DNA of 64,000 bases, taken from positions 32,001 through 96,000 of IMG/VR virus record IMGVR_UViG_3300027751_000004; one strand, 5' to 3'. Shown piece by piece: positions 1 to 64,000 of this stretch (the first letter of the stretch is position 1; each line of letters starts with the position of its first letter). This stretch comes from a virus. Its lineage: Duplodnaviria > Caudoviricetes. The notes beneath the pieces are model-generated. The model searched no databases. It was not told the DNA's origin and saw only the letters and a program-made list of their open reading frames with translations. Both the position numbers and the translations under genes were made by a program.

Positions 1-84
1 TGCGATCAAGTCTTGAATGTCGTCCATACCTTCAGTCTGGAATGCTTCGGTTGGCTGGGTATGTCCTACAATTTGTACTTTCAT
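1..84 (-). CDS. thyX: Flavin-dependent thymidylate synthase, N-terminal fragment (runs off the window)
   Basis: Not in the ORF track. Manual translation from ATG at 84 gives MKVQIVGHTQPTEAFQTEGMDDIQDLIA, matching the typical ThyX start that precedes (Y/F)CARVS. Only 28 codons are visible. Confidence 0.6.
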   Translation of the reverse strand, partial: MKVQIVGHTQPTEAFQTEGMDDIQDLIA

Positions 85-101
85 TTAGTCACCTTACTTT
101 A

Positions 102-1499
102 TTATACTTGGAAACCGCTGTAATCACGTTTCTCGTTATTTCCCCATGTCGCCACAGGTTTATCATTGGCTGGCGTAGTTGGTGCTGCAGAGTCAATTAG
201 ATTCTGAGCAGATTCTTCTACATCATATAGCTTCATCTTAGACCTATCAACCCCAACAACAAACCGCTTGTTTGCTCCAGGATCATTATATCTATTCTTC
301 AATTGCTTCACTAATATCTGACCTAACTGCTCGAGTTCCTCGCTACTGATCAGGGCAAACATAAAGTCCGCAGTAGCAGGTAGACCAAACGATTCAGAAG
401 TATCTTCAAGACCAACATCAGAGTTACCATAACCAGATCTTGTAGTCTGAGTTGCCGACATGATAGGAACGTCAAACTCTACAGCAAGACCACGTATCTC
501 TTCAGCAATAGACTTGATCAAAGAGTAGGTATTCACCGAGCCACCCAGACCTTTCATACGAGACGATGAACAGATATTAAGATAATCAATATAGATTACA
601 TCTGGTATAAAGTTCTTCTTCAACTTCAACTCGTTCAGTAACGCACGGAAGTGACCAACATGCGCAGATCCAGTAGGATATTCTTTGATGATTAGTTTGC
701 CTTGAGTTTTCTTAGCAATCTTCTCGACCTTACTATCAAACATTTCTTTAGATAAAGTCTCAAGCTGATCAATAGGAAGATTCATCAGGTTCGCATCAAT
801 ACGTTCAGCAATACGCTCTTCAGCCATTTCCATAGTAATGTAAAGAACATTTTGACCCTGAGATAGGTTTGCTCCAGCACAGTGACACATGAACAAAGAC
901 TTACCAACACCAGTACCAGCCATTGCGATATTCAGAGTCTTACGAGGCAATCCACCTTTAGTGATACGATTGAAGTAATCAAGATCAAATGGTATACGAA
1001 CTTCTTCACGATGATAGAACTCATAACGACCCTCAGCACTATCAACATAATCATGACCAACACTGCGGTCAAACGAGATGCCCAATGCTTCGGATAGGAT
1101 ATCGGGCAATGCGTTCTTGCTTAGTGTTTGGTGTTTACCGTCAATGATATTGATAGATTCTAGGATAGCAAGGTGAATGGCTCGATCCTGACACCATTTC
1201 TCTGTAGACTGCATAAGCCAAGTTTCATCAACAGCTTCAACAGTCTCAAACATCTGCTCGACCTGTGAACTGATCTCGCCAACATCTACGCCACGTAGGT
1301 CGGCTGAGTCCAGTTCAATTAGGAATGCTTCTCTGGTAGGCAGGTTGTTAAACTTAGCTACAAAGTTGCCGAGTTCTTGAAACACAAACGAAGTAGATTC
1401 AGAGAAATACTCAGCCTTCAGAAATGGTATAACTTGACGAGCGAAGTGCTCGTTCTGAATTAGGTTCCTGAGTATTGTTGTTTCCAGATTCGCTTGCAT
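102..1499 (-). CDS. 41: Replicative DNA helicase (T4 gp41-like, DnaB family)
   Basis: Walker A AGTGVGKS, YITMEMAEERIAERID, IDYLNI, SATQTTRSG, KQLKNRY; probable start at MQANLE. Confidence 0.97.
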   Translation of the reverse strand: MQANLETTILRNLIQNEHFARQVIPFLKAEYFSESTSFVFQELGNFVAKFNNLPTREAFLIELDSADLRGVDVGEISSQVEQMFETVEAVDETWLMQSTEKWCQDRAIHLAILESINIIDGKHQTLSKNALPDILSEALGISFDRSVGHDYVDSAEGRYEFYHREEVRIPFDLDYFNRITKGGLPRKTLNIAMAGTGVGKSLFMCHCAGANLSQGQNVLYITMEMAEERIAERIDANLMNLPIDQLETLSKEMFDSKVEKIAKKTQGKLIIKEYPTGSAHVGHFRALLNELKLKKNFIPDVIYIDYLNICSSSRMKGLGGSVNTYSLIKSIAEEIRGLAVEFDVPIMSATQTTRSGYGNSDVGLEDTSESFGLPATADFMFALISSEELEQLGQILVKQLKNRYNDPGANKRFVVGVDRSKMKLYDVEESAQNLIDSAAPTTPANDKPVATWGNNEKRDYSGFQV

Positions 1500-1788
1500 C
1501 TTCACCACCTATCCTATAGTCTTCTTTACCATCAAATGCAGACATAATTATATCTCTTAATATGTCCCCAGTTAGCATTTTAAAATCATCATCACCTTCA
1601 AGTGCAGCGGATTCCTCTTTAGGTTCAAGTACACCCATTTCGAAATTTAGCTTTGCATGATCATGCTCAGGGACTTCCTGAGCACTCACTGCACCATAAC
1701 CTACAACTACATCCTTGTATTTGCCATCAGTAATACGCACGCCCCAGCTGTCATAGCCTTCAACGTCGATTAACTCATAACTCACCAT
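1411..1788 (-). CDS. Conserved hypothetical protein in the uvsX-41 interval (position of T4 gp40)
   Basis: Likely start MVSYEL overlapping the uvsX stop; synteny only. Confidence 0.6.
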   Translation of the reverse strand: MVSYELIDVEGYDSWGVRITDGKYKDVVVGYGAVSAQEVPEHDHAKLNFEMGVLEPKEESAALEGDDDFKMLTGDILRDIIMSAFDGKEDYRIGGEDASESGNNNTQEPNSERALRSSSYTISEG

Positions 1789-2833
1789 TGGCGATCTCCT
1801 CCATGTCAATGGTAGTAACACCACCGACACCAAACTGGTATTGCTTCTTGATAAACTCTTTGAAGTCAGAGTTAGCAAAGATTGGCTCCCAGAAAGATTC
1901 TTCTTGGGTGGCTTTCATACGAACCTTTTGACCCATCTCGCCAGTGCTTTGATCAACAGTAGCATACCAACCATTACTCGGTTTAATCACATATCCGCCA
2001 ACAAGGGCAACATCAAGTAATCCAGAGTAATTAACGATACCGCCATCAAAAGTTACCTTGATTGGGATCTTAGATTTCTCTCGAACAAACCTTGACTTTT
2101 CTACGTTGATTACAAAGTCATACCCTTCAATCTCACCTGAGCTCAGTTTGTTTTGACGTCTACCAACAATCCAGATATTATCTGCAGAGTAGTAGATACC
2201 AGTACCGCCAGATACAATATCTTTAGGGAACAATCCGATTTCCTTATAGGTATGATTGATAGCAATCAAAGGAATATTCTTCATGGTTAGGTATGGGGTG
2301 GTCATACGGAATAAACCTTTCAACGCTTTGGCTCGAGACATGTCAGCAACTGACTTCTCATTCAATGCGTCTTCAAGTTCTTTCTTAGATGCTAAGTTAC
2401 CAATTGAATCGATTACTACAATAACCTTTTCATCACGAGCAAGATTATCAAGCTGACCAACAAGGTCGAACTTTAACTCTTCAACGTCTTTGATAGGGGT
2501 GTGTAGAACACGATTAATATCGATACCGAACGATTCGAAGTATGATTGCGGTGAACCAAATTCTGAATCATAGAAAAGCATTACGGCATCGTCATACTTG
2601 CGAAGATAAGCTGCAGCCATCTTTAAAGCAAAAGAAGTTTTGAAGTGTTTACTCGGTCCAGCCAAGACTGTAAGACCTGAAGTAAGACCACCATCTACAT
2701 CACCCGACAATGCGACGTTCATCATAGGAACGTCTGTCGGGATAATATCTTTTGTATTAAAGAAGGCTGAATCAGCTAGTGTATCGCTTTCTTTAATCTT
2801 CGAATTTTTTCGAAGTTTATCCATCAAACTCAT
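1775..2833 (-). CDS. uvsX: RecA-like recombinase UvsX
   Basis: LAGPSKHFKT P-loop, YDSEFG, DSIGNLASKKE, GGTGIYYSAD, KSRFVREKS. Confidence 0.97.
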   Translation of the reverse strand: MSLMDKLRKNSKIKESDTLADSAFFNTKDIIPTDVPMMNVALSGDVDGGLTSGLTVLAGPSKHFKTSFALKMAAAYLRKYDDAVMLFYDSEFGSPQSYFESFGIDINRVLHTPIKDVEELKFDLVGQLDNLARDEKVIVVIDSIGNLASKKELEDALNEKSVADMSRAKALKGLFRMTTPYLTMKNIPLIAINHTYKEIGLFPKDIVSGGTGIYYSADNIWIVGRRQNKLSSGEIEGYDFVINVEKSRFVREKSKIPIKVTFDGGIVNYSGLLDVALVGGYVIKPSNGWYATVDQSTGEMGQKVRMKATQEESFWEPIFANSDFKEFIKKQYQFGVGGVTTIDMEEIANGEL

Positions 2834-2859
2834 AGTTTATCTCCAATTAATGAGACCAT

Positions 2860-2888
2860 ATTATAACATATTATTGAACAAAAGTAAA
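2860..2888 (-). promoter_or_regulatory. Sigma70-type early promoter for uvsX
   Basis: TTTACT-N17-TATAAT on the minus strand. Confidence 0.8.
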
Positions 2889-2896
2889 GCGATATT

Positions 2897-3412
2897 TTAC
2901 TTTGGACGCTTCGGTAGACTATTCGAGACTTTGCTCTTAATTTTTCTGATCAACTCGTGCTTAGTTAAACCTTTGTGTAGTTTACAGCCAAGATCTTGTC
3001 CATAGACGTACAATTGCTTTGAGTTATAACCCGAAATGGATTGGATTTGTTCTCGAGCTTTACGCAACGCTTCATCATACACTGTCTGAGGATCATCAGA
3101 TTCTTCCTCTACTGGTACTTCTTCAGCAGGAGCCTCTTCTTTAGACTCAATGAATGCTTCTGGGGACAAATTCTCAATAATAGGATCATCGCCCAAGTCA
3201 GGGGTTTCTTCTGCTTCTGCTGGAGTAAACTCTACTACAACATCGTCATCAGTAGAAGTATCTACCTCTACCTCTACCTCTACTTCAGTTAATTCTGTTT
3301 CTTCTACAGATTCCGCATCGTTAATTGCTGCTTGAATCTGCGCCTTAGTCATTTTGTCTGTTACGTCCAGACCCATCTCTTTAGCTTTCGCTAATAGTTT
3401 TTTCTTAGTCAT
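2897..3412 (-). CDS. Acidic protein with two Rho-N/HeH-like helical modules
   Basis: N-terminal TKKKLLAKAKEMGLDVTDKMTKAQIQAAI and C-terminal SKQLYVYGQDLGCKLHKGLTKHELIRKI flank an E/D-rich linker; probable start MTKKK. Confidence 0.55.
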   Translation of the reverse strand: MTKKKLLAKAKEMGLDVTDKMTKAQIQAAINDAESVEETELTEVEVEVEVDTSTDDDVVVEFTPAEAEETPDLGDDPIIENLSPEAFIESKEEAPAEEVPVEEESDDPQTVYDEALRKAREQIQSISGYNSKQLYVYGQDLGCKLHKGLTKHELIRKIKSKVSNSLPKRPK

Positions 3413-3413
3413 T

Positions 3414-3614
3414 TTAGACCCTCGCCTTTTGTATTCTTCGAACCATTTCTTTTTTAACAAGACCTTTGTGTAGTTTAACTGACTCACTAGCACCCAATTC
3501 AATTAACTGAGTTCTTGTAAGTTCCATCAACTCTTCATCAGTTTGTTTCGTTTTTAGATCATTTAATTCGCTGTTACAAAATAAGTCTTTAATAGATTTC
3601 AAAAAGTTTAACAT
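3414..3614 (-). CDS. Small protein with one Rho-N/HeH-like module
   Basis: LMELTRTQLIELGASESVKLHKGLVKKEMVRRI resembles the C-terminal module of the neighbouring gene. Confidence 0.55.
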   Translation of the reverse strand: MLNFLKSIKDLFCNSELNDLKTKQTDEELMELTRTQLIELGASESVKLHKGLVKKEMVRRIQKARV

Positions 3615-4558
3615 TATATTACCTCACTGTTACGATAAGCATACTCAATAGCCGAGTTTGCCTCTAATTTAATTGGTCGTTTTTCATACCAATTGCCTGT
3701 TTCCCGATCCAATTCCCGCATAAGTATTTCAATCTCAGAGTCTGTGATCGGATAACCTTTGCGGATAGCATTGAATGCGAGAGAAACCATAAACTGGTAC
3801 ATCTTATGATACCAACCAGTTTCAGAAATAATACGATACTCAGCCAACATCTGCTTATTTACAAATGGGCAGTCGTAAATACCATTCCAGTTATATTTAT
3901 TCTTATTCTCTAGCTTAGTTTTGCGATGAGCAATAACTTCTTTCTGTAATTCTTCAGGTAAACGGTCGAGAAAGTTGTTACCTGTTTTCTTTTCAATATA
4001 AGGATGCTTACTGAGAAGACTATCGATACCAATATCTCCGCCAGAACGTGTAAAGAAAAAACTATATGACCCAGAATAATCTGCAGGGATATAGTACATT
4101 CTACTTAGATCTTTAGTTTGACGATCGGAGAGATTACCTATCTCTGTATTCAAAGCATGCCAGAAGTGTTTGATTTTATCAGCAGGAACGTGTTTGTCTA
4201 ATTTAAATACTAATCTGAATTTAGGTTTATCTTCTGTGCTACTCGCAGTAGAGTAACACATATAGTACCATTCAGGAGGGACTATCGAGTTAAGTTCTTG
4301 TTTAAGATCACCTTTAAATTCATGTTCATCGACATCTACTGCGCACCACCCCGCCCATGCAGTAACGTTTACATTTCTTCTAGTCGTATTTGGTTCATAA
4401 ATTGCGGGTGAGATTAAGTAAGCATCATGCTTATTCTCTACTGCAGCTTTACTCAACCCAAGAAACGTATTTTCAAGATATTCCCACTTCTCGAAGTTCA
4501 TACGCTTATGAGTTTCATTATCGAAACGATTTTTAAATATAGTTAAACAATAATCCAT
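3614..4558 (-). CDS. AEP-superfamily primase/primase-polymerase-like protein
   Basis: Acidic motif AVDVD, YSTASS..KPKFRLVF, DRQTKDLSRMYYIP, helical PriCT-like C-terminus. Confidence 0.7.
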   Translation of the reverse strand: MDYCLTIFKNRFDNETHKRMNFEKWEYLENTFLGLSKAAVENKHDAYLISPAIYEPNTTRRNVNVTAWAGWCAVDVDEHEFKGDLKQELNSIVPPEWYYMCYSTASSTEDKPKFRLVFKLDKHVPADKIKHFWHALNTEIGNLSDRQTKDLSRMYYIPADYSGSYSFFFTRSGGDIGIDSLLSKHPYIEKKTGNNFLDRLPEELQKEVIAHRKTKLENKNKYNWNGIYDCPFVNKQMLAEYRIISETGWYHKMYQFMVSLAFNAIRKGYPITDSEIEILMRELDRETGNWYEKRPIKLEANSAIEYAYRNSEVI

Positions 4559-4568
4559 AATAACCCCT

Positions 4569-4598
4569 ATTATACTATAGATGATAGTATAAAGTCAA
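4569..4598 (-). promoter_or_regulatory. Sigma70-type promoter for the primase-like gene
   Basis: TTGACT-N18-TATAAT inside the 3' end of the kinase gene. Confidence 0.6.
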
Positions 4599-5115
4599 CT
4601 ACTTTTTTCGTGTCGTCAACGTTTTCGTGCCTCATTTCTTTGACACATCCTTCTTCTTCACCAAATAGAGTAACCTTGTCGCCATACTTCTCAGCAATAC
4701 GACTTACTTTAGTCTTTACAGTTTGGATGAATTTGTCACTTTGGTTTGAACCACGTTGCACGTATCTCCGTTGCCTTTCCTCGTCAGATACAGTCAAGTG
4801 AACAATAACTTTGTCGTCAAAGCAATCAAAGAAACCTCCATTATTGAGTCTGTCACCCTCGCCAATTACTACCTCGTCACGATCTTCGCTATAGTATTCA
4901 ATTGCTTTGGGTGCTACCGCCATTGATAGTCTATCGGTGCCAGAGAACGTCTCTCCTTCCTCGTACTTGCCTAGAACACGTAGGTGTCCAGAGGTATGAC
5001 TATCGAGTAGATCGATTGGTCGGTTAGTAACCCAATCATTATAGCGACTCATAAACTCTTTCATTACAGTAGACTTACCGCATCCTGGAAGTCCAATCAA
5101 ATATATTAGTTTCAT
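4570..5115 (-). CDS. P-loop nucleotide kinase of the base-hypermodification-associated type (candidate 5-hmU DNA kinase)
   Basis: GLPGCGKST Walker A, LGKY..GETFSGTDRLSMAV, IGEGDRL, RGSNQS; adjacent to an amino acid:DNA transferase. Confidence 0.8.
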   Translation of the reverse strand: MKLIYLIGLPGCGKSTVMKEFMSRYNDWVTNRPIDLLDSHTSGHLRVLGKYEEGETFSGTDRLSMAVAPKAIEYYSEDRDEVVIGEGDRLNNGGFFDCFDDKVIVHLTVSDEERQRRYVQRGSNQSDKFIQTVKTKVSRIAEKYGDKVTLFGEEEGCVKEMRHENVDDTKKVVDFILSSIV

Positions 5116-5124
5116 ATTATACCT

Positions 5125-6144
5125 TTACATAAATGCGTCAAGACCCATTACCACTTGACTGTCTTCGTTAAACATCCAATTCAATCTATCAATGTTGCCA
5201 GTTGATACAAACTCAGAATACTTAGACTTATTGATAACCCTAGTTTCATATACACGCTCGTCTAGAGTTTCCTCACGAGCCTGCCACAATACTTCCCATT
5301 CAATACCAGCCCAGTCATCTGCTTCGACTTTACGGATCTCTTCAGCAACTCTATCATTATAGTAACCCAAGTATCTACCATGATGCTCACGGAATATCTT
5401 CTTGAATGCGCAGAGAGCAGTTTCCATAGTGAATGTATTTAGATCTTTATCAAGGTGAGAGAATCTACTCTTCATCTCAACTAGTATAGACTTTGCCTCA
5501 TCCTCTAGCCACTGATATTCATCTGGCGTAAGTTTAGCATCATACCAATCATCTTTACCGAGAGCCATACACAAACCATTGCGGTGAGATCTAGAACCAC
5601 CATAATCCTTTAAGAGTAAAGTCCTAGGAACGTTAGGTATATGGGCAGTATGGTTTAGATGCTGTAGGAAGAACCAAGTAGAGTATCTACCAAACTTATA
5701 GAACTTGTCTGTAACTGCGTTGTATAGGTTATCAAAGTTGACATACTCGTTATCACCCATAAGAGACTCGAACGATTCACGCTGAGATCTAGATCCAACA
5801 AACTCCGCATAGGACTTGAACATATCTGGCAAATGACCTTTTGACCACTTAGTGTCTGTTTGATATCTGAGACGTTTATAGTTCTCAGTGTTCCAAAGAC
5901 TCATGCGGTCATAGGTAGCAAGTTCGAAGTCGGGGAACTCGTTGATAAGGATCCAAGCGGTCGGCAGATAATATGTGTTGCCATATAACCAAGACAACCA
6001 TATTCTCTGCTCTGAGTTATGCTCGAATCTATCATTGAGGTAGTTAGTCATCCATACGGCAGGGTCGCAGTCTTTATATTCTACCGACCAAGCATACCAC
6101 TTTATGAATGCTTCTCTACGATTTTGTTTTAATCTATAATCCAT
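5125..6144 (-). CDS. Amino acid:DNA transferase (AADT / aG/PT-PPlase clade 2, HhH-glycosylase fold)
   Basis: DCDP, WLSWLYGNTY, KFGRYSTWFFLQHL (HhH-like), SHRNGL, METALCAFKK, RYLGYYNDR; probable start MDYRLK. Confidence 0.85.
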   Translation of the reverse strand: MDYRLKQNRREAFIKWYAWSVEYKDCDPAVWMTNYLNDRFEHNSEQRIWLSWLYGNTYYLPTAWILINEFPDFELATYDRMSLWNTENYKRLRYQTDTKWSKGHLPDMFKSYAEFVGSRSQRESFESLMGDNEYVNFDNLYNAVTDKFYKFGRYSTWFFLQHLNHTAHIPNVPRTLLLKDYGGSRSHRNGLCMALGKDDWYDAKLTPDEYQWLEDEAKSILVEMKSRFSHLDKDLNTFTMETALCAFKKIFREHHGRYLGYYNDRVAEEIRKVEADDWAGIEWEVLWQAREETLDERVYETRVINKSKYSEFVSTGNIDRLNWMFNEDSQVVMGLDAFM

Positions 6145-6145
6145 A

Positions 6146-7438
6146 TTACTCTTCAAATGCAGGAAGTACATCAACCTGAATATCTAGCTGGTGGAAGTTG
6201 ATGGTATCTTTTAGGTCTTTTAACCAAGAGCCATCTTCATGCTCAGCGATCTCCATCTTAGAAGTATAGTGAAGAACAATAGCACCTTTATCGGCACTGA
6301 CGTTTTTCATTCTACGACATATATAACCAAACGCTTGACCATGTTTTGCTTTAGACATCTGAGCATGAACAGTAGCGATATTATCCTTACCATAGTTTTC
6401 CCATTCATACCGCTCAAAGAACGCATCATCATAAGCAATGATGTTAGATTGATACTTCAGAGATGCCTCTGTTTTCTGTATGCGGTTTTGAACAGACTTA
6501 AACAAACCACTTAGCTTTTTCTTAGAGGGGATTACAAGGATGAATCTATCATAGATTAGTTTCCTTGCTCGCTCCTCTTGTAGCGGTTGCGATATATCAA
6601 GTTTCTGCTCGAGGATGAAGTTTTGCATCTGGCGTTTGATATCTTCATCGCTATTATACTCACGAATCTTATCACCCTCTTTGTTCATTAACATACCAAA
6701 GAAGTTGTAGTTCGTTTTCCTAGTTTTCTCATTAGAGCCAAACTCCGACTCGTTAATAAAGATAACAGGAGCAGTAGATATTCCTCGGACTTTCATAAGG
6801 GCAGCAGTTCGGTTGTTACCATCTAGGATAGTACGCTCGCCATCAGATTTAACCACAACTGTAATCGGGTCGAGTAACTCAGATATCTTCTCTGGGTTCT
6901 CTTCCATAGCGTTTACTAGTTTACTCACATGATGTGGCTTAATAGTTTCTACACGGACTTGGTTCTTACTGTACGATGATAACTGGTTCAAAGGCACTTG
7001 TTGAACATCGTATTTGCTACCTGCTATATTATCGGCAATTGTTTTGATTCTTTGATTCTCATCAGCAAAGGAGTTTTCGATTTCAATACCGTCAGTCTTA
7101 CCCTCGATATAATCAATAATAACTTCCTTCATCTCTGGAGTGATAAGTGCCTCGTCAACACAATGCGCATTATTCTTATAATTGTACATGAGGTCTCTGG
7201 ATACTTTGGTGCCATACTTGAGGGCAAACCACTCAAGGGTTTTTGCGATATCTAGATCTTGCTCTTTGCCCACATAGATTATACTGCGTTTGAGTAGACC
7301 ACAACTGTAGTCTTGCCAAAACTCTGGATTCTCGGATGATGAAATGTAGAATGATTTACCAGCTGGTTGTAACCCGATATACATCTTACTGGATTCAATA
7401 TTGCGATATGCATAAACATATACGTTATTAGTCAACAC
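6146..7438 (-). CDS. GIY-YIG nuclease-like domain fused to a ParB/Srx-like domain
   Basis: N-terminal YVYAYRNIESSKMYIG...YISSS...LE...YN; central NQVR...DPITVV...ILDGNNRTAA; GTG start with GGAG RBS. Confidence 0.65.
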   Translation of the reverse strand: MLTNNVYVYAYRNIESSKMYIGLQPAGKSFYISSSENPEFWQDYSCGLLKRSIIYVGKEQDLDIAKTLEWFALKYGTKVSRDLMYNYKNNAHCVDEALITPEMKEVIIDYIEGKTDGIEIENSFADENQRIKTIADNIAGSKYDVQQVPLNQLSSYSKNQVRVETIKPHHVSKLVNAMEENPEKISELLDPITVVVKSDGERTILDGNNRTAALMKVRGISTAPVIFINESEFGSNEKTRKTNYNFFGMLMNKEGDKIREYNSDEDIKRQMQNFILEQKLDISQPLQEERARKLIYDRFILVIPSKKKLSGLFKSVQNRIQKTEASLKYQSNIIAYDDAFFERYEWENYGKDNIATVHAQMSKAKHGQAFGYICRRMKNVSADKGAIVLHYTSKMEIAEHEDGSWLKDLKDTINFHQLDIQVDVLPAFEE

Positions 7439-7472
7439 GTGCTTTTCTCCTCTATTCGGTCAAGCAAGTAGT

Positions 7473-7501
7473 ATTATATAATAAAATGACACAAAAGTAA
7501 A
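7473..7501 (-). promoter_or_regulatory. Sigma70-type early promoter for the GIY-YIG/ParB gene
   Basis: TTTACT-N17-TATAAT with an upstream A-tract. Confidence 0.8.
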
Positions 7502-7509
7502 GGTTTTTT

Positions 7510-8043
7510 TTAAAAGAATTCTGTGAGTCCTTCTGGCTCTACAAACACTTCAACACAACCACCTTTACCTTTCTTGTTTACTGCAGCAAAGATTGTTGGG
7601 TCTGATATATCATAGTAACCATCTTGAAATGTATTATTGATACGGAACATTGATAATTGACATCCGCTTTTCTGTTTACCTAGAAACTGAAACCCACATT
7701 TCTCGTAAAAGGCAACAGCATCTGGCTCGGACGAAACACGGTAGTATAGTGCTTTATCTGCCTTTGCCCTTTGTAAAGATTCGATACAAAGTGTTCTACC
7801 GACCCCTTTACCTCTATGATTAGCAAAAGTATGAAGCAGTTGAAGGTTCGCTACTTTTGGCGAACGTTTTGACACAGTTGTGATGATTGCTCCGAGTAAG
7901 TCGTTACCGTCCCAGAGACCAATGCAATAATCCCACTGCCCCTGCATGTTCGCCTTTGTTACAAATGTTTTGGCGAACTTGTCTGCAGGATCAGTAGTAA
8001 TGGCAGAAGTAAATTCTTCTGCTGTAGTTTTACGCAACTTCAT
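7510..8043 (-). CDS. GNAT-family N-acetyltransferase
   Basis: Acetyl-CoA motif A LHTFANHRGKGVGRTL and motif B AVAFYEKCGF; probable start MKLRK. Confidence 0.88.
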   Translation of the reverse strand: MKLRKTTAEEFTSAITTDPADKFAKTFVTKANMQGQWDYCIGLWDGNDLLGAIITTVSKRSPKVANLQLLHTFANHRGKGVGRTLCIESLQRAKADKALYYRVSSEPDAVAFYEKCGFQFLGKQKSGCQLSMFRINNTFQDGYYDISDPTIFAAVNKKGKGGCVEVFVEPEGLTEFF

Positions 8044-8902
8044 GGTATTCACGCTTTTTAGTTCCACGTTCTTTAGCCCATTTAGTTTTCTGATGACCGA
8101 CCCACTGGTTCAAATTCCAATCAAATGGAGGGAACTCATAGTCTCCTTCCGATAGTATTTCTTTTACGCTTGGACCACCGTTTAGGGCAGCATCTATAAA
8201 TGCTTCAACGAAGCGGAACATAGACTCCATATGCTTGCGTTCAGTTGTAGCACGGAAGCAACGGAACTCTATCGTACCAGTGTGTTTCATACAATAGGTA
8301 TTGATAGCATATCTGAAAGGTCTACCCATAGAAACTCCATCCTTACCTGCTGCGTGTAACTTGATAAAGTGATCAAAGTCGGTAGCAAGATTCATGATAT
8401 TGTTTGCCATGTATTCAGGCATTTGACGACCACCATCATACTTCATGTACATCTTAGCACCTTTTGCTTTCTTCATTGAACCAGATTCGTGAAAGAGTCC
8501 GCAGTTCTCGACAACATCAGCTTGGTTATCTTTGATGTACTTTATCAAACGCTTCAGAGCGTCTAGATCTTCAGTCAGCTTTGGTACATAAACATGTAGG
8601 TGAGAATGGCTGAGGCAGTTAGAAGTAGGTTCGCAACCCTGATCAATAAACCACTGTTTAACCTCTTGGATACGGTCTACCTGTCCTTCCCAAGTTTTAG
8701 TCGGTTTGGTATTAACCTCACCGCCAAACGGAGGGTCTTCACCTAGAGGGTCGCAGGCAACGTATCTATAAGGATCTCGTAGATTAACTACGTCAGTCTC
8801 GGAGTATTCCCAACTACCAAGATGTTCGGGTATTTCTAACCTGCGGTCAATATCGCCCCATTCAATTTCATATCCCCAAGTAAAGTCTTTTTTATCATAC
8901 AT
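8030..8902 (-). CDS. Amidoligase (COOH-NH2 ligase, glutamine-synthetase-like fold)
   Basis: FTWGYEIEW, GGEVNTKP, HSHLHV, RYAIN...GTIEFRCF. Confidence 0.85.
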   Translation of the reverse strand: MYDKKDFTWGYEIEWGDIDRRLEIPEHLGSWEYSETDVVNLRDPYRYVACDPLGEDPPFGGEVNTKPTKTWEGQVDRIQEVKQWFIDQGCEPTSNCLSHSHLHVYVPKLTEDLDALKRLIKYIKDNQADVVENCGLFHESGSMKKAKGAKMYMKYDGGRQMPEYMANNIMNLATDFDHFIKLHAAGKDGVSMGRPFRYAINTYCMKHTGTIEFRCFRATTERKHMESMFRFVEAFIDAALNGGPSVKEILSEGDYEFPPFDWNLNQWVGHQKTKWAKERGTKKREYHEVA

Positions 8903-8914
8903 AACAATTTACCT

Positions 8915-9529
8915 TTAAGGTTGTAAGTCTTCACCAGCATAATCTACTCGGCTGGTTTCTAAAGTTTTAAATCCACTACGTTTAATAATATCTTGAGTTG
9001 ATGAGTATATCTTACCTCGATCAACTTCGGCTGTCCAAAGTGGACGTTTACCATTACGCATATATTGTATACCATTTCTGTCCAAAAGTAAAGCAGAAAT
9101 TGATGCGGTTTCCCAAGCAGTAGGATCTGGTCGATGAAACAGTAACTCAGAGTCGTTTGCCGTTTCACAATCTAACTCGTATAGATCTTTCCAGTTCTCT
9201 GGTAACTCTTGAGAGATAACCCCATTATGAACAAGAGATAAACCCTCATCCGCAATAGGTTGATTGAATCTAAGGTCAGAAGTGCTATAACGACAATGAG
9301 CAACTGCCTTCATATCTCCATTCTCGTCAACCCAGTCTGCTGGATTATTGTTCTTCATAAACTCAACAGCATCTACTGGCTCTTTAATGGTATGAACCTT
9401 ACCCTCTTTCAGGTAAGATACGCCAGTGGCATGCTTGCCTCTAATCCTAGATTCAATGAATAGGTGACGGATAGAAGATATATCCTTAGCAGTTACGCCA
9501 CTTATCTCAATACCAATTACTGCGCACAC
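8915..9529 (-). CDS. Class II (Ntn) glutamine amidotransferase
   Basis: Cys at position 2 (MCAVIG), RGKHATG, HCRYST, NQPI, VHNGVI, NDSE; GTG start overlaps the upstream TAG. Confidence 0.9.
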   Translation of the reverse strand: MCAVIGIEISGVTAKDISSIRHLFIESRIRGKHATGVSYLKEGKVHTIKEPVDAVEFMKNNNPADWVDENGDMKAVAHCRYSTSDLRFNQPIADEGLSLVHNGVISQELPENWKDLYELDCETANDSELLFHRPDPTAWETASISALLLDRNGIQYMRNGKRPLWTAEVDRGKIYSSTQDIIKRSGFKTLETSRVDYAGEDLQP

Positions 9530-10941
9530 TAGAAGAACTCCTCCAAACTTGCTTTTTCTTCATATGCTTCAGGGTGGTACTTTTCTACCATTTCTCGACC
9601 ACCAGTAGATTCAAGATACTCGTACCATTCATCAGAGTCCCACATTGAAGGTGATACGCCATTCCATCGATCACGCCACATAGGATGCTCTTTGTTAAGT
9701 CTACGATGATCAACAAACTGTCTGCGGATTACCTCATAGTCATACGAGCCAAGCTGTAGCATATCCTCGCGGAAGTAGAATACTAGCGACATACGAAGCA
9801 TATCATCTTCACCTGAGTCAGGTGCTTCGATCGGAGTGTTACCGTGAATGATTCTCATATTATCTACAAGCAGTAGATCTCCTGGACGAGCATTAATAGC
9901 CATACGAACTTCAGGGCAACAGAGATAACCGCCTTTCCAATCTGTACCATCTTTGGTAACTACTGTTAGATTGCTGAAACCCTCATTCAAAGAACCAGCA
10001 TCACGATGACAAGCCATACGTGCGTTACGATCTTTGGTGGTTGTATTTACAGTAATCGTAGTAAAGGTAGTATCCTCGCCAATAAGGAATCGTTTGTCCA
10101 TTTGCTCAGCGCACTTCTGTTGGCGACCATATCGTACAGGTAGCAAACGTTTGAACTCAGCTTCTAGTTTACGAGCAAACGGATAGCATTTCTCAAAGGT
10201 TGTGCGATTATGCTCAGTGAACGAAGTCGGTCTACCAAACGGAATACGAGGATACCTACCATAGAAGCCAGCAATACCAGACCACAATGCTGCTGCGTAA
10301 GAAGTTTGAGAGATGTAGCTATCATATATTTTCTTAGCCGTAACTGATGCTTCACGCAAGTCAGCATCTCTTAGTTCTTCCATTACAGTGTTAAAGAATG
10401 TGCGGTAATCGCCATAATCATTCTCAACTTTAGATCGTAACCAAACAGAACCACGTGCTTCGTTATTACCGCTACCAAGATACTTTTCTTTGATAGCTTC
10501 AAGAGGATCGGAGCCATCAAGAGATAGCGGTTGACCATCCATGTAATACTTGAGGACTTCTACCTGATAGGGAGTTACCCAATCACGCCCACCACTTTTC
10601 TCTACTCGCTCACCTGCTGCCAAACCACGATTATGAGATTCAACCGCAGCATCGAACAAACCATCAAACGCACCTGATTGCTCGTCTGATGTGAATGTGT
10701 TTTTACGGAACTTGAATGCTATTCTATCTTCATTAAGTTCGCCAACCTCACCATCTACATTAGATTCCGCTGGTAAGTATACGTCGGCATCACTATCAAT
10801 TACGATATCGTAGCTTTCTTCCGTAGCAAATTTACCGAGCAAGTCGTCTTGGTTCTCGACAAAAAGAGCAACATATACGTCTTGCCCCTCATCGCCTTTG
10901 AACTTCTGCCACTTGCGACCATTTATATCAATTATTTCCAT
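9529..10941 (-). CDS. TET/JBP-like 2-oxoglutarate/Fe(II) dioxygenase
   Basis: FTTITVN, HxD (CHRDAG), GGYL..PE, RPGDLLLVD, distal His (IHGNTPI), 2OG-binding RxS (RMSLVFYFRE). Confidence 0.85.
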   Translation of the reverse strand: MEIIDINGRKWQKFKGDEGQDVYVALFVENQDDLLGKFATEESYDIVIDSDADVYLPAESNVDGEVGELNEDRIAFKFRKNTFTSDEQSGAFDGLFDAAVESHNRGLAAGERVEKSGGRDWVTPYQVEVLKYYMDGQPLSLDGSDPLEAIKEKYLGSGNNEARGSVWLRSKVENDYGDYRTFFNTVMEELRDADLREASVTAKKIYDSYISQTSYAAALWSGIAGFYGRYPRIPFGRPTSFTEHNRTTFEKCYPFARKLEAEFKRLLPVRYGRQQKCAEQMDKRFLIGEDTTFTTITVNTTTKDRNARMACHRDAGSLNEGFSNLTVVTKDGTDWKGGYLCCPEVRMAINARPGDLLLVDNMRIIHGNTPIEAPDSGEDDMLRMSLVFYFREDMLQLGSYDYEVIRRQFVDHRRLNKEHPMWRDRWNGVSPSMWDSDEWYEYLESTGGREMVEKYHPEAYEEKASLEEFF

Positions 10942-10964
10942 AATATTCTCCTAATACAACGCAT

Positions 10965-10993
10965 ATTATACTATACTTCATACTAAATGTCAA
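10965..10993 (-). promoter_or_regulatory. Perfect-consensus sigma70 promoter heading the modification operon
   Basis: TTGACA-N17-TATAAT, followed by an AGGAG RBS. Confidence 0.85.
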
Positions 10994-11372
10994 GCACTTT
11001 TTTCAAATCAGGTTCAGAATAATCTGGACCCTTTAGAATCTTACCATCTTCACGATAGATGGGTTTACCATCCTCGCCCAACTTACTCATATTAGATCTT
11101 TGTACCTCACGGAAACAAGCGTCAAGGTCAATACCAAATGCGTGTCCTGCGCCATAGGTAACATATAGAATATCAGTTAGTGCGTCAGCAACCTCAACCA
11201 TATCCTTTTCTGCCATTGCTACAAATAGTTCTTGTAGTTCTTCTTTGATAAGTTCGTATCGTAGAGCAACAGTATCTAAATCTGGGAACTCAGGCGATCG
11301 CTTTACTTCCTGCCCAAAGGCATCCATAAAGACATTTACTTTGTTAAAGTTTGTTTGGTAATAGTGTGTCAT
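10983..11372 (-). CDS. MazG/PRA-PH-like all-alpha NTP pyrophosphohydrolase
   Basis: LIKEELQEL, EVADALTDILYV, EVQRSNMSK, REDGKILKGP. Confidence 0.9.
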   Translation of the reverse strand: MTHYYQTNFNKVNVFMDAFGQEVKRSPEFPDLDTVALRYELIKEELQELFVAMAEKDMVEVADALTDILYVTYGAGHAFGIDLDACFREVQRSNMSKLGEDGKPIYREDGKILKGPDYSEPDLKKVLDI

Positions 11373-13894
11373 TGAAAAAAGTCCTCTAGTGATATTTTCT
11401 CTTCTTCGTTCCAGCCGATTGCGGCAAGTATTGGTCTAACAACTTCCAAGAATGCTTTGTCGAACTGGAGGTCATAGTCAACGTATTTATGCAGCTTTAA
11501 ATCTTCGGGTAAGAAGTCTGGGAATGCGATTACATTTTCTTTAATAGGGTTTGGTACTTTAAGATAGGCAAACTTTATCTTTTCGCCATCTTTGATTGTT
11601 TGATACTTACGACCCAAGCCATTAGTCTCAATTTGATTATTGTAGAGTAATGACCCACGAACATGAATAGGTGTACCCTTCCTATAGATGAGTTGGCGGT
11701 CTACCCAATTAGTTACATTAGAAACTCCACGAGGGAATGCTACATCCTCTGGCGGTAGAGTGATAAAGTAATCCTTGAACTGCTTGATTGCCATTTGGGT
11801 TGTAGCTTCATCCTGAGTTATGATAACCTTGAACAACTCTTTGAGTGCTTTACGACAAGATGCGGGAGTAGAGGATTTAACTGCTTCGATACCCATAATC
11901 TTGAGTTTAGGTTCTGCGTATTGAACACCCTCGTTATTATGTACGTTTAGTATGTAACGTTTCTTAGCAGTCCAGATACCAGCATCAGCAATAGCTTCAC
12001 GAGCCATGACCATCTTGTTCTCATAAGCATCCATATACTCAGCTAGGTCGCCATAAGAATTTTCTAGCATAGGCTCGAACTGTTCAGAACAGACCTTATC
12101 AAGCATCTTTACAGTTTCAGCTTTGGGTAAGTCTTTGAAGTATTTATCGACGAGAGGTTCAAAGTTAATATACAACGAATCAGTATCGATGGCGATAACA
12201 TAATCTTTATCTTCTCCGATAATCTTGGACATGAATCGATTAACTGCCTGCTCTGCCCACCTGATCGATAACTGACCTGATAGCGTAATACCCTCAGCAA
12301 TACGCAGGTCAAAGTAACGGAACCAGCGATTACCAATAGCACCATAGAGAGAATTCATCATAATCTTGATAGCCATCTGTTCATTATCGAGAGTGGATAT
12401 CTTTTTCTCTAGTTGATATACTTCGGTCTTTTTAGTTTTATCAACGCCCTCTAGTTCCTGCGTGGCATCTAGCATCTGACGCTTTACTTGTTTCCTGCCA
12501 GCATATAGACTACCAACAACCTCAGGAATAACTCCACAAATATCCTTACGATAATGCGAACCATTTGCTGCCATGGTACAGTCGGGGCGTGCACTTTGAG
12601 GTTTACGACCCGACAAACAAGCATCAACGTTCACCCCCATAGTCGCATCATTTACGATAGTCTCGGGAGACATATTGTACTGCATAATCAGGTGAGGGTA
12701 TAGAGAGTTTAAGTCAAAGGAAACGACCCAAGCATGGCGACCAACCATAGGACTTTTAACAAAACCTCCAGGAAAGTCAGTCTTCATCTTTTCTTGTTTG
12801 GGCGGTACTGCTGTTTTCTTTTCGTATAGTTCTCGATAGAGGAACGTATCCCAAATACCAGTAGTACCAAACGCATCGCTGTAGTTTACCCCAGCTTTGT
12901 ACGCCAGAGTCATACACAAGGTGATGAGACCCATCTTATCTTCTAGTCGGTCAACTAGTTCTACGTCTTTGATATTATAGTCAACGAACTTCTGGTGATC
13001 GTGTTTGTACAGAGTAAAGAGATTACCATACTCCTCATAGGATAACTTGTTCTCCCCCAAAACAACATGGGCAATATGGTCAAGTTTGTATGACTCTTCG
13101 GCAGTATAGGTAAACTTCCTATAGAGATCCAAATAATCTATCTGCTCAACACCTTTGATCTCAAACTTCTGCTCGGTCTTACCTTTGATAGTAACCTTGC
13201 GCTCGTCGATTTTACCCCAAGGTGATAGTTTCTTAGCCATATCCTGACCAATCACTTTAGTTATTCGGTTGATCATATAGGTCATATCAAACAGAGTTGA
13301 GTTCCAACCAGTAATTACATCTGGCATGAACCGAGCATTAGACCAATGGGTAACAAACTCCATAAGTAATCTGGCTTCGGACTCGCACTTCTTGTAGATA
13401 ACTTGATTGTCCTGCATAATGGACTTAGAGGTATCGTAGTCGCCCAGACCCCAAACATAATATATGTTATCGATATTATTCTTAAGAGTAATTGTGATTA
13501 CTGGGTGATCTGCATATTGAGGTTCAGGGAATCCCTCGTCGGAAGCGACCTCAATATCGATGGTAGTGACATTGATAATGTCACGATTGAACTCAATAGT
13601 TCCTGGATACTTTTCCTGAACATACTGAGCAATGTAATTTGTATTGCCGTGAATCTTGAAGTTAGAGGTATCCCCATATTGCTGGATAAACTCCCTTGCT
13701 TCACGCATTGTATCGAAGTCTATTGGCTTGAGTGGTGCACCTGTTAAGGATTTCCAATCACCGCCTTCAGCTGGGACATATAGGGTTGGTGAGAAACGGA
13801 CACGTTCGGAATATTTATTCCCATCACGATATCCACGGACAAGTATGTCGTTAGAGAATCTGCTAACTGAGGTGTAGAAAGTATTATTCATCAT
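11369..13894 (-). CDS. 43: Family B DNA polymerase (T4 gp43-like)
   Basis: ExoI DIEV, SFDLNSLYP, KIMMNSLYG, AIDTDS, KKRY; uninterrupted; C-terminal SLEDFF clamp-binding tail. Confidence 0.98.
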   Translation of the reverse strand: MMNNTFYTSVSRFSNDILVRGYRDGNKYSERVRFSPTLYVPAEGGDWKSLTGAPLKPIDFDTMREAREFIQQYGDTSNFKIHGNTNYIAQYVQEKYPGTIEFNRDIINVTTIDIEVASDEGFPEPQYADHPVITITLKNNIDNIYYVWGLGDYDTSKSIMQDNQVIYKKCESEARLLMEFVTHWSNARFMPDVITGWNSTLFDMTYMINRITKVIGQDMAKKLSPWGKIDERKVTIKGKTEQKFEIKGVEQIDYLDLYRKFTYTAEESYKLDHIAHVVLGENKLSYEEYGNLFTLYKHDHQKFVDYNIKDVELVDRLEDKMGLITLCMTLAYKAGVNYSDAFGTTGIWDTFLYRELYEKKTAVPPKQEKMKTDFPGGFVKSPMVGRHAWVVSFDLNSLYPHLIMQYNMSPETIVNDATMGVNVDACLSGRKPQSARPDCTMAANGSHYRKDICGVIPEVVGSLYAGRKQVKRQMLDATQELEGVDKTKKTEVYQLEKKISTLDNEQMAIKIMMNSLYGAIGNRWFRYFDLRIAEGITLSGQLSIRWAEQAVNRFMSKIIGEDKDYVIAIDTDSLYINFEPLVDKYFKDLPKAETVKMLDKVCSEQFEPMLENSYGDLAEYMDAYENKMVMAREAIADAGIWTAKKRYILNVHNNEGVQYAEPKLKIMGIEAVKSSTPASCRKALKELFKVIITQDEATTQMAIKQFKDYFITLPPEDVAFPRGVSNVTNWVDRQLIYRKGTPIHVRGSLLYNNQIETNGLGRKYQTIKDGEKIKFAYLKVPNPIKENVIAFPDFLPEDLKLHKYVDYDLQFDKAFLEVVRPILAAIGWNEEEKISLEDFFQ

Positions 13895-13901
13895 ATAGTA
13901 T

Positions 13902-13930
13902 ATTATACCGCATTTAATGGTAAAAGTCAA
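13902..13930 (-). promoter_or_regulatory. Sigma70-type promoter for gene 43 (probably leaderless mRNA)
   Basis: TTGACT-N17-TATAAT; ATG lies 7 nt after the -10 box. Confidence 0.8.
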
Positions 13931-13940
13931 GGGATATTTT

Positions 13941-13973
13941 AATAAAGTTGGGAGGGAATCTCACCCTCCCCAA
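13941..13973 (-). terminator. Probable intrinsic terminator
   Basis: GGGAGGG-N7-CCCTCCC stem followed by AACTTTATT. Confidence 0.6.
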
Positions 13974-13976
13974 TCT

Positions 13977-14096
13977 CTAAATTATAGCAGATGGAAACGC
14001 AGCAATAACAATAGTAGCAGGTGCAATCAATAAAGCTGCACTTAAAATTATAATTGCTTCGAATCCAGACCTGATATTATCATGTTTCTTTTTCAT
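13977..14096 (-). CDS. 39-aa single-TM membrane peptide (below the ORF-track cutoff)
   Basis: MKKKHDNIRSGFEAIIILSAALLIAPATIVIAAFPSAII; GGAG RBS; followed by a terminator. Confidence 0.65.
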   Translation of the reverse strand: MKKKHDNIRSGFEAIIILSAALLIAPATIVIAAFPSAII

Positions 14097-14153
14097 GATT
14101 AACTCCAGTAAATTGTGTTTCAACAATCTACTAGGTTTTCGCTGTCAAAACGT

Positions 14154-14606
14154 TTAGTCTTGAATAAACGTTTCTTTCTTTGATGCCCCAGTAGATCCGA
14201 TTTCGATCTTGCGGGGACGCTTCTCTTCTGGGATTACTACCTTCAGCTGAACAGCAAGGATTCCATCCTTCAGATCGGCTCCGTGAACTTCGACATACTC
14301 AGATATTCTAAAGGAACGATTGAACTTCTTGGCACTAATGCCTTTGTGAATATACGATCGACCTCTATTTTTATGTTCTCCTCGAACAAAGAGTGTGCGG
14401 TCTTTGACTTCAATTTCAAGCTCGTCTTCAGCAAAACCAGCAACAGCCAACTCCACCATATAATTCTCATCATCAACTTTGAGGATGTTATGTGGGGGAT
14501 AATGATCGTTAGCGTGTCTTGCGACCTTATCTAACTCGTCGAATAAATGGTCAAACCCAACAAACGCTGAGCGTGGGAATAGTGATTTAACATTGATATT
14601 AGTCAT
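14154..14606 (-). CDS. hsp20: Small heat shock protein (IbpA-like)
   Basis: VGFDHLF, YPPHNI, ELAVAGF, HKGISAKKF, ADLKDGIL, PEEKRPRKIEI. Confidence 0.96.
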   Translation of the reverse strand: MTNINVKSLFPRSAFVGFDHLFDELDKVARHANDHYPPHNILKVDDENYMVELAVAGFAEDELEIEVKDRTLFVRGEHKNRGRSYIHKGISAKKFNRSFRISEYVEVHGADLKDGILAVQLKVVIPEEKRPRKIEIGSTGASKKETFIQD

Positions 14607-14665
14607 GTCTTTTCTCCTTTGTTTAAAGCAAGATTAATATGGAACCCGACAACTCGGCATTCCGA
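14604..14665 (-). promoter_or_regulatory. ROSE-like RNA thermometer in the hsp20 5' UTR
   Basis: UCUUGCUUU-AAAC-AAAGGAGA hairpin: UUGCU pairs with the SD, leaving a bulged G; a second hairpin lies upstream. Confidence 0.7.
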
Positions 14666-14668
14666 CTT

Positions 14669-14676
14669 TATTTATA
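14669..14676 (-). promoter_or_regulatory. T4-type late promoter (gp55) upstream of hsp20
   Basis: TATAAATA. Confidence 0.75.
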
Positions 14677-14694
14677 AGATATAAACTTATGTTT

Positions 14695-14724
14695 GAAAAA
14701 CGAGGGGTAATTAAACCCCCCTAG
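14695..14724 (-). terminator. Probable intrinsic terminator after the YRG peptide
   Basis: GGGG-TTTAATTA-CCCC stem followed by TCGTTTTT. Confidence 0.55.
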
Positions 14725-14733
14725 ATGTTAAAC

Positions 14734-14817
14734 TTACTTAGACGCTTTCTTGACGCCAGAAGTAGCTTTAACTTGTTTGGTGTATTTTACACCTCTGTAA
14801 GTTAGTTCGTAACTCAT
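14734..14817 (-). CDS. 27-aa YRG-motif peptide (DUF4278-like)
   Basis: MSYELTYRGVKYTKQVKATSGVKKASK; AGGAG RBS; LTYRGVKY motif. Confidence 0.7.
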   Translation of the reverse strand: MSYELTYRGVKYTKQVKATSGVKKASK

Positions 14818-14894
14818 CGCATTTCTCCTATTAGGATTATACGATTCTTTTAACGCATGAACCAATGCGGGTCTCTACGTGGACCAAACAATTG

Positions 14895-15560
14895 CTAGGA
14901 TTTCTTTTGAGACTTAATCCATTTAGCAGCAATTTTGTTTTCAGGTGGTTTTTTAGACCACACCATAATCTTCTTGTATGCACTCATAGTCCCACGTTCA
15001 ACGTCTGAACTAGTAGAGTTATCAACAATCGTTAGTCTATCACGGAATAGATTCTGAAATTTACCTATATTCTTTTGTACGTCTTTCCACATATCTTCTA
15101 CGCTATCGTCTGGTAGAGATCTTGATCTGTTTCTGTTACGCTCAAGGGCAGTATCTAAATCGGTATTTACAAAGATCATAGCAACAGCATACCCAACTTT
15201 ACGAAGCATGTCAACCTGTTTCTTGATCTTTGCATAGTCCTTACCAGTGCCGTCTATCACTAGACCAAGTCTACCCTCGACGGCACGTTCCATCTTTTTA
15301 CCAGTAAGTGCCTTTGACTTGGCACGTACATCTTGACCTTGAACCGAAAAGAGAGCTTCTGGATCCATAGTCAACCCAGCTTTCTTTAATCCTTTCTCAA
15401 AAGCATCGTCTGAGTTTATTAGTTTAAACCCTAATGCTTGTAATGCGGTCTTACCGACCACAAAAGACTTACCACTTCCTGGACCACCAGCCAAAAATAC
15501 TGCCTTGAAAATGGCAGGATCGTTTACTCCTTCCTCGAGATAAGTCTTAAAACTTAGCAT
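14895..15560 (-). CDS. P-loop kinase (zeta-toxin/AAA_33-like)
   Basis: AVFLAGGPGSGKS, LINSDD, LVIDGTG, ALERNRNRSRS. Confidence 0.8.
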   Translation of the reverse strand: MLSFKTYLEEGVNDPAIFKAVFLAGGPGSGKSFVVGKTALQALGFKLINSDDAFEKGLKKAGLTMDPEALFSVQGQDVRAKSKALTGKKMERAVEGRLGLVIDGTGKDYAKIKKQVDMLRKVGYAVAMIFVNTDLDTALERNRNRSRSLPDDSVEDMWKDVQKNIGKFQNLFRDRLTIVDNSTSSDVERGTMSAYKKIMVWSKKPPENKIAAKWIKSQKKS

Positions 15561-15977
15561 TTACTTTACACCTATGTTGTACTTTGGACAAAGTTCCCAG
15601 TCGTGTTTTTCTTTATGAGAGATAATCTTAATCTGCCTTAATGGTGCTTTATTTTCTGCTTGTTCTTCTTCAACAAGATCTAATAAACCCCAGTCAGACA
15701 ACAAAGTCGCAATGGTGTTTCTCCTTTCTACGTCATTCTCCATAAGGTTACTCGGTTTACCATCCAACATAAAGAGTTCTTTAAAATGAATGATAAAGTA
15801 TCTACCTTGCTTGTGTAATATATGACAAGACTGATACAGTTTGTTATCCTTACGAGAAGCCACACCCATTCTCGTCAACGTTTCACGAACTTTTAAAAAG
15901 TCGTCAGGATGGCTTAATCGTACTTCCAGCATTGAAGCTGGAGTCCACTCAATTGGTTTTTGATCTTCTAGTTCCAC
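15561..15977 (-). CDS. regA: Translational repressor RegA
   Basis: DDFLKVRETLTRMGVAS, LYQSCHILHKQGRYFIIHFKELF, PKYNIG. Confidence 0.97.
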   Translation of the reverse strand: MELEDQKPIEWTPASMLEVRLSHPDDFLKVRETLTRMGVASRKDNKLYQSCHILHKQGRYFIIHFKELFMLDGKPSNLMENDVERRNTIATLLSDWGLLDLVEEEQAENKAPLRQIKIISHKEKHDWELCPKYNIGVK

Positions 15978-16341
15978 CTTTATCTACCTTATTCTTCAAT
16001 TCAATTAATTGTTCATCAGATAGCAATCGTAACGCCTCACGTGCTCTCTCACTGCCATAACCGAAGTATTCTTTGACCACTTCGATGTTATCAAGGGAAT
16101 CTGCTTTTGCCCACTTGGAGAAGCGTTTTCCCTTCCTAATACTATTTATAAGATAATGAAACTGCAGTTTGTTATCAAGGTGGTGATAACGATTCATCTC
16201 ATTTGCAAACAGTATTGTATCTAGGAACTGTGAGAGACCACGGTTCACGATAAATGGGTTATATCCTTTCTCAGCATCATCATCTACCATTATATCTTTT
16301 TTGGAAGAGTTGATTGACTTTAAGAACTCGAATGGGTTCAT
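15949..16341 (-). CDS. 62: Clamp loader small subunit (gp62-like)
   Basis: YNPFIVNRGLS, LINSIRKGKRFSKW; between 44 and regA. Confidence 0.92.
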   Translation of the reverse strand: MNPFEFLKSINSSKKDIMVDDDAEKGYNPFIVNRGLSQFLDTILFANEMNRYHHLDNKLQFHYLINSIRKGKRFSKWAKADSLDNIEVVKEYFGYGSERAREALRLLSDEQLIELKNKVDKGGTRRSKTN

Positions 16342-17276
16342 CGTTTAAACTCCACGGATCCCATAACCTCAGTCATACAAGCAACAAGGTTAAGTTCGTG
16401 GTCAGCAACAAACGCATCTTTGTATTGATAGTCTGCTAGGATAATAACAAGTTGAGGGATAGAGTTTGGCTCTACGAAATCATACATCGTGTCGTAGATT
16501 CTACGGAACACAACAGAGGGTTCTACGTCCATATTATTAGCAACCCATGAACGCATAGACTTGAAGTTCTTTTTCTTGAGGTAATCTACAAGAGACTTGA
16601 TATTCTCGTCTTGAAGGTTGATCAATATACCAGCATCAATTGTACCAGATAAAGAATATCTCTGACACTCATTGATTACTCGACGGAAGTCAGGGAAGTG
16701 TTTGTTAACTAGTTCTACAATTACTTTTTGGTCGTAGGTTACTCCCTCACTAGTTAGTATCTCGCACACACGCTTGAACATACCAGCAGCAAGGTTTGGC
16801 TTTTCGTCTTTGGGAATATTGAAATCATAGACCGAACAACGAGAATGTAGTGGTTCAATGATCTTGTTTTTGAAGTTACAGGTTAGGATAAATCTACAGT
16901 TATTGGCAAACTCTTCAATAAACCCACGCAAAGCAGGTTGAGTAGATTGCGCATTCAGATAATCAGCCTCATCTAGGATAACCACTTTGTAACCACCCTG
17001 TAGTGAAACAGTAGAAGCAAAGTGACGAATCTTAGTACGCAGGGTATCAATATTACCGCTTTCAGATCCGTTTATGATTATCCAATCCAACCCCAACTCA
17101 TTACACAATGCTTTAGCGACTGTCGTTTTACCGACACCAGCCGTACCAGTGAAGAGCATATTAGGAAGCTCTCCACCGCTTACGATTTCGCTGAAAGTTT
17201 TGTTGAGTTGAGTTGGTAGGATAGCTTGATCAATTGTAGCTGGGCGGTATTTCTCCACCCAAAGGAAGTCGCTCAT
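16338..17276 (-). CDS. 44: Clamp loader large subunit (gp44-like)
   Basis: LWVEKYRP, GTAGVGKTT, ILDEAD, PLHSRC, FPDFRR. Confidence 0.97.
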   Translation of the reverse strand: MSDFLWVEKYRPATIDQAILPTQLNKTFSEIVSGGELPNMLFTGTAGVGKTTVAKALCNELGLDWIIINGSESGNIDTLRTKIRHFASTVSLQGGYKVVILDEADYLNAQSTQPALRGFIEEFANNCRFILTCNFKNKIIEPLHSRCSVYDFNIPKDEKPNLAAGMFKRVCEILTSEGVTYDQKVIVELVNKHFPDFRRVINECQRYSLSGTIDAGILINLQDENIKSLVDYLKKKNFKSMRSWVANNMDVEPSVVFRRIYDTMYDFVEPNSIPQLVIILADYQYKDAFVADHELNLVACMTEVMGSVEFKR

Positions 17277-17314
17277 GTTACATCTCCATAATAAAATAAT
17301 AAATCAATGGTGCT

Positions 17315-17343
17315 ATTATACTATACTTCAATCAAAAAGTAAA
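17315..17343 (-). promoter_or_regulatory. Sigma70-type early promoter for 44-62-regA
   Basis: TTTACT-N17-TATAAT. Confidence 0.8.
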
Positions 17344-17350
17344 GGTTTAT

Positions 17351-17665
17351 TTATGGCATTTGAATCCCGCCAGCACCTGCTTGAGATCCGCCAGCACCAG
17401 CAAGTACAATACCAGAAACCATTTGACGGTAAGCATCTGAAACTTCTTTGTTAGTTTCAGTTACAAACACGTACTGCTGGAACACAACCTCTTTAGGTTC
17501 TTTAGTACCAGTCATGGCAACTCCAGGAGCAAATCCCATGCCATTCTCATTCTGTACCAACATGCGGGGATCTTTTAAGGTGATTGTTGCTCCAATCTCG
17601 CCTTTAAGTTTACCGATGTATTCTCCTGCTACACATACTATAGTAATAATATCATTTTCTTTCAT
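17351..17665 (-). CDS. Small hypothetical protein (possible Sm-like beta fold)
   Basis: Clean ORF with RBS; GEYIGKL...ITLKDPRML pattern; TATAAATT late-like site at 17690-17697. Confidence 0.6.
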   Translation of the reverse strand: MKENDIITIVCVAGEYIGKLKGEIGATITLKDPRMLVQNENGMGFAPGVAMTGTKEPKEVVFQQYVFVTETNKEVSDAYRQMVSGIVLAGAGGSQAGAGGIQMP

Positions 17666-17710
17666 TTCAATTTCCTGTTAGTTTATTTTAATTTATATAA
17701 AAGCTGTTTG

Positions 17711-20700
17711 CTATGTATTTCCATATTCCGCAACAACAACTTCTATATATGCTGTTTCCGGATCTACCGATGAATCAGTCCCAGAATATACTATATAGTA
17801 AGTTCCTGGGGTAGTAAATTGAGTGTCCCAGCGTAACATCCCAGTTTTCGAGACTGGGTATTCATCTTCATCATAGCTATAATGTCCTGATTCGATAAAG
17901 TTTGACTTATATATTCGGTGACCATAATCTGTGTGGCTTGACATGACTGTCCCTTTGACATAATTATCACCAGCATCAGGATACGCCATACCTATCCCTA
18001 ATGGGTTAGCATCCACATCATCCATATCTATATCGCCACCTGTTTTACTACTTTTCACAATTAGAAAATCTGTAGATGAGATTTCTGAGTTATCATAATT
18101 ATCTATCAGCCAATTTTTCTGGGCGGTATCGGGTAACTCATTAGGTAATTCAGGCATATACGATAAATTTAGCACGGCTCCAACTTCCACATAAATTTGA
18201 GTTCTTGCAGCCTGTCCAGCTGCTGTATTACCGCCTTTTGCATCGGAATAAGAAAAGTTGGGTACTCCATTATTAGCATCCCGATATTTTCGGGATCTTG
18301 CAACAAGGGTATCGTCTTCCAACCTCTGTATATAGAAGCTGTAAACATTTGGGTATGTAATTAATCCTTGGAATTTTGTTCTAAAGAATATTTCGTCTAT
18401 TATATGATTCTGAGACAAGCTGAGCAAACCTGCTCCAGAATCGTCAACAGGTTGAACTCCATGTATTCTTAGTGAATGCACCCTTTCAAATTTAGAGGCT
18501 GCTCCAATTTCCAGATTATCTAACTCTGTTCTTTTACCATCATATCCCCAATGGTTTGAACCAACATCACTATTCCAATTACCCGTGTCACTAGGATAAT
18601 TATATGCGAACCTAGTGACGATTTTTCCAGCTACTTGAGCACCAATTTGGTTACCAATTCTTATAGGTGTTACATAGGGTGACCTAGAACCATACTTATC
18701 TTTATTTCCGAATCCTTCCCGATCGACATCTGTCAAGAATTTCACCGAAGATAAGTGAACCTCACCATCAGCATCTTCATGCCTATTCGGGTTAGTTCCA
18801 TCTGAAACTGACTGGCTACTGTTATTATAATCGAATGGACCAGAATCCCCTTTATTGTCACCCCTAAAGTCTTGATTCAAAGACTTAAACCCATGAATTG
18901 TTGTTAAGTCATCTAGTATAGTAACGTCAGGGATATAGGTTGTTTCACTGGTAGGTTCTTCGGTTAATGATTCTCTACCCACGATTTCACTATTAACCAA
19001 TTCAACATTTATTCCTGTGACTTCGTAAAAACCATACAAATTGTAATTAGCTTCGCTAGGACCAGCACTTGTGTCAGTGAATAATAATGTTTCGCTATAA
19101 CCTTCAGCTGGTATATCAATTACTGTAAAACCAGCCTGCCCGATATCTTGAGACGCTATTCTAACAAACGCATCTAGGCTTGAATCTAGATCACCGTTAG
19201 GATCCCTAAATCTGACATGAATATCAGTATTTGTTGGATAGAAGAAATTTCTGCCGTTAGGCGAAATAGAAGTTCCCGTCCAATCAACAGCACCAAACTG
19301 AATTTGTTTTCTTTTTCCATCAGTAGATCTGAATCTCAACCCACGAGTACCATCCACTTTATAATGCACTTCAGGGGCAATCCCTTGCTGAACAAAACTA
19401 GCGGTGGCGGAGGGGTTTAATGTACCAAGAAAAAGATTCCTGGCAAGACTATTCCCTCTTAAGTGAGAAGGGATTTCGTTTTGTCCTTGTACTGTAAAAG
19501 TCGTAGCACCATCGGCTAATCGATCATGAGTTGCCTGATATGTAGGGTCTGCGTCAGGATAATCTTCAAATCTTAAGGATACATCTGTATGTATTGGCTC
19601 TCCGTGAAATTCGGCAATTTCGCTGAATGTAACATCTGGTTCTTTCCCAAGGCTCATCCTATTGTCTATAAGTTCTTTGCCGTCAAGTAAGCTATTGTCT
19701 CGGGCGTACTTATCAAATAACATTTCATTTCTTGGGTATTCTGAATGATCTTGTAGAGTAATCGAGAACATTCGCCAATCCTGATCTGCGATATCCCCAT
19801 TACCTCCAGGATCTCTTGCAGGTTTAAATCTGGATACTAATCTTTCAATACGTTTTCCGTTGTTATCTAGAACAGACTCAGTTCCTTTTAGTAAGAAATC
19901 GTTATCTTCCCTAAGTTCGTTAAAAACTGTCCTACAATAAGTACCATCTGGGTACTCAAAATTCATTAGGCTACCGCCATTACTAACATATAATTCGTAA
20001 ATCGGGCAATCGTCGTCTAAAGGATCTTTATCAACGCAAACTACCCTAAATGTGTAGCCTAAGTCTACAAAATCTCCATATGGTTGATCTGTGTCCATCA
20101 AGTTGTCGACCCCGATGCCCTCAACGTCTTTGGCTTCTGCAAGCTGACCTTGATGCGCACCAGATGCTTCATATGGCAATAAGCTAGAAGAAAACACTGT
20201 ACCTGGATAGTTATTGTCCTGAGCCCAATGGTCTCGGTGTCTCCAAAAACCTTCATGATCTATATGTCTACTATCAAAACCGTAACCGCTGAAGTATGGT
20301 AGTTTCCTAGAGGGAAACCCATATGGGCTAAAGAACTCAGTTTCAAACATTACAGGGATATCTTTGTAAGCCTTAAATTTACTTTGTGCTCCAGGAGTCT
20401 TAATTGGTTGATAAACTGAATTTGCAGAAGAACCCCCTGTCGGGGCGTTATTCGCATAGCTTACAGAACTTTTAGTTTCTACTTGTGAGCCAAAATGTAT
20501 GACATGGGGGGCTAGGTCATCCCTTTCTCTATTATTAACTGCAAAAAAGGTTTGTGGATGAAGAGGCGGTCTATACCGTTGAATATCCCATTTGAAAGAT
20601 AAAGCCAACATTGTATTGGCGTATCTAGATACTGGTCTATATCTAGATGGATAATGTTTGTGGAAGATTGAATGGGCGTCGCAACCTATAGAGATATCAG

Positions 20701-23080
20701 ATAGATAGTGATCAAAGGTTCCGCTTCTCCAGTAATGTGTAGTGCCACCATTTTCTAATTGCTCCCTCAGGTCTTTTTCGTTTTCGTTGGGAGCAATGTC
20801 ATAGATATGTTCTACCATAGGATTGAGAGCAACATGAGAACCCTGAGATGGCCAATATATAGTATCAGTATTAATACCTTTGGCTCTTATAATTTTTAAA
20901 CCAAGATCTTCTGCGGAGTTTTTGCCTCTGTCGTTGTCATAGTCAATTGTTTTTCTAGGATACTTCTGGCCAATGTCAATCAGATCATCTAAGTATGCGC
21001 CACCGCCAGCAGTGTCAAAGGTGCTTCCGGTTGTTGAAGACATTTCTCCAAATCTTATTGTGGGAGTTGTTTGTAAACCACTAACGAAAGGCATTGTCTC
21101 TGGTTCTACATTATAGGTTGATTCTGACAGGAGTGGGTCGGATCCCACACCATCAGAATCGGAAGTGTCAGTTTCTGTAAATAGTTTTACTGAACTTAAC
21201 CCATTGTCGCTACCATAATCGCTTTCTTCCGAGGTCAACTCATAAAGATCTCCGCCAATAGTGAAATTACTGAGCCTATTCATCGTGCTTACTTCAGTCT
21301 GAATATCGCTCGCTACTGCCCCTATCGTACAGTAAGAACCGCTATGGAATTGGTCGTTCAAAGAGATAACCTTAGCATCATCTGGAACGGTACAATAATC
21401 ATCTGGAGTTTCAGGTGCATCGACAGAACTTGGAGTGTCGGCATCAGCATAAGATTTTATGATAACTTGGTCATCATCGCCATTTACACCCACAAGGAAG
21501 TACAATGACGCTTCCAACGCTGGCGGTGCTCCAATACCACCAGGAATCGACGTAGATGAACCTGTCCTATTAGTTGTTTGGATGTTAATATATGGGTCTC
21601 CAAGAGAAAAAACATTATCTCTAGAATTATTGTTAAGTACACTTTCGGGGACATTACCCCAATAAGCTATAATAACCCCTGTACCTACATCTCTATCTGA
21701 AGCATAAACCACTTGTTTATTTGGCAAAGAGAAAGGGTTGGCTGTATTTTCACTTGAAATTATTTGAGGGACGCCATAATTACTTTCGAAATCATCAACA
21801 AAGCGTCGAGCTACGCTAACTTGACTGAAGTCAGCTTTTAGGATAAATACTGCAGTAGTGTGACCAACGTCCCCAGAATAATCTAAACCTGATTTATAAA
21901 CGTCCAAAGGTTGCATATTAATATGCGCTCCACCATAAATCGGCGTGCGCCAATTGAAAACTTTTCTGACTTCCCCTTGCTTCATCCCCGCATCGGTAAA
22001 TCTTTCAACCCTAACTTTTTTTGCGTCACTATCAGAAAGCAATTTGTGCTCCACCTTTGTAACGCCAGCTAACATAAACCCTTTTATGTCACTAGAAGTT
22101 TCGTTCCTTTCTGGTTGATGTGGATATTCATATCTTGGGAAAGTAGTCCCTCCCAAATATTCATACCTAAGTTGGCTAATTTGAATATATGTCTTACTCG
22201 CCTCCTTCCAAGATCCATCTGCAGGGATTGTAAAGTATGCTGGATCTCCATCCGCCTCCAAAAACTCTCCACCATCGTGAAAAGCAGGACCACCCCAAGT
22301 GAAAGTATGGATATTATTTACATCAGTTGCTCTAATTTCATCGTATCTATCCGCATCTTTAGTACCAGTCCTAAGTGATGGCGGTATGGTAGTTAAATCT
22401 TCATGAGCGTACAAGAATGGAAATTTAACACCCATCATGTTTACGGTGTTGCCATTGGATCTAGCGTCAGCGTAAGGGAATGTGGTAAAATCATCAGAAG
22501 AGTCTGTGTAAAACGTGATTTCTCCTACACGAGACCTTAGATAAAGGGATACATAAACAGCGTTATTTTCTTTGGTTATTCTGATTTCCGATTCTAAACC
22601 AAAATGTTCGAACAAGTAGTCAAATTCGTTATTATGCCCAAAATGGTTAGTACATATACCATTTCTATCTTTTGATATATGGTATGTTCTGATTCTAGTT
22701 TCTGGGTCGTATTCTGTATTTTCTTGCCATCTGTTTGGGTTCTCTTGCGACAGTTGGCTAGCGAATGGTTTCATCCGCTTCATAGTAATCCCATCAGAAT
22801 CAGATCTGACAGGAGTGTACGGTTGATGTATCCAATTGGTTAAATCACCTGCGGGGTTATTAAAGTAGATAGCATCAGTGAACCCTAATCGTGAGAAAAC
22901 ATCGTCTGCTAGATCATTGCCTTTATAAAATATAGGTTTGGGGTCATATAACCCAGTGCCGATTTTAGTTTGAGAGTATGAATTAAGGGATACTGATGAC
23001 GTTACATTGTTAAAGTTATCTCTAACTTCGGATAACTTTATAGGTGTACCAGCATTTTTCCCGCCTACTTTATTACTCAT
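17711..23080 (-). CDS. 1789-aa hypothetical protein, probable virion adhesin/structural protein
   Basis: Long ORF rich in D/G/S/T/Y; N-terminal PIKLSEVRDNF...VSLNSY resembles fibre-attachment motifs; late promoter upstream. Confidence 0.6.
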   Translation of the reverse strand: MSNKVGGKNAGTPIKLSEVRDNFNNVTSSVSLNSYSQTKIGTGLYDPKPIFYKGNDLADDVFSRLGFTDAIYFNNPAGDLTNWIHQPYTPVRSDSDGITMKRMKPFASQLSQENPNRWQENTEYDPETRIRTYHISKDRNGICTNHFGHNNEFDYLFEHFGLESEIRITKENNAVYVSLYLRSRVGEITFYTDSSDDFTTFPYADARSNGNTVNMMGVKFPFLYAHEDLTTIPPSLRTGTKDADRYDEIRATDVNNIHTFTWGGPAFHDGGEFLEADGDPAYFTIPADGSWKEASKTYIQISQLRYEYLGGTTFPRYEYPHQPERNETSSDIKGFMLAGVTKVEHKLLSDSDAKKVRVERFTDAGMKQGEVRKVFNWRTPIYGGAHINMQPLDVYKSGLDYSGDVGHTTAVFILKADFSQVSVARRFVDDFESNYGVPQIISSENTANPFSLPNKQVVYASDRDVGTGVIIAYWGNVPESVLNNNSRDNVFSLGDPYINIQTTNRTGSSTSIPGGIGAPPALEASLYFLVGVNGDDDQVIIKSYADADTPSSVDAPETPDDYCTVPDDAKVISLNDQFHSGSYCTIGAVASDIQTEVSTMNRLSNFTIGGDLYELTSEESDYGSDNGLSSVKLFTETDTSDSDGVGSDPLLSESTYNVEPETMPFVSGLQTTPTIRFGEMSSTTGSTFDTAGGGAYLDDLIDIGQKYPRKTIDYDNDRGKNSAEDLGLKIIRAKGINTDTIYWPSQGSHVALNPMVEHIYDIAPNENEKDLREQLENGGTTHYWRSGTFDHYLSDISIGCDAHSIFHKHYPSRYRPVSRYANTMLALSFKWDIQRYRPPLHPQTFFAVNNRERDDLAPHVIHFGSQVETKSSVSYANNAPTGGSSANSVYQPIKTPGAQSKFKAYKDIPVMFETEFFSPYGFPSRKLPYFSGYGFDSRHIDHEGFWRHRDHWAQDNNYPGTVFSSSLLPYEASGAHQGQLAEAKDVEGIGVDNLMDTDQPYGDFVDLGYTFRVVCVDKDPLDDDCPIYELYVSNGGSLMNFEYPDGTYCRTVFNELREDNDFLLKGTESVLDNNGKRIERLVSRFKPARDPGGNGDIADQDWRMFSITLQDHSEYPRNEMLFDKYARDNSLLDGKELIDNRMSLGKEPDVTFSEIAEFHGEPIHTDVSLRFEDYPDADPTYQATHDRLADGATTFTVQGQNEIPSHLRGNSLARNLFLGTLNPSATASFVQQGIAPEVHYKVDGTRGLRFRSTDGKRKQIQFGAVDWTGTSISPNGRNFFYPTNTDIHVRFRDPNGDLDSSLDAFVRIASQDIGQAGFTVIDIPAEGYSETLLFTDTSAGPSEANYNLYGFYEVTGINVELVNSEIVGRESLTEEPTSETTYIPDVTILDDLTTIHGFKSLNQDFRGDNKGDSGPFDYNNSSQSVSDGTNPNRHEDADGEVHLSSVKFLTDVDREGFGNKDKYGSRSPYVTPIRIGNQIGAQVAGKIVTRFAYNYPSDTGNWNSDVGSNHWGYDGKRTELDNLEIGAASKFERVHSLRIHGVQPVDDSGAGLLSLSQNHIIDEIFFRTKFQGLITYPNVYSFYIQRLEDDTLVARSRKYRDANNGVPNFSYSDAKGGNTAAGQAARTQIYVEVGAVLNLSYMPELPNELPDTAQKNWLIDNYDNSEISSTDFLIVKSSKTGGDIDMDDVDANPLGIGMAYPDAGDNYVKGTVMSSHTDYGHRIYKSNFIESGHYSYDEDEYPVSKTGMLRWDTQFTTPGTYYIVYSGTDSSVDPETAYIEVVVAEYGNT

Positions 23081-23118
23081 TTAGATTTCGCCCTGATTGA
23101 TGATAAGGATGTTACCAT

Positions 23119-23126
23119 TATTTATA
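23119..23126 (-). promoter_or_regulatory. T4-type late promoter for the 1789-aa gene
   Basis: TATAAATA. Confidence 0.75.
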
Positions 23127-23154
23127 TGTTTAAACATTCCCGAATATGATATTT

Positions 23155-23183
23155 ATTATACCCTATTTACAGTTATAAGTCAA
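23155..23183 (-). promoter_or_regulatory. Sigma70-type promoter facing the 1789-aa gene
   Basis: TTGACT-N17-TATAAT. Confidence 0.7.
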
Positions 23184-23189
23184 GTTTAT

Positions 23190-23197
23190 TATAAATA
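23190..23197 (+). promoter_or_regulatory. T4-type late promoter for the plus-strand gene
   Basis: TATAAATA 24 nt before the ATG at 23222. Confidence 0.75.
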
Positions 23198-23221
23198 GTA
23201 TTAGACAATTTGGAGAAATTC

Positions 23222-24010
23222 ATGGCACAATATAGCAGAAGAGCACAACAGTATTTAAGCAACGGCACAACTAATTTTGAAGTTAACATGCTTGCTGATC
23301 AAGACGGCAACATCATTAACTCGTTTGGTGCTGCCTCTAATATTCCCATTGCTTCTGGTGCCGTAACTGGTCATAGCCATATTAATAAGTTTGGTTATAG
23401 TGACTCTATTGCAAGCCTTTCTACTATCTGGGACGGATCAAACATCTACAGTTACTCAACTTCAGCAGGTGCAGTAACAGTAACATCTTCGTCAACAGAT
23501 GATGCTGGTGCGGTAATTGAAGTTCAAGGTCTCGACTCAAGTTATCATTTGGTAACTCAGGATATCGTTTTAGGTGCAACTGGTGCGACTAATCTTATTA
23601 GAGTATTCAGAGCAAGACTTAAAACGCCAGCATCTGACGAAACAACCAACATCGGTATTATCTCGGTAAGCATTGGTGGTGATTTAAGAGCGAAGATCCT
23701 AGCAGGTAAAGGTCAAACATTGATGGCTGTGTATACTATTCCTGCTGGTAAGACGGGATACTTATTAAACCTTACAACATCAGTCGATAAAGCTACAGCT
23801 GTCACTTATAGACTAACTGTAAGAGAGATAGACGATGGAGGGTTTCAAATTAAAGGGCAATTTGGTACTTTTGGAACTCCATTAGATCACAGTTATCCAA
23901 TACCATTGGTGTTTACAGAAAAGACTGATATAGAAATTCAAGCAGAGGCTGGCAATTCTTGTGGCGGTGGTGCTACTTTCGATCTGATACTCGTCGACAA
24001 TCCAGCCTAA
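23222..24010 (+). CDS. Hypothetical late protein (probably structural); the only convincing plus-strand gene
   Basis: GGAG RBS, own late promoter, beta-rich sequence (HINKFGY, GQTLMAVYTIPAGKTGYL). Confidence 0.75.
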   Translation: MAQYSRRAQQYLSNGTTNFEVNMLADQDGNIINSFGAASNIPIASGAVTGHSHINKFGYSDSIASLSTIWDGSNIYSYSTSAGAVTVTSSSTDDAGAVIEVQGLDSSYHLVTQDIVLGATGATNLIRVFRARLKTPASDETTNIGIISVSIGGDLRAKILAGKGQTLMAVYTIPAGKTGYLLNLTTSVDKATAVTYRLTVREIDDGGFQIKGQFGTFGTPLDHSYPIPLVFTEKTDIEIQAEAGNSCGGGATFDLILVDNPA

Positions 24011-24205
24011 TTAGGGTCTTTGATCCCAAGGTTCTCTTTCACGGACTTCTTTTTCTGCGCTTTCTTCAGTTACTTCTGCGCAATCATCTACCGCACTGGG
24101 TAAGTCTTTTTTACCAAAGATAGCATCCCAGTTATCGTCAAATTTATTTTGGTCTGCAGCCTTGCGCTGTTTGCTACCTTTACCGCCCTGCCATTGTCCG
24201 CTCAT
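24011..24205 (-). CDS. Small hypothetical protein
   Basis: GGKGSKQR...FDDNWDAIFGK; coupled to the upstream stop. Confidence 0.7.
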   Translation of the reverse strand: MSGQWQGGKGSKQRKAADQNKFDDNWDAIFGKKDLPSAVDDCAEVTEESAEKEVREREPWDQRP

Positions 24206-24426
24206 TTAAGTATACCTGTTAAAAGTGTTAAAGTCATGACTGTATTTAGCATAATCAACGCACGATCTTTCCACGCAAGACTGACAGTCAACCAGCCAAT
24301 AGAACCGATTAAAGAGAAATATAAGTCAAACAAATGGTATTGCTCGCCTGCGCTTCTGAAAGCAACTGCTAATAGTATTGCAATCGATGCAGACCACTTT
24401 ATCAACCATATGGTTCTGTCACTCAC
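24202..24426 (-). CDS. Small 3-TM membrane protein
   Basis: Hydrophobic segments; W.IKW...WKDRALIMLN. Confidence 0.7.
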   Translation of the reverse strand: MSDRTIWLIKWSASIAILLAVAFRSAGEQYHLFDLYFSLIGSIGWLTVSLAWKDRALIMLNTVMTLTLLTGILK

Positions 24427-24527
24427 AAGTAGTGATTCCAGATATAAGAGATAATCTCAAATAAACCCATGGTTAAAACCAAACTTCCTGCAGCTAAACC
24501 TAAGCCATACATCATATCAATAAACAT
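24423..24527 (-). CDS. 34-aa hydrophobic peptide (below cutoff)
   Basis: MFIDMMYGLGLAAGSLVLTMGLFEIISYIWNHYL fills the gap exactly; its TGA overlaps the next GTG start. Confidence 0.55.
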   Translation of the reverse strand: MFIDMMYGLGLAAGSLVLTMGLFEIISYIWNHYL

Positions 24528-24528
24528 A

Positions 24529-24765
24529 TTAGTCATCCCGTATCATCAAATTTGGTGGTCTTTCATCTTCCATCCATTCTTCATGGAGAGTATACCACTC
24601 AAGAGCCAGTGTTTTCTTTGGGAACTTGGGGCTGACTATCACGCCTTTAGAGTTCTTCCAAAAGTATTCATCCCAACCATTTTCGCTTGTTATATTAAGT
24701 TCCACAGTTCTTCCTTTAAAACTTTGGTGCGTATTTGTGATAGAGTTTTGTAGATTCGTTAACAA
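24529..24765 (-). CDS. Small hypothetical protein (start uncertain)
   Basis: Tiles between neighbouring genes on the coding strand. Confidence 0.5.
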   Translation of the reverse strand: MLTNLQNSITNTHQSFKGRTVELNITSENGWDEYFWKNSKGVIVSPKFPKKTLALEWYTLHEEWMEDERPPNLMIRDD

Positions 24766-24919
24766 GACCTTCTTTTTTACAAGCGTTCATCTTATCTTGA
24801 ATACCATAACTCTCATCACGACCTTTTATAAATGCTCTGTGGTCGTCGCTCATTGAATAGAACCAATCATGATCGACCAGCATAGTTTCTAACTCTTTCA
24901 ATATTTCAACTTTGTTCAT
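24716..24919 (-). CDS. Small hypothetical protein
   Basis: Start MNKVEIL with GGAG RBS; HDWFYSMSDD motif. Confidence 0.65.
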   Translation of the reverse strand: MNKVEILKELETMLVDHDWFYSMSDDHRAFIKGRDESYGIQDKMNACKKEGLVNESTKLYHKYAPKF

Positions 24920-25346
24920 ATTTCTCCACCTCAATGCCACATTGATGTAAAAACTCAATACCTTGATTAGTCCTGTAATCATTCTTATATATTACTTTCT
25001 TAATCCCAGATTGATAGATCAACTTGGCGCATTCTATACAAGGAGAATGAGTGATGAATATATCAGCACCCTCTCCGCTTTCTGACGACTTAGCAAGTTT
25101 TGTTATTGCGTTTGCTTCTGCGTGTAACACTTCTGGTTTTGTTTGTAAAAACTGAATGTCGCCATTTGGCCATTTAATTTCTTCTTCACAGGTATTATCC
25201 CAACCAGATGGCATACCATTATAGCCAATGGAGATGATGCGATCATCTTTTACGACAATCGCACCAACTTGTAGCTTTTTAGCTGTACTGAGTTTTGAGA
25301 ACCTTTCGGCTACGTCAATATATGCGGATACGAACTTATCCTTCAT
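24906..25346 (-). CDS. cd: dCMP deaminase
   Basis: VGAIVV, GYNG, HAEANA, PCIEC zinc motifs. Confidence 0.95.
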   Translation of the reverse strand: MKDKFVSAYIDVAERFSKLSTAKKLQVGAIVVKDDRIISIGYNGMPSGWDNTCEEEIKWPNGDIQFLQTKPEVLHAEANAITKLAKSSESGEGADIFITHSPCIECAKLIYQSGIKKVIYKNDYRTNQGIEFLHQCGIEVEKYEQS

Positions 25347-26202
25347 CCAATAATTGCCCGAGCGTGGAAGGTCCAGCTATACCGTCAGCATCTAATCCAT
25401 TTTTGTCTTGCCATTCCTTGAGTACAATCTCAGTACCAGCACCGAAGATACCATCAGCGCCAATACCTAATGCTTCTTGCATTAGCTTAACACCATCGCC
25501 ACGTGATCCTTTACGCAATACACCGATATCTTCTAGGTCGATATCACCTTCATCTTCTTCGTGATCTTGAGAGTCGCAAGACTCTACACCCAAAGCATGA
25601 AGTGCTTCTTCCCAGTGATGTATTCTATCTTCAAGACCGATATAACCGCCATTGATTCGACGAGTTAGTTTCTTCATGTCTTGAGTGTCAGAATACTTAT
25701 TAAGATTATTTTCATTCCAAAACCAAATTGCAGCTAGGATACCATAATTTGGATCTTCACTTAGTAGGTCTGGATTGTCAATAACTTCAGGGCAATCCAT
25801 ATCTTCTGCAAACGCAAGGTAGTTGTTTTTACCAGTTAGCTGAATTGGTCCACGACCACGATAGTTCCATCCATCACCCGACTCAGTCGGTCCATTACCC
25901 ATACGGTTTGCATAAACTACATTAGCAATCGCTTCAGGGTTTCTAGCATACTCTTCAGCATCATGATCACCACGTGCGAAGTATTTACCAAAAACAGCAT
26001 CCAATGCCTTTGCCGAATAGTTTAAGTTTTCGCTGAATACTCGCCAGCCACCAGACTCATGCCCACATTGTGCTAGGAATGCCGCAATACGATATGGTGT
26101 ATTAATCTCGTATTTCGGAAACAACTCACGCATGGCATCACACCATGCGGAAGCATCACTACACCTTGGGAATAACTCTTTAAATTGAGAATCGCTTATC
26201 AT
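25336..26202 (-). CDS. Endolysin: GH19 chitinase-like domain plus C-terminal peptidoglycan-binding domain
   Basis: AAFLAQCGHES, YRGRGPIQLTGKNNY, TRRINGG; LRKGSRG...ADGIFG...DGIAGPST. Confidence 0.92.
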   Translation of the reverse strand: MISDSQFKELFPRCSDASAWCDAMRELFPKYEINTPYRIAAFLAQCGHESGGWRVFSENLNYSAKALDAVFGKYFARGDHDAEEYARNPEAIANVVYANRMGNGPTESGDGWNYRGRGPIQLTGKNNYLAFAEDMDCPEVIDNPDLLSEDPNYGILAAIWFWNENNLNKYSDTQDMKKLTRRINGGYIGLEDRIHHWEEALHALGVESCDSQDHEEDEGDIDLEDIGVLRKGSRGDGVKLMQEALGIGADGIFGAGTEIVLKEWQDKNGLDADGIAGPSTLGQLLDEG

Positions 26203-26205
26203 TTA

Positions 26206-26466
26206 TTACTCCTTGATGATATTAGCAATATGAGTTTCAAATTGCTCGACCTTATCAACACGGTTCGGCCAATAAATGTAATCCTTTTCTGGATTCATTT
26301 TTAGGTTAGTTAAAAGTGGTAGAACAGCATTGTATAGTCTATTCAACCTGTCCTCTAATCCTGACGCAGTATCTGTAGTAGCACTGATAACTGACTGTGC
26401 TTCACGGACTGCGTCTAATTCACTCTCATCTACAGCCGTGAAGCCAAAATCGAAAATATCACTCAT
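26206..26466 (-). CDS. Conserved hypothetical protein
   Basis: FDFGFTAVDE...PLLTNLKMNPEKDYIYWPNR. Confidence 0.75.
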   Translation of the reverse strand: MSDIFDFGFTAVDESELDAVREAQSVISATTDTASGLEDRLNRLYNAVLPLLTNLKMNPEKDYIYWPNRVDKVEQFETHIANIIKE

Positions 26467-26723
26467 TTTACAATTTCCTCGTATAAAGTTTCAAAGTCCT
26501 CCGATTCGGATTGGACTTCAGTAAAGTTTTGCTTATGATATACTTTAGCAAGACGCTTTAAGTATTTAGGGTTTAAGCCAACTTCATCTTTGATTTTCAC
26601 ACAAATATCACGCTGTAATTCACGTTCAGAGTCTTGTCTAACCATAGAATTAGACATTTCTACGACCGCATCCTTAACAGTTTTCTTATCATTCGGGGAA
26701 GAGGGAATTATTACACTTGTCAT
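26463..26723 (-). CDS. dsbA: T4 DsbA-like dsDNA-binding protein
   Basis: KDEVGLNPKYLKRLAKVYHKQN...EDFETLYEEI resembles the T4 DsbA C-terminal half. Confidence 0.75.
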   Translation of the reverse strand: MTSVIIPSSPNDKKTVKDAVVEMSNSMVRQDSERELQRDICVKIKDEVGLNPKYLKRLAKVYHKQNFTEVQSESEDFETLYEEIVK

Positions 26724-26749
26724 TATATAGTCTCCGTAGAAGCAGCAGA

Positions 26750-27022
26750 TTACTCTGCTGCAGGTTCTTCAGTTGGTTCTTCTGGGGGTGTTCTACCTTC
26801 AGGATCAGGGTCAACATCTGCATCAGCAGGTTCTTGCTGAGGGATATTAGCGTCAAGGAATGCAGCAACTTTATTCCGCAAAGCACCTACAGTTTCCAGT
26901 TCCTGAGGCTTAAACGCACCTCTAGTGGCACACGCATCAATTACAGATAACATATTACGGATATCATTCAGATTGATATCGGGAGTTTGTGCTTCATCAG
27001 CAACAGTATTTTCTTCGCTCAT
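26750..27022 (-). CDS. Hypothetical protein downstream of gene 45
   Basis: Start MSEENT; IDACATRGAF..EL..VG motif; acidic/Pro-rich tail. Confidence 0.7.
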   Translation of the reverse strand: MSEENTVADEAQTPDINLNDIRNMLSVIDACATRGAFKPQELETVGALRNKVAAFLDANIPQQEPADADVDPDPEGRTPPEEPTEEPAAE

Positions 27023-27032
27023 TTTATTTTCC

Positions 27033-27710
27033 TTATGCATTAAACTTTGAATTTTTCTCAAGGGCAACCCAGTATGTTACTTCACCAGTCGCAAATTGAG
27101 AGATTAATTTAGACGAGATAGACACTTTCATATCACCACCAACAAACTTAAAGTTAGAGATATTGAAGATCATCTCGAATGAAGAGTCAGGTCGAGTAGC
27201 AGACGGGATAGACATTTCATAACTGTTAGAGGTAGAGTCTTTAGTATCGGTCACCTTAACAGTAACGCCAGAACCACCTTCTTCACCTACAACCACAACG
27301 TCACTAGAACCTAGTGCAGCTGCCGCACGTCGAATAGAAGACAATTGATCTTCAGTAATGTCCAGTTCAATCTCGCAAGCAGGCATAGTAATGTCTTTTT
27401 GCGGAGTAGTTAGGATAGAAGCATCAGAGAAGAAGTAGTTTACAGACTGACCACCCTCGCTAATCTTAACAGTCTTACCATCATCGCCAAACTCGAGGTC
27501 TGGGTCTTCAAACATACCTACAACCGAAAGGAATTCATTCAGGTCATAGATACCAAAATCCTGAGGGAAAGATTCAGCAACATTGGCTGTCGCTAGAATA
27601 TTCTTTGCTTCAGAAATAGTTTTGATTACGTTACCAGCCTTTACAACGATATTGGGATTAATCGTTGAGAAGTTCTTTAGCATCGCAACCGTTTCATTCG
27701 AGATTTTCAT
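27033..27710 (-). CDS. 45: Sliding clamp (gp45-like)
   Basis: MKISNETVAMLKNFSTINP, FGIYDLNEFL, YWVALE. Confidence 0.96.
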   Translation of the reverse strand: MKISNETVAMLKNFSTINPNIVVKAGNVIKTISEAKNILATANVAESFPQDFGIYDLNEFLSVVGMFEDPDLEFGDDGKTVKISEGGQSVNYFFSDASILTTPQKDITMPACEIELDITEDQLSSIRRAAAALGSSDVVVVGEEGGSGVTVKVTDTKDSTSNSYEMSIPSATRPDSSFEMIFNISNFKFVGGDMKVSISSKLISQFATGEVTYWVALEKNSKFNA

Positions 27711-27738
27711 GTTGTTCTCCATAGTTAAAGTTGGCAAT

Positions 27739-27767
27739 ATTATACCTTATTTCTCGCCATTAGTAAA
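27739..27767 (-). promoter_or_regulatory. Sigma70-type early promoter for gene 45
   Basis: TTTACT-N17-TATAAT. Confidence 0.75.
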
Positions 27768-28163
27768 GTGTTTTTTTGCTACTTCATCCCATTCAAGGGG
27801 AGTAACAGAATCGATAGAAGCAGGAGAGATACCAGACTCAACAGGTTTACTTGCGAGTGGTACTTCATTTGCTGGGGATGCGTTGAGGGTTTGTTCAACT
27901 CTGTCGTGCTCATAAAGGGCAAGCAAGCCATAGTGTATAACCTTCAACAGGTCTTTGCGGTGGTCAGAACGACTACCTTTTTGACCATATCGGTTTGAGT
28001 ATTTATCCACGTTTCCGAGGAAGAAACCCATACCACGCCCACGATCAACAATGACCTCAGACGTTTGAATCTTATCGCCACCATAGTGTTGACTATAGGT
28101 GGCGTCGACATATTCTTTTATTTCAGAGAGAAGTTCGCCCTCTCTAAATTTATAATTGATCAT
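27747..28163 (-). CDS. DUF3310-like protein
   Basis: YVDATYSQHY, GFFLGNVDKYSNRYGQKG, DLLKVIHY. Confidence 0.75.
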   Translation of the reverse strand: MINYKFREGELLSEIKEYVDATYSQHYGGDKIQTSEVIVDRGRGMGFFLGNVDKYSNRYGQKGSRSDHRKDLLKVIHYGLLALYEHDRVEQTLNASPANEVPLASKPVESGISPASIDSVTPLEWDEVAKKHFTNGEK

Positions 28164-28171
28164 TTAATCTC

Positions 28172-29344
28172 CTAGAAAGCAGGTTCGTCATTATCAATAG
28201 CATCTAACACATCACCTAGATTTACTTCAGGGGCGACCTCATTAGAGTCAATTTTACTGTATAAGTCTAAGAAGGCAGACTTTGTATCTTCATCAAAACG
28301 GTTTACACATAACTCAATAGATCTAGCACGGTCATTAAAGATAGAAAACGTTTGAGCAATGTGACATAGGCGACGAGTAGAAATAATATCTTCAACACCA
28401 CCATCAGCATAAGTCTTGCGAATAATCTCAGACCAAGTAGTTAGCTTATCAGCAAAGTCAGTATCAACCGCACCAAACTTATCCATATGGTTCAGTAGGA
28501 TCTTTTTCTCTATTGCGAGAGAAGGGTAAGGTTGCTCAACAGTAATACTGAATCGCTCCAGGAATGCTTCATCAATAATCGTAGCAGCAACAAACCTGCC
28601 ATCTTCCGAACCTTGACCTTTGGTGTTAGCAGTAGCAATCACGTTGAATCCAGGAGCAGGAGTAATCATCTCACCAGTTTTCTTAATCATAACTGGCTTA
28701 CCCTCAAGAACACCCTGAAGAGCCATCAAACGATTAGAAGAACGATCAACTTCATCGATCAGAAGTATCGCACCAGCTTCCATCGCTTTGATAACTGGAC
28801 CCTTTTGGAAAACTGTCTCACCGTTGATCAAACGGAAACCACCGATTAGATCATCCTCATCAGTCTCAGGAGTAATCTGAACACGGACATACTCACGCTT
28901 AGATTTAGCGCACGCTTGCTCGACCATCATTGTTTTACCATTACCAGATAGACCAGTAATAAAGGTTGGGTAGAACATACCCGAATCAATAATAGTTTTA
29001 ATGTCTTTGAAGTTACCCCAGCTGACATAAGTAGAGTCAGCAGAAGGAACATAGACTTCATTGTTAGTAACAGATTGTACAGCAGTCATTAAAGGTTTTC
29101 TCTCAGCTGGAGCATTAGAAGTTTGCTCAGCATTAACATTACGGAAAGGAAGGATCTGAGCTTCCAAATTCCAAACACCACGTGAAATTTTATTATCGGC
29201 AATCATCACCTCACGGTAGACTCTACCTTTTGCAACGCCAGTAGCATCGCAGGCATCATATATATCTTTGTTACGGAAGTGGCTTCGGTCAGGAAAACGT
29301 TTAGCCAACTCACTGTAAAGTGGAGCAAAAGCATATGTACTCAT
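28172..29344 (-). CDS. MoxR/CobS-like AAA+ ATPase
   Basis: GLSGNGKT, ETDEDDLIGG, LLIDEVD, ATANTKGQG, EAFLERF, ISTRRL. Confidence 0.92.
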   Translation of the reverse strand: MSTYAFAPLYSELAKRFPDRSHFRNKDIYDACDATGVAKGRVYREVMIADNKISRGVWNLEAQILPFRNVNAEQTSNAPAERKPLMTAVQSVTNNEVYVPSADSTYVSWGNFKDIKTIIDSGMFYPTFITGLSGNGKTMMVEQACAKSKREYVRVQITPETDEDDLIGGFRLINGETVFQKGPVIKAMEAGAILLIDEVDRSSNRLMALQGVLEGKPVMIKKTGEMITPAPGFNVIATANTKGQGSEDGRFVAATIIDEAFLERFSITVEQPYPSLAIEKKILLNHMDKFGAVDTDFADKLTTWSEIIRKTYADGGVEDIISTRRLCHIAQTFSIFNDRARSIELCVNRFDEDTKSAFLDLYSKIDSNEVAPEVNLGDVLDAIDNDEPAF

Positions 29345-29386
29345 AATATAATCTCTCTCTAATCAATTAACTCATTCAATACACAT

Positions 29387-29415
29387 ATTATACTACATTT
29401 AAACCCAAAAGTAAA
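29387..29415 (-). promoter_or_regulatory. Strong early promoter for the AAA+ gene
   Basis: TTTACT-N17-TATAAT with upstream A-tracts. Confidence 0.8.
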
Positions 29416-29443
29416 GGGTTTTTTAAACTTTTTTGATCTTTTT

Positions 29444-31522
29444 TTAAGCGACCATCTCAGCAAACTTACTAGCAAGAACACGGTTGCCTTTCTTAGACTT
29501 AGCAAACTTCTTAAACTCACGAGTCAGCGCACCTTTAGAATCATCTTTAGGGGCAAAGTCCGTAGTAGCAGTATCCAACTTTGTAGTTCTCAGGAAGAAG
29601 TATCTATCGAAACCTAACTGGTCATCAACAGATACACCGCCTTTTCTCCAGTCAGTAAGGACAGGTCTGATCTCTTGCTCAGTGTCATAACCTTTACCCT
29701 CGGAGCGATACAAACGATATCTAACATCATTGGCTCGGTTAGTTAGGAAGTAACAAACCGTATTACAGCCAGTATGTTTTTTCAACGACTCAACCAGAGT
29801 TTGAGTACCAGCATAGTTAGTCTTACAATTGATACGCTCGCCACCTACAGTGAACACCATTCGATTAGAGTTAAAGTAGCCATCGTTCATATCGTGAACT
29901 TGCGCATAGTCATAACGAATAGTGTTAGTATCACCATCACTCAGCAGAGTAAAGTTTACTTTGTCAAGACCATAAGTATCACGGAAGTCAGGAATCAAAG
30001 TATGCATAGCAATCAATGCCTGATTCAGAGGAGTACCACCCATCATTTCATGCGTAGACTCATGGAAGTTATAGATTTGATAACAAGCAGTTTCAAAGTC
30101 TTTCTTGCTCATCTCATTAGAAAGTAACTCAAACAGAGACATAGATTCCCAATCAATAACGTGTTTAAAGTTACGCTCTTTAAGACCATTAGAAGTAAAC
30201 CCATAAACACGGAAAGGGATATTCACTTTACGACAAAAGTGTGCGATATTGATAGCTTGTTTCTTTACATTAGCAATACAATCATCCATAGAGCCAGAGT
30301 AGTCAACCAACATTACCAGACCATGATTCTTAGCATCAGCCAGCTTGGTAGTTCTAGCGAAGATATCTTCGTTGTATTTGTAAGAGTATAGTTTAGTAAC
30401 ATCAATAGAACCAGTCTTAGAAGTTCTAGATCTTGAATAGCGATATGCAGCTTTCTTCATCTCAAACTCACGAGCCATAGTATTAACTACAGACTTGGTC
30501 TCAGCCAAGAACTCATCATAAGATTGGGTCACGTATCTACGCTGATACCAATGAGTGTTTTCATCAGACCTTTCATTAATAAGAGTTTTGTAATCAGCAA
30601 CAAGACTCTTGGCTTCCTTTAAAGTTAGGGAGCGAACAACTACAGGGGAACTATCACCATCATGGCTTTCTAGAAGATCAGACTCTTTAGAACGGAACGC
30701 TTCATCAGTCTCAACGATTTCGTTACCAGCACCAGCATTGCTAGAGAATCCTTCCTCAATATCTTTACTTACATCTTCCTCGCTATCTTCAGTATCCTCT
30801 CCTTCGATTTCTTCGACAACGTCTTGTTGTTCGCTGTCCATTTCACTATCTTTACTCTCAGGAATGCCAGATTGATTGTCAGTTGAAGGTGAATCCTCTG
30901 TACTTTTTTCCATACTTTCTTCATCGTTATCCCCCTCAGGATTTTCATTTTGATTTTGAGCTTGATCCTGTTGTTTCTCAACACCTACATAGTCAAGTAA
31001 AGATCTAGCAGCATCAACAACTTCTTCCCACGTTTCAGCAGAGAAACATTTCTTTACTACAGGAAGTTCGTCTTTATCAAATGTAATATCTACTAGTTGG
31101 TTCAGTTTGGCTTTAATATTGATACGGTCGGGCAAACCATAGGAAGAATATTCCCTATCCTGAGTACCAAAGAAGTTTTCGTCAAACAAAACTTGATAAC
31201 CACCTTGGAACGACTTAACTAATCCTGGATACTTACTACGGATCATTCGCTCAATGCGGATATCTTCAATAATGTTAAGGAATGAACGAGGAATACCCTC
31301 GACATCTATTTCGGAATCATGCCAACCCTCTCTAGGAGTAAACAAAGCATGACCGACCTCATGACCGATAAGCAGGTCTTGAACATCAGCACCTTTGTCT
31401 TTCCATAGGGGAAGATTTAGAACACGGTTAATAACATCAAACGATGCGGTCTGGTAGTTACCCTCACGCACCTCAATGTTTTCATTAGCAAGCAATCTAG
31501 CTAGAGTAGATTTAACTGTCAT
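29444..31522 (-). CDS. CobT-like protein: HExxH metallopeptidase-like domain, acidic linker, vWA domain
   Basis: HEVGHALFT, NIIEDIRIE, MIDAS DYSGS, GGTPL, LSDGD. Confidence 0.88.
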   Translation of the reverse strand: MTVKSTLARLLANENIEVREGNYQTASFDVINRVLNLPLWKDKGADVQDLLIGHEVGHALFTPREGWHDSEIDVEGIPRSFLNIIEDIRIERMIRSKYPGLVKSFQGGYQVLFDENFFGTQDREYSSYGLPDRINIKAKLNQLVDITFDKDELPVVKKCFSAETWEEVVDAARSLLDYVGVEKQQDQAQNQNENPEGDNDEESMEKSTEDSPSTDNQSGIPESKDSEMDSEQQDVVEEIEGEDTEDSEEDVSKDIEEGFSSNAGAGNEIVETDEAFRSKESDLLESHDGDSSPVVVRSLTLKEAKSLVADYKTLINERSDENTHWYQRRYVTQSYDEFLAETKSVVNTMAREFEMKKAAYRYSRSRTSKTGSIDVTKLYSYKYNEDIFARTTKLADAKNHGLVMLVDYSGSMDDCIANVKKQAINIAHFCRKVNIPFRVYGFTSNGLKERNFKHVIDWESMSLFELLSNEMSKKDFETACYQIYNFHESTHEMMGGTPLNQALIAMHTLIPDFRDTYGLDKVNFTLLSDGDTNTIRYDYAQVHDMNDGYFNSNRMVFTVGGERINCKTNYAGTQTLVESLKKHTGCNTVCYFLTNRANDVRYRLYRSEGKGYDTEQEIRPVLTDWRKGGVSVDDQLGFDRYFFLRTTKLDTATTDFAPKDDSKGALTREFKKFAKSKKGNRVLASKFAEMVA

Positions 31523-31549
31523 ATAGAATACCTCTCAATCAATACATGT

Positions 31550-31578
31550 ATTATACTATAAGTAATTGAGAAAGTAAA
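31550..31578 (-). promoter_or_regulatory. Strong early promoter for the vWA gene
   Basis: TTTACT-N17-TATAAT with an upstream A-tract. Confidence 0.8.
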
Positions 31579-31601
31579 GGGTTTTTTTGAATTATTTTAA
31601 A

Positions 31602-33317
31602 TTATTTTATCTTACTGAAGTTTCTTTCCTTAGTAAACTCTATCTTAGATCTAAACTTGCCGTCTAGAACATCACCTTTGTGAGATATGATAAACGTATT
31701 AGTTCCTTCCTCTAGAGTCTCAAGGATCTTGAGTAGATTCTCGATACCATCATTATCTAGAGAAGAGTCAAACGTTTCGTCTAGGATCAATAAGTTAGAA
31801 GAAGCACTATTCTTCATACGAGCAATTTGACGCCATGTAAACAATAATGCCAAATCAATACGTTGTTTCTCACCCTCACTGAACGAGGCATAGTTAAACG
31901 AGTCACGGAAACGGGATTTGATAGTCTCAGTGAAACTCTCATCAAGGTTGAAAGAAACATAGAAGTCCATAACCTGCAGGTAATGATTGATGAGTTTATT
32001 CATTACAGGCAGATACTGCTTGATAACCTTAGTTTTGATACCGCTATCCTTTAGCATTTCGCCCACAGCTTCTTGATAGGTTTTCTGCTCAGATAGTTCT
32101 AGCTTTCTCTCGGTTAATGAATCACGCTCTTCGCTTAGTCGAGTCAGCTTAGAGTTAGCTTCCCCAAGATCTCCCTCTTTAGAGGTAAGTTTAGTGATGT
32201 CTTTTTCTAAAGCAGTTATCTGTTTCTGTAGACGAGAAATCTCTTTATTGTTAAGTGTCAACTCAGAAGTATCTTCACGAACCTTTTCAGATATAGAATC
32301 TAACTCCAATATGTTAGTTTCTACTGCGGCAGATTGTGAAGAAGCATCAATAACCGCCTTGTTTAATTCTCTGGCTTTTTCATGAGCAGTCTCTAGTTTA
32401 TCCTGCCTTAGTTCTTCAGCGATATCTTGTTCGCAGGTAGGGCATTGCTCGTTGTTTTCATAGAACTTGGCATCCTTAACTACAGACTTTATCTGCTGCT
32501 CGAACTGAGCCTTATACTTGAGCAAACTTTGTTTCTTACTCTGAGCATTAGATATATTTTCTTTCAATCCGTTTGAACATTCTTCTATCGATAACGATAG
32601 TGCTGCGTTGCTTTCTTGTATACCTGTAATAGTAGATTGACTTTCTTCTATCGATTTACGCTTATCGGATATTTGACCATCATTAATGTCAGCAATCTCA
32701 CGGATGTAGTCTTTCTGTAAACCAATTTTATCTTTAACCAGTTCTACTCGATACTTGTTATCTTTAGCGTCTTCTTTGAGACGTTGCGACTGCTCTTTCA
32801 GTATCTGATTCATCTTACCGAATATTTGAATATCAAGTAAATCTTCGATCACCTCACGACGATGATAGGTCGGCAGTTGCATAAACGGAATGAAAGACGA
32901 AGAACCAAGAACAACTACTTGGTGGAAAGACTTATGATTAAGTTTTAAGATATTTTGCTCTAGGAACTTTTGATAGTCTCGGCTAGTTGATGACTGATCT
33001 ACCATCTTACCATTCTGCCATATCTCAAACTTATTTGGCTTGATACCACGAACAACCTTAAACTCTACGTTGCTGATAGTAAACTCAACTTCAACTAATG
33101 CGTCACGGTTATTGATGCTGTTAACTAGCTGCAGCTTCTTGATGTCTCTATGAGGTTTACCGAATAAGGCGAACGAAAGAGCATCTAGCATGGTAGACTT
33201 ACCTGCGCCATTATGCCCTACAATCAATGTAGAGGGGGAGCGGTCAAGGTGTATTTCAGTAAAGGTGTTACCAGTGGACAGGAAGTTCTTCCACCTGAGT
33301 TTAGTAAAATGAATCAT
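31602..33317 (-). CDS. 46: Recombination nuclease ATPase subunit (gp46, Rad50/SbcC-like)
   Basis: GHNGAGKST, CPTC zinc hook, FSEGEK, LILDE, ISHK. Confidence 0.97.
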   Translation of the reverse strand: MIHFTKLRWKNFLSTGNTFTEIHLDRSPSTLIVGHNGAGKSTMLDALSFALFGKPHRDIKKLQLVNSINNRDALVEVEFTISNVEFKVVRGIKPNKFEIWQNGKMVDQSSTSRDYQKFLEQNILKLNHKSFHQVVVLGSSSFIPFMQLPTYHRREVIEDLLDIQIFGKMNQILKEQSQRLKEDAKDNKYRVELVKDKIGLQKDYIREIADINDGQISDKRKSIEESQSTITGIQESNAALSLSIEECSNGLKENISNAQSKKQSLLKYKAQFEQQIKSVVKDAKFYENNEQCPTCEQDIAEELRQDKLETAHEKARELNKAVIDASSQSAAVETNILELDSISEKVREDTSELTLNNKEISRLQKQITALEKDITKLTSKEGDLGEANSKLTRLSEERDSLTERKLELSEQKTYQEAVGEMLKDSGIKTKVIKQYLPVMNKLINHYLQVMDFYVSFNLDESFTETIKSRFRDSFNYASFSEGEKQRIDLALLFTWRQIARMKNSASSNLLILDETFDSSLDNDGIENLLKILETLEEGTNTFIISHKGDVLDGKFRSKIEFTKERNFSKIK

Positions 33318-34378
33318 TACATAAGTTCCATATTTTGTGCTTCAACATATAAACCGTGAACAATATCTTTTATCTTATCTTTGCTCAGCTCAGTATCAAC
33401 TGCATCAACATATGTATTAAGCATATCTTGAGTGTCTTCAACGTCTACTTCAGAGTCTTCAATAGCTTCTCCCGCAAACTCTTCAAAGGTCTCAGCAATC
33501 TTTACCTCATAGGTATCAATAGCTTGTAGTCTGTCGATGAATCGGTCAAAGGTAAATGGGTCTTTCTTTTTCTTCACAATAACCTTAACAAAGTTATTAG
33601 CCAACTTATCTACGTCAAAGTCGGAGTAGCTTCTATCCGTATCATCATAATATATGCGAGAGAATATAGTTATAGGGTTCAATACTGGTGTTAACTCACG
33701 AGTCTCAGTATCAAATATGTGAAAGTATTTAGGATCGTTAACATCAGTCCAAGTAAACTCCATCTGAGAACCAAGATAATGGATATTATCCTGTTGAGAT
33801 TTAGTATGGAAATGACCAGACATAACCATCTCAAAACGTTTGAAGTGATCGCTAGACATACCATGTGGATTAGGAAACCCTTTATGCATATCAAAGCCAG
33901 CCAACTCGAAATGACCACCCACAATAGAAGCGGAACAGTTTTCGATAAACTTCATCGTAGAATGATAATTGTCGTTATTGATCCAAGGTATGACCGCTAT
34001 TCCACAACCGTCATAATCTAGAACCTTTGGCTCCATATGAATATCTACTTCATTCATGTAGTGCCCGAGCAACTCTTTCAAACTATTCAACTCGTTAGTA
34101 TTCTTGAAGAACACGTCATGGTTTCCTGGAATAATGTCCATATGGATACCCTCTTTGCGGAGTACCTCTAGGAAACTATTGCGGTTAGAGTTAAGTGCTT
34201 TGAAGTTAATATACTTGCGATGGTCATAGTAATCGCCCAAATGCAAGATGTTGCTTATACCATTTTCTTTTAGGTATGGAAAGAAAACCTCTGAGTAGAA
34301 GCGTTCTTGGTAGTTAATGAATATGTCAGACGAGTTACGGACACCGCAATGGGTATCGTTCAATATAGCAATCTTCAT
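33317..34378 (-). CDS. 47: Recombination nuclease subunit (gp47, Mre11/SbcD-like)
   Basis: DTHCG, HLGDYYD, GNHD, GHFH. Confidence 0.97.
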   Translation of the reverse strand: MKIAILNDTHCGVRNSSDIFINYQERFYSEVFFPYLKENGISNILHLGDYYDHRKYINFKALNSNRNSFLEVLRKEGIHMDIIPGNHDVFFKNTNELNSLKELLGHYMNEVDIHMEPKVLDYDGCGIAVIPWINNDNYHSTMKFIENCSASIVGGHFELAGFDMHKGFPNPHGMSSDHFKRFEMVMSGHFHTKSQQDNIHYLGSQMEFTWTDVNDPKYFHIFDTETRELTPVLNPITIFSRIYYDDTDRSYSDFDVDKLANNFVKVIVKKKKDPFTFDRFIDRLQAIDTYEVKIAETFEEFAGEAIEDSEVDVEDTQDMLNTYVDAVDTELSKDKIKDIVHGLYVEAQNMELM

Positions 34379-34381
34379 AAT

Positions 34382-34963
34382 TTATCCCATAAACAGTTCA
34401 AGGTTTTTGTCTTGCTTCTTCTTGGTTATCTTCTCTTGTTTGCTGAACTCTTTTAGGACACGGTCAGAATCTCTAACCTTATCGATACGACTGCGGAGTT
34501 CTTCGATAAATCCATTATCACCTATGTCTTCTCCAGATGCATCATGCTGAACAATAAACTCCTCAAAGGACGCTTGCTCAATAAACCTCATTTTAACATC
34601 AAACTGTTTCTTCTCTTTCTGGATACGTCTTATGAAAGCATAATAGCATATCTGAGTAAAGTACGCAAACGCATTAGGATTACCAGTACGAGTGGCTGTT
34701 TCTATATTGTAATTCATGATAGCTTTCAGGCAGTTTTCTACAGCATCCATAACCATTTCTTCCCGATAGGTATATCGAATGAAGTTAGGTTTATGCGATA
34801 GACCTTCAGATATTTTTAAGAAACATGTGGCGATATATTCGGTTACGATGGGGTTTGTTTCGCCCCTTTCCTGCGCCTGCTTGACAGAATTGACGTAATC
34901 GACTACAGACTGCGAGAACAATTTATTGTTCACATAATGAGGCTTGTTGGCAGGTTTAGTCAT
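34382..34963 (-). CDS. 55: Late-transcription sigma factor (gp55-like)
   Basis: HYVNNK, NFIRYTYREEMVMD, NAFAYFTQI; C-terminal LELFMG. Confidence 0.96.
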   Translation of the reverse strand: MTKPANKPHYVNNKLFSQSVVDYVNSVKQAQERGETNPIVTEYIATCFLKISEGLSHKPNFIRYTYREEMVMDAVENCLKAIMNYNIETATRTGNPNAFAYFTQICYYAFIRRIQKEKKQFDVKMRFIEQASFEEFIVQHDASGEDIGDNGFIEELRSRIDKVRDSDRVLKEFSKQEKITKKKQDKNLELFMG

Positions 34964-34995
34964 TATAATCTTTCCATTTTAAGTTTGATAAGCAT

Positions 34996-35024
34996 ATTAT
35001 ACTACATTATCGCTCAAAAGTAAA
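34996..35024 (-). promoter_or_regulatory. Sigma70-type early promoter for 55-47-46
   Basis: TTTACT-N17-TATAAT. Confidence 0.8.
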
Positions 35025-35059
35025 GTATTAATTTAATTTAATTTATTTGAAGAAAAGGC

Positions 35060-35088
35060 TTTACTTTTTGTCATTTTTATAGTATAAT
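35060..35088 (+). promoter_or_regulatory. Orphan sigma70-type promoter on the plus strand (no sense gene downstream)
   Basis: TTTACT-N17-TATAAT, same family as the minus-strand early promoters. Confidence 0.7.
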
Positions 35089-35121
35089 ATAAGAGTTGTT
35101 CGGGGGAGGGTGAGTATACCT

Positions 35122-35508
35122 TTAATGTAGTGTCGATTTAGGGTCGATATCAGTTTCCCATTCATCATCATACTCATCATCTGTTTCTGGCGAAGCCAGA
35201 TCATCGTCGGGATAGACCTCACGGAGACGCAAGGCAGTAGCGATGTATTTCTCTTTAGTATTTTCGCTGGCTTTGCAAGTAGCGATTACTGTATCTGCGT
35301 TTATGAATACTGTTAATGAATCAGGCTGAACAGTGAACCAAGGAGTCATGAAGATCCTTTGCATCCTATCCTCGTTATAGATGTTCATAAGCAGAGGGGA
35401 TTCAACTATGTATCCATGATCTTCCATACCTCTTATATAGCCAATCACCTCATTCCCATCTATGAGTTTAAAGTGCCTGATATCAACTTCGTCTATTTCG
35501 AATTTCAA
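35122..35508 (-). CDS. Conserved hypothetical protein between uvsW and 55
   Basis: IRHFKLIDGNEVIG...TPWF; synteny. Confidence 0.75.
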   Translation of the reverse strand: MKFEIDEVDIRHFKLIDGNEVIGYIRGMEDHGYIVESPLLMNIYNEDRMQRIFMTPWFTVQPDSLTVFINADTVIATCKASENTKEKYIATALRLREVYPDDDLASPETDDEYDDEWETDIDPKSTLH

Positions 35509-37010
35509 ATTTCTAGCTCATATATTTTGTAATCAAATTTCTCTTTCGAGTATATCTTTATACGTTCTGCAGCGTGATTTAGAGTATAATTCTTACGATT
35601 TTTATGATGTAAATCATCCGCTATATCGTACAAGTTCGTTTCTCGCCCATCGTCAGATTTTCTTAGCCCACGACCAATAGACTGCAACACTTTAACCTGA
35701 GACTTTGACGGAGAGGCAAATACAATATTATGTATATTCCTTATATTAACCCCCGTAGAGAAAGTCCCTAGAGAAGCAACCACGATAGCATTCTTTTCTC
35801 TTTCTGTGATTTGCCTTACCATTTCCCTATCATCTACATCAGTTTGCCCAGATACAAAGAAGATCTTACGATTCTTATGAGCACCCTCTTTAATAATATT
35901 GTAAAGTGGCTTGCCGTGTTTCTCTACTAGGTTGAATAGAACTAGCGTGTTACCATCTTGGTCTAGTGCTAGGTTCTTTATAAATGTATTGCGTTTCTCA
36001 TTACTTACAATGAAATCTATTTCTTCCTGATACTTAGCTTTCTTCATCTGAAAACATACTTCAGCTGGATACTTTAGTAATAGGACATTTATCTTTAATT
36101 CTGATAATGCCCCAGAGTCCATAAGGTTCTTTGTATTGGTAACTCGATAAACTGGACCGAAGTGTCCTTCTAGAACCAAACGGTGAGTTTGAGTGCCGTC
36201 AAGAGTACCAGTGGTTCCAATACGGAACTCAGCATCCCTAAGTTTACCCATAATTGTACCAAGTGACTTTGCTTTAAAGTTATGCGCTTCATCTCCAACT
36301 ACTGCTCCAAATTGTTCAAACCAAGTTGCAGGCAGTTTATAGATTGACTGCCATGTTGTTATAGTAACTCTCTTATCAGAGCTCTTTTCCTTACCAGAAT
36401 AGATCTTATGTATCTCGTCTACGGCATTAAAGTATTCGTCGTATTCGGAATAGTCCGCAAAGTCAGAAGCCATTTGCTCTACCAAAGAAGTGGTAGGAAC
36501 TACAATAAGAAAGTTTTTATCTCTATTATGTAGGAAGTATCTCATTATGGCATATATGATAAGAGACTTACCAGATGCGGTTGGAGATAGCAAAAGAGCA
36601 TTCTTGTTTTCTAGCCCATGACGGATCGCTGTAAGCTGATAGTCTCTGGGTTTAATCTTATTGCCCCCAGACGTGAGGTTCATACTATTGATAAAGGAGT
36701 TGAAATCTCCCTCGTCAATAGGAACTTCTGTATCAGGTCTACCGTACCAAGCATCTTGCTCTACAAATAGATCGTAATCCCTAGCACCTACAAATTCTTT
36801 TAGGTATTTGAATAGACCTATGGGCAACTCTTTCTTTCTTGAATCATATAACCGTATCTTCCCATCCCACATCTTATTCTTGAACGCAGGCATAAACTGA
36901 TACCCTGGAACAAGGAAGCAAAAGAAATCGCTCAGTTCGTTCTCAATTGAAGGATCTGTTATAACGCTGAGGAATGCGTGGTTCTTTTTCTTTACGGTTA
37001 GAGAATTCAT
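35505..37010 (-). CDS. uvsW: SF2 helicase UvsW
   Basis: RDYQ, SPTASGKS, GDEAH, GTTGT, QSIGRGLR. Confidence 0.96.
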   Translation of the reverse strand: MNSLTVKKKNHAFLSVITDPSIENELSDFFCFLVPGYQFMPAFKNKMWDGKIRLYDSRKKELPIGLFKYLKEFVGARDYDLFVEQDAWYGRPDTEVPIDEGDFNSFINSMNLTSGGNKIKPRDYQLTAIRHGLENKNALLLSPTASGKSLIIYAIMRYFLHNRDKNFLIVVPTTSLVEQMASDFADYSEYDEYFNAVDEIHKIYSGKEKSSDKRVTITTWQSIYKLPATWFEQFGAVVGDEAHNFKAKSLGTIMGKLRDAEFRIGTTGTLDGTQTHRLVLEGHFGPVYRVTNTKNLMDSGALSELKINVLLLKYPAEVCFQMKKAKYQEEIDFIVSNEKRNTFIKNLALDQDGNTLVLFNLVEKHGKPLYNIIKEGAHKNRKIFFVSGQTDVDDREMVRQITEREKNAIVVASLGTFSTGVNIRNIHNIVFASPSKSQVKVLQSIGRGLRKSDDGRETNLYDIADDLHHKNRKNYTLNHAAERIKIYSKEKFDYKIYELEI

Positions 37011-37456
37011 TATGCACCGTTAGTAAATCTGTGCCAGTCTATCATATTCTTAATTGTAGAATGGCGCCATCTGAGATTATTGATTATCTCTTCAAGGGTT
37101 TCTATTATAGCCTGAGCCAGATCGATCTTTGCATTTAGCTTTTGCATGTCTGGGTCAGAACGGTAGAAGTAATCCATATCACCCTTCAAGACTCTCAACC
37201 CATTTGTAGGGTCTGGATCCCAACCAAGTTTACGAACTTGATCAACGTCCATCTTTCCTGAGTAGTATAGCCACTTATTCTTGAACATAACATCTAGCTG
37301 ACTCTCGAGATACTTCTTCTCAAGTTTGCTTTTGGTCATCATTTCAAGATATTTTGCGTGTAGGTTTGGGGTAACTCTAGAAGATTCGTCTAGCTTTAAA
37401 CGATCTATCTCCGAGTCAGTTTTCCACATGTCCATAATTTCTTCAATATTGTACAT
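37010..37456 (-). CDS. uvsY: Recombination mediator UvsY
   Basis: LHAKYL, KWLYYSGK, IKNMIDWHRF. Confidence 0.92.
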   Translation of the reverse strand: MYNIEEIMDMWKTDSEIDRLKLDESSRVTPNLHAKYLEMMTKSKLEKKYLESQLDVMFKNKWLYYSGKMDVDQVRKLGWDPDPTNGLRVLKGDMDYFYRSDPDMQKLNAKIDLAQAIIETLEEIINNLRWRHSTIKNMIDWHRFTNGA

Positions 37457-37476
37457 AATATACCTTGTATCAGTGT

Positions 37477-37944
37477 TTATTCAATAGTCATATCCGAGAA
37501 AGAAAATACCACATCTGCAGTTATATAGGAGACTTCAGTAGCACCTGCATCAAACTCAAGTCCGCCAATAGAAGTTGGTATTGCGTTCTTGAAAGTGAAT
37601 GTTCTATTCTCATTATTGTGGCTCGTCATAACCATTAATGTTATATCGCTAAACTGATCACCTAGAAGAGACTGGTCCATCACTGAAGCATTAATCCAAT
37701 CAAAGATTTCTTTGTAGGATTTCATATCTTCGTCGACTATTAGTTTAACTGATAAATCTTCAAAAGTCAACTTATCTCCGTAGATATTCATATTCCTTTG
37801 AGACAAGTTTGCCGTTGTAACCCCAGAAGATACTGCTGGGACTGATACGCCAGTAGCAAAAAACTCTAGGTTCGGAAACTTCTGCAGAACCAATTTGAAT
37901 GATACTGGAGATAAAGAATTGATATTTTCGGGGATAGCTGCCAT
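37477..37944 (-). CDS. 3: Tail tube terminator / tail completion protein (gp3-like)
   Basis: NSLSPVSF, FEDLSVKLIVDEDMKSYKEIFDWI; position after gene 23. Confidence 0.85.
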   Translation of the reverse strand: MAAIPENINSLSPVSFKLVLQKFPNLEFFATGVSVPAVSSGVTTANLSQRNMNIYGDKLTFEDLSVKLIVDEDMKSYKEIFDWINASVMDQSLLGDQFSDITLMVMTSHNNENRTFTFKNAIPTSIGGLEFDAGATEVSYITADVVFSFSDMTIE

Positions 37945-37972
37945 TGTAATATACCTTTACTTATTGTAACTC

Positions 37973-37980
37973 TATTTATA
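37973..37980 (-). promoter_or_regulatory. T4-type late promoter for gene 3
   Basis: TATAAATA immediately after the gene 23 terminator. Confidence 0.8.
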
Positions 37981-37984
37981 AGGC

Positions 37985-38011
37985 AAAAAAAGAGGGAGCC
38001 GAAGCTCCCTC
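37985..38011 (-). terminator. Intrinsic terminator after gene 23
   Basis: GAGGGAGC-TTCG-GCTCCCTC followed by T7; cUUCGg tetraloop. Confidence 0.95.
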
Positions 38012-38035
38012 AAAACTAACAATATTTCGTTATGT

Positions 38036-39433
38036 TTATTCTCCAGCAGCACCAATAACGTTTGACACACCGAAGATACGGAAGTAACCATTCGAACGGT
38101 TAGTACCAACAGTACCAACACCAGAGTCATTTTGGCCAGTAACGAATGGGTTAGCAACCATGCCATAACGAGTCTTAAAGCCGATTTTCGGTTGGAAAGT
38201 ATTCTCGCCAACTGCTTTAACCATAGTTAATGGTACATATGGGCAGTAGAATAGACCTGCGTCATATGGGTTAGAACCACGATAGCCAACAGTTACATAG
38301 TTAACAGTTGCATATGGATCGATGTATACTTTCATACGACCGTTAAGTACACCAGCAAAAGTATTACCAGTATCGTCTACTTGTAGGTTAGTAGAAAGAG
38401 CAGGCGTATAGTCTAAAAGACCAGAAGCAGCAAGAGCAGAAGCAACATCTGATGAACAGATGATGAAGTTACCTTTACCACGACGAGTGTCTTTAGCGAT
38501 AGCATTAGCTTCAATTTCGATCTTCATGATCAAAGACTTATACTTCTCTACAGACCAACGACCATCAGTAGCGTCTAGGTCGAAGTGACCATTAGTAACA
38601 GCACCAGCAGCTCCACCAGTTGCAGTACCAGCCTGTTTAGTAGCTAGTTTTGCTTTAATGTTGATAGTACGGATAACTTCACGGTTCACTTCAGCTAGGA
38701 TCTCAGCAGAAAGAATGTTAGCCAACTCAGTCTCAGCGTCTAGACCGTGTACAGCTTTAAGGTCTTGAGCCAATTCCATAGTGTACTCAGCTTTCAACTG
38801 ACGGCTAGTAGCAGTTACAGAAGTACGATCAATTGAGAACGCCATTTCACCAAAGGTAGAACCTTCACCAGCAGCAGTTGTCATACCAGTACCAATGCCA
38901 AAAGCAGCATCTAGATCGATATTGCCGTCAACAGCATCAAGAACATCGTCATCGTCACTATCAACCTGTAGATTGTCGTTACCGAAAGCAGGATCTAGGC
39001 TTGAAGAGTTACCATCGTGAGCTCGGGCGGTGCCAAGGTTAGTACCAGTACCAGTACCAGAGAAGTCTGTTTTAGCTTCGTCGAATAGAGCTTCAGAGCG
39101 AGAAGCGTCGCCAGCAACATATTCTGATTTCATTGCAAAGATAAGACCAGTAGGACCAGACATAGGCTGAACACCAGCAATATCATAAGCAATTAGGTTA
39201 GGCATAGCACGACGTACTAGCGAGATTAATACTGGATCAAAATTATCTACTTGACCAGCTACGTTTGACTCAGTCATAAAGCCTTGTTGAGCTTTTTGCT
39301 CTTGTAATGCTTTCTCAGTGTTCTCAAGTAGAGCAGCAGTTACAGCTTTACGATAGTTATCTTTGATTGGTGCAGCAGCTTCTGCGTCCAATACTGGAGA
39401 CCATTTCTCCGTTAATTTTTCAGATCCGAACAT
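38036..39433 (-). CDS. 23: Major capsid protein (gp23-like)
   Basis: LVRRAMPNLIAYDIAGVQPMSGPTG, ELAQDLKAVHGLDAE, FQPKIGFKTRYG. Confidence 0.99.
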   Translation of the reverse strand: MFGSEKLTEKWSPVLDAEAAAPIKDNYRKAVTAALLENTEKALQEQKAQQGFMTESNVAGQVDNFDPVLISLVRRAMPNLIAYDIAGVQPMSGPTGLIFAMKSEYVAGDASRSEALFDEAKTDFSGTGTGTNLGTARAHDGNSSSLDPAFGNDNLQVDSDDDDVLDAVDGNIDLDAAFGIGTGMTTAAGEGSTFGEMAFSIDRTSVTATSRQLKAEYTMELAQDLKAVHGLDAETELANILSAEILAEVNREVIRTINIKAKLATKQAGTATGGAAGAVTNGHFDLDATDGRWSVEKYKSLIMKIEIEANAIAKDTRRGKGNFIICSSDVASALAASGLLDYTPALSTNLQVDDTGNTFAGVLNGRMKVYIDPYATVNYVTVGYRGSNPYDAGLFYCPYVPLTMVKAVGENTFQPKIGFKTRYGMVANPFVTGQNDSGVGTVGTNRSNGYFRIFGVSNVIGAAGE

Positions 39434-39451
39434 TTTATGTTCTCCTTAAAT

Positions 39452-40591
39452 TTAAATTGTTTTTGAAAGTGCGTTCAAGTAGGCTTGCATAGCAGGCGAA
39501 CTTGTTTTTTGTTCAGAAGATTCTTGAACTTCTTCTTTGGTGTCAGTGCCAGTAGCTTTAAAGTAAGATTCTTTAAGAGTAGCAACTTTAGCTACAAAAG
39601 ATTCTTGACTTTCGTACTCTACGCCTTCAGCCAAAGTGCGAAGTTTTTCCACTTCAGTTTCTGCCATTCCAACAGTCGCTTCACGAATGATTTCTTCACG
39701 ACGGAAATCGGAAACTTTCTCAGCTAGATCGATATTGTCACCAACAGTTTTGTTAAGTTGCTCTTCGAGTTCCTCAACTTTACCAGCTAGTTCGTCTACC
39801 ATATCTACCTTAGACTCAGGTACTTCAATGTAGTTTTCTACAAACAGTGATTGTAATGAATCAATAAAGTTTTCAGCAATCTCGGTACGAAGACCGTTAG
39901 TAACCGCAACTTCATTGGTTTCCATCCACTGCTCAACAACATAATTGAGGTATCCGTCAACTTTCTCTACAATCTCGCCACGAGCTGATTCACTTTCTTC
40001 AGCAAGTTTTTCGGCATAAGATTCTTCGAGACGTTGTACTTCCGCAGTAACTTTAGTTTTAACAGCAGCTTCGAAGATAACAGCAGCTTTGTCTTTAAAG
40101 CCTTCAGCTAATGCTTCTTCACCGTCAACCAATGCATCTAGGTCTTCGGAGAAATCAACATTAAGTTCCAACTCTGCAGATTCAGCAACTTCTTCGACAG
40201 CTTCTTCAGATTCTTCAGCAATTACCTTATTATAGGCAGTTGTCAAGTCGTCTTTGCTCATCTCAGACATTTTTTCGTAAATGGCTTTAATCATACCAGC
40301 TTTAGTGCTAGGCATGTCTACATCTTCTTTAGCCATTTTCTTTTTCTTACTGGATTCAGACTTCTCTTCGTCGCCTTCATCTTCGTCTTCGTCTTCGACT
40401 TCGCTTTCTTCGTCATCTACTTCGACTTCAGCTTCGTCGTCAGATTCTTCATCTGTCTTCTTAGCTTCTTTCTTAGCAGACGCTTCAACTAGCTCCTCGT
40501 CAACTTCAACGTCTTCAACTAAACCTTCTAGTTGTTCCTCAGTAATGTCTTCGATAAGATCAACTTCTTGATCTACGATTTGATCAGACAT
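39452..40591 (-). CDS. 22: Prohead core scaffolding protein (gp22-like)
   Basis: Acidic coiled coil, KAAVIFEAAV, VDGYLNYVVEQW, LKESYF. Confidence 0.93.
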   Translation of the reverse strand: MSDQIVDQEVDLIEDITEEQLEGLVEDVEVDEELVEASAKKEAKKTDEESDDEAEVEVDDEESEVEDEDEDEGDEEKSESSKKKKMAKEDVDMPSTKAGMIKAIYEKMSEMSKDDLTTAYNKVIAEESEEAVEEVAESAELELNVDFSEDLDALVDGEEALAEGFKDKAAVIFEAAVKTKVTAEVQRLEESYAEKLAEESESARGEIVEKVDGYLNYVVEQWMETNEVAVTNGLRTEIAENFIDSLQSLFVENYIEVPESKVDMVDELAGKVEELEEQLNKTVGDNIDLAEKVSDFRREEIIREATVGMAETEVEKLRTLAEGVEYESQESFVAKVATLKESYFKATGTDTKEEVQESSEQKTSSPAMQAYLNALSKTI

Positions 40592-40611
40592 ATTTCACTC
40601 CTTACAAAGTG

Positions 40612-41256
40612 TTAAAGTTTCGAGAGGAAATCTTGCCACACACGAGTTTGGGCTTCAGCCAAATCCGCTTTAGATGCGCTCTTGATTTCAGTCTCATACT
40701 TTTCAATTTCTTGAGCTTTTAGGATACCATTATCCCAAACCCAGTCTACTCCTTCCATGATGCCATTTACAAAGGCTTCAGGAGCAGAGGGGTCTTGCAC
40801 GATATCTACGGTAGAAAGGACAAAATCCTCTTTAACGTACATTGCGCCCTTACGACGCTCAAGACTTCCCATACCACGACTTGAAACGCCTAACTGACAT
40901 CCACCTTCAACCAAACCTTTTACGATTTGACCCATAGGAGTATTCAGTATCAACGCCTTTCCTACCACATTACTTCCTTCCATGCGGAGTTCGGTAATAC
41001 GATGCGAAACTTTGTCAAGGTTTACAGTTGGACCATCTGGATGGTTCAATTCACCAACTGCTCTACCTTTTGAAACTTGCTCACTAACATACTTCTCTAC
41101 GGCAGGTTTTAACACCCTTGATTCGTAGATACGACCATTGCGGTTTTTTTGATCAGCCTGCATAAACACGCCTTCAATATAAACCTCTTTCTCACCTTTA
41201 GCGTTTGCTTCGGTGATATATTCTAGTTTCTCTGTATGTTCTGTGATTAGCTTCAT
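40612..41256 (-). CDS. 21: Prohead protease (gp21-like)
   Basis: NRNGRIY, GELNHP, GVSSRGMGS, DPSAPEA. Confidence 0.97.
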   Translation of the reverse strand: MKLITEHTEKLEYITEANAKGEKEVYIEGVFMQADQKNRNGRIYESRVLKPAVEKYVSEQVSKGRAVGELNHPDGPTVNLDKVSHRITELRMEGSNVVGKALILNTPMGQIVKGLVEGGCQLGVSSRGMGSLERRKGAMYVKEDFVLSTVDIVQDPSAPEAFVNGIMEGVDWVWDNGILKAQEIEKYETEIKSASKADLAEAQTRVWQDFLSKL

Positions 41257-41258
41257 AT

Positions 41259-41498
41259 CTATTTGTCCATTAACTTGGCGAAATCGTTTGCAGCTTTCAT
41301 TGCATCTTTCTCGCTTCTAAACTTATCAAGTTCGGTGTCGTTAATATAGACAACAAACTTGGAACCTTTTTTAGCTAGGATAGCAGGAGACTTAGATTTA
41401 CCAACCGTGAACTCTTTTACTTTTTTCTCGCCAGCTGGAAGTTTAAACTTCTTCGCTTCCGACAGGTTCGTTCTCAGCTGTTTGAACGTTAAGCTCAT
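41259..41498 (-). CDS. Small prohead core protein (gp68 position)
   Basis: Synteny; GGAG RBS; TFKQLR..LSEA start. Confidence 0.6.
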   Translation of the reverse strand: MSLTFKQLRTNLSEAKKFKLPAGEKKVKEFTVGKSKSPAILAKKGSKFVVYINDTELDKFRSEKDAMKAANDFAKLMDK

Positions 41499-41679
41499 TT
41501 GCATCTCCTATTTCTGTTTGGGGTTGCTCTTGCGCAGTATATAAACTCTGAGCAACTTCTACTCTTCTGACATCTAATGCGTCAGACACTTTATCCGCCA
41601 TAATCGAGTCAAAAGTTTTGCTCGCTACAGACATGTCTTCGCCTTTTAATGCGTCTATTAAAGAATTAATATCAGACAT
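41443..41679 (-). CDS. Small prohead core protein (gp67 position)
   Basis: Synteny after gene 20; late promoter upstream. Confidence 0.65.
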   Translation of the reverse strand: MSDINSLIDALKGEDMSVASKTFDSIMADKVSDALDVRRVEVAQSLYTAQEQPQTEIGDANELNVQTAENEPVGSEEV

Positions 41680-41698
41680 TATTCACCTCATTTGCTAT

Positions 41699-41706
41699 TA
41701 TTTATA
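41699..41706 (-). promoter_or_regulatory. T4-type late promoter for 67-68-21-22-23
   Basis: TATAAATA. Confidence 0.8.
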
Positions 41707-41719
41707 ATAAAAAGAATCT

Positions 41720-43204
41720 TTAAATCTCGTCTTCTTCGCCATATTTATCTTTTTCATCTTCGATTTGTTTATCGATGTCTTCGATATTTTCGTCGTTCTG
41801 CTTCAAGATATTCTTACGAACCCAATCTACAGAATAGTATTTACCTACAAACTCATCAAGTTCCCTTAATGTGTTTACACGCTCACGTAAAATCTCAGCT
41901 TCTTTCAGTTCCGCAAAGTAAGTGTCGCTTATGAAGTCAACAACTATCTCTTCTTTCATCCACTCCCAGTCTTCACGAGTAACAATACCCTTTAGTATAA
42001 GTTGTACTTTAAGAGCCTGCATGAATACATCGGAGAAACGTCGACGAATCTTGTCGATAAACCGTTGGAATTTAACTTCGTCTCTGGTAATCTCTGATGT
42101 TCTACCTAATGAGAATTGAGCTTCTTGCTCTAGACGGCTAATTGGAACATTTAGTGCACGATATGTTTTCTTCTGGAAGTATAGAATATCATCTATCTGT
42201 CCAAGGTTCTCTCCTCCAGGAAGCGTAGTAATCTCTGTTCCACGACCACCCTCACGACGAGGCAACCAAAAATCTTCAAGCATAGACATATGCTTTCTAT
42301 CATCTCTAATCTCACCAGTCTGAGCATCGTAAACCATTTTGTTACGATAGTTGCTCATGATAGATCTGAGATACTCTTCAGCTTTACCTTTTGGCAAATT
42401 ACCAACGTCGATATAGAATACTCGACGTTCTGGCGCACGTGATAAACGGTAGATAACTAGAGCATCTTCCATCATGCGTAATTGGTTAGCTGGCTTGATA
42501 GCTTTATCTAGATAACCAAGAACCATATCTCGTTTAGCGGATAATAAACCAGAAGGGACAAAGATAATAGAATCCTTTGCTATCTTAAGACCTTGACCGC
42601 TCTTAGACATATTTCCGTCTTGATATAAGAAGTATTCTTCTATACCAGTAACGATTTTAGCGCCAGTCTTTTCATCTTTTTCTTCTATGACTTCTTTGAT
42701 CTTTCTTATCTTGGTAGGATCGATCGGGCGTAGTTCTAAAATACCACGCTTTGGAGATTTTTCGTCAATGATTATATGATAGAATAATCTACCATCAATA
42801 TACCATCTTCTGAATATGTCATTACCAGATGAAGAGAAACTCATTTTAGCTACAAGTTTCTCGAATTCATCTCTTATTATTTTCTTAATTCTGTCTGGTT
42901 GCTCTAAACCATTAAGGTTAATATCAACTGGAGCACCATCTTCGACAGAGACAATCGACTCATTAATAATATCTTCAATAGCAGCATCTACTTCTGGGAT
43001 CTGAGATATTTCACGATATTTTGAAATGAGGTCACCTTCATTCTTGGCGTTACCGCCAGACATGTCTAGGTATTGACCATAATGACCGCCAGCTTTAATT
43101 ACACCAGAGCCATCGTCTTCCATAGGTGCGACAAATGAACGCTTCTTAGCTTCCTCTTTATCCTCACCCTTTCGTTTTATTTCAAATCCAAATAAATCAG
43201 CCAT
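41720..43204 (-). CDS. 20: Portal protein (gp20-like)
   Basis: RAPERRVFYIDVGNLPK, EDFWLPRREGGRGTEITTLPGG. Confidence 0.98.
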   Translation of the reverse strand: MADLFGFEIKRKGEDKEEAKKRSFVAPMEDDGSGVIKAGGHYGQYLDMSGGNAKNEGDLISKYREISQIPEVDAAIEDIINESIVSVEDGAPVDINLNGLEQPDRIKKIIRDEFEKLVAKMSFSSSGNDIFRRWYIDGRLFYHIIIDEKSPKRGILELRPIDPTKIRKIKEVIEEKDEKTGAKIVTGIEEYFLYQDGNMSKSGQGLKIAKDSIIFVPSGLLSAKRDMVLGYLDKAIKPANQLRMMEDALVIYRLSRAPERRVFYIDVGNLPKGKAEEYLRSIMSNYRNKMVYDAQTGEIRDDRKHMSMLEDFWLPRREGGRGTEITTLPGGENLGQIDDILYFQKKTYRALNVPISRLEQEAQFSLGRTSEITRDEVKFQRFIDKIRRRFSDVFMQALKVQLILKGIVTREDWEWMKEEIVVDFISDTYFAELKEAEILRERVNTLRELDEFVGKYYSVDWVRKNILKQNDENIEDIDKQIEDEKDKYGEEDEI

Positions 43205-43241
43205 TTATATTTCCCACAATTATTCACTAATATTGAAGATA

Positions 43242-43267
43242 TTACTTGGGGGCGAACCCCCAAGTAA
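43242..43267 (-). terminator. Stem-loop (terminator or processing site) between genes 19 and 20
   Basis: TTACTTGGGGG-TTCG-CCCCCAAGTAA perfect 11-bp stem; weak U-tract. Confidence 0.7.
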
Positions 43268-43293
43268 CATTGCCTACTTTTATTTAGCCACCA

Positions 43294-43818
43294 TTAGCTA
43301 GTTGTGTTTGCTTCCCAGTATTGAACCTGGAATTCACAAGTGAACTCTTCGATGGTGTTTTCAGTTTCGTATGAAACGTCAATTGCTGATACGTTAGTTG
43401 GGAAACAACCACGGAAGTTATAAGTCTTTAATGAGTTTCCGTTTTTGTCCAACTGTTCAACTTTCAGGTCAGCTTGATAATCAGCTGGGTTATTTCTACC
43501 AGCGTTAGTCTTGTGACCGTTGATTGCGTTCATCCATGATTCCATGGAGTTACGAACAGCGAAGTTAGTATCATTGATAACAGTAATTGTCCAAGGTTCG
43601 AAAGTACGATCACCTGCAACTTGCAGCTGACGACCACGGAATGGAACAGTTACTGGGGCGATGATAGAAGCTGGTAATTGAGCAGCTTTAATCATGAATG
43701 ACGAAAGTTCTACGTCACCCTGTACGCCTGATGGGAAATTTACAGTAGCTTTAAAGAGATTAGTTCTTGCTCCGCCACCAACTAGTTTAGCTTTGAATGA
43801 ATCTACACCGAGTGTCAT
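43294..43818 (-). CDS. 19: Tail tube protein (gp19-like)
   Basis: GGGARTNLF, AGDRTFEPWTITVIND, FPTNVSAID. Confidence 0.96.
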   Translation of the reverse strand: MTLGVDSFKAKLVGGGARTNLFKATVNFPSGVQGDVELSSFMIKAAQLPASIIAPVTVPFRGRQLQVAGDRTFEPWTITVINDTNFAVRNSMESWMNAINGHKTNAGRNNPADYQADLKVEQLDKNGNSLKTYNFRGCFPTNVSAIDVSYETENTIEEFTCEFQVQYWEANTTS

Positions 43819-43819
43819 A

Positions 43820-45910
43820 TTAGCCTCCTACGATCTCTGAGAAGTCAACACCAGTTCGGGCAGCAACAAAGCTCAGAGTAATAAAGTTAATAGAACGTGC
43901 AGGCTTGATGTAAATATCAGAGACAAAGCGATTAGTATCAATCACTTCACCAGTGTTATTAGTTTCATCACAAACTACACGGAAATCGGTGATACCACGT
44001 CTACCTTGTACATCACGCAAGAAAGGCTCAACTAGGTTCAAGAACTGCGCACGAGTGAATTCATCATTGAACTCAAATAGCGAGAACTTAGAAGCAGTAG
44101 CAATTGCTTTCTCGATAGTAATGAATAAGCGACGAACATTGATTCGATCAAACGCAGATGGTTTGGCAAGGGCAGTCTTATCACCGAATAATAGAGTGCC
44201 TTCTCCAGGGAACGATACAATAGGATTGACTCGTGCCTTGTAAAGCGAATCACGCTCTGCTTGTTTAGGGTTAAATGCTAGTTTAGCAAAAGTACGAATT
44301 TGACCACGGTTCGGACCAGCAGGTGAGAACCAAGAATCAGCTACGCTATCAGTATTAGCACATAGACCAGCAACAGCACCTGAAGCAGATACCCAACGAT
44401 AAACATCGTTATACTTGTCATACATGTAACCAGCAGTAGAATCCATAACTGCATAAGAACTAGAAGTGATACCAGCAGCACCATCGCCATTAGCCCACTT
44501 CAATACTTCGCCTTTAGGATCGTTAGTACCAACAGTAGCAGTAATTGGAGGAGATACGAAAGCAACACAATCTTTACGTTTTTCAGCTAGAGCAATTACT
44601 AGGTTAGCTTGCGCTGTAGAAAGATCACCACCAATAATTAAGTTAACATCAATGCTTTCGGAATCTTCGAACGCAGATGTTAAAGCAGCAACTCGTTGCC
44701 CCTCAAGTGCTTCGGCATTAGAGCCACCAGCTAGAGAGATTGAGCTTGCTGTAGAACCAAAAGTAGAAAGGGGATTTGCTGCCCAAACGTACTCAGAGGA
44801 ACGATTAATGACTTCAACATAATAGTTATTAGTACCATCAGATTTTTTGTCGCCAGAATTCTTGCCTAGATATGCATATGTTTCTAGTACACTATCAGCA
44901 GAACCAGTCCATGAACCATCTTCATCAACTACAACAACGTGAACTTCACCATTATCTGGCGCAGTATCAAATTCGCCAGCAAAAGCAGTGAAAGAAGCAT
45001 CTTCAAAACTTTGATGATCAGCAACTACAACTTTTAAAGAGTTACCCAATTCTCCTGGATATCTTGCTACCCAAGCACCAGCGGAAGCCAAGCTAATAGA
45101 GTCTTTATGATCTTCGTTCTTAACTTTAACACCAGCTTGCGCTAGAGTTGCTGTTGCTGTTGCAGCTTCTGATGAACCAGATACAGTTAATGTAACAGAA
45201 GGTGCTGAATCATATCCATCACCGCCAGCAGTTACTGTAATTGACTCTATACCAAGAGAAGTGATGTTTATCTGAGCACCAGTACCTGTACCGCCTGAAG
45301 TGGCAACAGCAGATTGACTACCCACTGAAGTATAAGAACCACCGCTTTGTACGCTTACAGTACTAACAGCACCCGAAACATCTACAGCAGTTACTGTTAT
45401 CTGTGCTTCTGTACCAGCACCAAGGTTAATAGTTAATACGTCATCTACCGAATAACCAGTACCTGTACCACCACCTGCAGCACTTGCGGTAAGAACTTTA
45501 AGTTTAGCTGTTGCTTCAGCATCATTTGCTGAATTGCCTGAATCACTAGCACCTATAGTAACTGTAGGTACTGATGTATAACCAGCTCCAGGAGTATCTA
45601 CTGAAATAGTAGAAACAGAATCTGAAGCAGAAGTTGCGTTTAACAAACCAGTTGCATCGGCACGGACGACACGAAGATCGCTACCATATGCCAAAAATTG
45701 TGAAGCGGTGAGGAAAGACTTAGCAGTAATATCGTCTGGGCGACCAAACTTAGCTACGAGATCTTTCTCTGATCCGACTTGTACAACTTTATCAACTGGT
45801 CCCCAAACGAAAGAGCCAGCGTAAGCACCAATAGAGGTGGATACGGCTGGTACAACATTTGTCAGGTCAACTTCTTTAACCTGAACTCCTGGAGATACTT
45901 GAAAAGCCAT
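43820..45910 (-). CDS. 18: Contractile tail sheath protein (gp18-like)
   Basis: SPGVQVKEVD, WFSPAG, FDRINVRRLF, IKPARSINFI. Confidence 0.98.
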   Translation of the reverse strand: MAFQVSPGVQVKEVDLTNVVPAVSTSIGAYAGSFVWGPVDKVVQVGSEKDLVAKFGRPDDITAKSFLTASQFLAYGSDLRVVRADATGLLNATSASDSVSTISVDTPGAGYTSVPTVTIGASDSGNSANDAEATAKLKVLTASAAGGGTGTGYSVDDVLTINLGAGTEAQITVTAVDVSGAVSTVSVQSGGSYTSVGSQSAVATSGGTGTGAQINITSLGIESITVTAGGDGYDSAPSVTLTVSGSSEAATATATLAQAGVKVKNEDHKDSISLASAGAWVARYPGELGNSLKVVVADHQSFEDASFTAFAGEFDTAPDNGEVHVVVVDEDGSWTGSADSVLETYAYLGKNSGDKKSDGTNNYYVEVINRSSEYVWAANPLSTFGSTASSISLAGGSNAEALEGQRVAALTSAFEDSESIDVNLIIGGDLSTAQANLVIALAEKRKDCVAFVSPPITATVGTNDPKGEVLKWANGDGAAGITSSSYAVMDSTAGYMYDKYNDVYRWVSASGAVAGLCANTDSVADSWFSPAGPNRGQIRTFAKLAFNPKQAERDSLYKARVNPIVSFPGEGTLLFGDKTALAKPSAFDRINVRRLFITIEKAIATASKFSLFEFNDEFTRAQFLNLVEPFLRDVQGRRGITDFRVVCDETNNTGEVIDTNRFVSDIYIKPARSINFITLSFVAARTGVDFSEIVGG

Positions 45911-45975
45911 TTTGGAATTCCTCATTAAATTAAATTTATTTTACAAGAGAGCATAATACGAATATTCAACACAAG

Positions 45976-45983
45976 TATTTATA
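45976..45983 (-). promoter_or_regulatory. T4-type late promoter for 18-19
   Basis: TATAAATA. Confidence 0.8.
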
Positions 45984-45986
45984 CAA

Positions 45987-47588
45987 TTAGAAAAGTCCAG
46001 TATTGCTGTCGACAATCCACCTTTGACCAGTAGAGTCTACTTCAACCTCTTCTGCTTTCCCATCGTCCATAAATCCAAATGGTAACATATCCTGCTCTAT
46101 TGCTTTTAATTGTTCTTCATATAACATTCCCTTGATATCAATATCAGACATTTCCCCGAAGAACGGAGTAGTGATAAACCAACCAAACATTACTAGGTTC
46201 ATCACTAAGTCGTCATGATTGTTGTCGCTGGCTTCAAAAGAAGACCCCCTTGCGACAAACGTAGACAATTCTAATATAGTCTCTGAATCTACGATTTCTA
46301 GTTTTAACTGTTCTACTAAATCCTTCATATTAGAACAGCCAATTCTTTTTACCTTTTTGTTCATTGTAACACCGATTGAACCTGCTTTTACCATAGATTC
46401 AACATGAGTATTCTCATACTCTAGGTCATAATACAACCCATTAGCAACTACCGCCCCCTGATCATTACTCTCTATTATAACATACGCCTCATTGTAAGTC
46501 ATCGCATATTTGTAAATGATATCAGGGAACAACAATGGTGAGATCATATTATTTCTATAAATCGCCACCTGCTTAAATGGCTTGACACTAGTGTCGATAA
46601 TATTGAATGTAGAATAATCTCTACCCCGACCCTTTGCTACGTCTACGCACATGATGTAATTATGATCGACTTGGGGTCGTTCAAATACCTTTATACCATC
46701 CTGTTGATAAATCGGAGAAGACGCTTTCATCGCCATAAGTTTATCTGGGGAAATGAGAGTATTACCAGTACCATGGAAAGTGTTACCAAACTCTTGTTCA
46801 AACTGTAACTCGGATGTGTTGGCTACGGTTTGTTTCTTCCATTCTTCGTCTCTTCCAGGAACATCCCACCAATCAACCCTGAATGGTTTATATTCGTTCG
46901 TTCCTTGTACTGCTCCTTCCCATAACTTTTGGTATACGTTACCAATACCATTTGCCGTAGAAGTTATGATAACTCTAGAAGTTTTACCCGAAGAAACAAC
47001 TGGATATGTACTAGTATAGAACTGACCTGCATTCTCTACAAACGCAAACTCGTCAAGGAATAGTAAGTTAACCGACATACCACGAATAGAAGATCCGCTA
47101 GTCGCAGAGGCAATAATCCTTGAATTGTTACTAAATTCTATGGAACCCTTGTTCAGAGTTTTACATCCAGGTTGCAAAAAGAAAGGTAAGTTTTCGAGAG
47201 CAAGCGTGATACGAGTTAGCATTTCTCTCGCAGTAGCACCCTTGTTTGCTAGGATTGCTACAGTTTTCTCTGGATTGAATAGTGCATACCAAAGTAGATA
47301 CACAACCGAACTGATAGACTTGCCCGATTGCCGACAAGCTAATACGATAGAAAATCTACTGTCTTGAAAATGATCGAACATGTTCTTTTGGTAGGGGTAT
47401 AAATTGAATGGAACAAGACCCTTGTCGAGAGAAACGACTTTCACGTAGGTTTCGGCGAAGTATGAAGGATCTTCCATACAACGTTTGTATTCTGAGATCT
47501 CTTGGACGCTCCAGTTTTGCTCAACCCCATCACGCTTTACATTAGGGTTGCCTAGATATCCAAGGTCGCTATTCTTGACCTTCTGCAT
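45987..47588 (-). CDS. 17: Terminase large subunit (gp17-like)
   Basis: CRQSGKS, LDEFAF, TSTANG, CVDVAKG, HDDLVM. Confidence 0.98.
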   Translation of the reverse strand: MQKVKNSDLGYLGNPNVKRDGVEQNWSVQEISEYKRCMEDPSYFAETYVKVVSLDKGLVPFNLYPYQKNMFDHFQDSRFSIVLACRQSGKSISSVVYLLWYALFNPEKTVAILANKGATAREMLTRITLALENLPFFLQPGCKTLNKGSIEFSNNSRIIASATSGSSIRGMSVNLLFLDEFAFVENAGQFYTSTYPVVSSGKTSRVIITSTANGIGNVYQKLWEGAVQGTNEYKPFRVDWWDVPGRDEEWKKQTVANTSELQFEQEFGNTFHGTGNTLISPDKLMAMKASSPIYQQDGIKVFERPQVDHNYIMCVDVAKGRGRDYSTFNIIDTSVKPFKQVAIYRNNMISPLLFPDIIYKYAMTYNEAYVIIESNDQGAVVANGLYYDLEYENTHVESMVKAGSIGVTMNKKVKRIGCSNMKDLVEQLKLEIVDSETILELSTFVARGSSFEASDNNHDDLVMNLVMFGWFITTPFFGEMSDIDIKGMLYEEQLKAIEQDMLPFGFMDDGKAEEVEVDSTGQRWIVDSNTGLF

Positions 47589-47922
47589 CTATTTCCTTTT
47601 CTTCTCGCCTTTGATGTAGCATTTTCTGTAGATCTGTAGCTGAACCGACAAACACATTATTTTGAGTTAGTTGTTTTGGTTGTTCTAACGCTTCGGCTTT
47701 ATCTACTTCTTTCTTTTGCTTTTGTAGATGCATTAGCTTGTCTGAAACGTCAGCAGTATTTTTGATCATGCCAGAAAGAACTTCAAATGCACGAGGATGC
47801 TCACTCTCACGAGCAAGGTCTAACATCAAGTCAATCGCCTCTTGCCCCTTTTCGACTAACTCGTAATAGTTAGTTCTTGCAAAGGAGTAATCATCATTAA
47901 CATCATCTTTTTCGTTACTCAT
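47569..47922 (-). CDS. 16: Terminase small subunit (gp16-like)
   Basis: DYSFAR, EHPRAFEV, NNVFVGSATDLQKML; probable start MSNEK. Confidence 0.93.
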   Translation of the reverse strand: MSNEKDDVNDDYSFARTNYYELVEKGQEAIDLMLDLARESEHPRAFEVLSGMIKNTADVSDKLMHLQKQKKEVDKAEALEQPKQLTQNNVFVGSATDLQKMLHQRREEKEIDAEGQE

Positions 47923-47923
47923 A

Positions 47924-48901
47924 TTAATTAACCGTGTAATTGGTGACCTCAACAGTCGTACTAGTATTTAGACCTACTAGATTTTCTCCAATTTGCGGGA
48001 ACCCTTCCAAATTCGTAAGGGTAAATGTAGTTTCGTTAGCGGTTTCGTCATAGGCTCTTGCCACCAAACCATAGATCGCTGTGGTTTCCCCCAAGAATGG
48101 TTCATTTGACCCAAACCCTGAAGCGATATCCCCAGAGACTGTCATAGTAATAGAAGTTACTGTTGGTATGAAGTCCTTAGATTCAACAATACCGAAATTG
48201 TCTGTCCCATCAGATCCAAATGGAGCCACTCGAGTGTTTAAGTTTTCTATGTGAGCATCATCTTCTGCATTAAGGAAAGTAACCTCTGTAGCTTTAACCA
48301 GTTTATTCGTAGCAGCACTACCAAAGAACTTAACACGCATTGTAAAGTCTAGAGTATAGACTAGTACACGCCTTGCTTCGAAGTCCCCTTCATAGTCATC
48401 AGAGATAGAAACTCCCTCTAAAGAAATAGGGACATCTGTATTTTGATCTACGCCATCTACAAGTTTAGCTGAGACTGTATACTCTGGTTGGAATATAGGA
48501 AGTATTTGTTCTAGTATTTGTAGTCCTTCGTCTTGGTTCTTAGCCAAGATGTTTAACTGCATACCAATTTTATAGGGTACAAAAGAAACGCTATCCGCAG
48601 AATCCCCTGTTTGATTAGTTACTAGTTTGTTAAATCGGTTTAGTTTAGACTCGGTGTCATATGTCAGAGAAGTAATCTCAAACGACAAACGTGGGATCTT
48701 GATTGCTATTTTAGAAGAAGAAAGATCTCTTTGCCCCTCAATCCTAGCAATAAACTTTTGTTTTGGTCCATAAGAAAGCGGAACCTTTACTATCTGACCA
48801 GAAGTACCGCTCTGACGAATAATGTTTATATCGTTAAACAGAGTACCAAATATGGCTACCGATTTTCTTAGAATAGCATGATAAAAATGACCACCAAACA
48901 T
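47924..48901 (-). CDS. 15: Tail sheath stabiliser/completion protein (gp15-like) with a C-terminal extension
   Basis: FGTLFNDI, KVPLSYGPKQKF, QILEQILPIFQP. Confidence 0.93.
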   Translation of the reverse strand: MFGGHFYHAILRKSVAIFGTLFNDINIIRQSGTSGQIVKVPLSYGPKQKFIARIEGQRDLSSSKIAIKIPRLSFEITSLTYDTESKLNRFNKLVTNQTGDSADSVSFVPYKIGMQLNILAKNQDEGLQILEQILPIFQPEYTVSAKLVDGVDQNTDVPISLEGVSISDDYEGDFEARRVLVYTLDFTMRVKFFGSAATNKLVKATEVTFLNAEDDAHIENLNTRVAPFGSDGTDNFGIVESKDFIPTVTSITMTVSGDIASGFGSNEPFLGETTAIYGLVARAYDETANETTFTLTNLEGFPQIGENLVGLNTSTTVEVTNYTVN

Positions 48902-49809
48902 TAGAAGTCTCCAAATGGGTTTGATTCAGTAAAGTCAAGAACGGCTGCAGCTTCAGTTTCTATTTCATAGTTCTTAGCGTAGTTATCTTGAACGGATTCT
49001 TCTGTAGCACCCTCCATATCTTTAATAGCTGTAATAGTGCCAGAGCCACCAGATACTTCTGTTGTAACACTACCGCCAACAGTAAACTGGTGATACTTAC
49101 TATCGCTAGTTCTTATGCTGTGAAGGTAAATCTTAGAAGTTGTACTAGAAGCAATATCTTTATATGAAGCAATCGCTCCAGAGATAGTAACCCCATCTTC
49201 TAGATTTTCAGTAATATTCTCGCCTATGATAAAGTCTGTCCCAGCAATACCGCTGATAGTAAGTTCTTGCTGATAGGCAAATAGGTTACTAATATTGTCA
49301 ACTTCAGTATTACCAGTATCGAACTTCTCATCGCCAAACTCATAAAGAGAGCAGATAAGCTGATAAGTCGGTAAGTTTTGGAGTTGATAGAAAGGTTTCT
49401 CATGCTCAACTTTATCGATCTGGAAGAAAGACTTAGACATAGGAAGATAAATTAGATCTCCCTCATTAGGTCTGTAGTTAGTCAACTCATTATTGAAGAC
49501 ACCTACGGATTGTTCCCAGCGTCTTTTAGATACCACAAACGTTGCCGTATCTCTAATCTCTAACCCGAACTTGGTCATAAGTTCGCTTTCACCACCGAAT
49601 CCTTCGGGGTTTTCGATATACATCTCTAATGTATATGAATCGTCAAATTGAGATTCTACAGTTTCGCCCAGAATGTAATCACGCTCTACGATGTTTCTTG
49701 GTAGATAATAGACATCCTGCCCATACATTTTTAAAGATTCAATTACGATATCTTCGTATAGGTTTTGTTCGCTTTTTACTGCGGGCGAAAAATATACATT
49801 AGTAGCCAT
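48901..49809 (-). CDS. 14: Neck protein (gp14-like)
   Basis: YGQDVYYLPR, KFGLEIRD, RPNEGDLIYLP, DFTESNPFG. Confidence 0.95.
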   Translation of the reverse strand: MATNVYFSPAVKSEQNLYEDIVIESLKMYGQDVYYLPRNIVERDYILGETVESQFDDSYTLEMYIENPEGFGGESELMTKFGLEIRDTATFVVSKRRWEQSVGVFNNELTNYRPNEGDLIYLPMSKSFFQIDKVEHEKPFYQLQNLPTYQLICSLYEFGDEKFDTGNTEVDNISNLFAYQQELTISGIAGTDFIIGENITENLEDGVTISGAIASYKDIASSTTSKIYLHSIRTSDSKYHQFTVGGSVTTEVSGGSGTITAIKDMEGATEESVQDNYAKNYEIETEAAAVLDFTESNPFGDF

Positions 49810-49812
49810 CTT

Positions 49813-50571
49813 TTACCCCATGAAGAAATTAACTGGTAACTCGTGAGTTAACCTTACTTGTTCTTCTAGCTTCTCTAGGTCTTGCATTGCATCCTCATAT
49901 ATCTGACGACCGTTAATCGTCACTCCTCCAGGAAGTTGCATACCTTCAAACTTTATTAGGTTAGCACCCCATTGTTTCTTGATAAGAGCAGTTGAATATC
50001 TTTTAAGGAACATATCGTTCCAAATAGAGGTAGAACCTGCAGCCCCATCATAAGGAGCAACGTGCATAGTTGCTGCTACGATGATAATACCCCCCACTTT
50101 AAGGTCTTCTTCGCCAACATCAAGATATATTTTATTCTCGTGGCGTGCCCACCTAATAAGTTCGCTCGCACCAGAACCTATTTTCATATCATACATAGCT
50201 AGATTTTGCTGTACCATTTCATAGTAAGCAAGATTGCCAAGGTTTCCTAACTGATAAACATCGTTCAGGTGCATCTGATATTTAACATCAAACATGTTAA
50301 AGCCAGCATCTTCGGCGATAGGTAAGATGCGCTCTACAAAGATAACTGAATCGGCTACAGTTATAAACTTATTAGTTACATCATCGGCAGTAATCGTATG
50401 CGGAATAAACATCTTCTTGGTAGCATCTGAATGGTATTCTTGATAGAATTGTAATGCTTCGTCGATTCTTTCTTCTGCTTGATCAGGGTCAACGTTTATC
50501 TCGATTACTGGATCGCCCAACTGCCTAAAACAGTAGTCGATTAAATCTTGCCTAGATGCTGGGGTTGCCAT
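49813..50571 (-). CDS. 13: Neck protein (gp13-like)
   Basis: LGDPVIEINV, IKKQWGANL, LPGGVTING. Confidence 0.95.
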   Translation of the reverse strand: MATPASRQDLIDYCFRQLGDPVIEINVDPDQAEERIDEALQFYQEYHSDATKKMFIPHTITADDVTNKFITVADSVIFVERILPIAEDAGFNMFDVKYQMHLNDVYQLGNLGNLAYYEMVQQNLAMYDMKIGSGASELIRWARHENKIYLDVGEEDLKVGGIIIVAATMHVAPYDGAAGSTSIWNDMFLKRYSTALIKKQWGANLIKFEGMQLPGGVTINGRQIYEDAMQDLEKLEEQVRLTHELPVNFFMG

Positions 50572-50613
50572 ATGAAATAGTCCTAGATTAAATTATTTAA
50601 TATCTTCTAAGTC

Positions 50614-50621
50614 TATTTATA
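50614..50621 (-). promoter_or_regulatory. T4-type late promoter for genes 13-17
   Basis: TATAAATA. Confidence 0.8.
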
Positions 50622-50674
50622 CTTTTTAAAAGGCTAGGGGTCAATCAAATGATAGCAAATGTTATATATTGTAC

Positions 50675-51934
50675 CTAACTAAGACCGATAAACTCAAACT
50701 TTAAAAAAGCTAAAGAATGACAGTCCACTCCATACCAAACTTCTACGGTGTCCCCATCGTTTAAATAAAATAACGGTGATCGAGCATGATAATATATGTT
50801 TGCCTGTTGAGCTGGATTTGATACACCGCTGGTTTCAAAGTATCCGTACCCCATATTATCTCCAGTTAGAGAAGTGAGGAATGGATTAGGTATTCTCCCA
50901 GTACCACTACTACCAGTTCTGCCAAAGTTAACAGAATTATTATAAAATATAGTAAATTTTCCGTTCGAACCGTTATTGCTATGATACACCGATTCCTCAG
51001 TGCCCCCACTATTGTGCCATTCATCGGGGTTGGAAGATGATGGAAGTTGGGCAATCTTGGTTTTCCATCCACTATTTGTTGATGTAGTTGACCCAAACGT
51101 GTCAATATCATGAAACGTACCGTTAATAGAATATCCGAAAATTTGAGCATCTCCACGATAATATGTTGCCGAACCGTCTCTTTTACCCGAAATGTGCAAA
51201 TACTTTGATGCGGATGTACCACTATACGTCAACTTTACCCTTCTTACAAATAGTAAAGGGTTATTGGTGATTGTGCTTGAAGAGGAACCAACCCCACCAA
51301 GTTCGGAAGTATTAGGAATAGCAGTGTCGGTATATGAATTTGTGCCAGTGTAGGTTACAGGTATTCCGCCCAAGTTACGTTCTTTACCATAAAAGTCGTC
51401 AAAATCGATGGTGGACAAATTAGTGGTCTCTTCTGCTATTACTCTCACATCCGTGTCATTCAGTCTGATTGTTTCACCAAAAGTATCATCAAGAAGAATC
51501 CCAACATTGTTGTGAAATTTTGACCCAGACTCATTTCCGAGTGTTATTGGTTGAACAGCATCGGTCGAAGTTGATGTGGAGTATGAACCACTAATCTGAA
51601 GAATTCTATTACTTGATGTATTAAGGTAACACTGAAAAGAACCAGTACTAGACGAACCGAAATTAAGTTTTAAGATGCTAAAGTGATGACCAGTAGTTTT
51701 CTGTACTGATGTAGTTAAAGAATCTACTGTACAGTTTAGAAGAGGATATGTGGAAGTTCCTGGCACACCAATAGTCTTGACGTAAGCAGTGATTGTTTGA
51801 CCACTATACACTGTCAAACCAACACCAGTTCCAGCAGTAGCAGTTGTATCGCTTTGGTATCTTATGTCACTTTCTAAGATAAATTCGTCGGCTTCCTGTA
51901 AACGACCTCTAACCGTCATTATAGATGCTGACAT
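50675..51934 (-). CDS. Tail-fibre-associated protein, possible adhesin
   Basis: S/T/G-rich; internal IRLNDTDVR...IDFDDFYGK motif; follows a fibre gene and a chaperone-like gene. Confidence 0.55.
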   Translation of the reverse strand: MSASIMTVRGRLQEADEFILESDIRYQSDTTATAGTGVGLTVYSGQTITAYVKTIGVPGTSTYPLLNCTVDSLTTSVQKTTGHHFSILKLNFGSSSTGSFQCYLNTSSNRILQISGSYSTSTSTDAVQPITLGNESGSKFHNNVGILLDDTFGETIRLNDTDVRVIAEETTNLSTIDFDDFYGKERNLGGIPVTYTGTNSYTDTAIPNTSELGGVGSSSSTITNNPLLFVRRVKLTYSGTSASKYLHISGKRDGSATYYRGDAQIFGYSINGTFHDIDTFGSTTSTNSGWKTKIAQLPSSSNPDEWHNSGGTEESVYHSNNGSNGKFTIFYNNSVNFGRTGSSGTGRIPNPFLTSLTGDNMGYGYFETSGVSNPAQQANIYYHARSPLFYLNDGDTVEVWYGVDCHSLAFLKFEFIGLS

Positions 51935-51936
51935 TA

Positions 51937-52377
51937 CTAACCGCCTTCATCGATGTGTGTTGTCGAATCAGAATCGACATTATTTTCTTCCTCATCGGGC
52001 GTCTCATCGTTGACGACTTCTTCACTGGTGTCTACTTCAGGGACTACGTCCCAAGGATTAATGTTATGTTCGACAGGTGTTTTAGATAAAGCAATATCTC
52101 CTGCAATTTGCGATTCGGTATCTGAAACTTCTTCCTCTCCGAGCGAAGATTTAACCCAACCGATTACAATATCTTTAGTGACATCCGCCCATGCAATGTA
52201 GTTTTCAGAAGAAGGATCTGCATCAGTATGAACACTGCCATAACGTCTACCACGGTGAATTACCTGTTTGTCGCCAACTTGTTCCGTCTCATAATCTGAG
52301 GCTTCCCAATGTACCATTTTGATAGCACCATCAGAGATATTCGAGTCAACCTTTGTTATATTCCAAACTATTGCCAT
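51937..52377 (-). CDS. Small tail-fibre-associated protein
   Basis: WNIT...VHWEA...YIAWADVTKDIVIGWV pattern typical of fibre-adjacent genes. Confidence 0.6.
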   Translation of the reverse strand: MAIVWNITKVDSNISDGAIKMVHWEASDYETEQVGDKQVIHRGRRYGSVHTDADPSSENYIAWADVTKDIVIGWVKSSLGEEEVSDTESQIAGDIALSKTPVEHNINPWDVVPEVDTSEEVVNDETPDEEENNVDSDSTTHIDEGG

Positions 52378-52379
52378 AA

Positions 52380-54128
52380 TTATTCACCTTTCTCACTAAT
52401 TTTAGATTCTAGATACGCCACTTTTTGGGTCAACTCTTTTACTGCTTCTATCAACAAGGGTGTTAGTTTGTCGTAAGAAACACTTTTATAATCTTCTCCG
52501 AACTCGTCTTGACCTACCGCAGATTTAGTTACAATCTCAGGTAATACTTCCTCAACCTCTTGAGCAGATACACCGACCTCTAGTTCGGTATTATCCACAC
52601 CCAAAGAATGCGCTAATGCGTTTGGTTTATAGTAATATCCTGTGAGTTTATTAACTTTATCTAGAGCATCTGGAATTGCTCCCTTAAAGTCTTTCAGTCT
52701 TTCGTCAGAGTAATATGCAGTCACATTACCTGTAGCAATGATATTACCATTAACGTGAAGTGCTTCAAGTGGGGACGAGACACCTATCCCAAATTTACCA
52801 CTTGCGTCTAACCGATGTTTTTCTCCGTTGCTACCATATAAAAATTGTATCGATGCGCCAGAACCAGAACCATGATAACTTTGAACTTGAGCCAACGAAG
52901 AGAAATTGCCGAATCTAAAGAATGAAGTAGTATTAGTATTGAGTAATTGAAGACCTTGTTGAGTAGTATTAGTACTAGTTGACGTACTCTCTACAATTAA
53001 AGGTACTCCAGAAGTTCTTCTAATCTTTGTAGCACCATTGAGGTAATTCTGGCCAGTAGACTGAAGTGAAGAGTTGATATTTACATATCTAGATCCAGAA
53101 TTTCCAGACCCAGCGCAGATATTGACGGTCTTTACCCCGCCTGAAGCCAAGTTACTCCCAATATCGATAGTGGCTGCATTAGTGACAGTTGTGGCACCGC
53201 TACCAATAGATATATTTTGAGAAACAGTACTATTCCCAAGTGTTATTGTACCTGTACCAGTAGTTTTACCAATAGTAATTGTGCGAGAGGCAAGAACTGG
53301 AGTTATAGTAAAGTTATGCCCATTAAAATTAGTATCGCCGTATTGGAATGTAGTATTACCACGAATCGCTACGGTTGTTGTACCAAAAGTGGGATCAGCA
53401 CCACCTATTGTTACTGCTGTATCACTACCCTGTGAGTTCTTTGCCGCAATATTTACTGTAGAAGTACCGCTACCTGAACCGCTACCAATATTAATGATTT
53501 GCTCTTGATCAGACTCCGTTGTGGCATTACCAATATCGATCGTATTGTCTTTGGTACTTTTACCGAGAGTGATTGTGCCTGTACCAGTAATTTTACCGAT
53601 ATTAATAGTGTCAGAGGTAGAATTTGGATTTACTGTAAAGTTACCGCCATTAAAGGCAACCGCACCATTCGTAAATGTACTAGCACCACGAATCGCAACT
53701 GTGTGAGAACCAGTTGAATTAGAGCAACCAATAGTCACTGCTGTATTTGAGGCAGTGAGTGTATTTGCGGCTAAATTCAATACAGTGTCGCCACCAGAAG
53801 CGTTCCCACCACCGATATTAATTGTTTGAGTTGCCTCATTTGCTGTTACGGCATTACCAATATTGATTGTGTTGGTTGCGGTACTTTGACCAATGGTGAT
53901 CGTGCCTTCTTGAGCAGTTGCGCCAAGAGTAATAGTGTCTGCTGCAGTTCCAGGATTTACGGTGAAGGATTCGGTGATGTTTGCGCCAATCTGAAATATA
54001 GTACTTCCGCCACGAGAGTATAAAATTTTGTCTGCGGTATTGAGGGCTAGTTCGCCTTCTACGATATTGTCGGTGTCAGGAGCATTACCAGACTGGCTAC
54101 TCCTCTTGAGTTTTAGAACGGTTGACAT
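52380..54128 (-). CDS. Tail fibre with a C-terminal S74 intramolecular chaperone/autoprotease
   Basis: N-terminal LKLKRS...EGELALNTAD; three 109-aa repeats; GNVTAYYSDERLKD...GVSAQEVE...LLIEAVKEL. Confidence 0.88.
   Translation of the reverse strand: MSTVLKLKRSSQSGNAPDTDNIVEGELALNTADKILYSRGGSTIFQIGANITESFTVNPGTAADTITLGATAQEGTITIGQSTATNTINIGNAVTANEATQTINIGGGNASGGDTVLNLAANTLTASNTAVTIGCSNSTGSHTVAIRGASTFTNGAVAFNGGNFTVNPNSTSDTINIGKITGTGTITLGKSTKDNTIDIGNATTESDQEQIINIGSGSGSGTSTVNIAAKNSQGSDTAVTIGGADPTFGTTTVAIRGNTTFQYGDTNFNGHNFTITPVLASRTITIGKTTGTGTITLGNSTVSQNISIGSGATTVTNAATIDIGSNLASGGVKTVNICAGSGNSGSRYVNINSSLQSTGQNYLNGATKIRRTSGVPLIVESTSTSTNTTQQGLQLLNTNTTSFFRFGNFSSLAQVQSYHGSGSGASIQFLYGSNGEKHRLDASGKFGIGVSSPLEALHVNGNIIATGNVTAYYSDERLKDFKGAIPDALDKVNKLTGYYYKPNALAHSLGVDNTELEVGVSAQEVEEVLPEIVTKSAVGQDEFGEDYKSVSYDKLTPLLIEAVKELTQKVAYLESKISEKGE
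53090..53966 (-). repeat. Three tandem 327-nt (109-aa) repeats within the tail fibre gene (third partial)
   Basis: Units begin FTVNPG (53966), FTVNPN (53639) and FTITPV (53312). Confidence 0.85.
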
Positions 54129-54199
54129 ATATATGTCCTCGAATTTTAATGGCTATATAGCCGTGAAATTTTTAAAGTGAGCAGTATATACTACCCACT
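54124..54199 (-). promoter_or_regulatory. Three tandem hairpins with AUAU loops in the tail-fibre leader
   Basis: AGUGGGUAGU-AUAU-ACUGCUCACU, GGCU-AUAU-AGCC and GACAU-AUAU-AUGUC (the last includes the AUG). Confidence 0.6.
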
Positions 54200-54206
54200 G
54201 TATCTA

Positions 54207-54214
54207 TATTTATA
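54207..54214 (-). promoter_or_regulatory. T4-type late promoter for the fibre gene
   Basis: TATAAATA. Confidence 0.8.
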
Positions 54215-56111
54215 CGTCGAAAGAACCGCCATCGATAATGTTACTAAATGCTGGTGTACCAGCACTATCTGCTTGTAAAATAGATCCATCAGCAGTTGAT
54301 GCTGCTGTTACCGCTAGAGCATTAGCACCATTACCAAGTACAACGCCATTAGAAGTAACTGTAGCTAAACCAGTACCACCGTTCGTTACAGGTAGTGTTG
54401 CAGTCACCTTAGTAGTAAGATCAATAGATCCTGCTAACATGGTATTTGTGATGCCACTAGCTTTTACTTGTAATGCGTCCGAAGCAATTTCTATAGATGA
54501 TCCATCAACCGCAACATTTAACGTGTTACCACTTTTTGTTAATGCGGAACCAGCCTCAATTTGACCAGCACCAGAGAACTGTTCAAAGATGATGTCATCA
54601 TTGGCTCCTCCAATGGCAGTATGAGTTTCTGTTTGAACAAAACCATTAGAGCCATTTATAGTTCCGTTTTCAACGAATAGGAAGTCACCAGAAGCAATCT
54701 CATCTACCGTGTCAAAATCTGATGCTCTTGTAAATGTTGTTGAATCGGTTCTAATGTAGATACCGTTATGCTCTTGAGCAGTTTCGTCTTTAATTAGAAT
54801 CCTGTCACCGTCTACTAAGGTATATCCATCAAGTGTTGAGATTCCAGTAGAAAGTATTAATGTCGCATCGACCCCAGCATCTTCATTATCATAGGTTACT
54901 GTGCCACCACTCTCAGTCGCTAAGTCTTGTGTTGTTGCAGCTTTTGCAGAAGCATGAACATGAAGACCTTCAGCAATTGCATCAACATAAGATTTAGGAA
55001 CTACTGAGTCTGCATCTAAATTAGTTCTAGTTTCATACGAACTAGGTAGTTTAACAACACCTTGCCCATTAGGTGAGAGAATTAGGTCTCCGTCTGTGTC
55101 TGTTGTTAGAATCGAGTTATCTTTGATTTGGACATTATCGATATCAACTTGAGTAAGTCCTGCCAGTGCGGTAGCTGATGCGCCAAGATCAATTTCGGTT
55201 ATACCGACTGTGACACTATCGTTAGTAAGTTTTCCGTTTGCTACGGAAGCATCTACTAACTGTGATCCATTAATTGAAAGATCTGCTTGATGTGCTGTAA
55301 CGTCGTCAGAAGTTACTGAATAACTTGTGATGTATCCAGCGCCATTTGTAAGCGTATTATTATTTGTTGGAATATCACTTGTAAGCGCAACAGTACCAGT
55401 TGCTGTTGGAAGCGTTAACGTACCAGTGTTACTAATAGAAGAAATTACAGGTGTTGTCAGTGTTTTATTCGTAAGAGTTTGTGTGCCAGTTAATGTCGCA
55501 ACTGTTGATGAATCTATTGCGAATGATACCTGATTGTTTGAAACCGTAGTATCAATACCAGTACCGCCAGCAAATGTTAATGTGTCTGTACCAACAGTAA
55601 CGACATCATCAGTACCACTATCAGCACCAACCGTAAGGCTGGCAGACAAAGAACTTGTTGCAAAATCAACATATTCTTTAGTAACTAATGAGTCATCGCC
55701 TAATCCAGCTCGATCTTTATATCCAGAAGGAACATTAACAACTCCAGTGCCCTTTGGGGTGAGGGTAATTGAAAGGTTAGCTTCAGTACTTTGCGCAGCA
55801 ATATCAGCATCGTGATACTTTAAATTAGCAGCAGCAGTACCGATTGTAAGTTCGTCTAGACGGCTATCGCCATCAACAATAAGCGCAGAACTAGCAGTTG
55901 TAGTACCAGCAGCATGATCCAACATATCGGTAAAGTGCTGACCGCCAATTACAATTGGATTAACTTGGGTCCCACCTGAACCGTCGGATTCAGTTTTACC
56001 AATAAAGAGTTTATTTGAGGCGTATGAATATGCTTGTTCCGCTTGCGCTAGTATATCTCCACCTGGTTCATTAGCAGTACTAGCACTTTTAATTTTAATT
56101 ACTGTCGCCAT
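54210..56111 (-). CDS. Tail fibre / fibre-shaft structural protein
   Basis: VIKIK N-terminus, TKEYVD and PKSYVD motifs, TQTLTNKTL, DRILIKDE..NGIY, C-terminal IDGGSF. Confidence 0.8.
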   Translation of the reverse strand: MATVIKIKSASTANEPGGDILAQAEQAYSYASNKLFIGKTESDGSGGTQVNPIVIGGQHFTDMLDHAAGTTTASSALIVDGDSRLDELTIGTAAANLKYHDADIAAQSTEANLSITLTPKGTGVVNVPSGYKDRAGLGDDSLVTKEYVDFATSSLSASLTVGADSGTDDVVTVGTDTLTFAGGTGIDTTVSNNQVSFAIDSSTVATLTGTQTLTNKTLTTPVISSISNTGTLTLPTATGTVALTSDIPTNNNTLTNGAGYITSYSVTSDDVTAHQADLSINGSQLVDASVANGKLTNDSVTVGITEIDLGASATALAGLTQVDIDNVQIKDNSILTTDTDGDLILSPNGQGVVKLPSSYETRTNLDADSVVPKSYVDAIAEGLHVHASAKAATTQDLATESGGTVTYDNEDAGVDATLILSTGISTLDGYTLVDGDRILIKDETAQEHNGIYIRTDSTTFTRASDFDTVDEIASGDFLFVENGTINGSNGFVQTETHTAIGGANDDIIFEQFSGAGQIEAGSALTKSGNTLNVAVDGSSIEIASDALQVKASGITNTMLAGSIDLTTKVTATLPVTNGGTGLATVTSNGVVLGNGANALAVTAASTADGSILQADSAGTPAFSNIIDGGSFDV

Positions 56112-56372
56112 CTAGAAAGACCCTCCGGAGATGCGCAAATTTTCGTTTTCTACTTCTGATTTTGTTTCAAACTTTTCTGTTGCTGCGTTATAGATTAACA
56201 CAGATCCATCAGCTAGTGCAGCTGTATCTACGTCGGTGAGCTCGGTTAGAGCAATTACTGGAGTTCCAGCACCACCTGCTACAGCAACAGATCTAGCTTG
56301 TATAGTATTTGACCTGCCTATAGAAGCACTTAGATTATTTGTTTGCTGACCTATTTTACCTACCAATGACAT
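56112..56372 (-). CDS. Small fibre-associated protein
   Basis: LTELTDVD...DGSVLIYNA...; C-terminal ISGGSF like its neighbour. Confidence 0.7.
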   Translation of the reverse strand: MSLVGKIGQQTNNLSASIGRSNTIQARSVAVAGGAGTPVIALTELTDVDTAALADGSVLIYNAATEKFETKSEVENENLRISGGSF

Positions 56373-56716
56373 TAGGTGTAATCCCTTGTAACTGAAGGAG
56401 TTATTTCTAGTTGTCCCTCAAGAACTCTCGTAGGGACATTACCGCCCGACATAACAATAACGTCATAAACATATCTTCCAGGTTTCATAGCCTGAGAAGT
56501 TGCGCCATCTATTCGCATAGTAACCTCTCCAGCTGGACCATTTCCTATGGTAACCTGATCAAACGCTGTTGCAGTTACAGATCTATATGTTTTACGGATA
56601 GATGCATATGCAGTGAATCCCGATAAGTCTTGAACGTTACCGTCAGCGTCTTCGACAGTCAAAGCAGTAGTAAATGTACTACCTTGATCGATAACTAGAT
56701 TAGCATATGCAGCCAT
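56372..56716 (-). CDS. Small beta-sandwich virion protein (fibre-adaptor-like)
   Basis: NLVIDQGSTF, DLSGFTA, GRYVYDV, RVLEGQLEITPSVT. Confidence 0.75.
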   Translation of the reverse strand: MAAYANLVIDQGSTFTTALTVEDADGNVQDLSGFTAYASIRKTYRSVTATAFDQVTIGNGPAGEVTMRIDGATSQAMKPGRYVYDVIVMSGGNVPTRVLEGQLEITPSVTRDYT

Positions 56717-56740
56717 TACTATCCTTTTTGTTTAACTCTT

Positions 56741-59344
56741 TTACTTATTTATACTTTTAATTGATTGTAATTCTTCTTTTAGAGAATCAATTTGACCTTG
56801 CTGCTCTTTAATTGCTTCGATTAATAGACCAACCATGTTACCATAAGCAACAGTATGTAAGCCGCCTTTTTCGCCAACAGCTTCTGGTAATACTTTAAGA
56901 ACTTCCTGTGCGATAACACCAGTTTGTCTCGAAGTTTCAATATCAGTACGATCAAACGTGTAACCATTAAGTTGCTGTACTTTATCTACTGCGTCTTCGA
57001 TTACTTCAACGTTTTCTTTAATACTCTCATCAGAGAATGCGGTAATATCTCCAGTAGCATTAATTTGTCCATTAACATTTAAGTTACCTTCAGTTACAAC
57101 GCCAGAGTCTATATCGGTATCTGTACCATGAGGGGCAACTAACCTCAAGACTCTTCCATCTATTACTAAACCAGCTACTAATTTTTCAGAATAGTCTATC
57201 TCCCCTAGACCATCTTCATCTATGGTATTAAATGAGTTGAAACTATCGTCACTTTTGTAAAATGTCCCCAAAATACATGTGTCACCACTAACCCTCCTAA
57301 AACCTTCAACAGTTTCTGAATCATAATAGTCCTTAAAATCTTCTGTGCTACCTTTAAAGAAAGCCAACCTAGTGTTTATAGTAGTCAACTTCTCATAGGG
57401 TGAGTATGTTTCATCATCGCTGACGTGACGATTGGCGCCAACCCCCCCAGCCCATGTGTAATCATCAGACCTTATGACAGTAGAACGTCTTATTATTTCG
57501 GGGTCTATACCTCTTTGACCTAGTATAACTTGACGTTGTCTTCTAATAGTTTCTGAATCAGATAGACTACTACATTCAAATGGGTTGTCATCAGATATAC
57601 CGTCTAGATTAAAATGGGAAGGTTCTTTTGTTATCCCACCCCCATTGAGTAATTCTAAACCTTGAGAGTCTGCAGACTCATGCTCTAATCCTGTAGCTGC
57701 CTTATCTATTACTACGTTAGGTAAAGAAACTTGGTAAGCTGCATACTGAGGGTTGTATTCTATGCCTAATGGAATAGCTTTATCTCTGCCTGTTGATGGT
57801 ATATCATCACCGCTAGCAGTTACTGTACTATGCCCATGGCCAGATTGAAATGGGGTTTTTGGGGATCTTATATAAAGGTTTCCAGGAGTACCAGCACCTG
57901 TACCACCACTAATATAGATATTAATGTCACCGCCCTCAACATCATTTACGCCATCTATATGGGCTAAACCTGCAGAAATGTTAATTCCTGGACTAATACC
58001 TTGACCAGTACTGACGCTATGTCTCATTGGAGTCAATTGTATAACTGAATTTGTAACTTCATCTATAGTCGCATCAGATAGTTTAGCATCTGTTAATGTA
58101 GAATCTATAGACTTATTATTATCACCACCCCAATCTGCTGTTGCACCACCTTTCAAAAGCAAGTAACCACCATTGTACTTTTCTTCGTGACCAGTAAGTG
58201 GACTGTATGTAGTGTTAGAAGCAGAAATTACAACATCTGCTCCATTTCTGTCATTGAAGTTGTCATAATGCGTGGCAAAACCATCGCTAACCAAGGCGTC
58301 AAAAGGAGCTATACGAATATCTTTTTGAGATCGAAGGCCACCGACTACAATATCATCAAAGTCCGCATACCTTAAAGAAATATCAGATCGATCAGCTTCA
58401 AAGTAACCATTTGGAACCATTACCCGACCATAATCATTCTGAACGCTACCAGCGGTGCCGTCAGCAGGCGCAGGCATCAATGATAGTGGAAATATAAAAT
58501 CAAACTCTTTAAAATCTATCTTATAGATGCCTTCATCATTGGTATCTGGGTCATCCCCAGTTTGACTGACAAAGTTAACCTCAATTCGTAATTCATCAGG
58601 TCTGTAATCATCATTGGCTTCGTCTACTACAACATAATCATTTACTGAATTATCAGACTGGAAGCCAGTAACCTCCAACACCCTTTCTCCACCATCATAT
58701 GAAACGCTAATTTGAGAACCAATTAGGTCTTGTGTATTGAAGTTGGAAATTAAAGTCCAAAATTTATTGTGATGGGGTCGCCACATGGTATCATTAGCAG
58801 CTTTTGTAAACTCTGCATTTTCTGTTATATCTCGTATGCGAATATATTGAGTTGCTGAGTTTTCATCAACGCCATCGACATACCTTATATCTGATTGTCC
58901 AGCTGAACCAGTATCATTACTAATATTGTATGTAAGTCCTTTCTCACCAGAAGGATCTCCAGTTTCCCCTAAGAAAACACGTTGGCTACCGCCATCTAAT
59001 GTAGGATCAAAATAGTTACTTTTTATTACAATCTTCGACCTATCATCTATTATTAGGTTACTGTCAAACTTTTGCCAATCTAAATCAGCGCCATTAACCC
59101 AATCATGAGGGGTGTATTGACCGCCTATAGATGAAGATACTTTAGGGAATGCAGTCGATAGGTCAAGTTCTACTTGAGGGTATGCGTCTGTTATACCGTC
59201 GTTACCAATAGGGGTAAAGGTTATTGTACCGCTAGAAAAAGCAATTCCGCCATAAAAAGATTCGTTGTTCAAGTTAGTGAAGTTAGCGTCAACCTCCACA
59301 AAGGTAAGTGCGTCATTGTTGACTCTTAGATTCAGATTCGCCAT
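56741..59344 (-). CDS. Tail fibre/spike with a C-terminal S74 chaperone
   Basis: N-terminal LTFVEVDANFTNL; C-terminal GDITAFSDESIKEN...GVIAQEV...LLIEAIKEQ. Confidence 0.85.
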   Translation of the reverse strand: MANLNLRVNNDALTFVEVDANFTNLNNESFYGGIAFSSGTITFTPIGNDGITDAYPQVELDLSTAFPKVSSSIGGQYTPHDWVNGADLDWQKFDSNLIIDDRSKIVIKSNYFDPTLDGGSQRVFLGETGDPSGEKGLTYNISNDTGSAGQSDIRYVDGVDENSATQYIRIRDITENAEFTKAANDTMWRPHHNKFWTLISNFNTQDLIGSQISVSYDGGERVLEVTGFQSDNSVNDYVVVDEANDDYRPDELRIEVNFVSQTGDDPDTNDEGIYKIDFKEFDFIFPLSLMPAPADGTAGSVQNDYGRVMVPNGYFEADRSDISLRYADFDDIVVGGLRSQKDIRIAPFDALVSDGFATHYDNFNDRNGADVVISASNTTYSPLTGHEEKYNGGYLLLKGGATADWGGDNNKSIDSTLTDAKLSDATIDEVTNSVIQLTPMRHSVSTGQGISPGINISAGLAHIDGVNDVEGGDINIYISGGTGAGTPGNLYIRSPKTPFQSGHGHSTVTASGDDIPSTGRDKAIPLGIEYNPQYAAYQVSLPNVVIDKAATGLEHESADSQGLELLNGGGITKEPSHFNLDGISDDNPFECSSLSDSETIRRQRQVILGQRGIDPEIIRRSTVIRSDDYTWAGGVGANRHVSDDETYSPYEKLTTINTRLAFFKGSTEDFKDYYDSETVEGFRRVSGDTCILGTFYKSDDSFNSFNTIDEDGLGEIDYSEKLVAGLVIDGRVLRLVAPHGTDTDIDSGVVTEGNLNVNGQINATGDITAFSDESIKENVEVIEDAVDKVQQLNGYTFDRTDIETSRQTGVIAQEVLKVLPEAVGEKGGLHTVAYGNMVGLLIEAIKEQQGQIDSLKEELQSIKSINK
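56746..56753 (-). promoter_or_regulatory. T4-type late promoter
   Basis: TATAAATA overlapping the upstream gene's end. Confidence 0.75.
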
Positions 59345-59348
59345 TAAA

Positions 59349-59585
59349 TTATACCCTGTTTAGTAATTCTTGCAATAGTCCTTTGATTTCGGACATTTCC
59401 TGTTTAAGATTATTTATATCTTTTTCAGCATGCTCTAATTTCATATTCTTAGCTTTTGCTGCTTTGGCTGCAGCAATCGCATTTTTGTATGCCGATTTAT
59501 TCGTATTAACTATAGCATGAGAATACGGATCCCTCACGAGATCCGGATTATCCTCAACTTTTGTAACATTATCTAAATCTACCAT
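59349..59585 (-). CDS. Small conserved coiled-coil protein
   Basis: KVEDNPDLVRD..SHAIVN...LKQEMSEIKGLL. Confidence 0.75.
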   Translation of the reverse strand: MVDLDNVTKVEDNPDLVRDPYSHAIVNTNKSAYKNAIAAAKAAKAKNMKLEHAEKDINNLKQEMSEIKGLLQELLNRV

Positions 59586-59586
59586 T

Positions 59587-62500
59587 TTACAACGCCAGTG
59601 CTATTGCTCTTAAGTCTTTTACCAAAGGTGGTTGAGAAGAATTAATCCCTTTCATCTTAATCTTAATAGAGAAAGATATAAACTCTGGTATGTTATCTTG
59701 AGTATATTCATGCTCTTTGAACGAAGTTCTGTTAACAGATTTAGACATTTCAATATCAGTCTCGCCATGCGTATTGAAGTAATTCCACCCCAGTTCGTCA
59801 AAATCAGAAGAATCATCAGACCTTAAGACCTTATACATCACTTCAAGATCCGAACCAGCATTTACGACTGCATCTAAAATAACCTTAATAGATGTAGCAG
59901 GGTTTTTAAGCTGGACACGTTTAGTGATGTAGACAGATTCTGAACTATCTCCTTCAGGGGCTGTAGCTGGTATAAACGTTGTTGAAGAATCTACGTCCGA
60001 TTCTTCAGAGATATAATCTATTCTATTAGCATATGCTGTTATAGATTTACGCTCTAAATCCACTATAGGGGACAAAGTTGATGTTTTTGTAGATAACGTC
60101 AATTCCACTTCTGCAGATTTATTACCGCCCAATATCTCTCCAGACTCATTAACCGAAGAAGCTATGATTTTTGGTTCTTTGAACTCTGTTCTTTCAATAA
60201 GTTCAGTCTTCGAATACTGACCAGCAACAAATGGTATCTGGTTACCAGATACTGAAGTACCAGTAGCGAATTTTATTCTGGTATCAATGTTAGTTTCTGG
60301 ATAAGTTACAACAGGGAGCATTAACTGATAAGCATCAACCAAGGCATTTTCTGTAGCAGTTACATAACTACTGCCAATTGCTGAATCTTGAACCGCTGTT
60401 ACTGATGGACTATTTGCAGAGTCTAGAGAATCAGAAGAAATATCTATAGTATAGTGATCCAAACCATATCCATGGATTTCATGAACCCTATTGACGTTGA
60501 CTAGAGAAATACCATTAGATTCATAAAGTTCTACCGTGGTTGTTTGGAAACTTCCGTCTTCGCCAGAATGGAAAGAAATAGGACTATTGATCCCTCTATC
60601 TTGGGTTGCGCTAGAAACAGTTATAGAATATTCGCCAGATGTACCAGTTGCAGCGATAGTGCCATATATAATCTCGTTTTCAATTTCATCTTTATTATTA
60701 CTTACTAATTTGAAGTAATGGTCTCCGCTTGTTGGCATACTAGAGTGTAAATCTTTTATTATCATTGTTGTAGCTGAACTTGTGATATCAGATTTAAGAT
60801 TTGCCGTTATTCCGCTAGATGCTCCTTCGATTCTCACTTTATTAGTATAATTCCCTGTATTATAATACATATGATGATTAGGGTGTAGTACCTTAATAAT
60901 TGAAGAACCAGAAGAGCAAATTAATGGATTATTTCTTAATTGTTTTAGGGGGACATCTTCATTTTCTAAGGTAATAACACCTTCTTGAGAAGTATCAAAT
61001 TCAGCACGATAAACCGTGAACTTTAGATCTTCATAATCATATGCTGTCCAAGTAGAGTTGTTTTGAGATTTAAACAAAACACCAAGATATGGCTGCTCAT
61101 CAATATTTCGGACACCATCTATATCAGTATCGCCTAACTTGGATATCCATGTAGTATAACCGATAGAATCTGTCATTAATACAATACAAATTTCTTGGTT
61201 AGCTTTTACATATACTGGGTTAGGGAACTCGAAACTCGTAGCAGCAGTACCTACTTGAGATACATTAACGTCAGAAGGGTCTAGAGTTATCGAAGCACTA
61301 GGTAATACTTTACGAGTCGGTAATCCATTTTCCATTTCCCTTAATTGTAGAGTTACAGGGGCATGATCGTCTTTACCAGCAAAGAATACGTCTACTTTAG
61401 TGATGAACTCACCGCCTGGAACAGATGGCATAATAGATTGAGCCAGTGGGTCATACCAACCAACTTGTACAAGACCTAAATCTCTTGATCTACTGACTTC
61501 TACGTTTTCTTGAACCGACCTAGTTTCAACTCGACCGTTACGAGTAGCGGTGAATGTTTCTTGCATACTATTCAAAGTGCCAGTTGCGGTGTATTTTTCT
61601 TGGGCGAAAGTATCTACCGTTTCCTTAGCATTCGATGAGCTCGATGTAAGTCTAAATAATCTAGAGCCAGTCCGGAACGCTGGATTACCACTTATTTTAG
61701 AATCAGGGATAGTAAACGTACCTGAAACAAAACCAGAAGCATCAGTAACAAGTGCTTTTGTGTCTACATCCTCTGTCCGTACAAACCTTTCGATACTATC
61801 TGGGTTTTCTATTTGTCTTGCACCGCCACGCAATCTAACTGTCCAACGTGCAATTCTGGCATTCGCATCAACTCTTCCTTCCGAATAAAGGTTTTGATCT
61901 GAACGATAGTTAATACCGTCAATCAAGTAACCATCAAGCATAGCACCGCCATCAACAATAGCTTCTGGAGTTCTAATAAAGGAATGCTCGATAATCTCAG
62001 CATATTCTATATTAGAAATAAGAGAGTTATACAAGTTCCAGCTTTCTGCGTTAGTATGATTACCGCCACCTCCAGGTCCAACCCCAGAATTTAAATCAGG
62101 GCTTAGAGAAAAATTCTCATTAAAGAATTGAACTTCAGAGATCTGCATAGCACGCATTGGTTTCTTTTTATAAAAGGTTTTACCAGCTAATGTAGGTCTC
62201 TTCGGATATGGATCTGGATACGTTTTCTTAGTTGTCGGATCATCAGCAATATTTCTAACGTAAAAAGTAAAGTAAAGGTCTCCATTATCACTAGGTTCTA
62301 TCAACGCATTATCGTCAAATATAAATTCAATTACATCCCTATCTTTAGTATTTCTTGCGCTTGTATTCGCTTCTAATCTTCGATATTGAAGACCCGCATG
62401 AGTTTCTTCTCCTTCCAAAACTGTATCTACAATAGGATCCCCATCACCAAGACGTCTTGTTTGATTACCAGCAAGCACTGAGAATTTAGTAATATCATTA

Positions 62501-64000
62501 CTATTCTTATCAAAAGATATAAGTATCCGTTTCACTGAGTTCCAAGCAGCATTAGTTACCTGAGGGACTGTAGCAGGTTTACCAGCTACAGGGGTTATCC
62601 CCCCAGAACTAGTTGTACAGTATTTCGAAACTTCAACGTTATCGAAGAAAGGATAAACTTGGGTATGAGGTCTCAACCCTCTGGCTTCGAACTTAATATT
62701 CTTTTGTCTCATGAATGGGATAAGAGCGGAACCGACAACTTTGTCACCATTAGAAGTTACGTCTATTTGCTCGACAATATTTGTCTCAATACCATTTCTG
62801 GTTAGTACACCAACTTCTGTTTCTTGTTGCTGCTGTAAAACACGACGACCGAAGCCCCTTACGAAATCGGCTCGGAAGTTACCAGTATTTTCTCTGATTC
62901 TAGGACCAACTAAATCTGTAGTCGTAATACCAGTCCAGTTAGTAGTCGCAGCGTCCCACACAGTTCCAAGCGCATCAGCATTTTGAGCAATTAGAGTATC
63001 AAAGTTTCCTTCTTTGTTGACAGTTACATCAGGTAGTCTTTCGATCTCAAACCACTCATCCGAAGATGGAGACAAAGTCATTTGACCCGTCCATGCAAAG
63101 TTTAGAACTGGGTTAAGGTTTTCAATAGTAGAAGCGTAGTTTTGCTCAATAGTTTTAACATGCTCATATGGGAGCATCGCCAAACCACCTTCAGTTACGG
63201 TATAACCATGGGCTAGTTTATCTTCACCAAACTCGTATTTTTCTACTAATGCTATATTCTTCATCGCATATTTTGGGCGAAGAATACGCTTATACATGTC
63301 GATAGCACAACGATAGTCAGGGTGAAGTACATCACCAGTTTTGTGACCACCAAAGTTATCAACCAAGAAACCAGACTTAAATCTGTCTAATCCATTTTCG
63401 TCTTTAATTTGTAATGTATCTGCAGACACCTCTAGCAAACTTAGAGAGGTGTAATACTCAATATTATTAACCCTCTTTTCTAGAGTACTGAGGTCTCTCA
63501 TAGTGAAACGTTTATTAGCAAATTTTTCAACAGCAACATCACGAACATCAATTACATATGGAGGCATAGACAAGTCAGCCAATCTCATTGCATTATCGAT
63601 AGTATCTGGGTATTTCGGATCTTCGCTATCATTACCCTGTATTAAAACAAACTCTCCTTGAGTTGTTAAGTATAAAGAGTCTTTCCTTGCGAGGTAGTAT
63701 TCGTAGTCGAAGTCGAAGTTGCTGTTGTCTCTAACGGTGTTTACGGAAGAAGCACCGCTATTGCCGTCAGAAGAAAAAGATCTACTATTAATATTAAACG
63801 AAGTCCCAGTTACTGTTTTAACCCCATCAGAAGAAGACCCACTAGGAGCATCAGCAACTCTGGGTCTGAAATCTACAGTAGATCTTAAATCAAAGATACC
63901 AGTAGGTGCTGGGCTTTCAGGGTCTACACGTGTAGAAACATATGCGGGTATATCTTTATATGCGACGTCTGAATACGAATCAACAGTAAAGAAGTCTCCA
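59587..64000 (-). CDS. Giant virion structural protein (DUF4815-like, baseplate region), 5'-truncated by the window
   Basis: The frame stays open upstream of the track's start at 63588 (DFDYEYYLARKD...); RFTMRDL..LEKRV..IEYYTSLSLLE, DRFKSGFLVDNF, DPLAQS, KDLRAIAL. Confidence 0.9.
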   Translation of the reverse strand, partial: GDFFTVDSYSDVAYKDIPAYVSTRVDPESPAPTGIFDLRSTVDFRPRVADAPSGSSSDGVKTVTGTSFNINSRSFSSDGNSGASSVNTVRDNSNFDFDYEYYLARKDSLYLTTQGEFVLIQGNDSEDPKYPDTIDNAMRLADLSMPPYVIDVRDVAVEKFANKRFTMRDLSTLEKRVNNIEYYTSLSLLEVSADTLQIKDENGLDRFKSGFLVDNFGGHKTGDVLHPDYRCAIDMYKRILRPKYAMKNIALVEKYEFGEDKLAHGYTVTEGGLAMLPYEHVKTIEQNYASTIENLNPVLNFAWTGQMTLSPSSDEWFEIERLPDVTVNKEGNFDTLIAQNADALGTVWDAATTNWTGITTTDLVGPRIRENTGNFRADFVRGFGRRVLQQQQETEVGVLTRNGIETNIVEQIDVTSNGDKVVGSALIPFMRQKNIKFEARGLRPHTQVYPFFDNVEVSKYCTTSSGGITPVAGKPATVPQVTNAAWNSVKRILISFDKNSNDITKFSVLAGNQTRRLGDGDPIVDTVLEGEETHAGLQYRRLEANTSARNTKDRDVIEFIFDDNALIEPSDNGDLYFTFYVRNIADDPTTKKTYPDPYPKRPTLAGKTFYKKKPMRAMQISEVQFFNENFSLSPDLNSGVGPGGGGNHTNAESWNLYNSLISNIEYAEIIEHSFIRTPEAIVDGGAMLDGYLIDGINYRSDQNLYSEGRVDANARIARWTVRLRGGARQIENPDSIERFVRTEDVDTKALVTDASGFVSGTFTIPDSKISGNPAFRTGSRLFRLTSSSSNAKETVDTFAQEKYTATGTLNSMQETFTATRNGRVETRSVQENVEVSRSRDLGLVQVGWYDPLAQSIMPSVPGGEFITKVDVFFAGKDDHAPVTLQLREMENGLPTRKVLPSASITLDPSDVNVSQVGTAATSFEFPNPVYVKANQEICIVLMTDSIGYTTWISKLGDTDIDGVRNIDEQPYLGVLFKSQNNSTWTAYDYEDLKFTVYRAEFDTSQEGVITLENEDVPLKQLRNNPLICSSGSSIIKVLHPNHHMYYNTGNYTNKVRIEGASSGITANLKSDITSSATTMIIKDLHSSMPTSGDHYFKLVSNNKDEIENEIIYGTIAATGTSGEYSITVSSATQDRGINSPISFHSGEDGSFQTTTVELYESNGISLVNVNRVHEIHGYGLDHYTIDISSDSLDSANSPSVTAVQDSAIGSSYVTATENALVDAYQLMLPVVTYPETNIDTRIKFATGTSVSGNQIPFVAGQYSKTELIERTEFKEPKIIASSVNESGEILGGNKSAEVELTLSTKTSTLSPIVDLERKSITAYANRIDYISEESDVDSSTTFIPATAPEGDSSESVYITKRVQLKNPATSIKVILDAVVNAGSDLEVMYKVLRSDDSSDFDELGWNYFNTHGETDIEMSKSVNRTSFKEHEYTQDNIPEFISFSIKIKMKGINSSQPPLVKDLRAIALAL

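Follow-up and report, generated by a model that had tools for sequence, protein, structure and literature searches.

Two published studies (PMC8989533, PMC13229309) have left phage thymine-modification clusters with a glutamine amidotransferase (GATase) and an amidoligase as a puzzle. A cluster of this kind is carried by the DNA analysed here, a stretch of 64,000 nucleotides (the window) from an uncultured marine T4-like phage, and the question is which base its enzymes would make and in which order they would act. Comparison of the locus with its relatives yields a specific prediction: four genes would lead to 5-aminomethyl-dU (5-NmdU) and a tailoring pair would add an acyl group.

Layout and conservation of the cassette

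Seven tightly packed ORFs of one orientation (10941-4570, minus strand; gaps of 0-72 bp or overlaps) encode a TET/JBP dioxygenase, a class II GATase, an amidoligase of the GS/GCS fold, a GNAT, a 430-aa protein, an amino acid:DNA transferase (AADT) and a P-loop kinase. Genes for the DNA polymerase and a MazG-like protein lie immediately upstream. This arrangement was described correctly in the initial annotation, which had also named six of the enzymes properly and had left the seventh gene (6146-7438), a GIY-YIG/ParB fusion, unnamed. The perfect sigma-70-type promoter match reported there, TTGACA-17-TATAAT (10965..10993, minus strand), was recovered at 10993-10965; this candidate, identified purely by its 12/12 consensus match, sits at the 3' end of the MazG-like gene, is followed by an AGGAG ribosome-binding site and is the single 12/12 site within 13.5 kb. 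Weaker consensus sites were about as frequent as in shuffled sequences (43 observed vs 36.8 +/- 5.9), so that weight can be given to the perfect site and its location alone. A second promoter-like site, TTTACT-17-TATAAT (7473..7501, minus strand; a weak 10/12 match), precedes the 430-aa gene.

The cassette region was covered at high identity by contigs from two 2024 seawater runs and is thus not an assembly artefact. Contigs from two RNA libraries also covered parts of it, although such contigs are no proof of transcription.

The gene order was kept across more than 100 distinct contigs, with TET, GATase, AADT and kinase as fixed core, which supports the view that the set is conserved as a unit; more than 560 relatives were found in IMG/VR. 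The compared loci were the best matches to the window's own proteins and therefore form a biased sample. The full cassette was found in no cultured phage. TET matches from cultured phages adjoin glycosyltransferase-type genes or a GATase-free AADT, and their GATase matches were discarded as unrelated LUZ24-like genes (~25% identical). The gene set itself is already known: contigs with TET, kinase and AADT together with amidoligase and GATase have been described (Lee 2021, PMC8989533), T-dioxygenases from GATase/kinase/AADT neighbourhoods have been assayed (O'Toole 2026, PMC13229309), and the survey in the latter work covers ~2,500-2,900 contigs with a GATase. Of the novelty originally claimed, the part concerning the product stands, the full enzyme set having no characterised product (PMC8989533 gives none), and the part concerning the gene set does not.

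The 430-aa protein (6146..7438, minus strand) combines a GIY-YIG-like domain (residues 1-90), a ParB/Srx domain (140-256), a helical part and an alpha/beta part. Its structure was comparable with I-TevI (Z 6.4, rmsd 3.0, 80 aligned); Y9, G22 and E69 are invariant in the family and N86 nearly so, with no conserved Arg matching the catalytic Arg of I-TevI, and 7/24 members matched a PHROG homing endonuclease. The ESM Atlas returned unnamed viral clusters only, and no match to the protein was found in cultured phages. The gene occurs in 17/87 cassettes, patchily but at a conserved site, and its product is only 29% identical between phages with 98% identical AADTs. Searches with positive controls found it absent from five near-complete relatives, a result based on methods other than PF02195, which is blind even to the window's own ParB domain. 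Judged by these comparisons, the gene is an optional, homing-endonuclease-like mobile passenger encoding a putative nuclease. The ParB activators of O'Toole are stand-alone proteins of 194-240 aa with an N-terminal NBD and a dimerisation domain (PMC13229309); the 430-aa gene was considered for this role and rejected, given its size, the position of its ParB domain inside a fusion, its presence in only those 17 cassettes, its low identity between phages with near-identical AADTs and its absence from the five relatives.

Entry enzymes, likely substrate base and clamp-like tails

The TET/JBP 5-methylpyrimidine dioxygenase (470 aa; 9529..10941, minus strand) matched Pfam PF12851 with 59.4 bits (3e-16; cut-off 34.9). 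Its HxD...H iron triad (H312, D314, H366) and the 2OG-binding Arg (R383) are invariant in 26 aligned homologues, and a C-terminal extension of ~85 aa terminates in the clamp peptide SLEEFF. The own contig, 66% complete, and five relatives of 96-100% completeness yielded neither a C5-methyltransferase nor a ThyA-like gene, and this gene content makes T, rather than 5mC, the likely substrate, as had been favoured initially. ThyX was found in the own contig and in all four relatives tested. In vitro, characterised 5mYOXs show about equal oxidation of 5mC and T (PMC13229309), and some clade C dioxygenases were inactive when assayed (PMC8256090).

The 5-HMUDK-type P-loop kinase (181 aa; 4570..5115, minus strand; Ploopntkinase3 PF18751, 2e-12, 47.7 bits) has Walker A, G49-x-Y51, D61 and E86-G87 in common with PaMx11 gp49 and ViI gp243 (17% identity). 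The pyrophosphate assumed earlier as its product is wrong, as 5-HMUDK yields the monophosphate 5-PmdU, the substrate of the AADT (PMC8989533).

Three cassette proteins end in an S/G-L-x-x-F-F-type peptide, namely TET (SLEEFF), GNAT (GLTEFF) and AADT (GLDAFM), like the gp43 family B DNA polymerase (11369..13930, minus strand), whose C-terminus SLEDFFQ served as reference. Among homologues such tails were present in 103/105 TETs, 89/107 AADTs and 39/76 GNATs, and in 0/113 GATases and 1/57 amidoligases. In the own contig 7/103 ORFs carry one, including gp43, gp55, TET, GNAT and AADT. From this pattern, the sliding clamp gp45 (27033..27737, minus strand; PF09116, 2e-11) is predicted to be a docking platform for TET, AADT and GNAT. 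We also tested whether amidoligases acquire a clamp tail of their own in cassettes without the GNAT, and this was not borne out.

Predicted GATase-AADT pairing and the tailoring genes

In the class II (Ntn) GATase (204 aa; 8915..9529, minus strand; GATase_6, 6e-9) Cys2, R30, H78-x-R80-Y-S-T, H101-N-G and D126 are invariant in 75 homologues. The AADT, of the aGPT-Pplase2 class (5125..6174, minus strand; probable start ATG 6144; ADDT PF18724, 7e-19, 68.9 bits), contains D37, D107 and E251-T252-x-x-C255, with E-T as metal ligands and Cys255 as catalytic residue; D37, E251, T252 and C255 were present in 75/75 homologues. Residue invariance among homologues thus confirms that the catalytic motifs are intact. 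The closest characterised AADT is the serine transferase gp247 of ViI (27% identity, E 5e-28).

A glycine-binding pocket with two lysines has been defined (PMC13458397). In a motif-anchored comparison, the glycine-carboxylate lysines K150 and K248 of PaMx11 correspond to F168 and A/S256 in 75/75 sequences, so the AADT lacks both lysines of the glycine:DNA transferase subtype (YuA/M6/PaMx11). The ViI serine transferase lacks them as well, and therefore the pocket is not specific evidence for ammonia, a substrate that to our knowledge no characterised AADT uses. The pocket residues are invariant across cassettes that differ in tailoring genes, which fits one small nucleophile common to all. Neither the AADT sequence nor its alignment retrieved a relative from the PDB, so that no AADT-GATase template was evident and motifs, instead of a structure, were used to map the pocket.

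A GATase was encoded in 41/41 AADT-anchored loci having enough flank. The GATase-AADT complex, modelled from own alignments, had a score of 0.89 (the model's own confidence), compared with 0.01 for the best control, the GATase-amidoligase pair not being among the controls; the mark used for this score was reached by 58/80 solved pairs and 2/110 mismatched pairs. Model runs agreed in at least 97% of contacts, with partner pLDDT of at least 89, and the interface encircles the GATase active site and exceeds the mean conservation on both sides (0.85 vs 0.74 and 0.82 vs 0.63). The AADT loop that contacts the GATase in the model (residues 49-55) is missing from the AADTs of ViI, Cr30, PaMx11, PhiW-14 and Simon; Cr30 and Simon encode no GATase. 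Based on this model, the GATase is predicted to be the ammonia-supplying partner of the AADT.

The GATase gene adjoins the amidoligase gene, yet it co-varies with the AADT. Partial correlations of pairwise identities were 0.63 for GATase-AADT, -0.10 for GATase-amidoligase and 0.41 for amidoligase-GNAT. Identity correlations are inflated by the shared inheritance of core genes (raw values: TET-GATase 0.50, kinase-GATase 0.59), and the pairs are non-independent.

The amidoligase (290 aa, GS/gamma-GCS fold; 8030..8902, minus strand) has no clamp tail. It contains E12-x-E14, E62, H99-x-H101-x-H103, R197 and E212-F-R214, and the ExE, E, HxH and ExR motifs are invariant. Among the profile searches suggested initially, Tet_JBP, GATase_6, Acetyltransf_1, ADDT and Ploopntkinase3 gave the expected matches; Amidoligase_2 stayed under its cut-off (0.007), whereas the AF2 fold model (pLDDT 91) does match YbdK (Z 10.7, rmsd 4.3, 214 aligned) as well as glutamine synthetase. 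The GNAT acyltransferase (7510..8067, minus strand; probable start ATG 8043; Acetyltransf_1, 2e-9) has the motif A HRGKGVG.

The amidoligase was present in 54/87 distinct cassettes and missing in 33/87, where the catalytic residues of the GATase remain intact. Other GNATs, or in one cassette nothing, replace the ligase, and ~36 cassettes have a GNAT alone in the tailoring slot; in 14 T4-like cassettes the slot is filled by a Simon-type amidoligase and LMW phosphatase pair. One complete genome (G004) possesses the core genes and has no amidoligase genome-wide. The GNATs of ligase-free cassettes belong either to another family or to a long branch of their own, according to a quick-search tree with long branches that was used solely to show this divergence, and the GNAT that accompanies the amidoligase co-varies with it; together, this suggests that the ligase makes the substrate of the GNAT. 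In its distribution, the amidoligase is part of a swappable tailoring module.

Predicted pathway, alternatives and known systems

We consider it fairly probable that the complete cassette performs a clamp-riding thymine hypermodification in which ammonia-based amination is followed by amide formation and acetylation. DNA would be made with ordinary dTTP, as ThyX is present. In already-copied DNA, TET/JBP would convert T to 5-hmU and the P-loop kinase would convert this to 5-phosphomethyl-U, as characterised homologues do. The AADT, acting through Cys255 and bound to the GATase, would then replace the phosphate by glutamine-derived ammonia, giving 5-NmdU in one step, a proposal based on comparison and modelling; PaMx11, in contrast, needs glycine plus an FAD lyase. 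For the last two steps, we infer that the amidoligase may couple the amine to a free carboxylic acid at the expense of ATP, the acid being probably an amino acid, and that the GNAT may acetylate the attached group. By analogy with other T modifications, the likely purpose would be protection against host nucleases. A post-replicative, TET/JBP-initiated thymine hypermodification, as first proposed, is supported by these results, whereas the order of steps given at that time was probably wrong.

That order begins with the attachment of an amino acid by the AADT (e.g. O-serine, as in ViI); GATase ammonia is then used by the amidoligase to amidate the carboxyl group and the GNAT acetylates the amine. 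GATase and amidoligase are indeed adjacent in most cassettes, ammonia is the classic substrate of GS-fold ligases and the ViI enzyme is the closest characterised AADT. However, the 33/87 amidoligase-free cassettes keep a GATase whose catalytic residues are intact, the GATase travels and co-varies with the AADT and is modelled on it rather than on the ligase, the AADT lacks both glycine lysines, and in Simon the ligase would operate with no GATase; we regard this order as unlikely. It is likewise unlikely, in our estimation, that beyond 5-NmdU the GNAT and the amidoligase act in parallel, or that the GNAT receives a soluble acyl donor from the ligase, with 5-AcNmdU (299 u) or a mixture as main product. 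The ~36 GNAT-only cassettes, for which 5-AcNmdU is predicted as in PaMx11, and the tail-less amidoligase would fit this reading, but the GNATs of ligase-free cassettes differ, and where a ligase is present its GNAT co-varies with it. 5-AcNmdU (299 u) is an already known base.

That GATase, amidoligase and GNAT build a soluble amine (e.g. an acylated polyamine or a glutamyl derivative), which the AADT installs last, appears improbable: the GNAT has a clamp tail like DNA-acting enzymes and the AADT pocket is invariant despite differing tailoring genes, although the AADTs of PhiW-14 and SH-Ab 15599 install diamines (PMC8989533, PMC13458397) and small molecules are frequent substrates of GS-fold ligases. 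Hardly credible is an activity of the dioxygenase on 5mC or a non-DNA substrate, or a set of genes not forming one pathway. In its favour are the mere 66% completeness of the own contig, the ability of 5mYOXs to oxidise 5mC (PMC13229309) and the inactivity of some clade C enzymes in assays (PMC8256090); against this stand the five near-complete relatives devoid of a C5-MTase, AADT and kinase homologues that act on 5-hmU DNA, and the cassette order conserved in more than 100 distinct contigs.

More tentatively, and with the ammonia-based pathway in mind, the GATase-AADT heterocomplex might be a glutamine-dependent DNA amidotransferase that aminates a base in polymeric DNA. It could belong to a clamp-borne, fully post-replicative line whose swappable acyl-ligase modules produce, in hundreds of T4-like phages from aquatic habitats, an undescribed family of N-acyl-aminomethyl-uracil bases; the part that ParB has as activator of other phage T-dioxygenases may here fall to gp45. 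If true, a cassette with >560 relatives in IMG/VR would contain a glutamine-dependent amidotransferase that works on DNA, and it would probably make a new base. Four of its genes could also be useful for labelling, as they would equip thymine in ordinary DNA with a primary amine. The inactivity of some phage TETs expressed on their own might be explained by a need for clamp tethering.

Among known systems, the metavirome contigs of Lee 2021 comprise the same classes (TET_JBP, 5-HMUDK, aGPT-Pplase2 and amidoligase/glutamine amidotransferase), and that study likewise assumes that TET supplies the 5-hmU for kinase and AADT; it assigns no GATase/amidoligase function or product and has neither the GATase-AADT pairing nor clamp tails (PMC8989533). 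Clade C1 of O'Toole similarly has a 5mYOX with C-terminal extension beside GATase, P-loop kinase and AADT, and no C5-MTase (PMC13229309; bioRxiv 10.1101/2025.08.14.668559), a likeness at the level of gene neighbourhood. Here, in contrast, the 470-aa TET ends in a gp45-type clamp peptide, and the ParB domain lies within the 430-aa mobile GIY-YIG fusion instead of the cognate stand-alone ParB of ~200-240 aa that is co-inherited with TET in the O'Toole subclass.

PaMx11, which makes 5-AcNmdU with gp49 kinase, gp46 glycine:DNA transferase, gp47 FAD lyase and gp48 GNAT, shares the kinase, an E-T-x-x-C AADT, the GNAT and 5-NmdU as proposed intermediate with the present cassette. Its 5-hmU is formed before replication and its amine via glycine and the lyase, whereas TET, GATase and amidoligase are found here, with no lyase and an AADT without the glycine lysines. 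ViI (gp247 serine:DNA transferase, 5-NeOmdU), also a T4-related myophage, has the closest characterised AADT, but employs a dUMP hydroxymethylase and a PLP decarboxylase, and its AADT is devoid of the GATase-contact loop. Phage Simon, a parallel that consists of one unannotated, UNVERIFIED record, encodes a Gly-type AADT, an FAD oxidoreductase, an amidoligase homologue and an LMW phosphatase and no GATase; a search for further Simon-like loci found none. Read from its genes, the amidoligase homologue would be used after an FAD lyase without a GATase. For the clamp, T4 provides precedents in the alpha-glucosyltransferase, a DNA-modifying enzyme that binds gp45, and in the C-terminal clamp-interacting peptide SLDFLF of gp43 (PMC13216743, PMC12746103); compared with the glucosyltransferase, the chemistry here is different, and three modifying enzymes carry a polymerase-type tail.

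Gene content and likely substrate of the cassette

By inspection, the genes for major capsid, portal, terminase, gp43-47 and gp55 mark the window as part of a T4-like myophage; its parent is a 120-kb linear viral contig from marine metagenomes with an estimated completeness of 66%. Seven ORFs, all on the minus strand, occupied positions 10941-4570 behind the sole perfect sigma-70 consensus of the region; the initial annotation had described seven co-oriented genes behind a perfect promoter. Its proposed domain searches succeeded in Pfam for TET/JBP, class II glutamine amidotransferase (GATase), GNAT, amino acid:DNA transferase (AADT) and P-loop kinase 3. The amidoligase scored under the cut-off and was assigned by its AF2 model (pLDDT 91), which has the glutamine synthetase/gamma-glutamylcysteine ligase fold (Z 10.7, rmsd 4.3 over 214 residues against YbdK). 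The claim of intact catalytic motifs held for TET, GATase, AADT and kinase, and the amidoligase motifs ExE, E62, HxHxH and EFR were invariant.

Directly after the cassette lies a primase-like gene of archaeo-eukaryotic type (window 3614-4558, PHROG 9765) that has an 11/12 promoter of its own. Elsewhere the window encodes a zeta-toxin-like P-loop kinase (14895-15560), a 1789-aa protein without Pfam match (17711-23080), a GH19 endolysin with peptidoglycan-binding domain (25336-26202) and a CobS/CobT-like pair of AAA and probable vWA proteins (28172-31522). Contigs of 2024 seawater runs also covered the cassette region; one, from run X13, carried a diverged segment of the same length within the amidoligase (window 8476-8806), suggesting that alleles are exchanged within the population.

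The cluster type is already published. Lee et al. (PMC8989533) showed 5-phosphomethyl-dU to be the kinase product, whose phosphate AADTs then swap out, reported contigs with TET_JBP in place of dUMP hydroxymethylase, and left the co-association of amidoligases and amidotransferases unexplained. Phage 5mYOXs oxidise T in DNA, and one subclass, which requires a ParB partner, occurs in consistent association with GATases, P-loop kinases and AADTs (O'Toole et al., PMC13229309). As the initial annotation had supposed, the literature searched contained no product of the full gene set; the GATase-AADT pairing and the clamp-like tails were likewise absent from the papers searched.

T in finished DNA, favoured from the start, is the likely substrate by gene context, because the contig encodes ThyX and neither a C5-methyltransferase nor a ThyA-like hydroxymethylase was found in it. 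Both were also missing from five cassette-bearing relatives that are 96-100% complete, and ThyX was present in 4/4 relatives tested.

A fixed core with exchangeable modules

Loci anchored on the amidoligase showed the recurrent order TET-GATase-amidoligase-GNAT-AADT-kinase. When AADT or GATase served as anchor, which takes away the bias of amidoligase-anchored sampling, the fixed core consisted of TET, GATase, AADT and kinase. Each of the 41 AADT loci that had 4.5 kb or more of upstream sequence contained GATase, whereas the amidoligase was present in only 54 of 87 distinct cassettes, and the amidoligase together with the window-type GNAT in 40 of these 87. Other occupants of the GATase-to-AADT slot in the full set of 136 cassettes were a second GNAT family in 30, a subtype of amidoligase with an LMW phosphatase in 14 and a divergent GNAT alone in 6; in one the slot was empty. 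One complete genome carrying the core had no amidoligase anywhere. In 56 six-gene cassettes, the partial correlation of pairwise identities was 0.63 between GATase and AADT, 0.41 between amidoligase and GNAT, and -0.10 between GATase and amidoligase; the compared pairs have ancestry in common and do not count as independent. A 96% complete genome (L202:8001-9637) has TET-GATase-AADT-kinase only, with no tailoring gene in the slot; the predicted end product is unacylated 5-aminomethyl-dU.

The seventh gene encodes 430 aa; in the structure model a GIY-YIG-like domain resembling I-TevI (Z 6.4) forms the N-terminal part, and a ParB/Srx domain (Z 8.7) comes next. Published ParB activators measure 194-240 aa. 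The gene occurred in 17/87 cassettes, with unrelated genes filling the same slot elsewhere, and was missing from five near-complete relatives. Two phages with 98% identity between their AADTs showed 29% identity in this protein. It behaves as a homing-endonuclease-like passenger, a putative nuclease, with a ParB-like effect on the cassette TET as the less likely alternative.

Predicted GATase-AADT pairing and the proposed pathway

Complex prediction gave GATase-AADT a score of 0.89 (best control 0.01), a mark reached by 58/80 solved complexes and 2/110 mismatched pairs, a calibration that applies only roughly here because custom alignments were used. At least 97% of contacts agreed between runs, partner pLDDT was at least 89, and the model supports binding of GATase to AADT. 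The modelled interface joins GATase residues round the active site to AADT segments 49-55, 77-90 and 289-295, and in both proteins its residues are conserved above the rest. Loop 49-55 is missing in the AADTs of ViI, Cr30, PaMx11, PhiW-14 and Simon, and neither Cr30 nor Simon encodes a GATase. Two YuA/PaMx11 lysines hold the glycine carboxylate (PMC13458397, PMC11472151); these positions are F168 and A/S256 in 75/75 AADT sequences. The AADT pocket was invariant regardless of the tailoring genes, which fits the expectation of one small nucleophile, although the ViI serine enzyme has no such lysines either. Amination by GATase-AADT is considered probable.

In the proposed pathway, TET would convert T to 5-hmU and the kinase 5-hmU to 5-PmU, AADT with GATase and glutamine would yield 5-aminomethyl-U, the amidoligase would use ATP to form an N-acyl amide, and GNAT would acetylate it. 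That the cassette encodes a post-replicative T-modification pathway appears very likely; this overall order of steps is favoured with modest confidence.

The C-termini of TET, AADT and GNAT resemble the gp43 end SLEDFF, and all four match the T4 clamp-interacting peptide SLDFLF (PMC12746103). Such tails were counted in 103/105 TET, 89/107 AADT and 39/76 GNAT proteins (the last figure contains some spurious matches), and in 0/113 GATases, 1/57 amidoligases and 4/97 kinases. Only 7/103 contig ORFs matched, five being gp43, gp55, TET, AADT and GNAT. These tails suggest that modification takes place behind the fork and that GNAT acts on DNA; T4 alpha-glucosyltransferase binds the sliding clamp gp45 (PMC13216743).

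Other phages and the proposed amidoligase substrate

In phage C48C1 (OQ984149, L001:12001-15448), and also at L013:5329-9489, a TET 64% identical to that of the cassette is followed by an unassigned 344-aa gene and UDP-galactopyranose mutase (PF03275, 6e-52), which hints at galactofuranosylated 5-hmU. Cultured Caulobacter phage Cr30 (L003:11956-20849) combines TET, an AADT without the GATase loop and a kinase with a weak TET-associated glycosyltransferase match; its TET is annotated 'SNF2 DNA repair protein', a label likewise used in DLP6 and S-CBWM1. In Vibrio phage 2.275.O (L101:7866-13074) a distant amidoligase homologue stands directly before QueF, QueC, Ntn hydrolase and FolE, and amines of 7-deazaguanine (preQ1) may therefore be a further acylation target of the family.

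The most accessible system for the ligase chemistry is Simon, a cultured M6/PaMx11-like phage (PQ683277, an unannotated, UNVERIFIED record). Besides a thymidylate-synthase-like gene, it encodes kinase, Gly-type AADT, FAD oxidoreductase, amidoligase homologue and LMW phosphatase (modification locus L102:4864-12543), and the Simon ligase has motifs in common with the phosphatase-associated subtype of T4-like cassettes. In the simplest reading of this one cultured genome, the glycine plus lyase route and the GATase plus AADT route would yield the same amine, which the ligase would acylate; its partner would finish the attached acid, a phosphatase if phosphorylated, GNAT if an amino acid. Simon DNA probably carries an undescribed acylated 5-aminomethyl-dU. 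The layout is PaMx11-like, except that PaMx11 has an acetyltransferase in place of the amidoligase homologue and LMW phosphatase, and the FAD oxidoreductase is of the same kind as the enzyme that unmasks 5-aminomethyl-dU.

Follow-up and report, generated by a model that had tools for sequence, protein, structure and literature searches.

The window analysed here, a whole stretch of 64,000 nucleotides from a 120,033 bp genome of a marine, T4-like tailed phage (Caudoviricetes), contains a DNA-modification cluster in which a dioxygenase, a P-loop kinase, an amino acid:DNA transferase (AADT) and a glutamine amidotransferase (GATase) stand together. Nucleotide search of a phage database found no close relative of this cluster. 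The genes and C-terminal features are listed by their position in the window.

4570-5115, minus strand: P-loop kinase (PF18751), in the modification cluster, tail-less
5125-6174, minus strand: AADT (PF18724, 6.8e-19), ending ..VVMGLDAFM; likely start the ATG at 6144, which corrects the gene to 339 aa
5128-5145, minus strand: AADT tail GLDAFM
6146-7438, minus strand: ParB-like protein (430 aa; phrog_1033), ending ..DVLPAFEE, encoded at 6149-6169
7510-8067, minus strand: GNAT acetyltransferase (PF13673/PF00583), ending ..EPEGLTEFF; likely start the ATG at 8043, which corrects the gene to 177 aa
7513-7542: 10-residue GNAT extension VEPEGLTEFF, after the core ..GGCVEVF
8030-8902, minus strand: amidoligase-like gene, in the cluster, without a clamp-type tail
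8915-9529, minus strand: class-II GATase, in the cluster, without a clamp-type tail
9529-10941, minus strand: TET/JBP-family (5mYOX) dioxygenase (470 aa; PF12851, 3.3e-16), ending ..EKASLEEFF
9532-9549, minus strand: dioxygenase tail SLEEFF
10983-11372: MazG, without the motif
11369-13930, minus strand: gp43-type family-B DNA polymerase (phrog_262, E = 0), ending ..KISLEDFFQ
11372-11392, minus strand: polymerase tail SLEDFFQ
27033-27710, minus strand: gp45 sliding clamp (225 aa; phrog_223, 3e-71; PF09116), the proposed docking target, related to the RB69/T4 gp45 structures 1B77/1B8H, 1CZD and 7D7D (E ~1e-23)
34382-34963, minus strand: gp55 late sigma factor (phrog_234, 1.4e-51), ending ..DKNLELFMG
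34385-34405, minus strand: gp55 tail NLELFMG

The five C-termini of the dioxygenase, GNAT, AADT, gp43 and gp55 are exactly as the sequence-only reading had given them, and its family assignments hold by Pfam and phrog matches. It had also described the kinase, the amidoligase-like protein and the GATase as tail-less, which their C-termini bear out; those of the amidoligase-like and GATase families are conserved but different (..REYHEVA and ..[ED]DLQ[PC]). The tails of the dioxygenase and the polymerase are almost the same, and the AADT and GNAT tails have G instead of S/T. Because the tails are encoded by different codons, they are alike as protein and not as DNA, and a recent transfer of tail DNA from one gene to another was rejected. 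The kinase end ..VVDFILSSIV was considered as a hidden T4-like 'LDFL' motif and was rejected, since the AF2 model of the kinase (pLDDT 91.6) ends in an ordered helix, residues 166-180 (pLDDT 96-97). No gp33 homologue with the tail was found among ORFs down to 30 aa in the 120 kb contig, which may be incomplete.

Frequency and conservation of the tail

The strict tail pattern L..F[FMLYW].{0,2}$ was scanned over the whole genome, a proteome count that the sequence-only reading had proposed. It was found at the end of 6 of the 144 ORFs, while the internal frequency of the motif predicts 0.32 (binomial P ~1e-6), and 2000 residue shuffles yielded 0.36 such ORFs on average and never more than 3. The six are the dioxygenase, GNAT, AADT, polymerase and gp55, together with a baseplate hub protein (..EGLQSFF) encoded outside the window. 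The conserved ..G[LF]xxFF end of the hub protein had been overlooked; DNA enzymes are therefore not the only carriers of the motif.

Homologues of the tailed proteins were then compared. Among 120 dioxygenase homologues with 61-97% identity, 117 end in [ST]L[ED]xF[FL](x), and their information profile runs from a conserved YHPEA through a variable 5-residue linker to near-invariant L, E, F and F. In 118 of 120 AADT homologues a variable linker likewise leads to a terminal GL[ED]x[FWL](x), and of the 17 polymerases from related loci 16 have the ending [ST]L[ED]xFF(x). Many gp55 homologues end in DSDLSxF[LIF]EE. In nearly all homologues only 0-2 residues lie beyond F-F/M, which places the motif at the extreme C-terminus. 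The GNAT tail is an add-on that was gained and lost: at least 59 of 120 homologues have an extension bearing Lxx[FWLY], 31 stop at the core, and the remaining 30 either lack the core anchor or carry an extension free of the motif, although many of the 17 unanchored ones also have L..F-type ends; the linkers are about 5-15 residues long. The tail is thus conserved in nearly all dioxygenases and AADTs, and roughly half of the GNATs, or more, have it too. Being absent from 31 of 120 GNATs, a few AADTs and this phage's kinase, it is not universal.

About 90 related viral loci were collected by an alignment query (a single-protein locus search had given only 11). In these loci the strict tail was present on 156 of 211 ORFs of the five families and on 1 of 594 other assigned ORFs; Fisher's test gave P ~1e-117 for this family specificity, computed over related contigs that are not independent. 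Motif matches on unrelated ORFs, which could have undermined the sequence-only reading, are thus rare. Other tailed DNA enzymes in those loci are TAGT (PF20691), GT1 glycosyltransferases, an HNH nuclease, an endoVII-like ORF and a methyltransferase-like ORF.

One could suspect that short hydrophobic C-termini are alike by chance, as the motif has only 4-5 informative residues and one unrelated structural protein matches it. This explanation is effectively refuted by the sixfold occurrence in one genome where 0.32 is expected, and by a tail that is near-invariant over hundreds of homologues and almost confined to these families. A role of the tail within each protein itself, in folding, stability or turnover (for instance as a terminal strand or degron), with a coincidental likeness between several proteins, is very improbable. 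The hub protein gives this some footing, because its ..G[LF]xxFF comes directly after a zinc-ribbon-like CxxC pair and its position may be structural, and the conserved C-terminus of the kinase family is part of the fold. However, the tails occur on at least seven unrelated folds, follow linkers that vary in sequence and length, and are dispensable in many GNAT homologues.

The ParB-like protein has an end, ..DVLPAF[DE]E, that had also been overlooked and may be a degenerate tail. Of 8 homologues in related loci, 7 keep the ending VL[PD][AC]F[EDV].., as do 4 of 4 from a further set of loci that probably includes some of those contigs again.

Co-variation with the tail of the resident polymerase

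To examine co-variation, all ORF ends of each genome were searched with the polymerase tail as the sole query. In genome G000 the dioxygenase ranked first of 143. In phage Cr30, whose polymerase ends in ..DLSSLFD, a TAGT-like protein ending in ..DLSKLF ranked first of 281 (general form DLSxLF). The polymerase of Vibrio phage 144E46.1 ends in ..ARKLW, of the K[KR]LW class, and the AADT (..TRKLW), HMUD2 kinase (..TKKLW) and HMUDK_hel (..TKRLW) were all in the top 5 of 210. The enterobacterial Ackermannviridae CBA120, LIMEstone1 and UPM2146 have a VNLLxMM form: their polymerases carry ..VNLL[SA]MM.., their AADTs ..VNLM[TS]L[LM].. or ..VSLLGLL.., and their kinases ..VSLLGLL, ..INLLEKM or ..NVLAMM. 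Orthologous enzymes thus carry different tails in different lineages, and by sequence each tail is like that of the resident polymerase. This co-variation between lineages implies the same partner for both, and it also argues against a folding element, which would not switch its sequence class together with the polymerase tail. Aeromonas phage phiA8-29 is a partial exception, since its modification enzymes end in TK[KR]LW and its polymerase and gp55 in VL[KR]F[FI]K, a mismatch in sequence unless both forms fit one pocket.

Within the marine loci the tails also vary together, e.g., polymerase PTLDNFFG with dioxygenase PTLEGFFQ; these contigs are close relatives, and such pairs were not counted as evidence. 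In a small sample of four phages with no detectable gp45 (HTVC112P, P12024L, S-CBWM1 and Bane1), the TET/JBP or AADT homologues had no [ST/G]L[ED]xF end.

Predicted docking on gp45 and known systems

In T4, gp43, gp55 and gp33 have similar hydrophobic-acidic C-termini, which are interchangeable and bind gp45 (PMC2988020); gp43 ends in ..EEKASLDFLFG and gp55 in ..SLDFLYEAND. The tails described here are like these T4/RB69 peptides (1B8H; T4 late transcription complex 7D7D) in lying at the extreme C-terminus, behind a flexible linker, with (S/T)L(D/E)..ΦΦ, and likewise the phage encodes a gp45 homologue and the motif is common to its polymerase and late sigma factor. Unlike in T4/RB69, the carriers here are base-modifying enzymes, in relatives also 5-hmdU DNA kinases and glycosyltransferases, their binding to gp45 is a prediction, and the register is L-E-x-F-F instead of L-D-F-L-F.

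Complex modelling of gp45 had been proposed by the sequence-only reading for each terminal peptide; here it was run with the gp45 trimer and full-length GNAT, with three controls. The score was 0.64, and that of the best control was 0.02; of 80 solved complexes 58 reach the mark used, as do 2 of 110 mismatched pairs. The runs agreed in at least 95% of contacts, with partner pLDDT of at least 87. The lowest-error contacts join L173 and F176 of the GNAT tail to gp45 residues 32-39, 110, 201-203 and 214-216, and the modelled pocket around the tail comprises residues 32-39, 104-110, 201-203 and 214-220. This pass may be recall, because clamp-peptide complexes are already solved (1B8H, 7D7D and 8UH7). 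The AF2 model of the dioxygenase, from a 28-row alignment, had a mean pLDDT of 57, a quality too low to show whether its tail is disordered.

On the sequence comparison and this model, the dioxygenase, AADT and GNAT most likely end in a gp45-docking peptide of the gp43/gp55 kind, 6-10 residues long, and DNA hypermodification is probably coupled physically to the replication clamp. The peptide, on its short variable linker, would place the Leu and Phe-Phe/Met side chains in a hydrophobic pocket on the C-face of a gp45 subunit, between its two domains and beside the interdomain loop and the C-terminal strand. Replication forks and nicks are where the trimeric clamp is loaded on phage DNA, and from there it would carry the enzymes as toolbelt clients along the freshly made duplex. 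Shortly after replication, and before the DNA is exposed to host nucleases or packaged, oxidation would turn thymine into 5-hmU, which would then receive an amino acid and be acylated. As for the purpose of the coupling, we infer that it may be to modify only new phage DNA, and this self/non-self discrimination, put forward in the sequence-only reading, is a reasonable idea.

The tail could instead bind another shared partner, such as the ParB-like dioxygenase activator, a single-strand binding protein or a scaffold of the modification complex, which we consider improbable. ParB proteins activate a subclass of phage T-dioxygenases, and the extension is required for activity (O'Toole et al., PNAS 2026, PMC13229309); a ParB-like gene lies inside this cluster. 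However, the same tail is on the polymerase and gp55, whose T4 counterparts use it to bind gp45 (PMC2988020), and the related loci contain only 8 ParB-like homologues beside 93 tailed dioxygenases, although many loci are incomplete. Moreover, in Ackermannviridae the pathway begins with 5-hmdU already incorporated, and the regions read contain no TET/ParB pair, yet the kinases and AADT still match the polymerase tail. The complex model, too, places the GNAT tail in the gp45 pocket.

The sequence-only reading therefore stands in taking the tails as putative gp45-binding peptides and in marking the GNAT as DNA-recruited, on the comparative evidence and the complex model. It does not stand in its proposal that tail-less enzymes prepare a soluble donor, which is doubtful for the kinase. 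Ackermannviridae 5-hmdU DNA kinases bear a polymerase-type tail and one distant kinase homologue ends in ..EPNDLSSFF, so that absence of the tail does not mark an off-DNA enzyme. The kinase of this phage is expected to act on DNA, as we take its family, PF18751, to be related to 5-hmdU DNA kinases; the Pfam description reads only 'P-loop Nucleotide Kinase3'.

In eukaryotes, DNMT1 is tethered to PCNA by a PIP box, which couples modification to new DNA. The arrangement predicted here is similar in that a DNA-modifying enzyme is tied to the replication clamp by a short peptide. It differs in that the DNMT1 motif is N-terminal and internal whereas the tail is C-terminal, the clamp families are different, and DNMT1 copies an existing mark, whereas the enzymes here would perform de novo multi-enzyme hypermodification.

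A phage DNA-modifying enzyme that rides gp45 and modifies together with replication was also proposed for T4 alpha-glucosyltransferase, from an older in vitro report known here through its citation as ref. 20 in bioRxiv 10.64898/2025.12.06.692756; that preprint, which used enzymes His-tagged at the C-terminus, did not reproduce the interaction either in vitro or in vivo. T4 alpha-glucosyltransferase is without a gp43-like tail (..EQFDIITK), in contrast to the recognisable, conserved and co-varying motif here, and no such tail was seen on the T4 glucosyltransferases and Dam.

The cluster is closest in content to the ParB-dependent T-dioxygenase pathways of PMC13229309, with TET/JBP 5mYOX, ParB-like protein, P-loop kinase, AADT and GATase, and with post-replicative T oxidation as the common entry to hypermodification; with 470 aa, about 230 of them in an N-terminal region, the dioxygenase here is the longer one. 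The gene set also fits a thymidine hypermodification pathway of the Lee/Weigele type, in which 5-hmU is followed by the kinase, and the kinase by AADT and tailoring. That paper calls the rationale for post-replicative hypermodification a mystery and makes no mention of gp45 or a clamp-binding tail. In the literature covered, which excludes most subscription journals, the contested T4 alpha-glucosyltransferase case was the only clamp link for TET/JBP, AADT, 5-HMUDK or phage glycosyltransferases. No paper describing clamp-docking tails on phage DNA-modification enzymes was found, and this absence is not proof of novelty.

Meaning for phage DNA modification

Phage DNA hypermodifications defeat restriction and CRISPR. 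The speed of whole-genome post-replicative modification, and its origin beside pre-replicative pathways, are open questions according to PMC13229309, and the clamp tail offers a testable answer, as the clamp would bring the enzymes along in the wake of the fork, in the way that PCNA does with DNMT1. The viral clamp client list would widen from replication and transcription to base modification, both in marine T4-like phages, which are abundant, and in Ackermannviridae (ViI, CBA120), which are open to genetics. The tail would serve as a sequence marker of enzymes that act on DNA and not on nucleotides, its absence being uninformative. In practice, in vitro reconstitutions may miss a cofactor, namely the clamp and its loader, and C-terminal tags may disable the enzymes.

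A lineage-specific clamp tail could even be a general design rule for hypermodification after replication in phages, with every polymer-DNA step (dioxygenase, 5-hmdU kinases, AADT, glycosyltransferases, acyltransferases) a clamp client; this is a tentative generalisation that we hold somewhat more doubtful than probable. If it is true, the tail sequence predicts the enzymes that act on DNA as well as the clamp that each uses. At its furthest extension, clamp-less phages may use host beta-clamp motifs. In Nonlabens phage P12024L, the adjacent TET, gp27 and DNA methyltransferase end in ..GYLTL, ..NQLEIF and ..QQTLF, and the ends of gp27 and the methyltransferase resemble QL[SD]LF.

The modification-gene cluster and its C-termini

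The contig of this T4-like phage has 120,033 bp, and in the window (its bases 32001-96000) the minus strand holds nearly all genes and the GC content is about 0.40. A modification-gene cluster lies there, flanked by a primase-like gene and the DNA polymerase gene.

Genes of the cluster, with gp43, gp45 and gp55 (window coordinates)
4570-5115, P-loop kinase (PF18751)
5125-6174, amino acid:DNA transferase, AADT (PF18724)
6146-7438, minus strand, ParB-like protein (phrog_1033)
7510-8067, GNAT (PF13673/PF00583)
8030-8902, amidoligase-like protein (PF12224, weak)
8915-9529, minus strand, glutamine amidotransferase (PF13522)
9529-10941, TET/JBP dioxygenase (PF12851)
10983-11372, MazG (PF01503)
11369-13930, gp43 polymerase (phrog_262)
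27033-27710, gp45 sliding clamp
34382-34963, gp55 late sigma factor

This gene set is that of the ParB-dependent thymine dioxygenases of O'Toole et al. (PNAS 2026, PMC13229309), in whose scheme T is converted to 5-hmU on the polymer, after which the kinase, AADT and tailoring enzymes act, and a subclass of phage T-dioxygenases is activated by ParB proteins.

The sequence-only reading had proposed that the dioxygenase, AADT and GNAT end in a sliding-clamp-binding tail like that of gp43 and gp55, and its reading of the five C-termini matched the ORF ends exactly. Codons differ among the five tails, which places the likeness, and the selection for it, at the protein level. When all ORF ends of the contig were searched for L..F[FMLYW] with no more than two residues after it, 6 of 144 ORFs carried the motif, compared with 0.32 expected from the internal frequency of the motif (binomial P ~1e-6). 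In 2000 trials of residue shuffling, the mean was 0.36 tailed ORFs and the maximum 3. The sixth tailed ORF was the baseplate hub protein (PF12322; 118777-119481 of the whole contig, G000, or 8777-9481 of the fetched locus L004), which lies outside the window and ends ..LEGLQSFF. It is a structural protein with a conserved clamp-tail-like end: its homologues (41-47% identity) keep LRG[LF][QD][SN]FF[GT] directly after a CxxC pair.

Conservation and family restriction of the tail

Among the best 120 homologues of each enzyme (61-97% identity), the tail proved to be conserved, since [ST]L[ED]xF[FL](x) ended 117/120 dioxygenases and GL[ED]x[FWL](x) ended 118/120 AADTs. The Leu-anchored dioxygenases showed a conserved fold end YHPEA, then five low-information residues and then a near-invariant motif (L in 119/120, E/D, F in 119/120, F in 113/120), and the AADTs were likewise arranged, with WMFxDE, a linker and then G-L-E-x-F. 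The GNAT tail is an add-on beyond the core end ..GGCVEVF: at least 59/120 homologues had a motif-bearing extension with a linker of about 5-15 residues, and 31/120 stopped at the core end. The remaining 30 comprised 17 without the core anchor, many of which also had an L..F-type tail at the end, and 13 with a motif-less extension. By every sequence-level criterion, the peptide looks like a clamp-binding epitope of the T4 family.

We then called 1755 ORFs in related viral loci that surround dioxygenase homologues (about 90 loci), and assigned them to the genes of this genome by BLASTP.

Strict tail among assigned ORFs of the related loci
Dioxygenase, 92/93
Polymerase, 16/17
AADT, 24/44 (38/44 with L[EDG]x[FW] in the last 8 residues)
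GNAT, 6/12
gp55, 18/45
All other assigned ORFs, 1/594

Fisher's test for family restriction gave P ~1e-117, which overstates independence because the contigs are related. The motif is not common on unrelated ORF ends (1/594), and this figure, together with the six tailed ORFs of the contig against 0.32 expected, excludes chance likeness as the explanation. Clustering of the unassigned ORFs revealed further tailed families: two groups of PF20691 TET-associated glycosyltransferases (TAGT; ..ATLDEFFG and ..SLENFFA), a GT1 glycosyltransferase of 449 aa (..ATLEDFFG), a family of 22 members with no match in Pfam or PHROG, and an HNH endonuclease, an endoVII-like ORF and a methyltransferase-like ORF. 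The clustered families of recognisable function all act on DNA. In the related loci the tail is confined to the polymerase, gp55 and enzymes that modify DNA, with the baseplate hub protein of the contig also tailed. The gp55 homologues of these loci fell into two groups, one ending in DSDLSxF[LIF]EE and the other in a lysine/arginine-rich end (..KKKRTIEE, ..KMKKVVK) without the hydrophobic motif.

The kinase, a PF18751 P-loop nucleotide kinase of a family that we take to be related to 5-hmdU DNA kinase, ends in an ordered helix without a tail (model pLDDT 91.6). The tail-less enzymes had been suggested to prepare a soluble donor, which is doubtful for the kinase, as the 5-hmdU DNA kinases of Ackermannviridae are tailed. 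In a distant P-loop kinase homologue (30% identity; fetched locus L055, 12911-13459), ..EPNDLSSFF is appended beyond the terminal helix, so the kinase family is able to gain a tail. Given such tailed relatives, the presence of a tail argues for DNA recruitment, but a missing tail does not point to a soluble substrate. The ParB-like protein (430 aa) ends ..DVLPAFEE, and VL[PD][AC]F[EDV] was kept in 7/8 homologues first found and in 4/4 later ones; such an end may be a weak form of the clamp tail, or could be a partner motif for the dioxygenase. Most of 38 homologues in the glutamine amidotransferase family share a different conserved C-terminus, ..[ED]DLQ[PC].

Co-variation with the resident polymerase tail

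The strongest evidence is the co-variation of the enzyme tails with the polymerase tail of the same phage.

C-terminal tails by phage
T4: gp43 ..KASLDFLFG; gp55 ..SLDFLYEAND
C48C1: polymerase ..ATLEDFFG; dioxygenase ..ISLEEFFV
DLP_6: polymerase ..ATLDSFFA; dioxygenase ..ATLGDFFV
Caulobacter phage Cr30: polymerase ..ADLSSLFD; TAGT-like ..SDLSKLF; dioxygenase ..GATLF
Kuttervirus CBA120: polymerase ..RRVNLLSMMGKKG; AADT ..KSVNLMTLLKR; 5-hmdU DNA kinase 2 (PF18747) ..SSVSLLGLLSKG; HMUDK-type kinase (phrog_2396) ..RSINLLEKMKK; 70-aa protein ..KVNLLSLMSK
LIMEstone1 and Klebsiella phage UPM2146: polymerase ..VNLLAMM..; matching AADT tail in both, matching kinase tail in UPM2146
Vibrio phage 144E46.1: polymerase ..KKARKLW; AADT ..KTRKLW; HMUD2 ..KTKKLW; HMUDK_hel (PF18723) ..STKRLW; small protein ..KTKKLW

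In an unbiased ranking of all ORF ends in each genome by likeness to the polymerase tail alone, modification enzymes came out at the top. Orthologous enzymes thus carry tails that differ widely between lineages, each matching that of the resident polymerase, as a shared docking site predicts. Aeromonas phage phiA8-29 (NC_048660.1, 26974-33913) was a partial exception with two tail classes: VL[KR]F[FI]K on its polymerase, its gp55 and a protein of 73 aa, and TK[KR]LW, a class that Vibrio phages use on the polymerase too, on its kinase, its AADT and a neighbour of 385 aa.

That the tail is a fold or stability element is unlikely, because its class switches with the polymerase's, it occurs on at least seven folds, the linkers are variable and many GNATs have lost it. 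Binding to another shared partner, such as ParB, is also unlikely: the tail is common to polymerase and gp55, and it occurs in Ackermannviridae as well as in places without an observed ParB gene.

A small protein (70-99 aa) with the resident polymerase-type tail was seen in three Ackermannviridae (fetched loci L111, 9731-9943, for CBA120; L121, 18708-19007, for Vibrio phage 144E46.1; L143, 10069-10290, for phiA8-29), and belongs to phrog_4789 in 2/3 phages. It may be the counterpart of gp33, the late-transcription co-activator of T4.

Proposed docking on the sliding clamp

The gp45 trimer was modelled with full-length GNAT, with alignments for both and with controls. The model scored 0.64, against 0.02 for the best among 3 controls, a pass that speaks for likeness to known clamp-peptide complexes rather than for binding by this copy, since similar complexes are already solved (1B8H, 7D7D, 8UH7). 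In a benchmark, the 0.64 mark was attained by 58/80 solved complexes and 2/110 mismatched pairs. Three runs shared at least 95% of contacts, with partner pLDDT of at least 87. The lowest-error contacts joined L173 and F176 of the GNAT tail to gp45 residues 32-39, 110, 201-203 and 214-216, in the cleft that separates the two domains, adjacent to the interdomain loop and C-terminal strand; this cleft is presumably the seat of the RB69 polymerase peptide in 1B8H.

DNMT1-PCNA is a functional analogue of clamp-tethered DNA modification. In T4, gp45 is bound by gp43, gp55 and gp33 through similar hydrophobic-acidic C-termini, which can be exchanged for one another (PMC2988020). We infer that the modification enzymes would dock in the same gp45 pocket; the trimeric clamp, loaded on phage DNA at forks and nicks, would then carry them along the new duplex as toolbelt clients. 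Such tethering would probably make modification behind the fork faster and more complete, and modification might possibly be confined to clamp-loaded (phage) DNA. The sole phage precedent found was an older report of T4 alpha-GT binding to gp45, which was not reproduced in a 2025 preprint using C-terminally tagged enzymes (bioRxiv 10.64898/2025.12.06.692756); unlike the modification enzymes here, T4 alpha-GT has no such tail. Our search of the available literature found no paper connecting TET/JBP, AADT, 5-HMUDK or TAGT enzymes with a clamp. The docking peptide is already known; the client class of modification enzymes, with clamp binding predicted from sequence and modelling, is apparently new and widespread.

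TET/JBP homologues of Pelagibacter phage HTVC112P, Nonlabens phage P12024L and Synechococcus phage S-CBWM1, and the AADT of mycobacteriophage Bane1, had no [ST/G]L[ED]xF end, and a gp45 profile search did not find the clamp in these four genomes but found it in DLP_6. In the siphophage P12024L, the genes for TET/JBP (..GYLTL), gp27 (..NSNQLEIF) and a DNA methyltransferase (..QSQQTLF) adjoin (fetched locus L163, 1315-3580; JQ823123.1, 16409-18674). A loose hydrophobic L/F-end filter marked these three and three others among 57 ORFs, the others all without a Q-type ending. The gp27 and methyltransferase ends are similar to QL[SD]LF, the beta-clamp motif of bacteria, and in this gene trio the same kind of tethering may use the host clamp.
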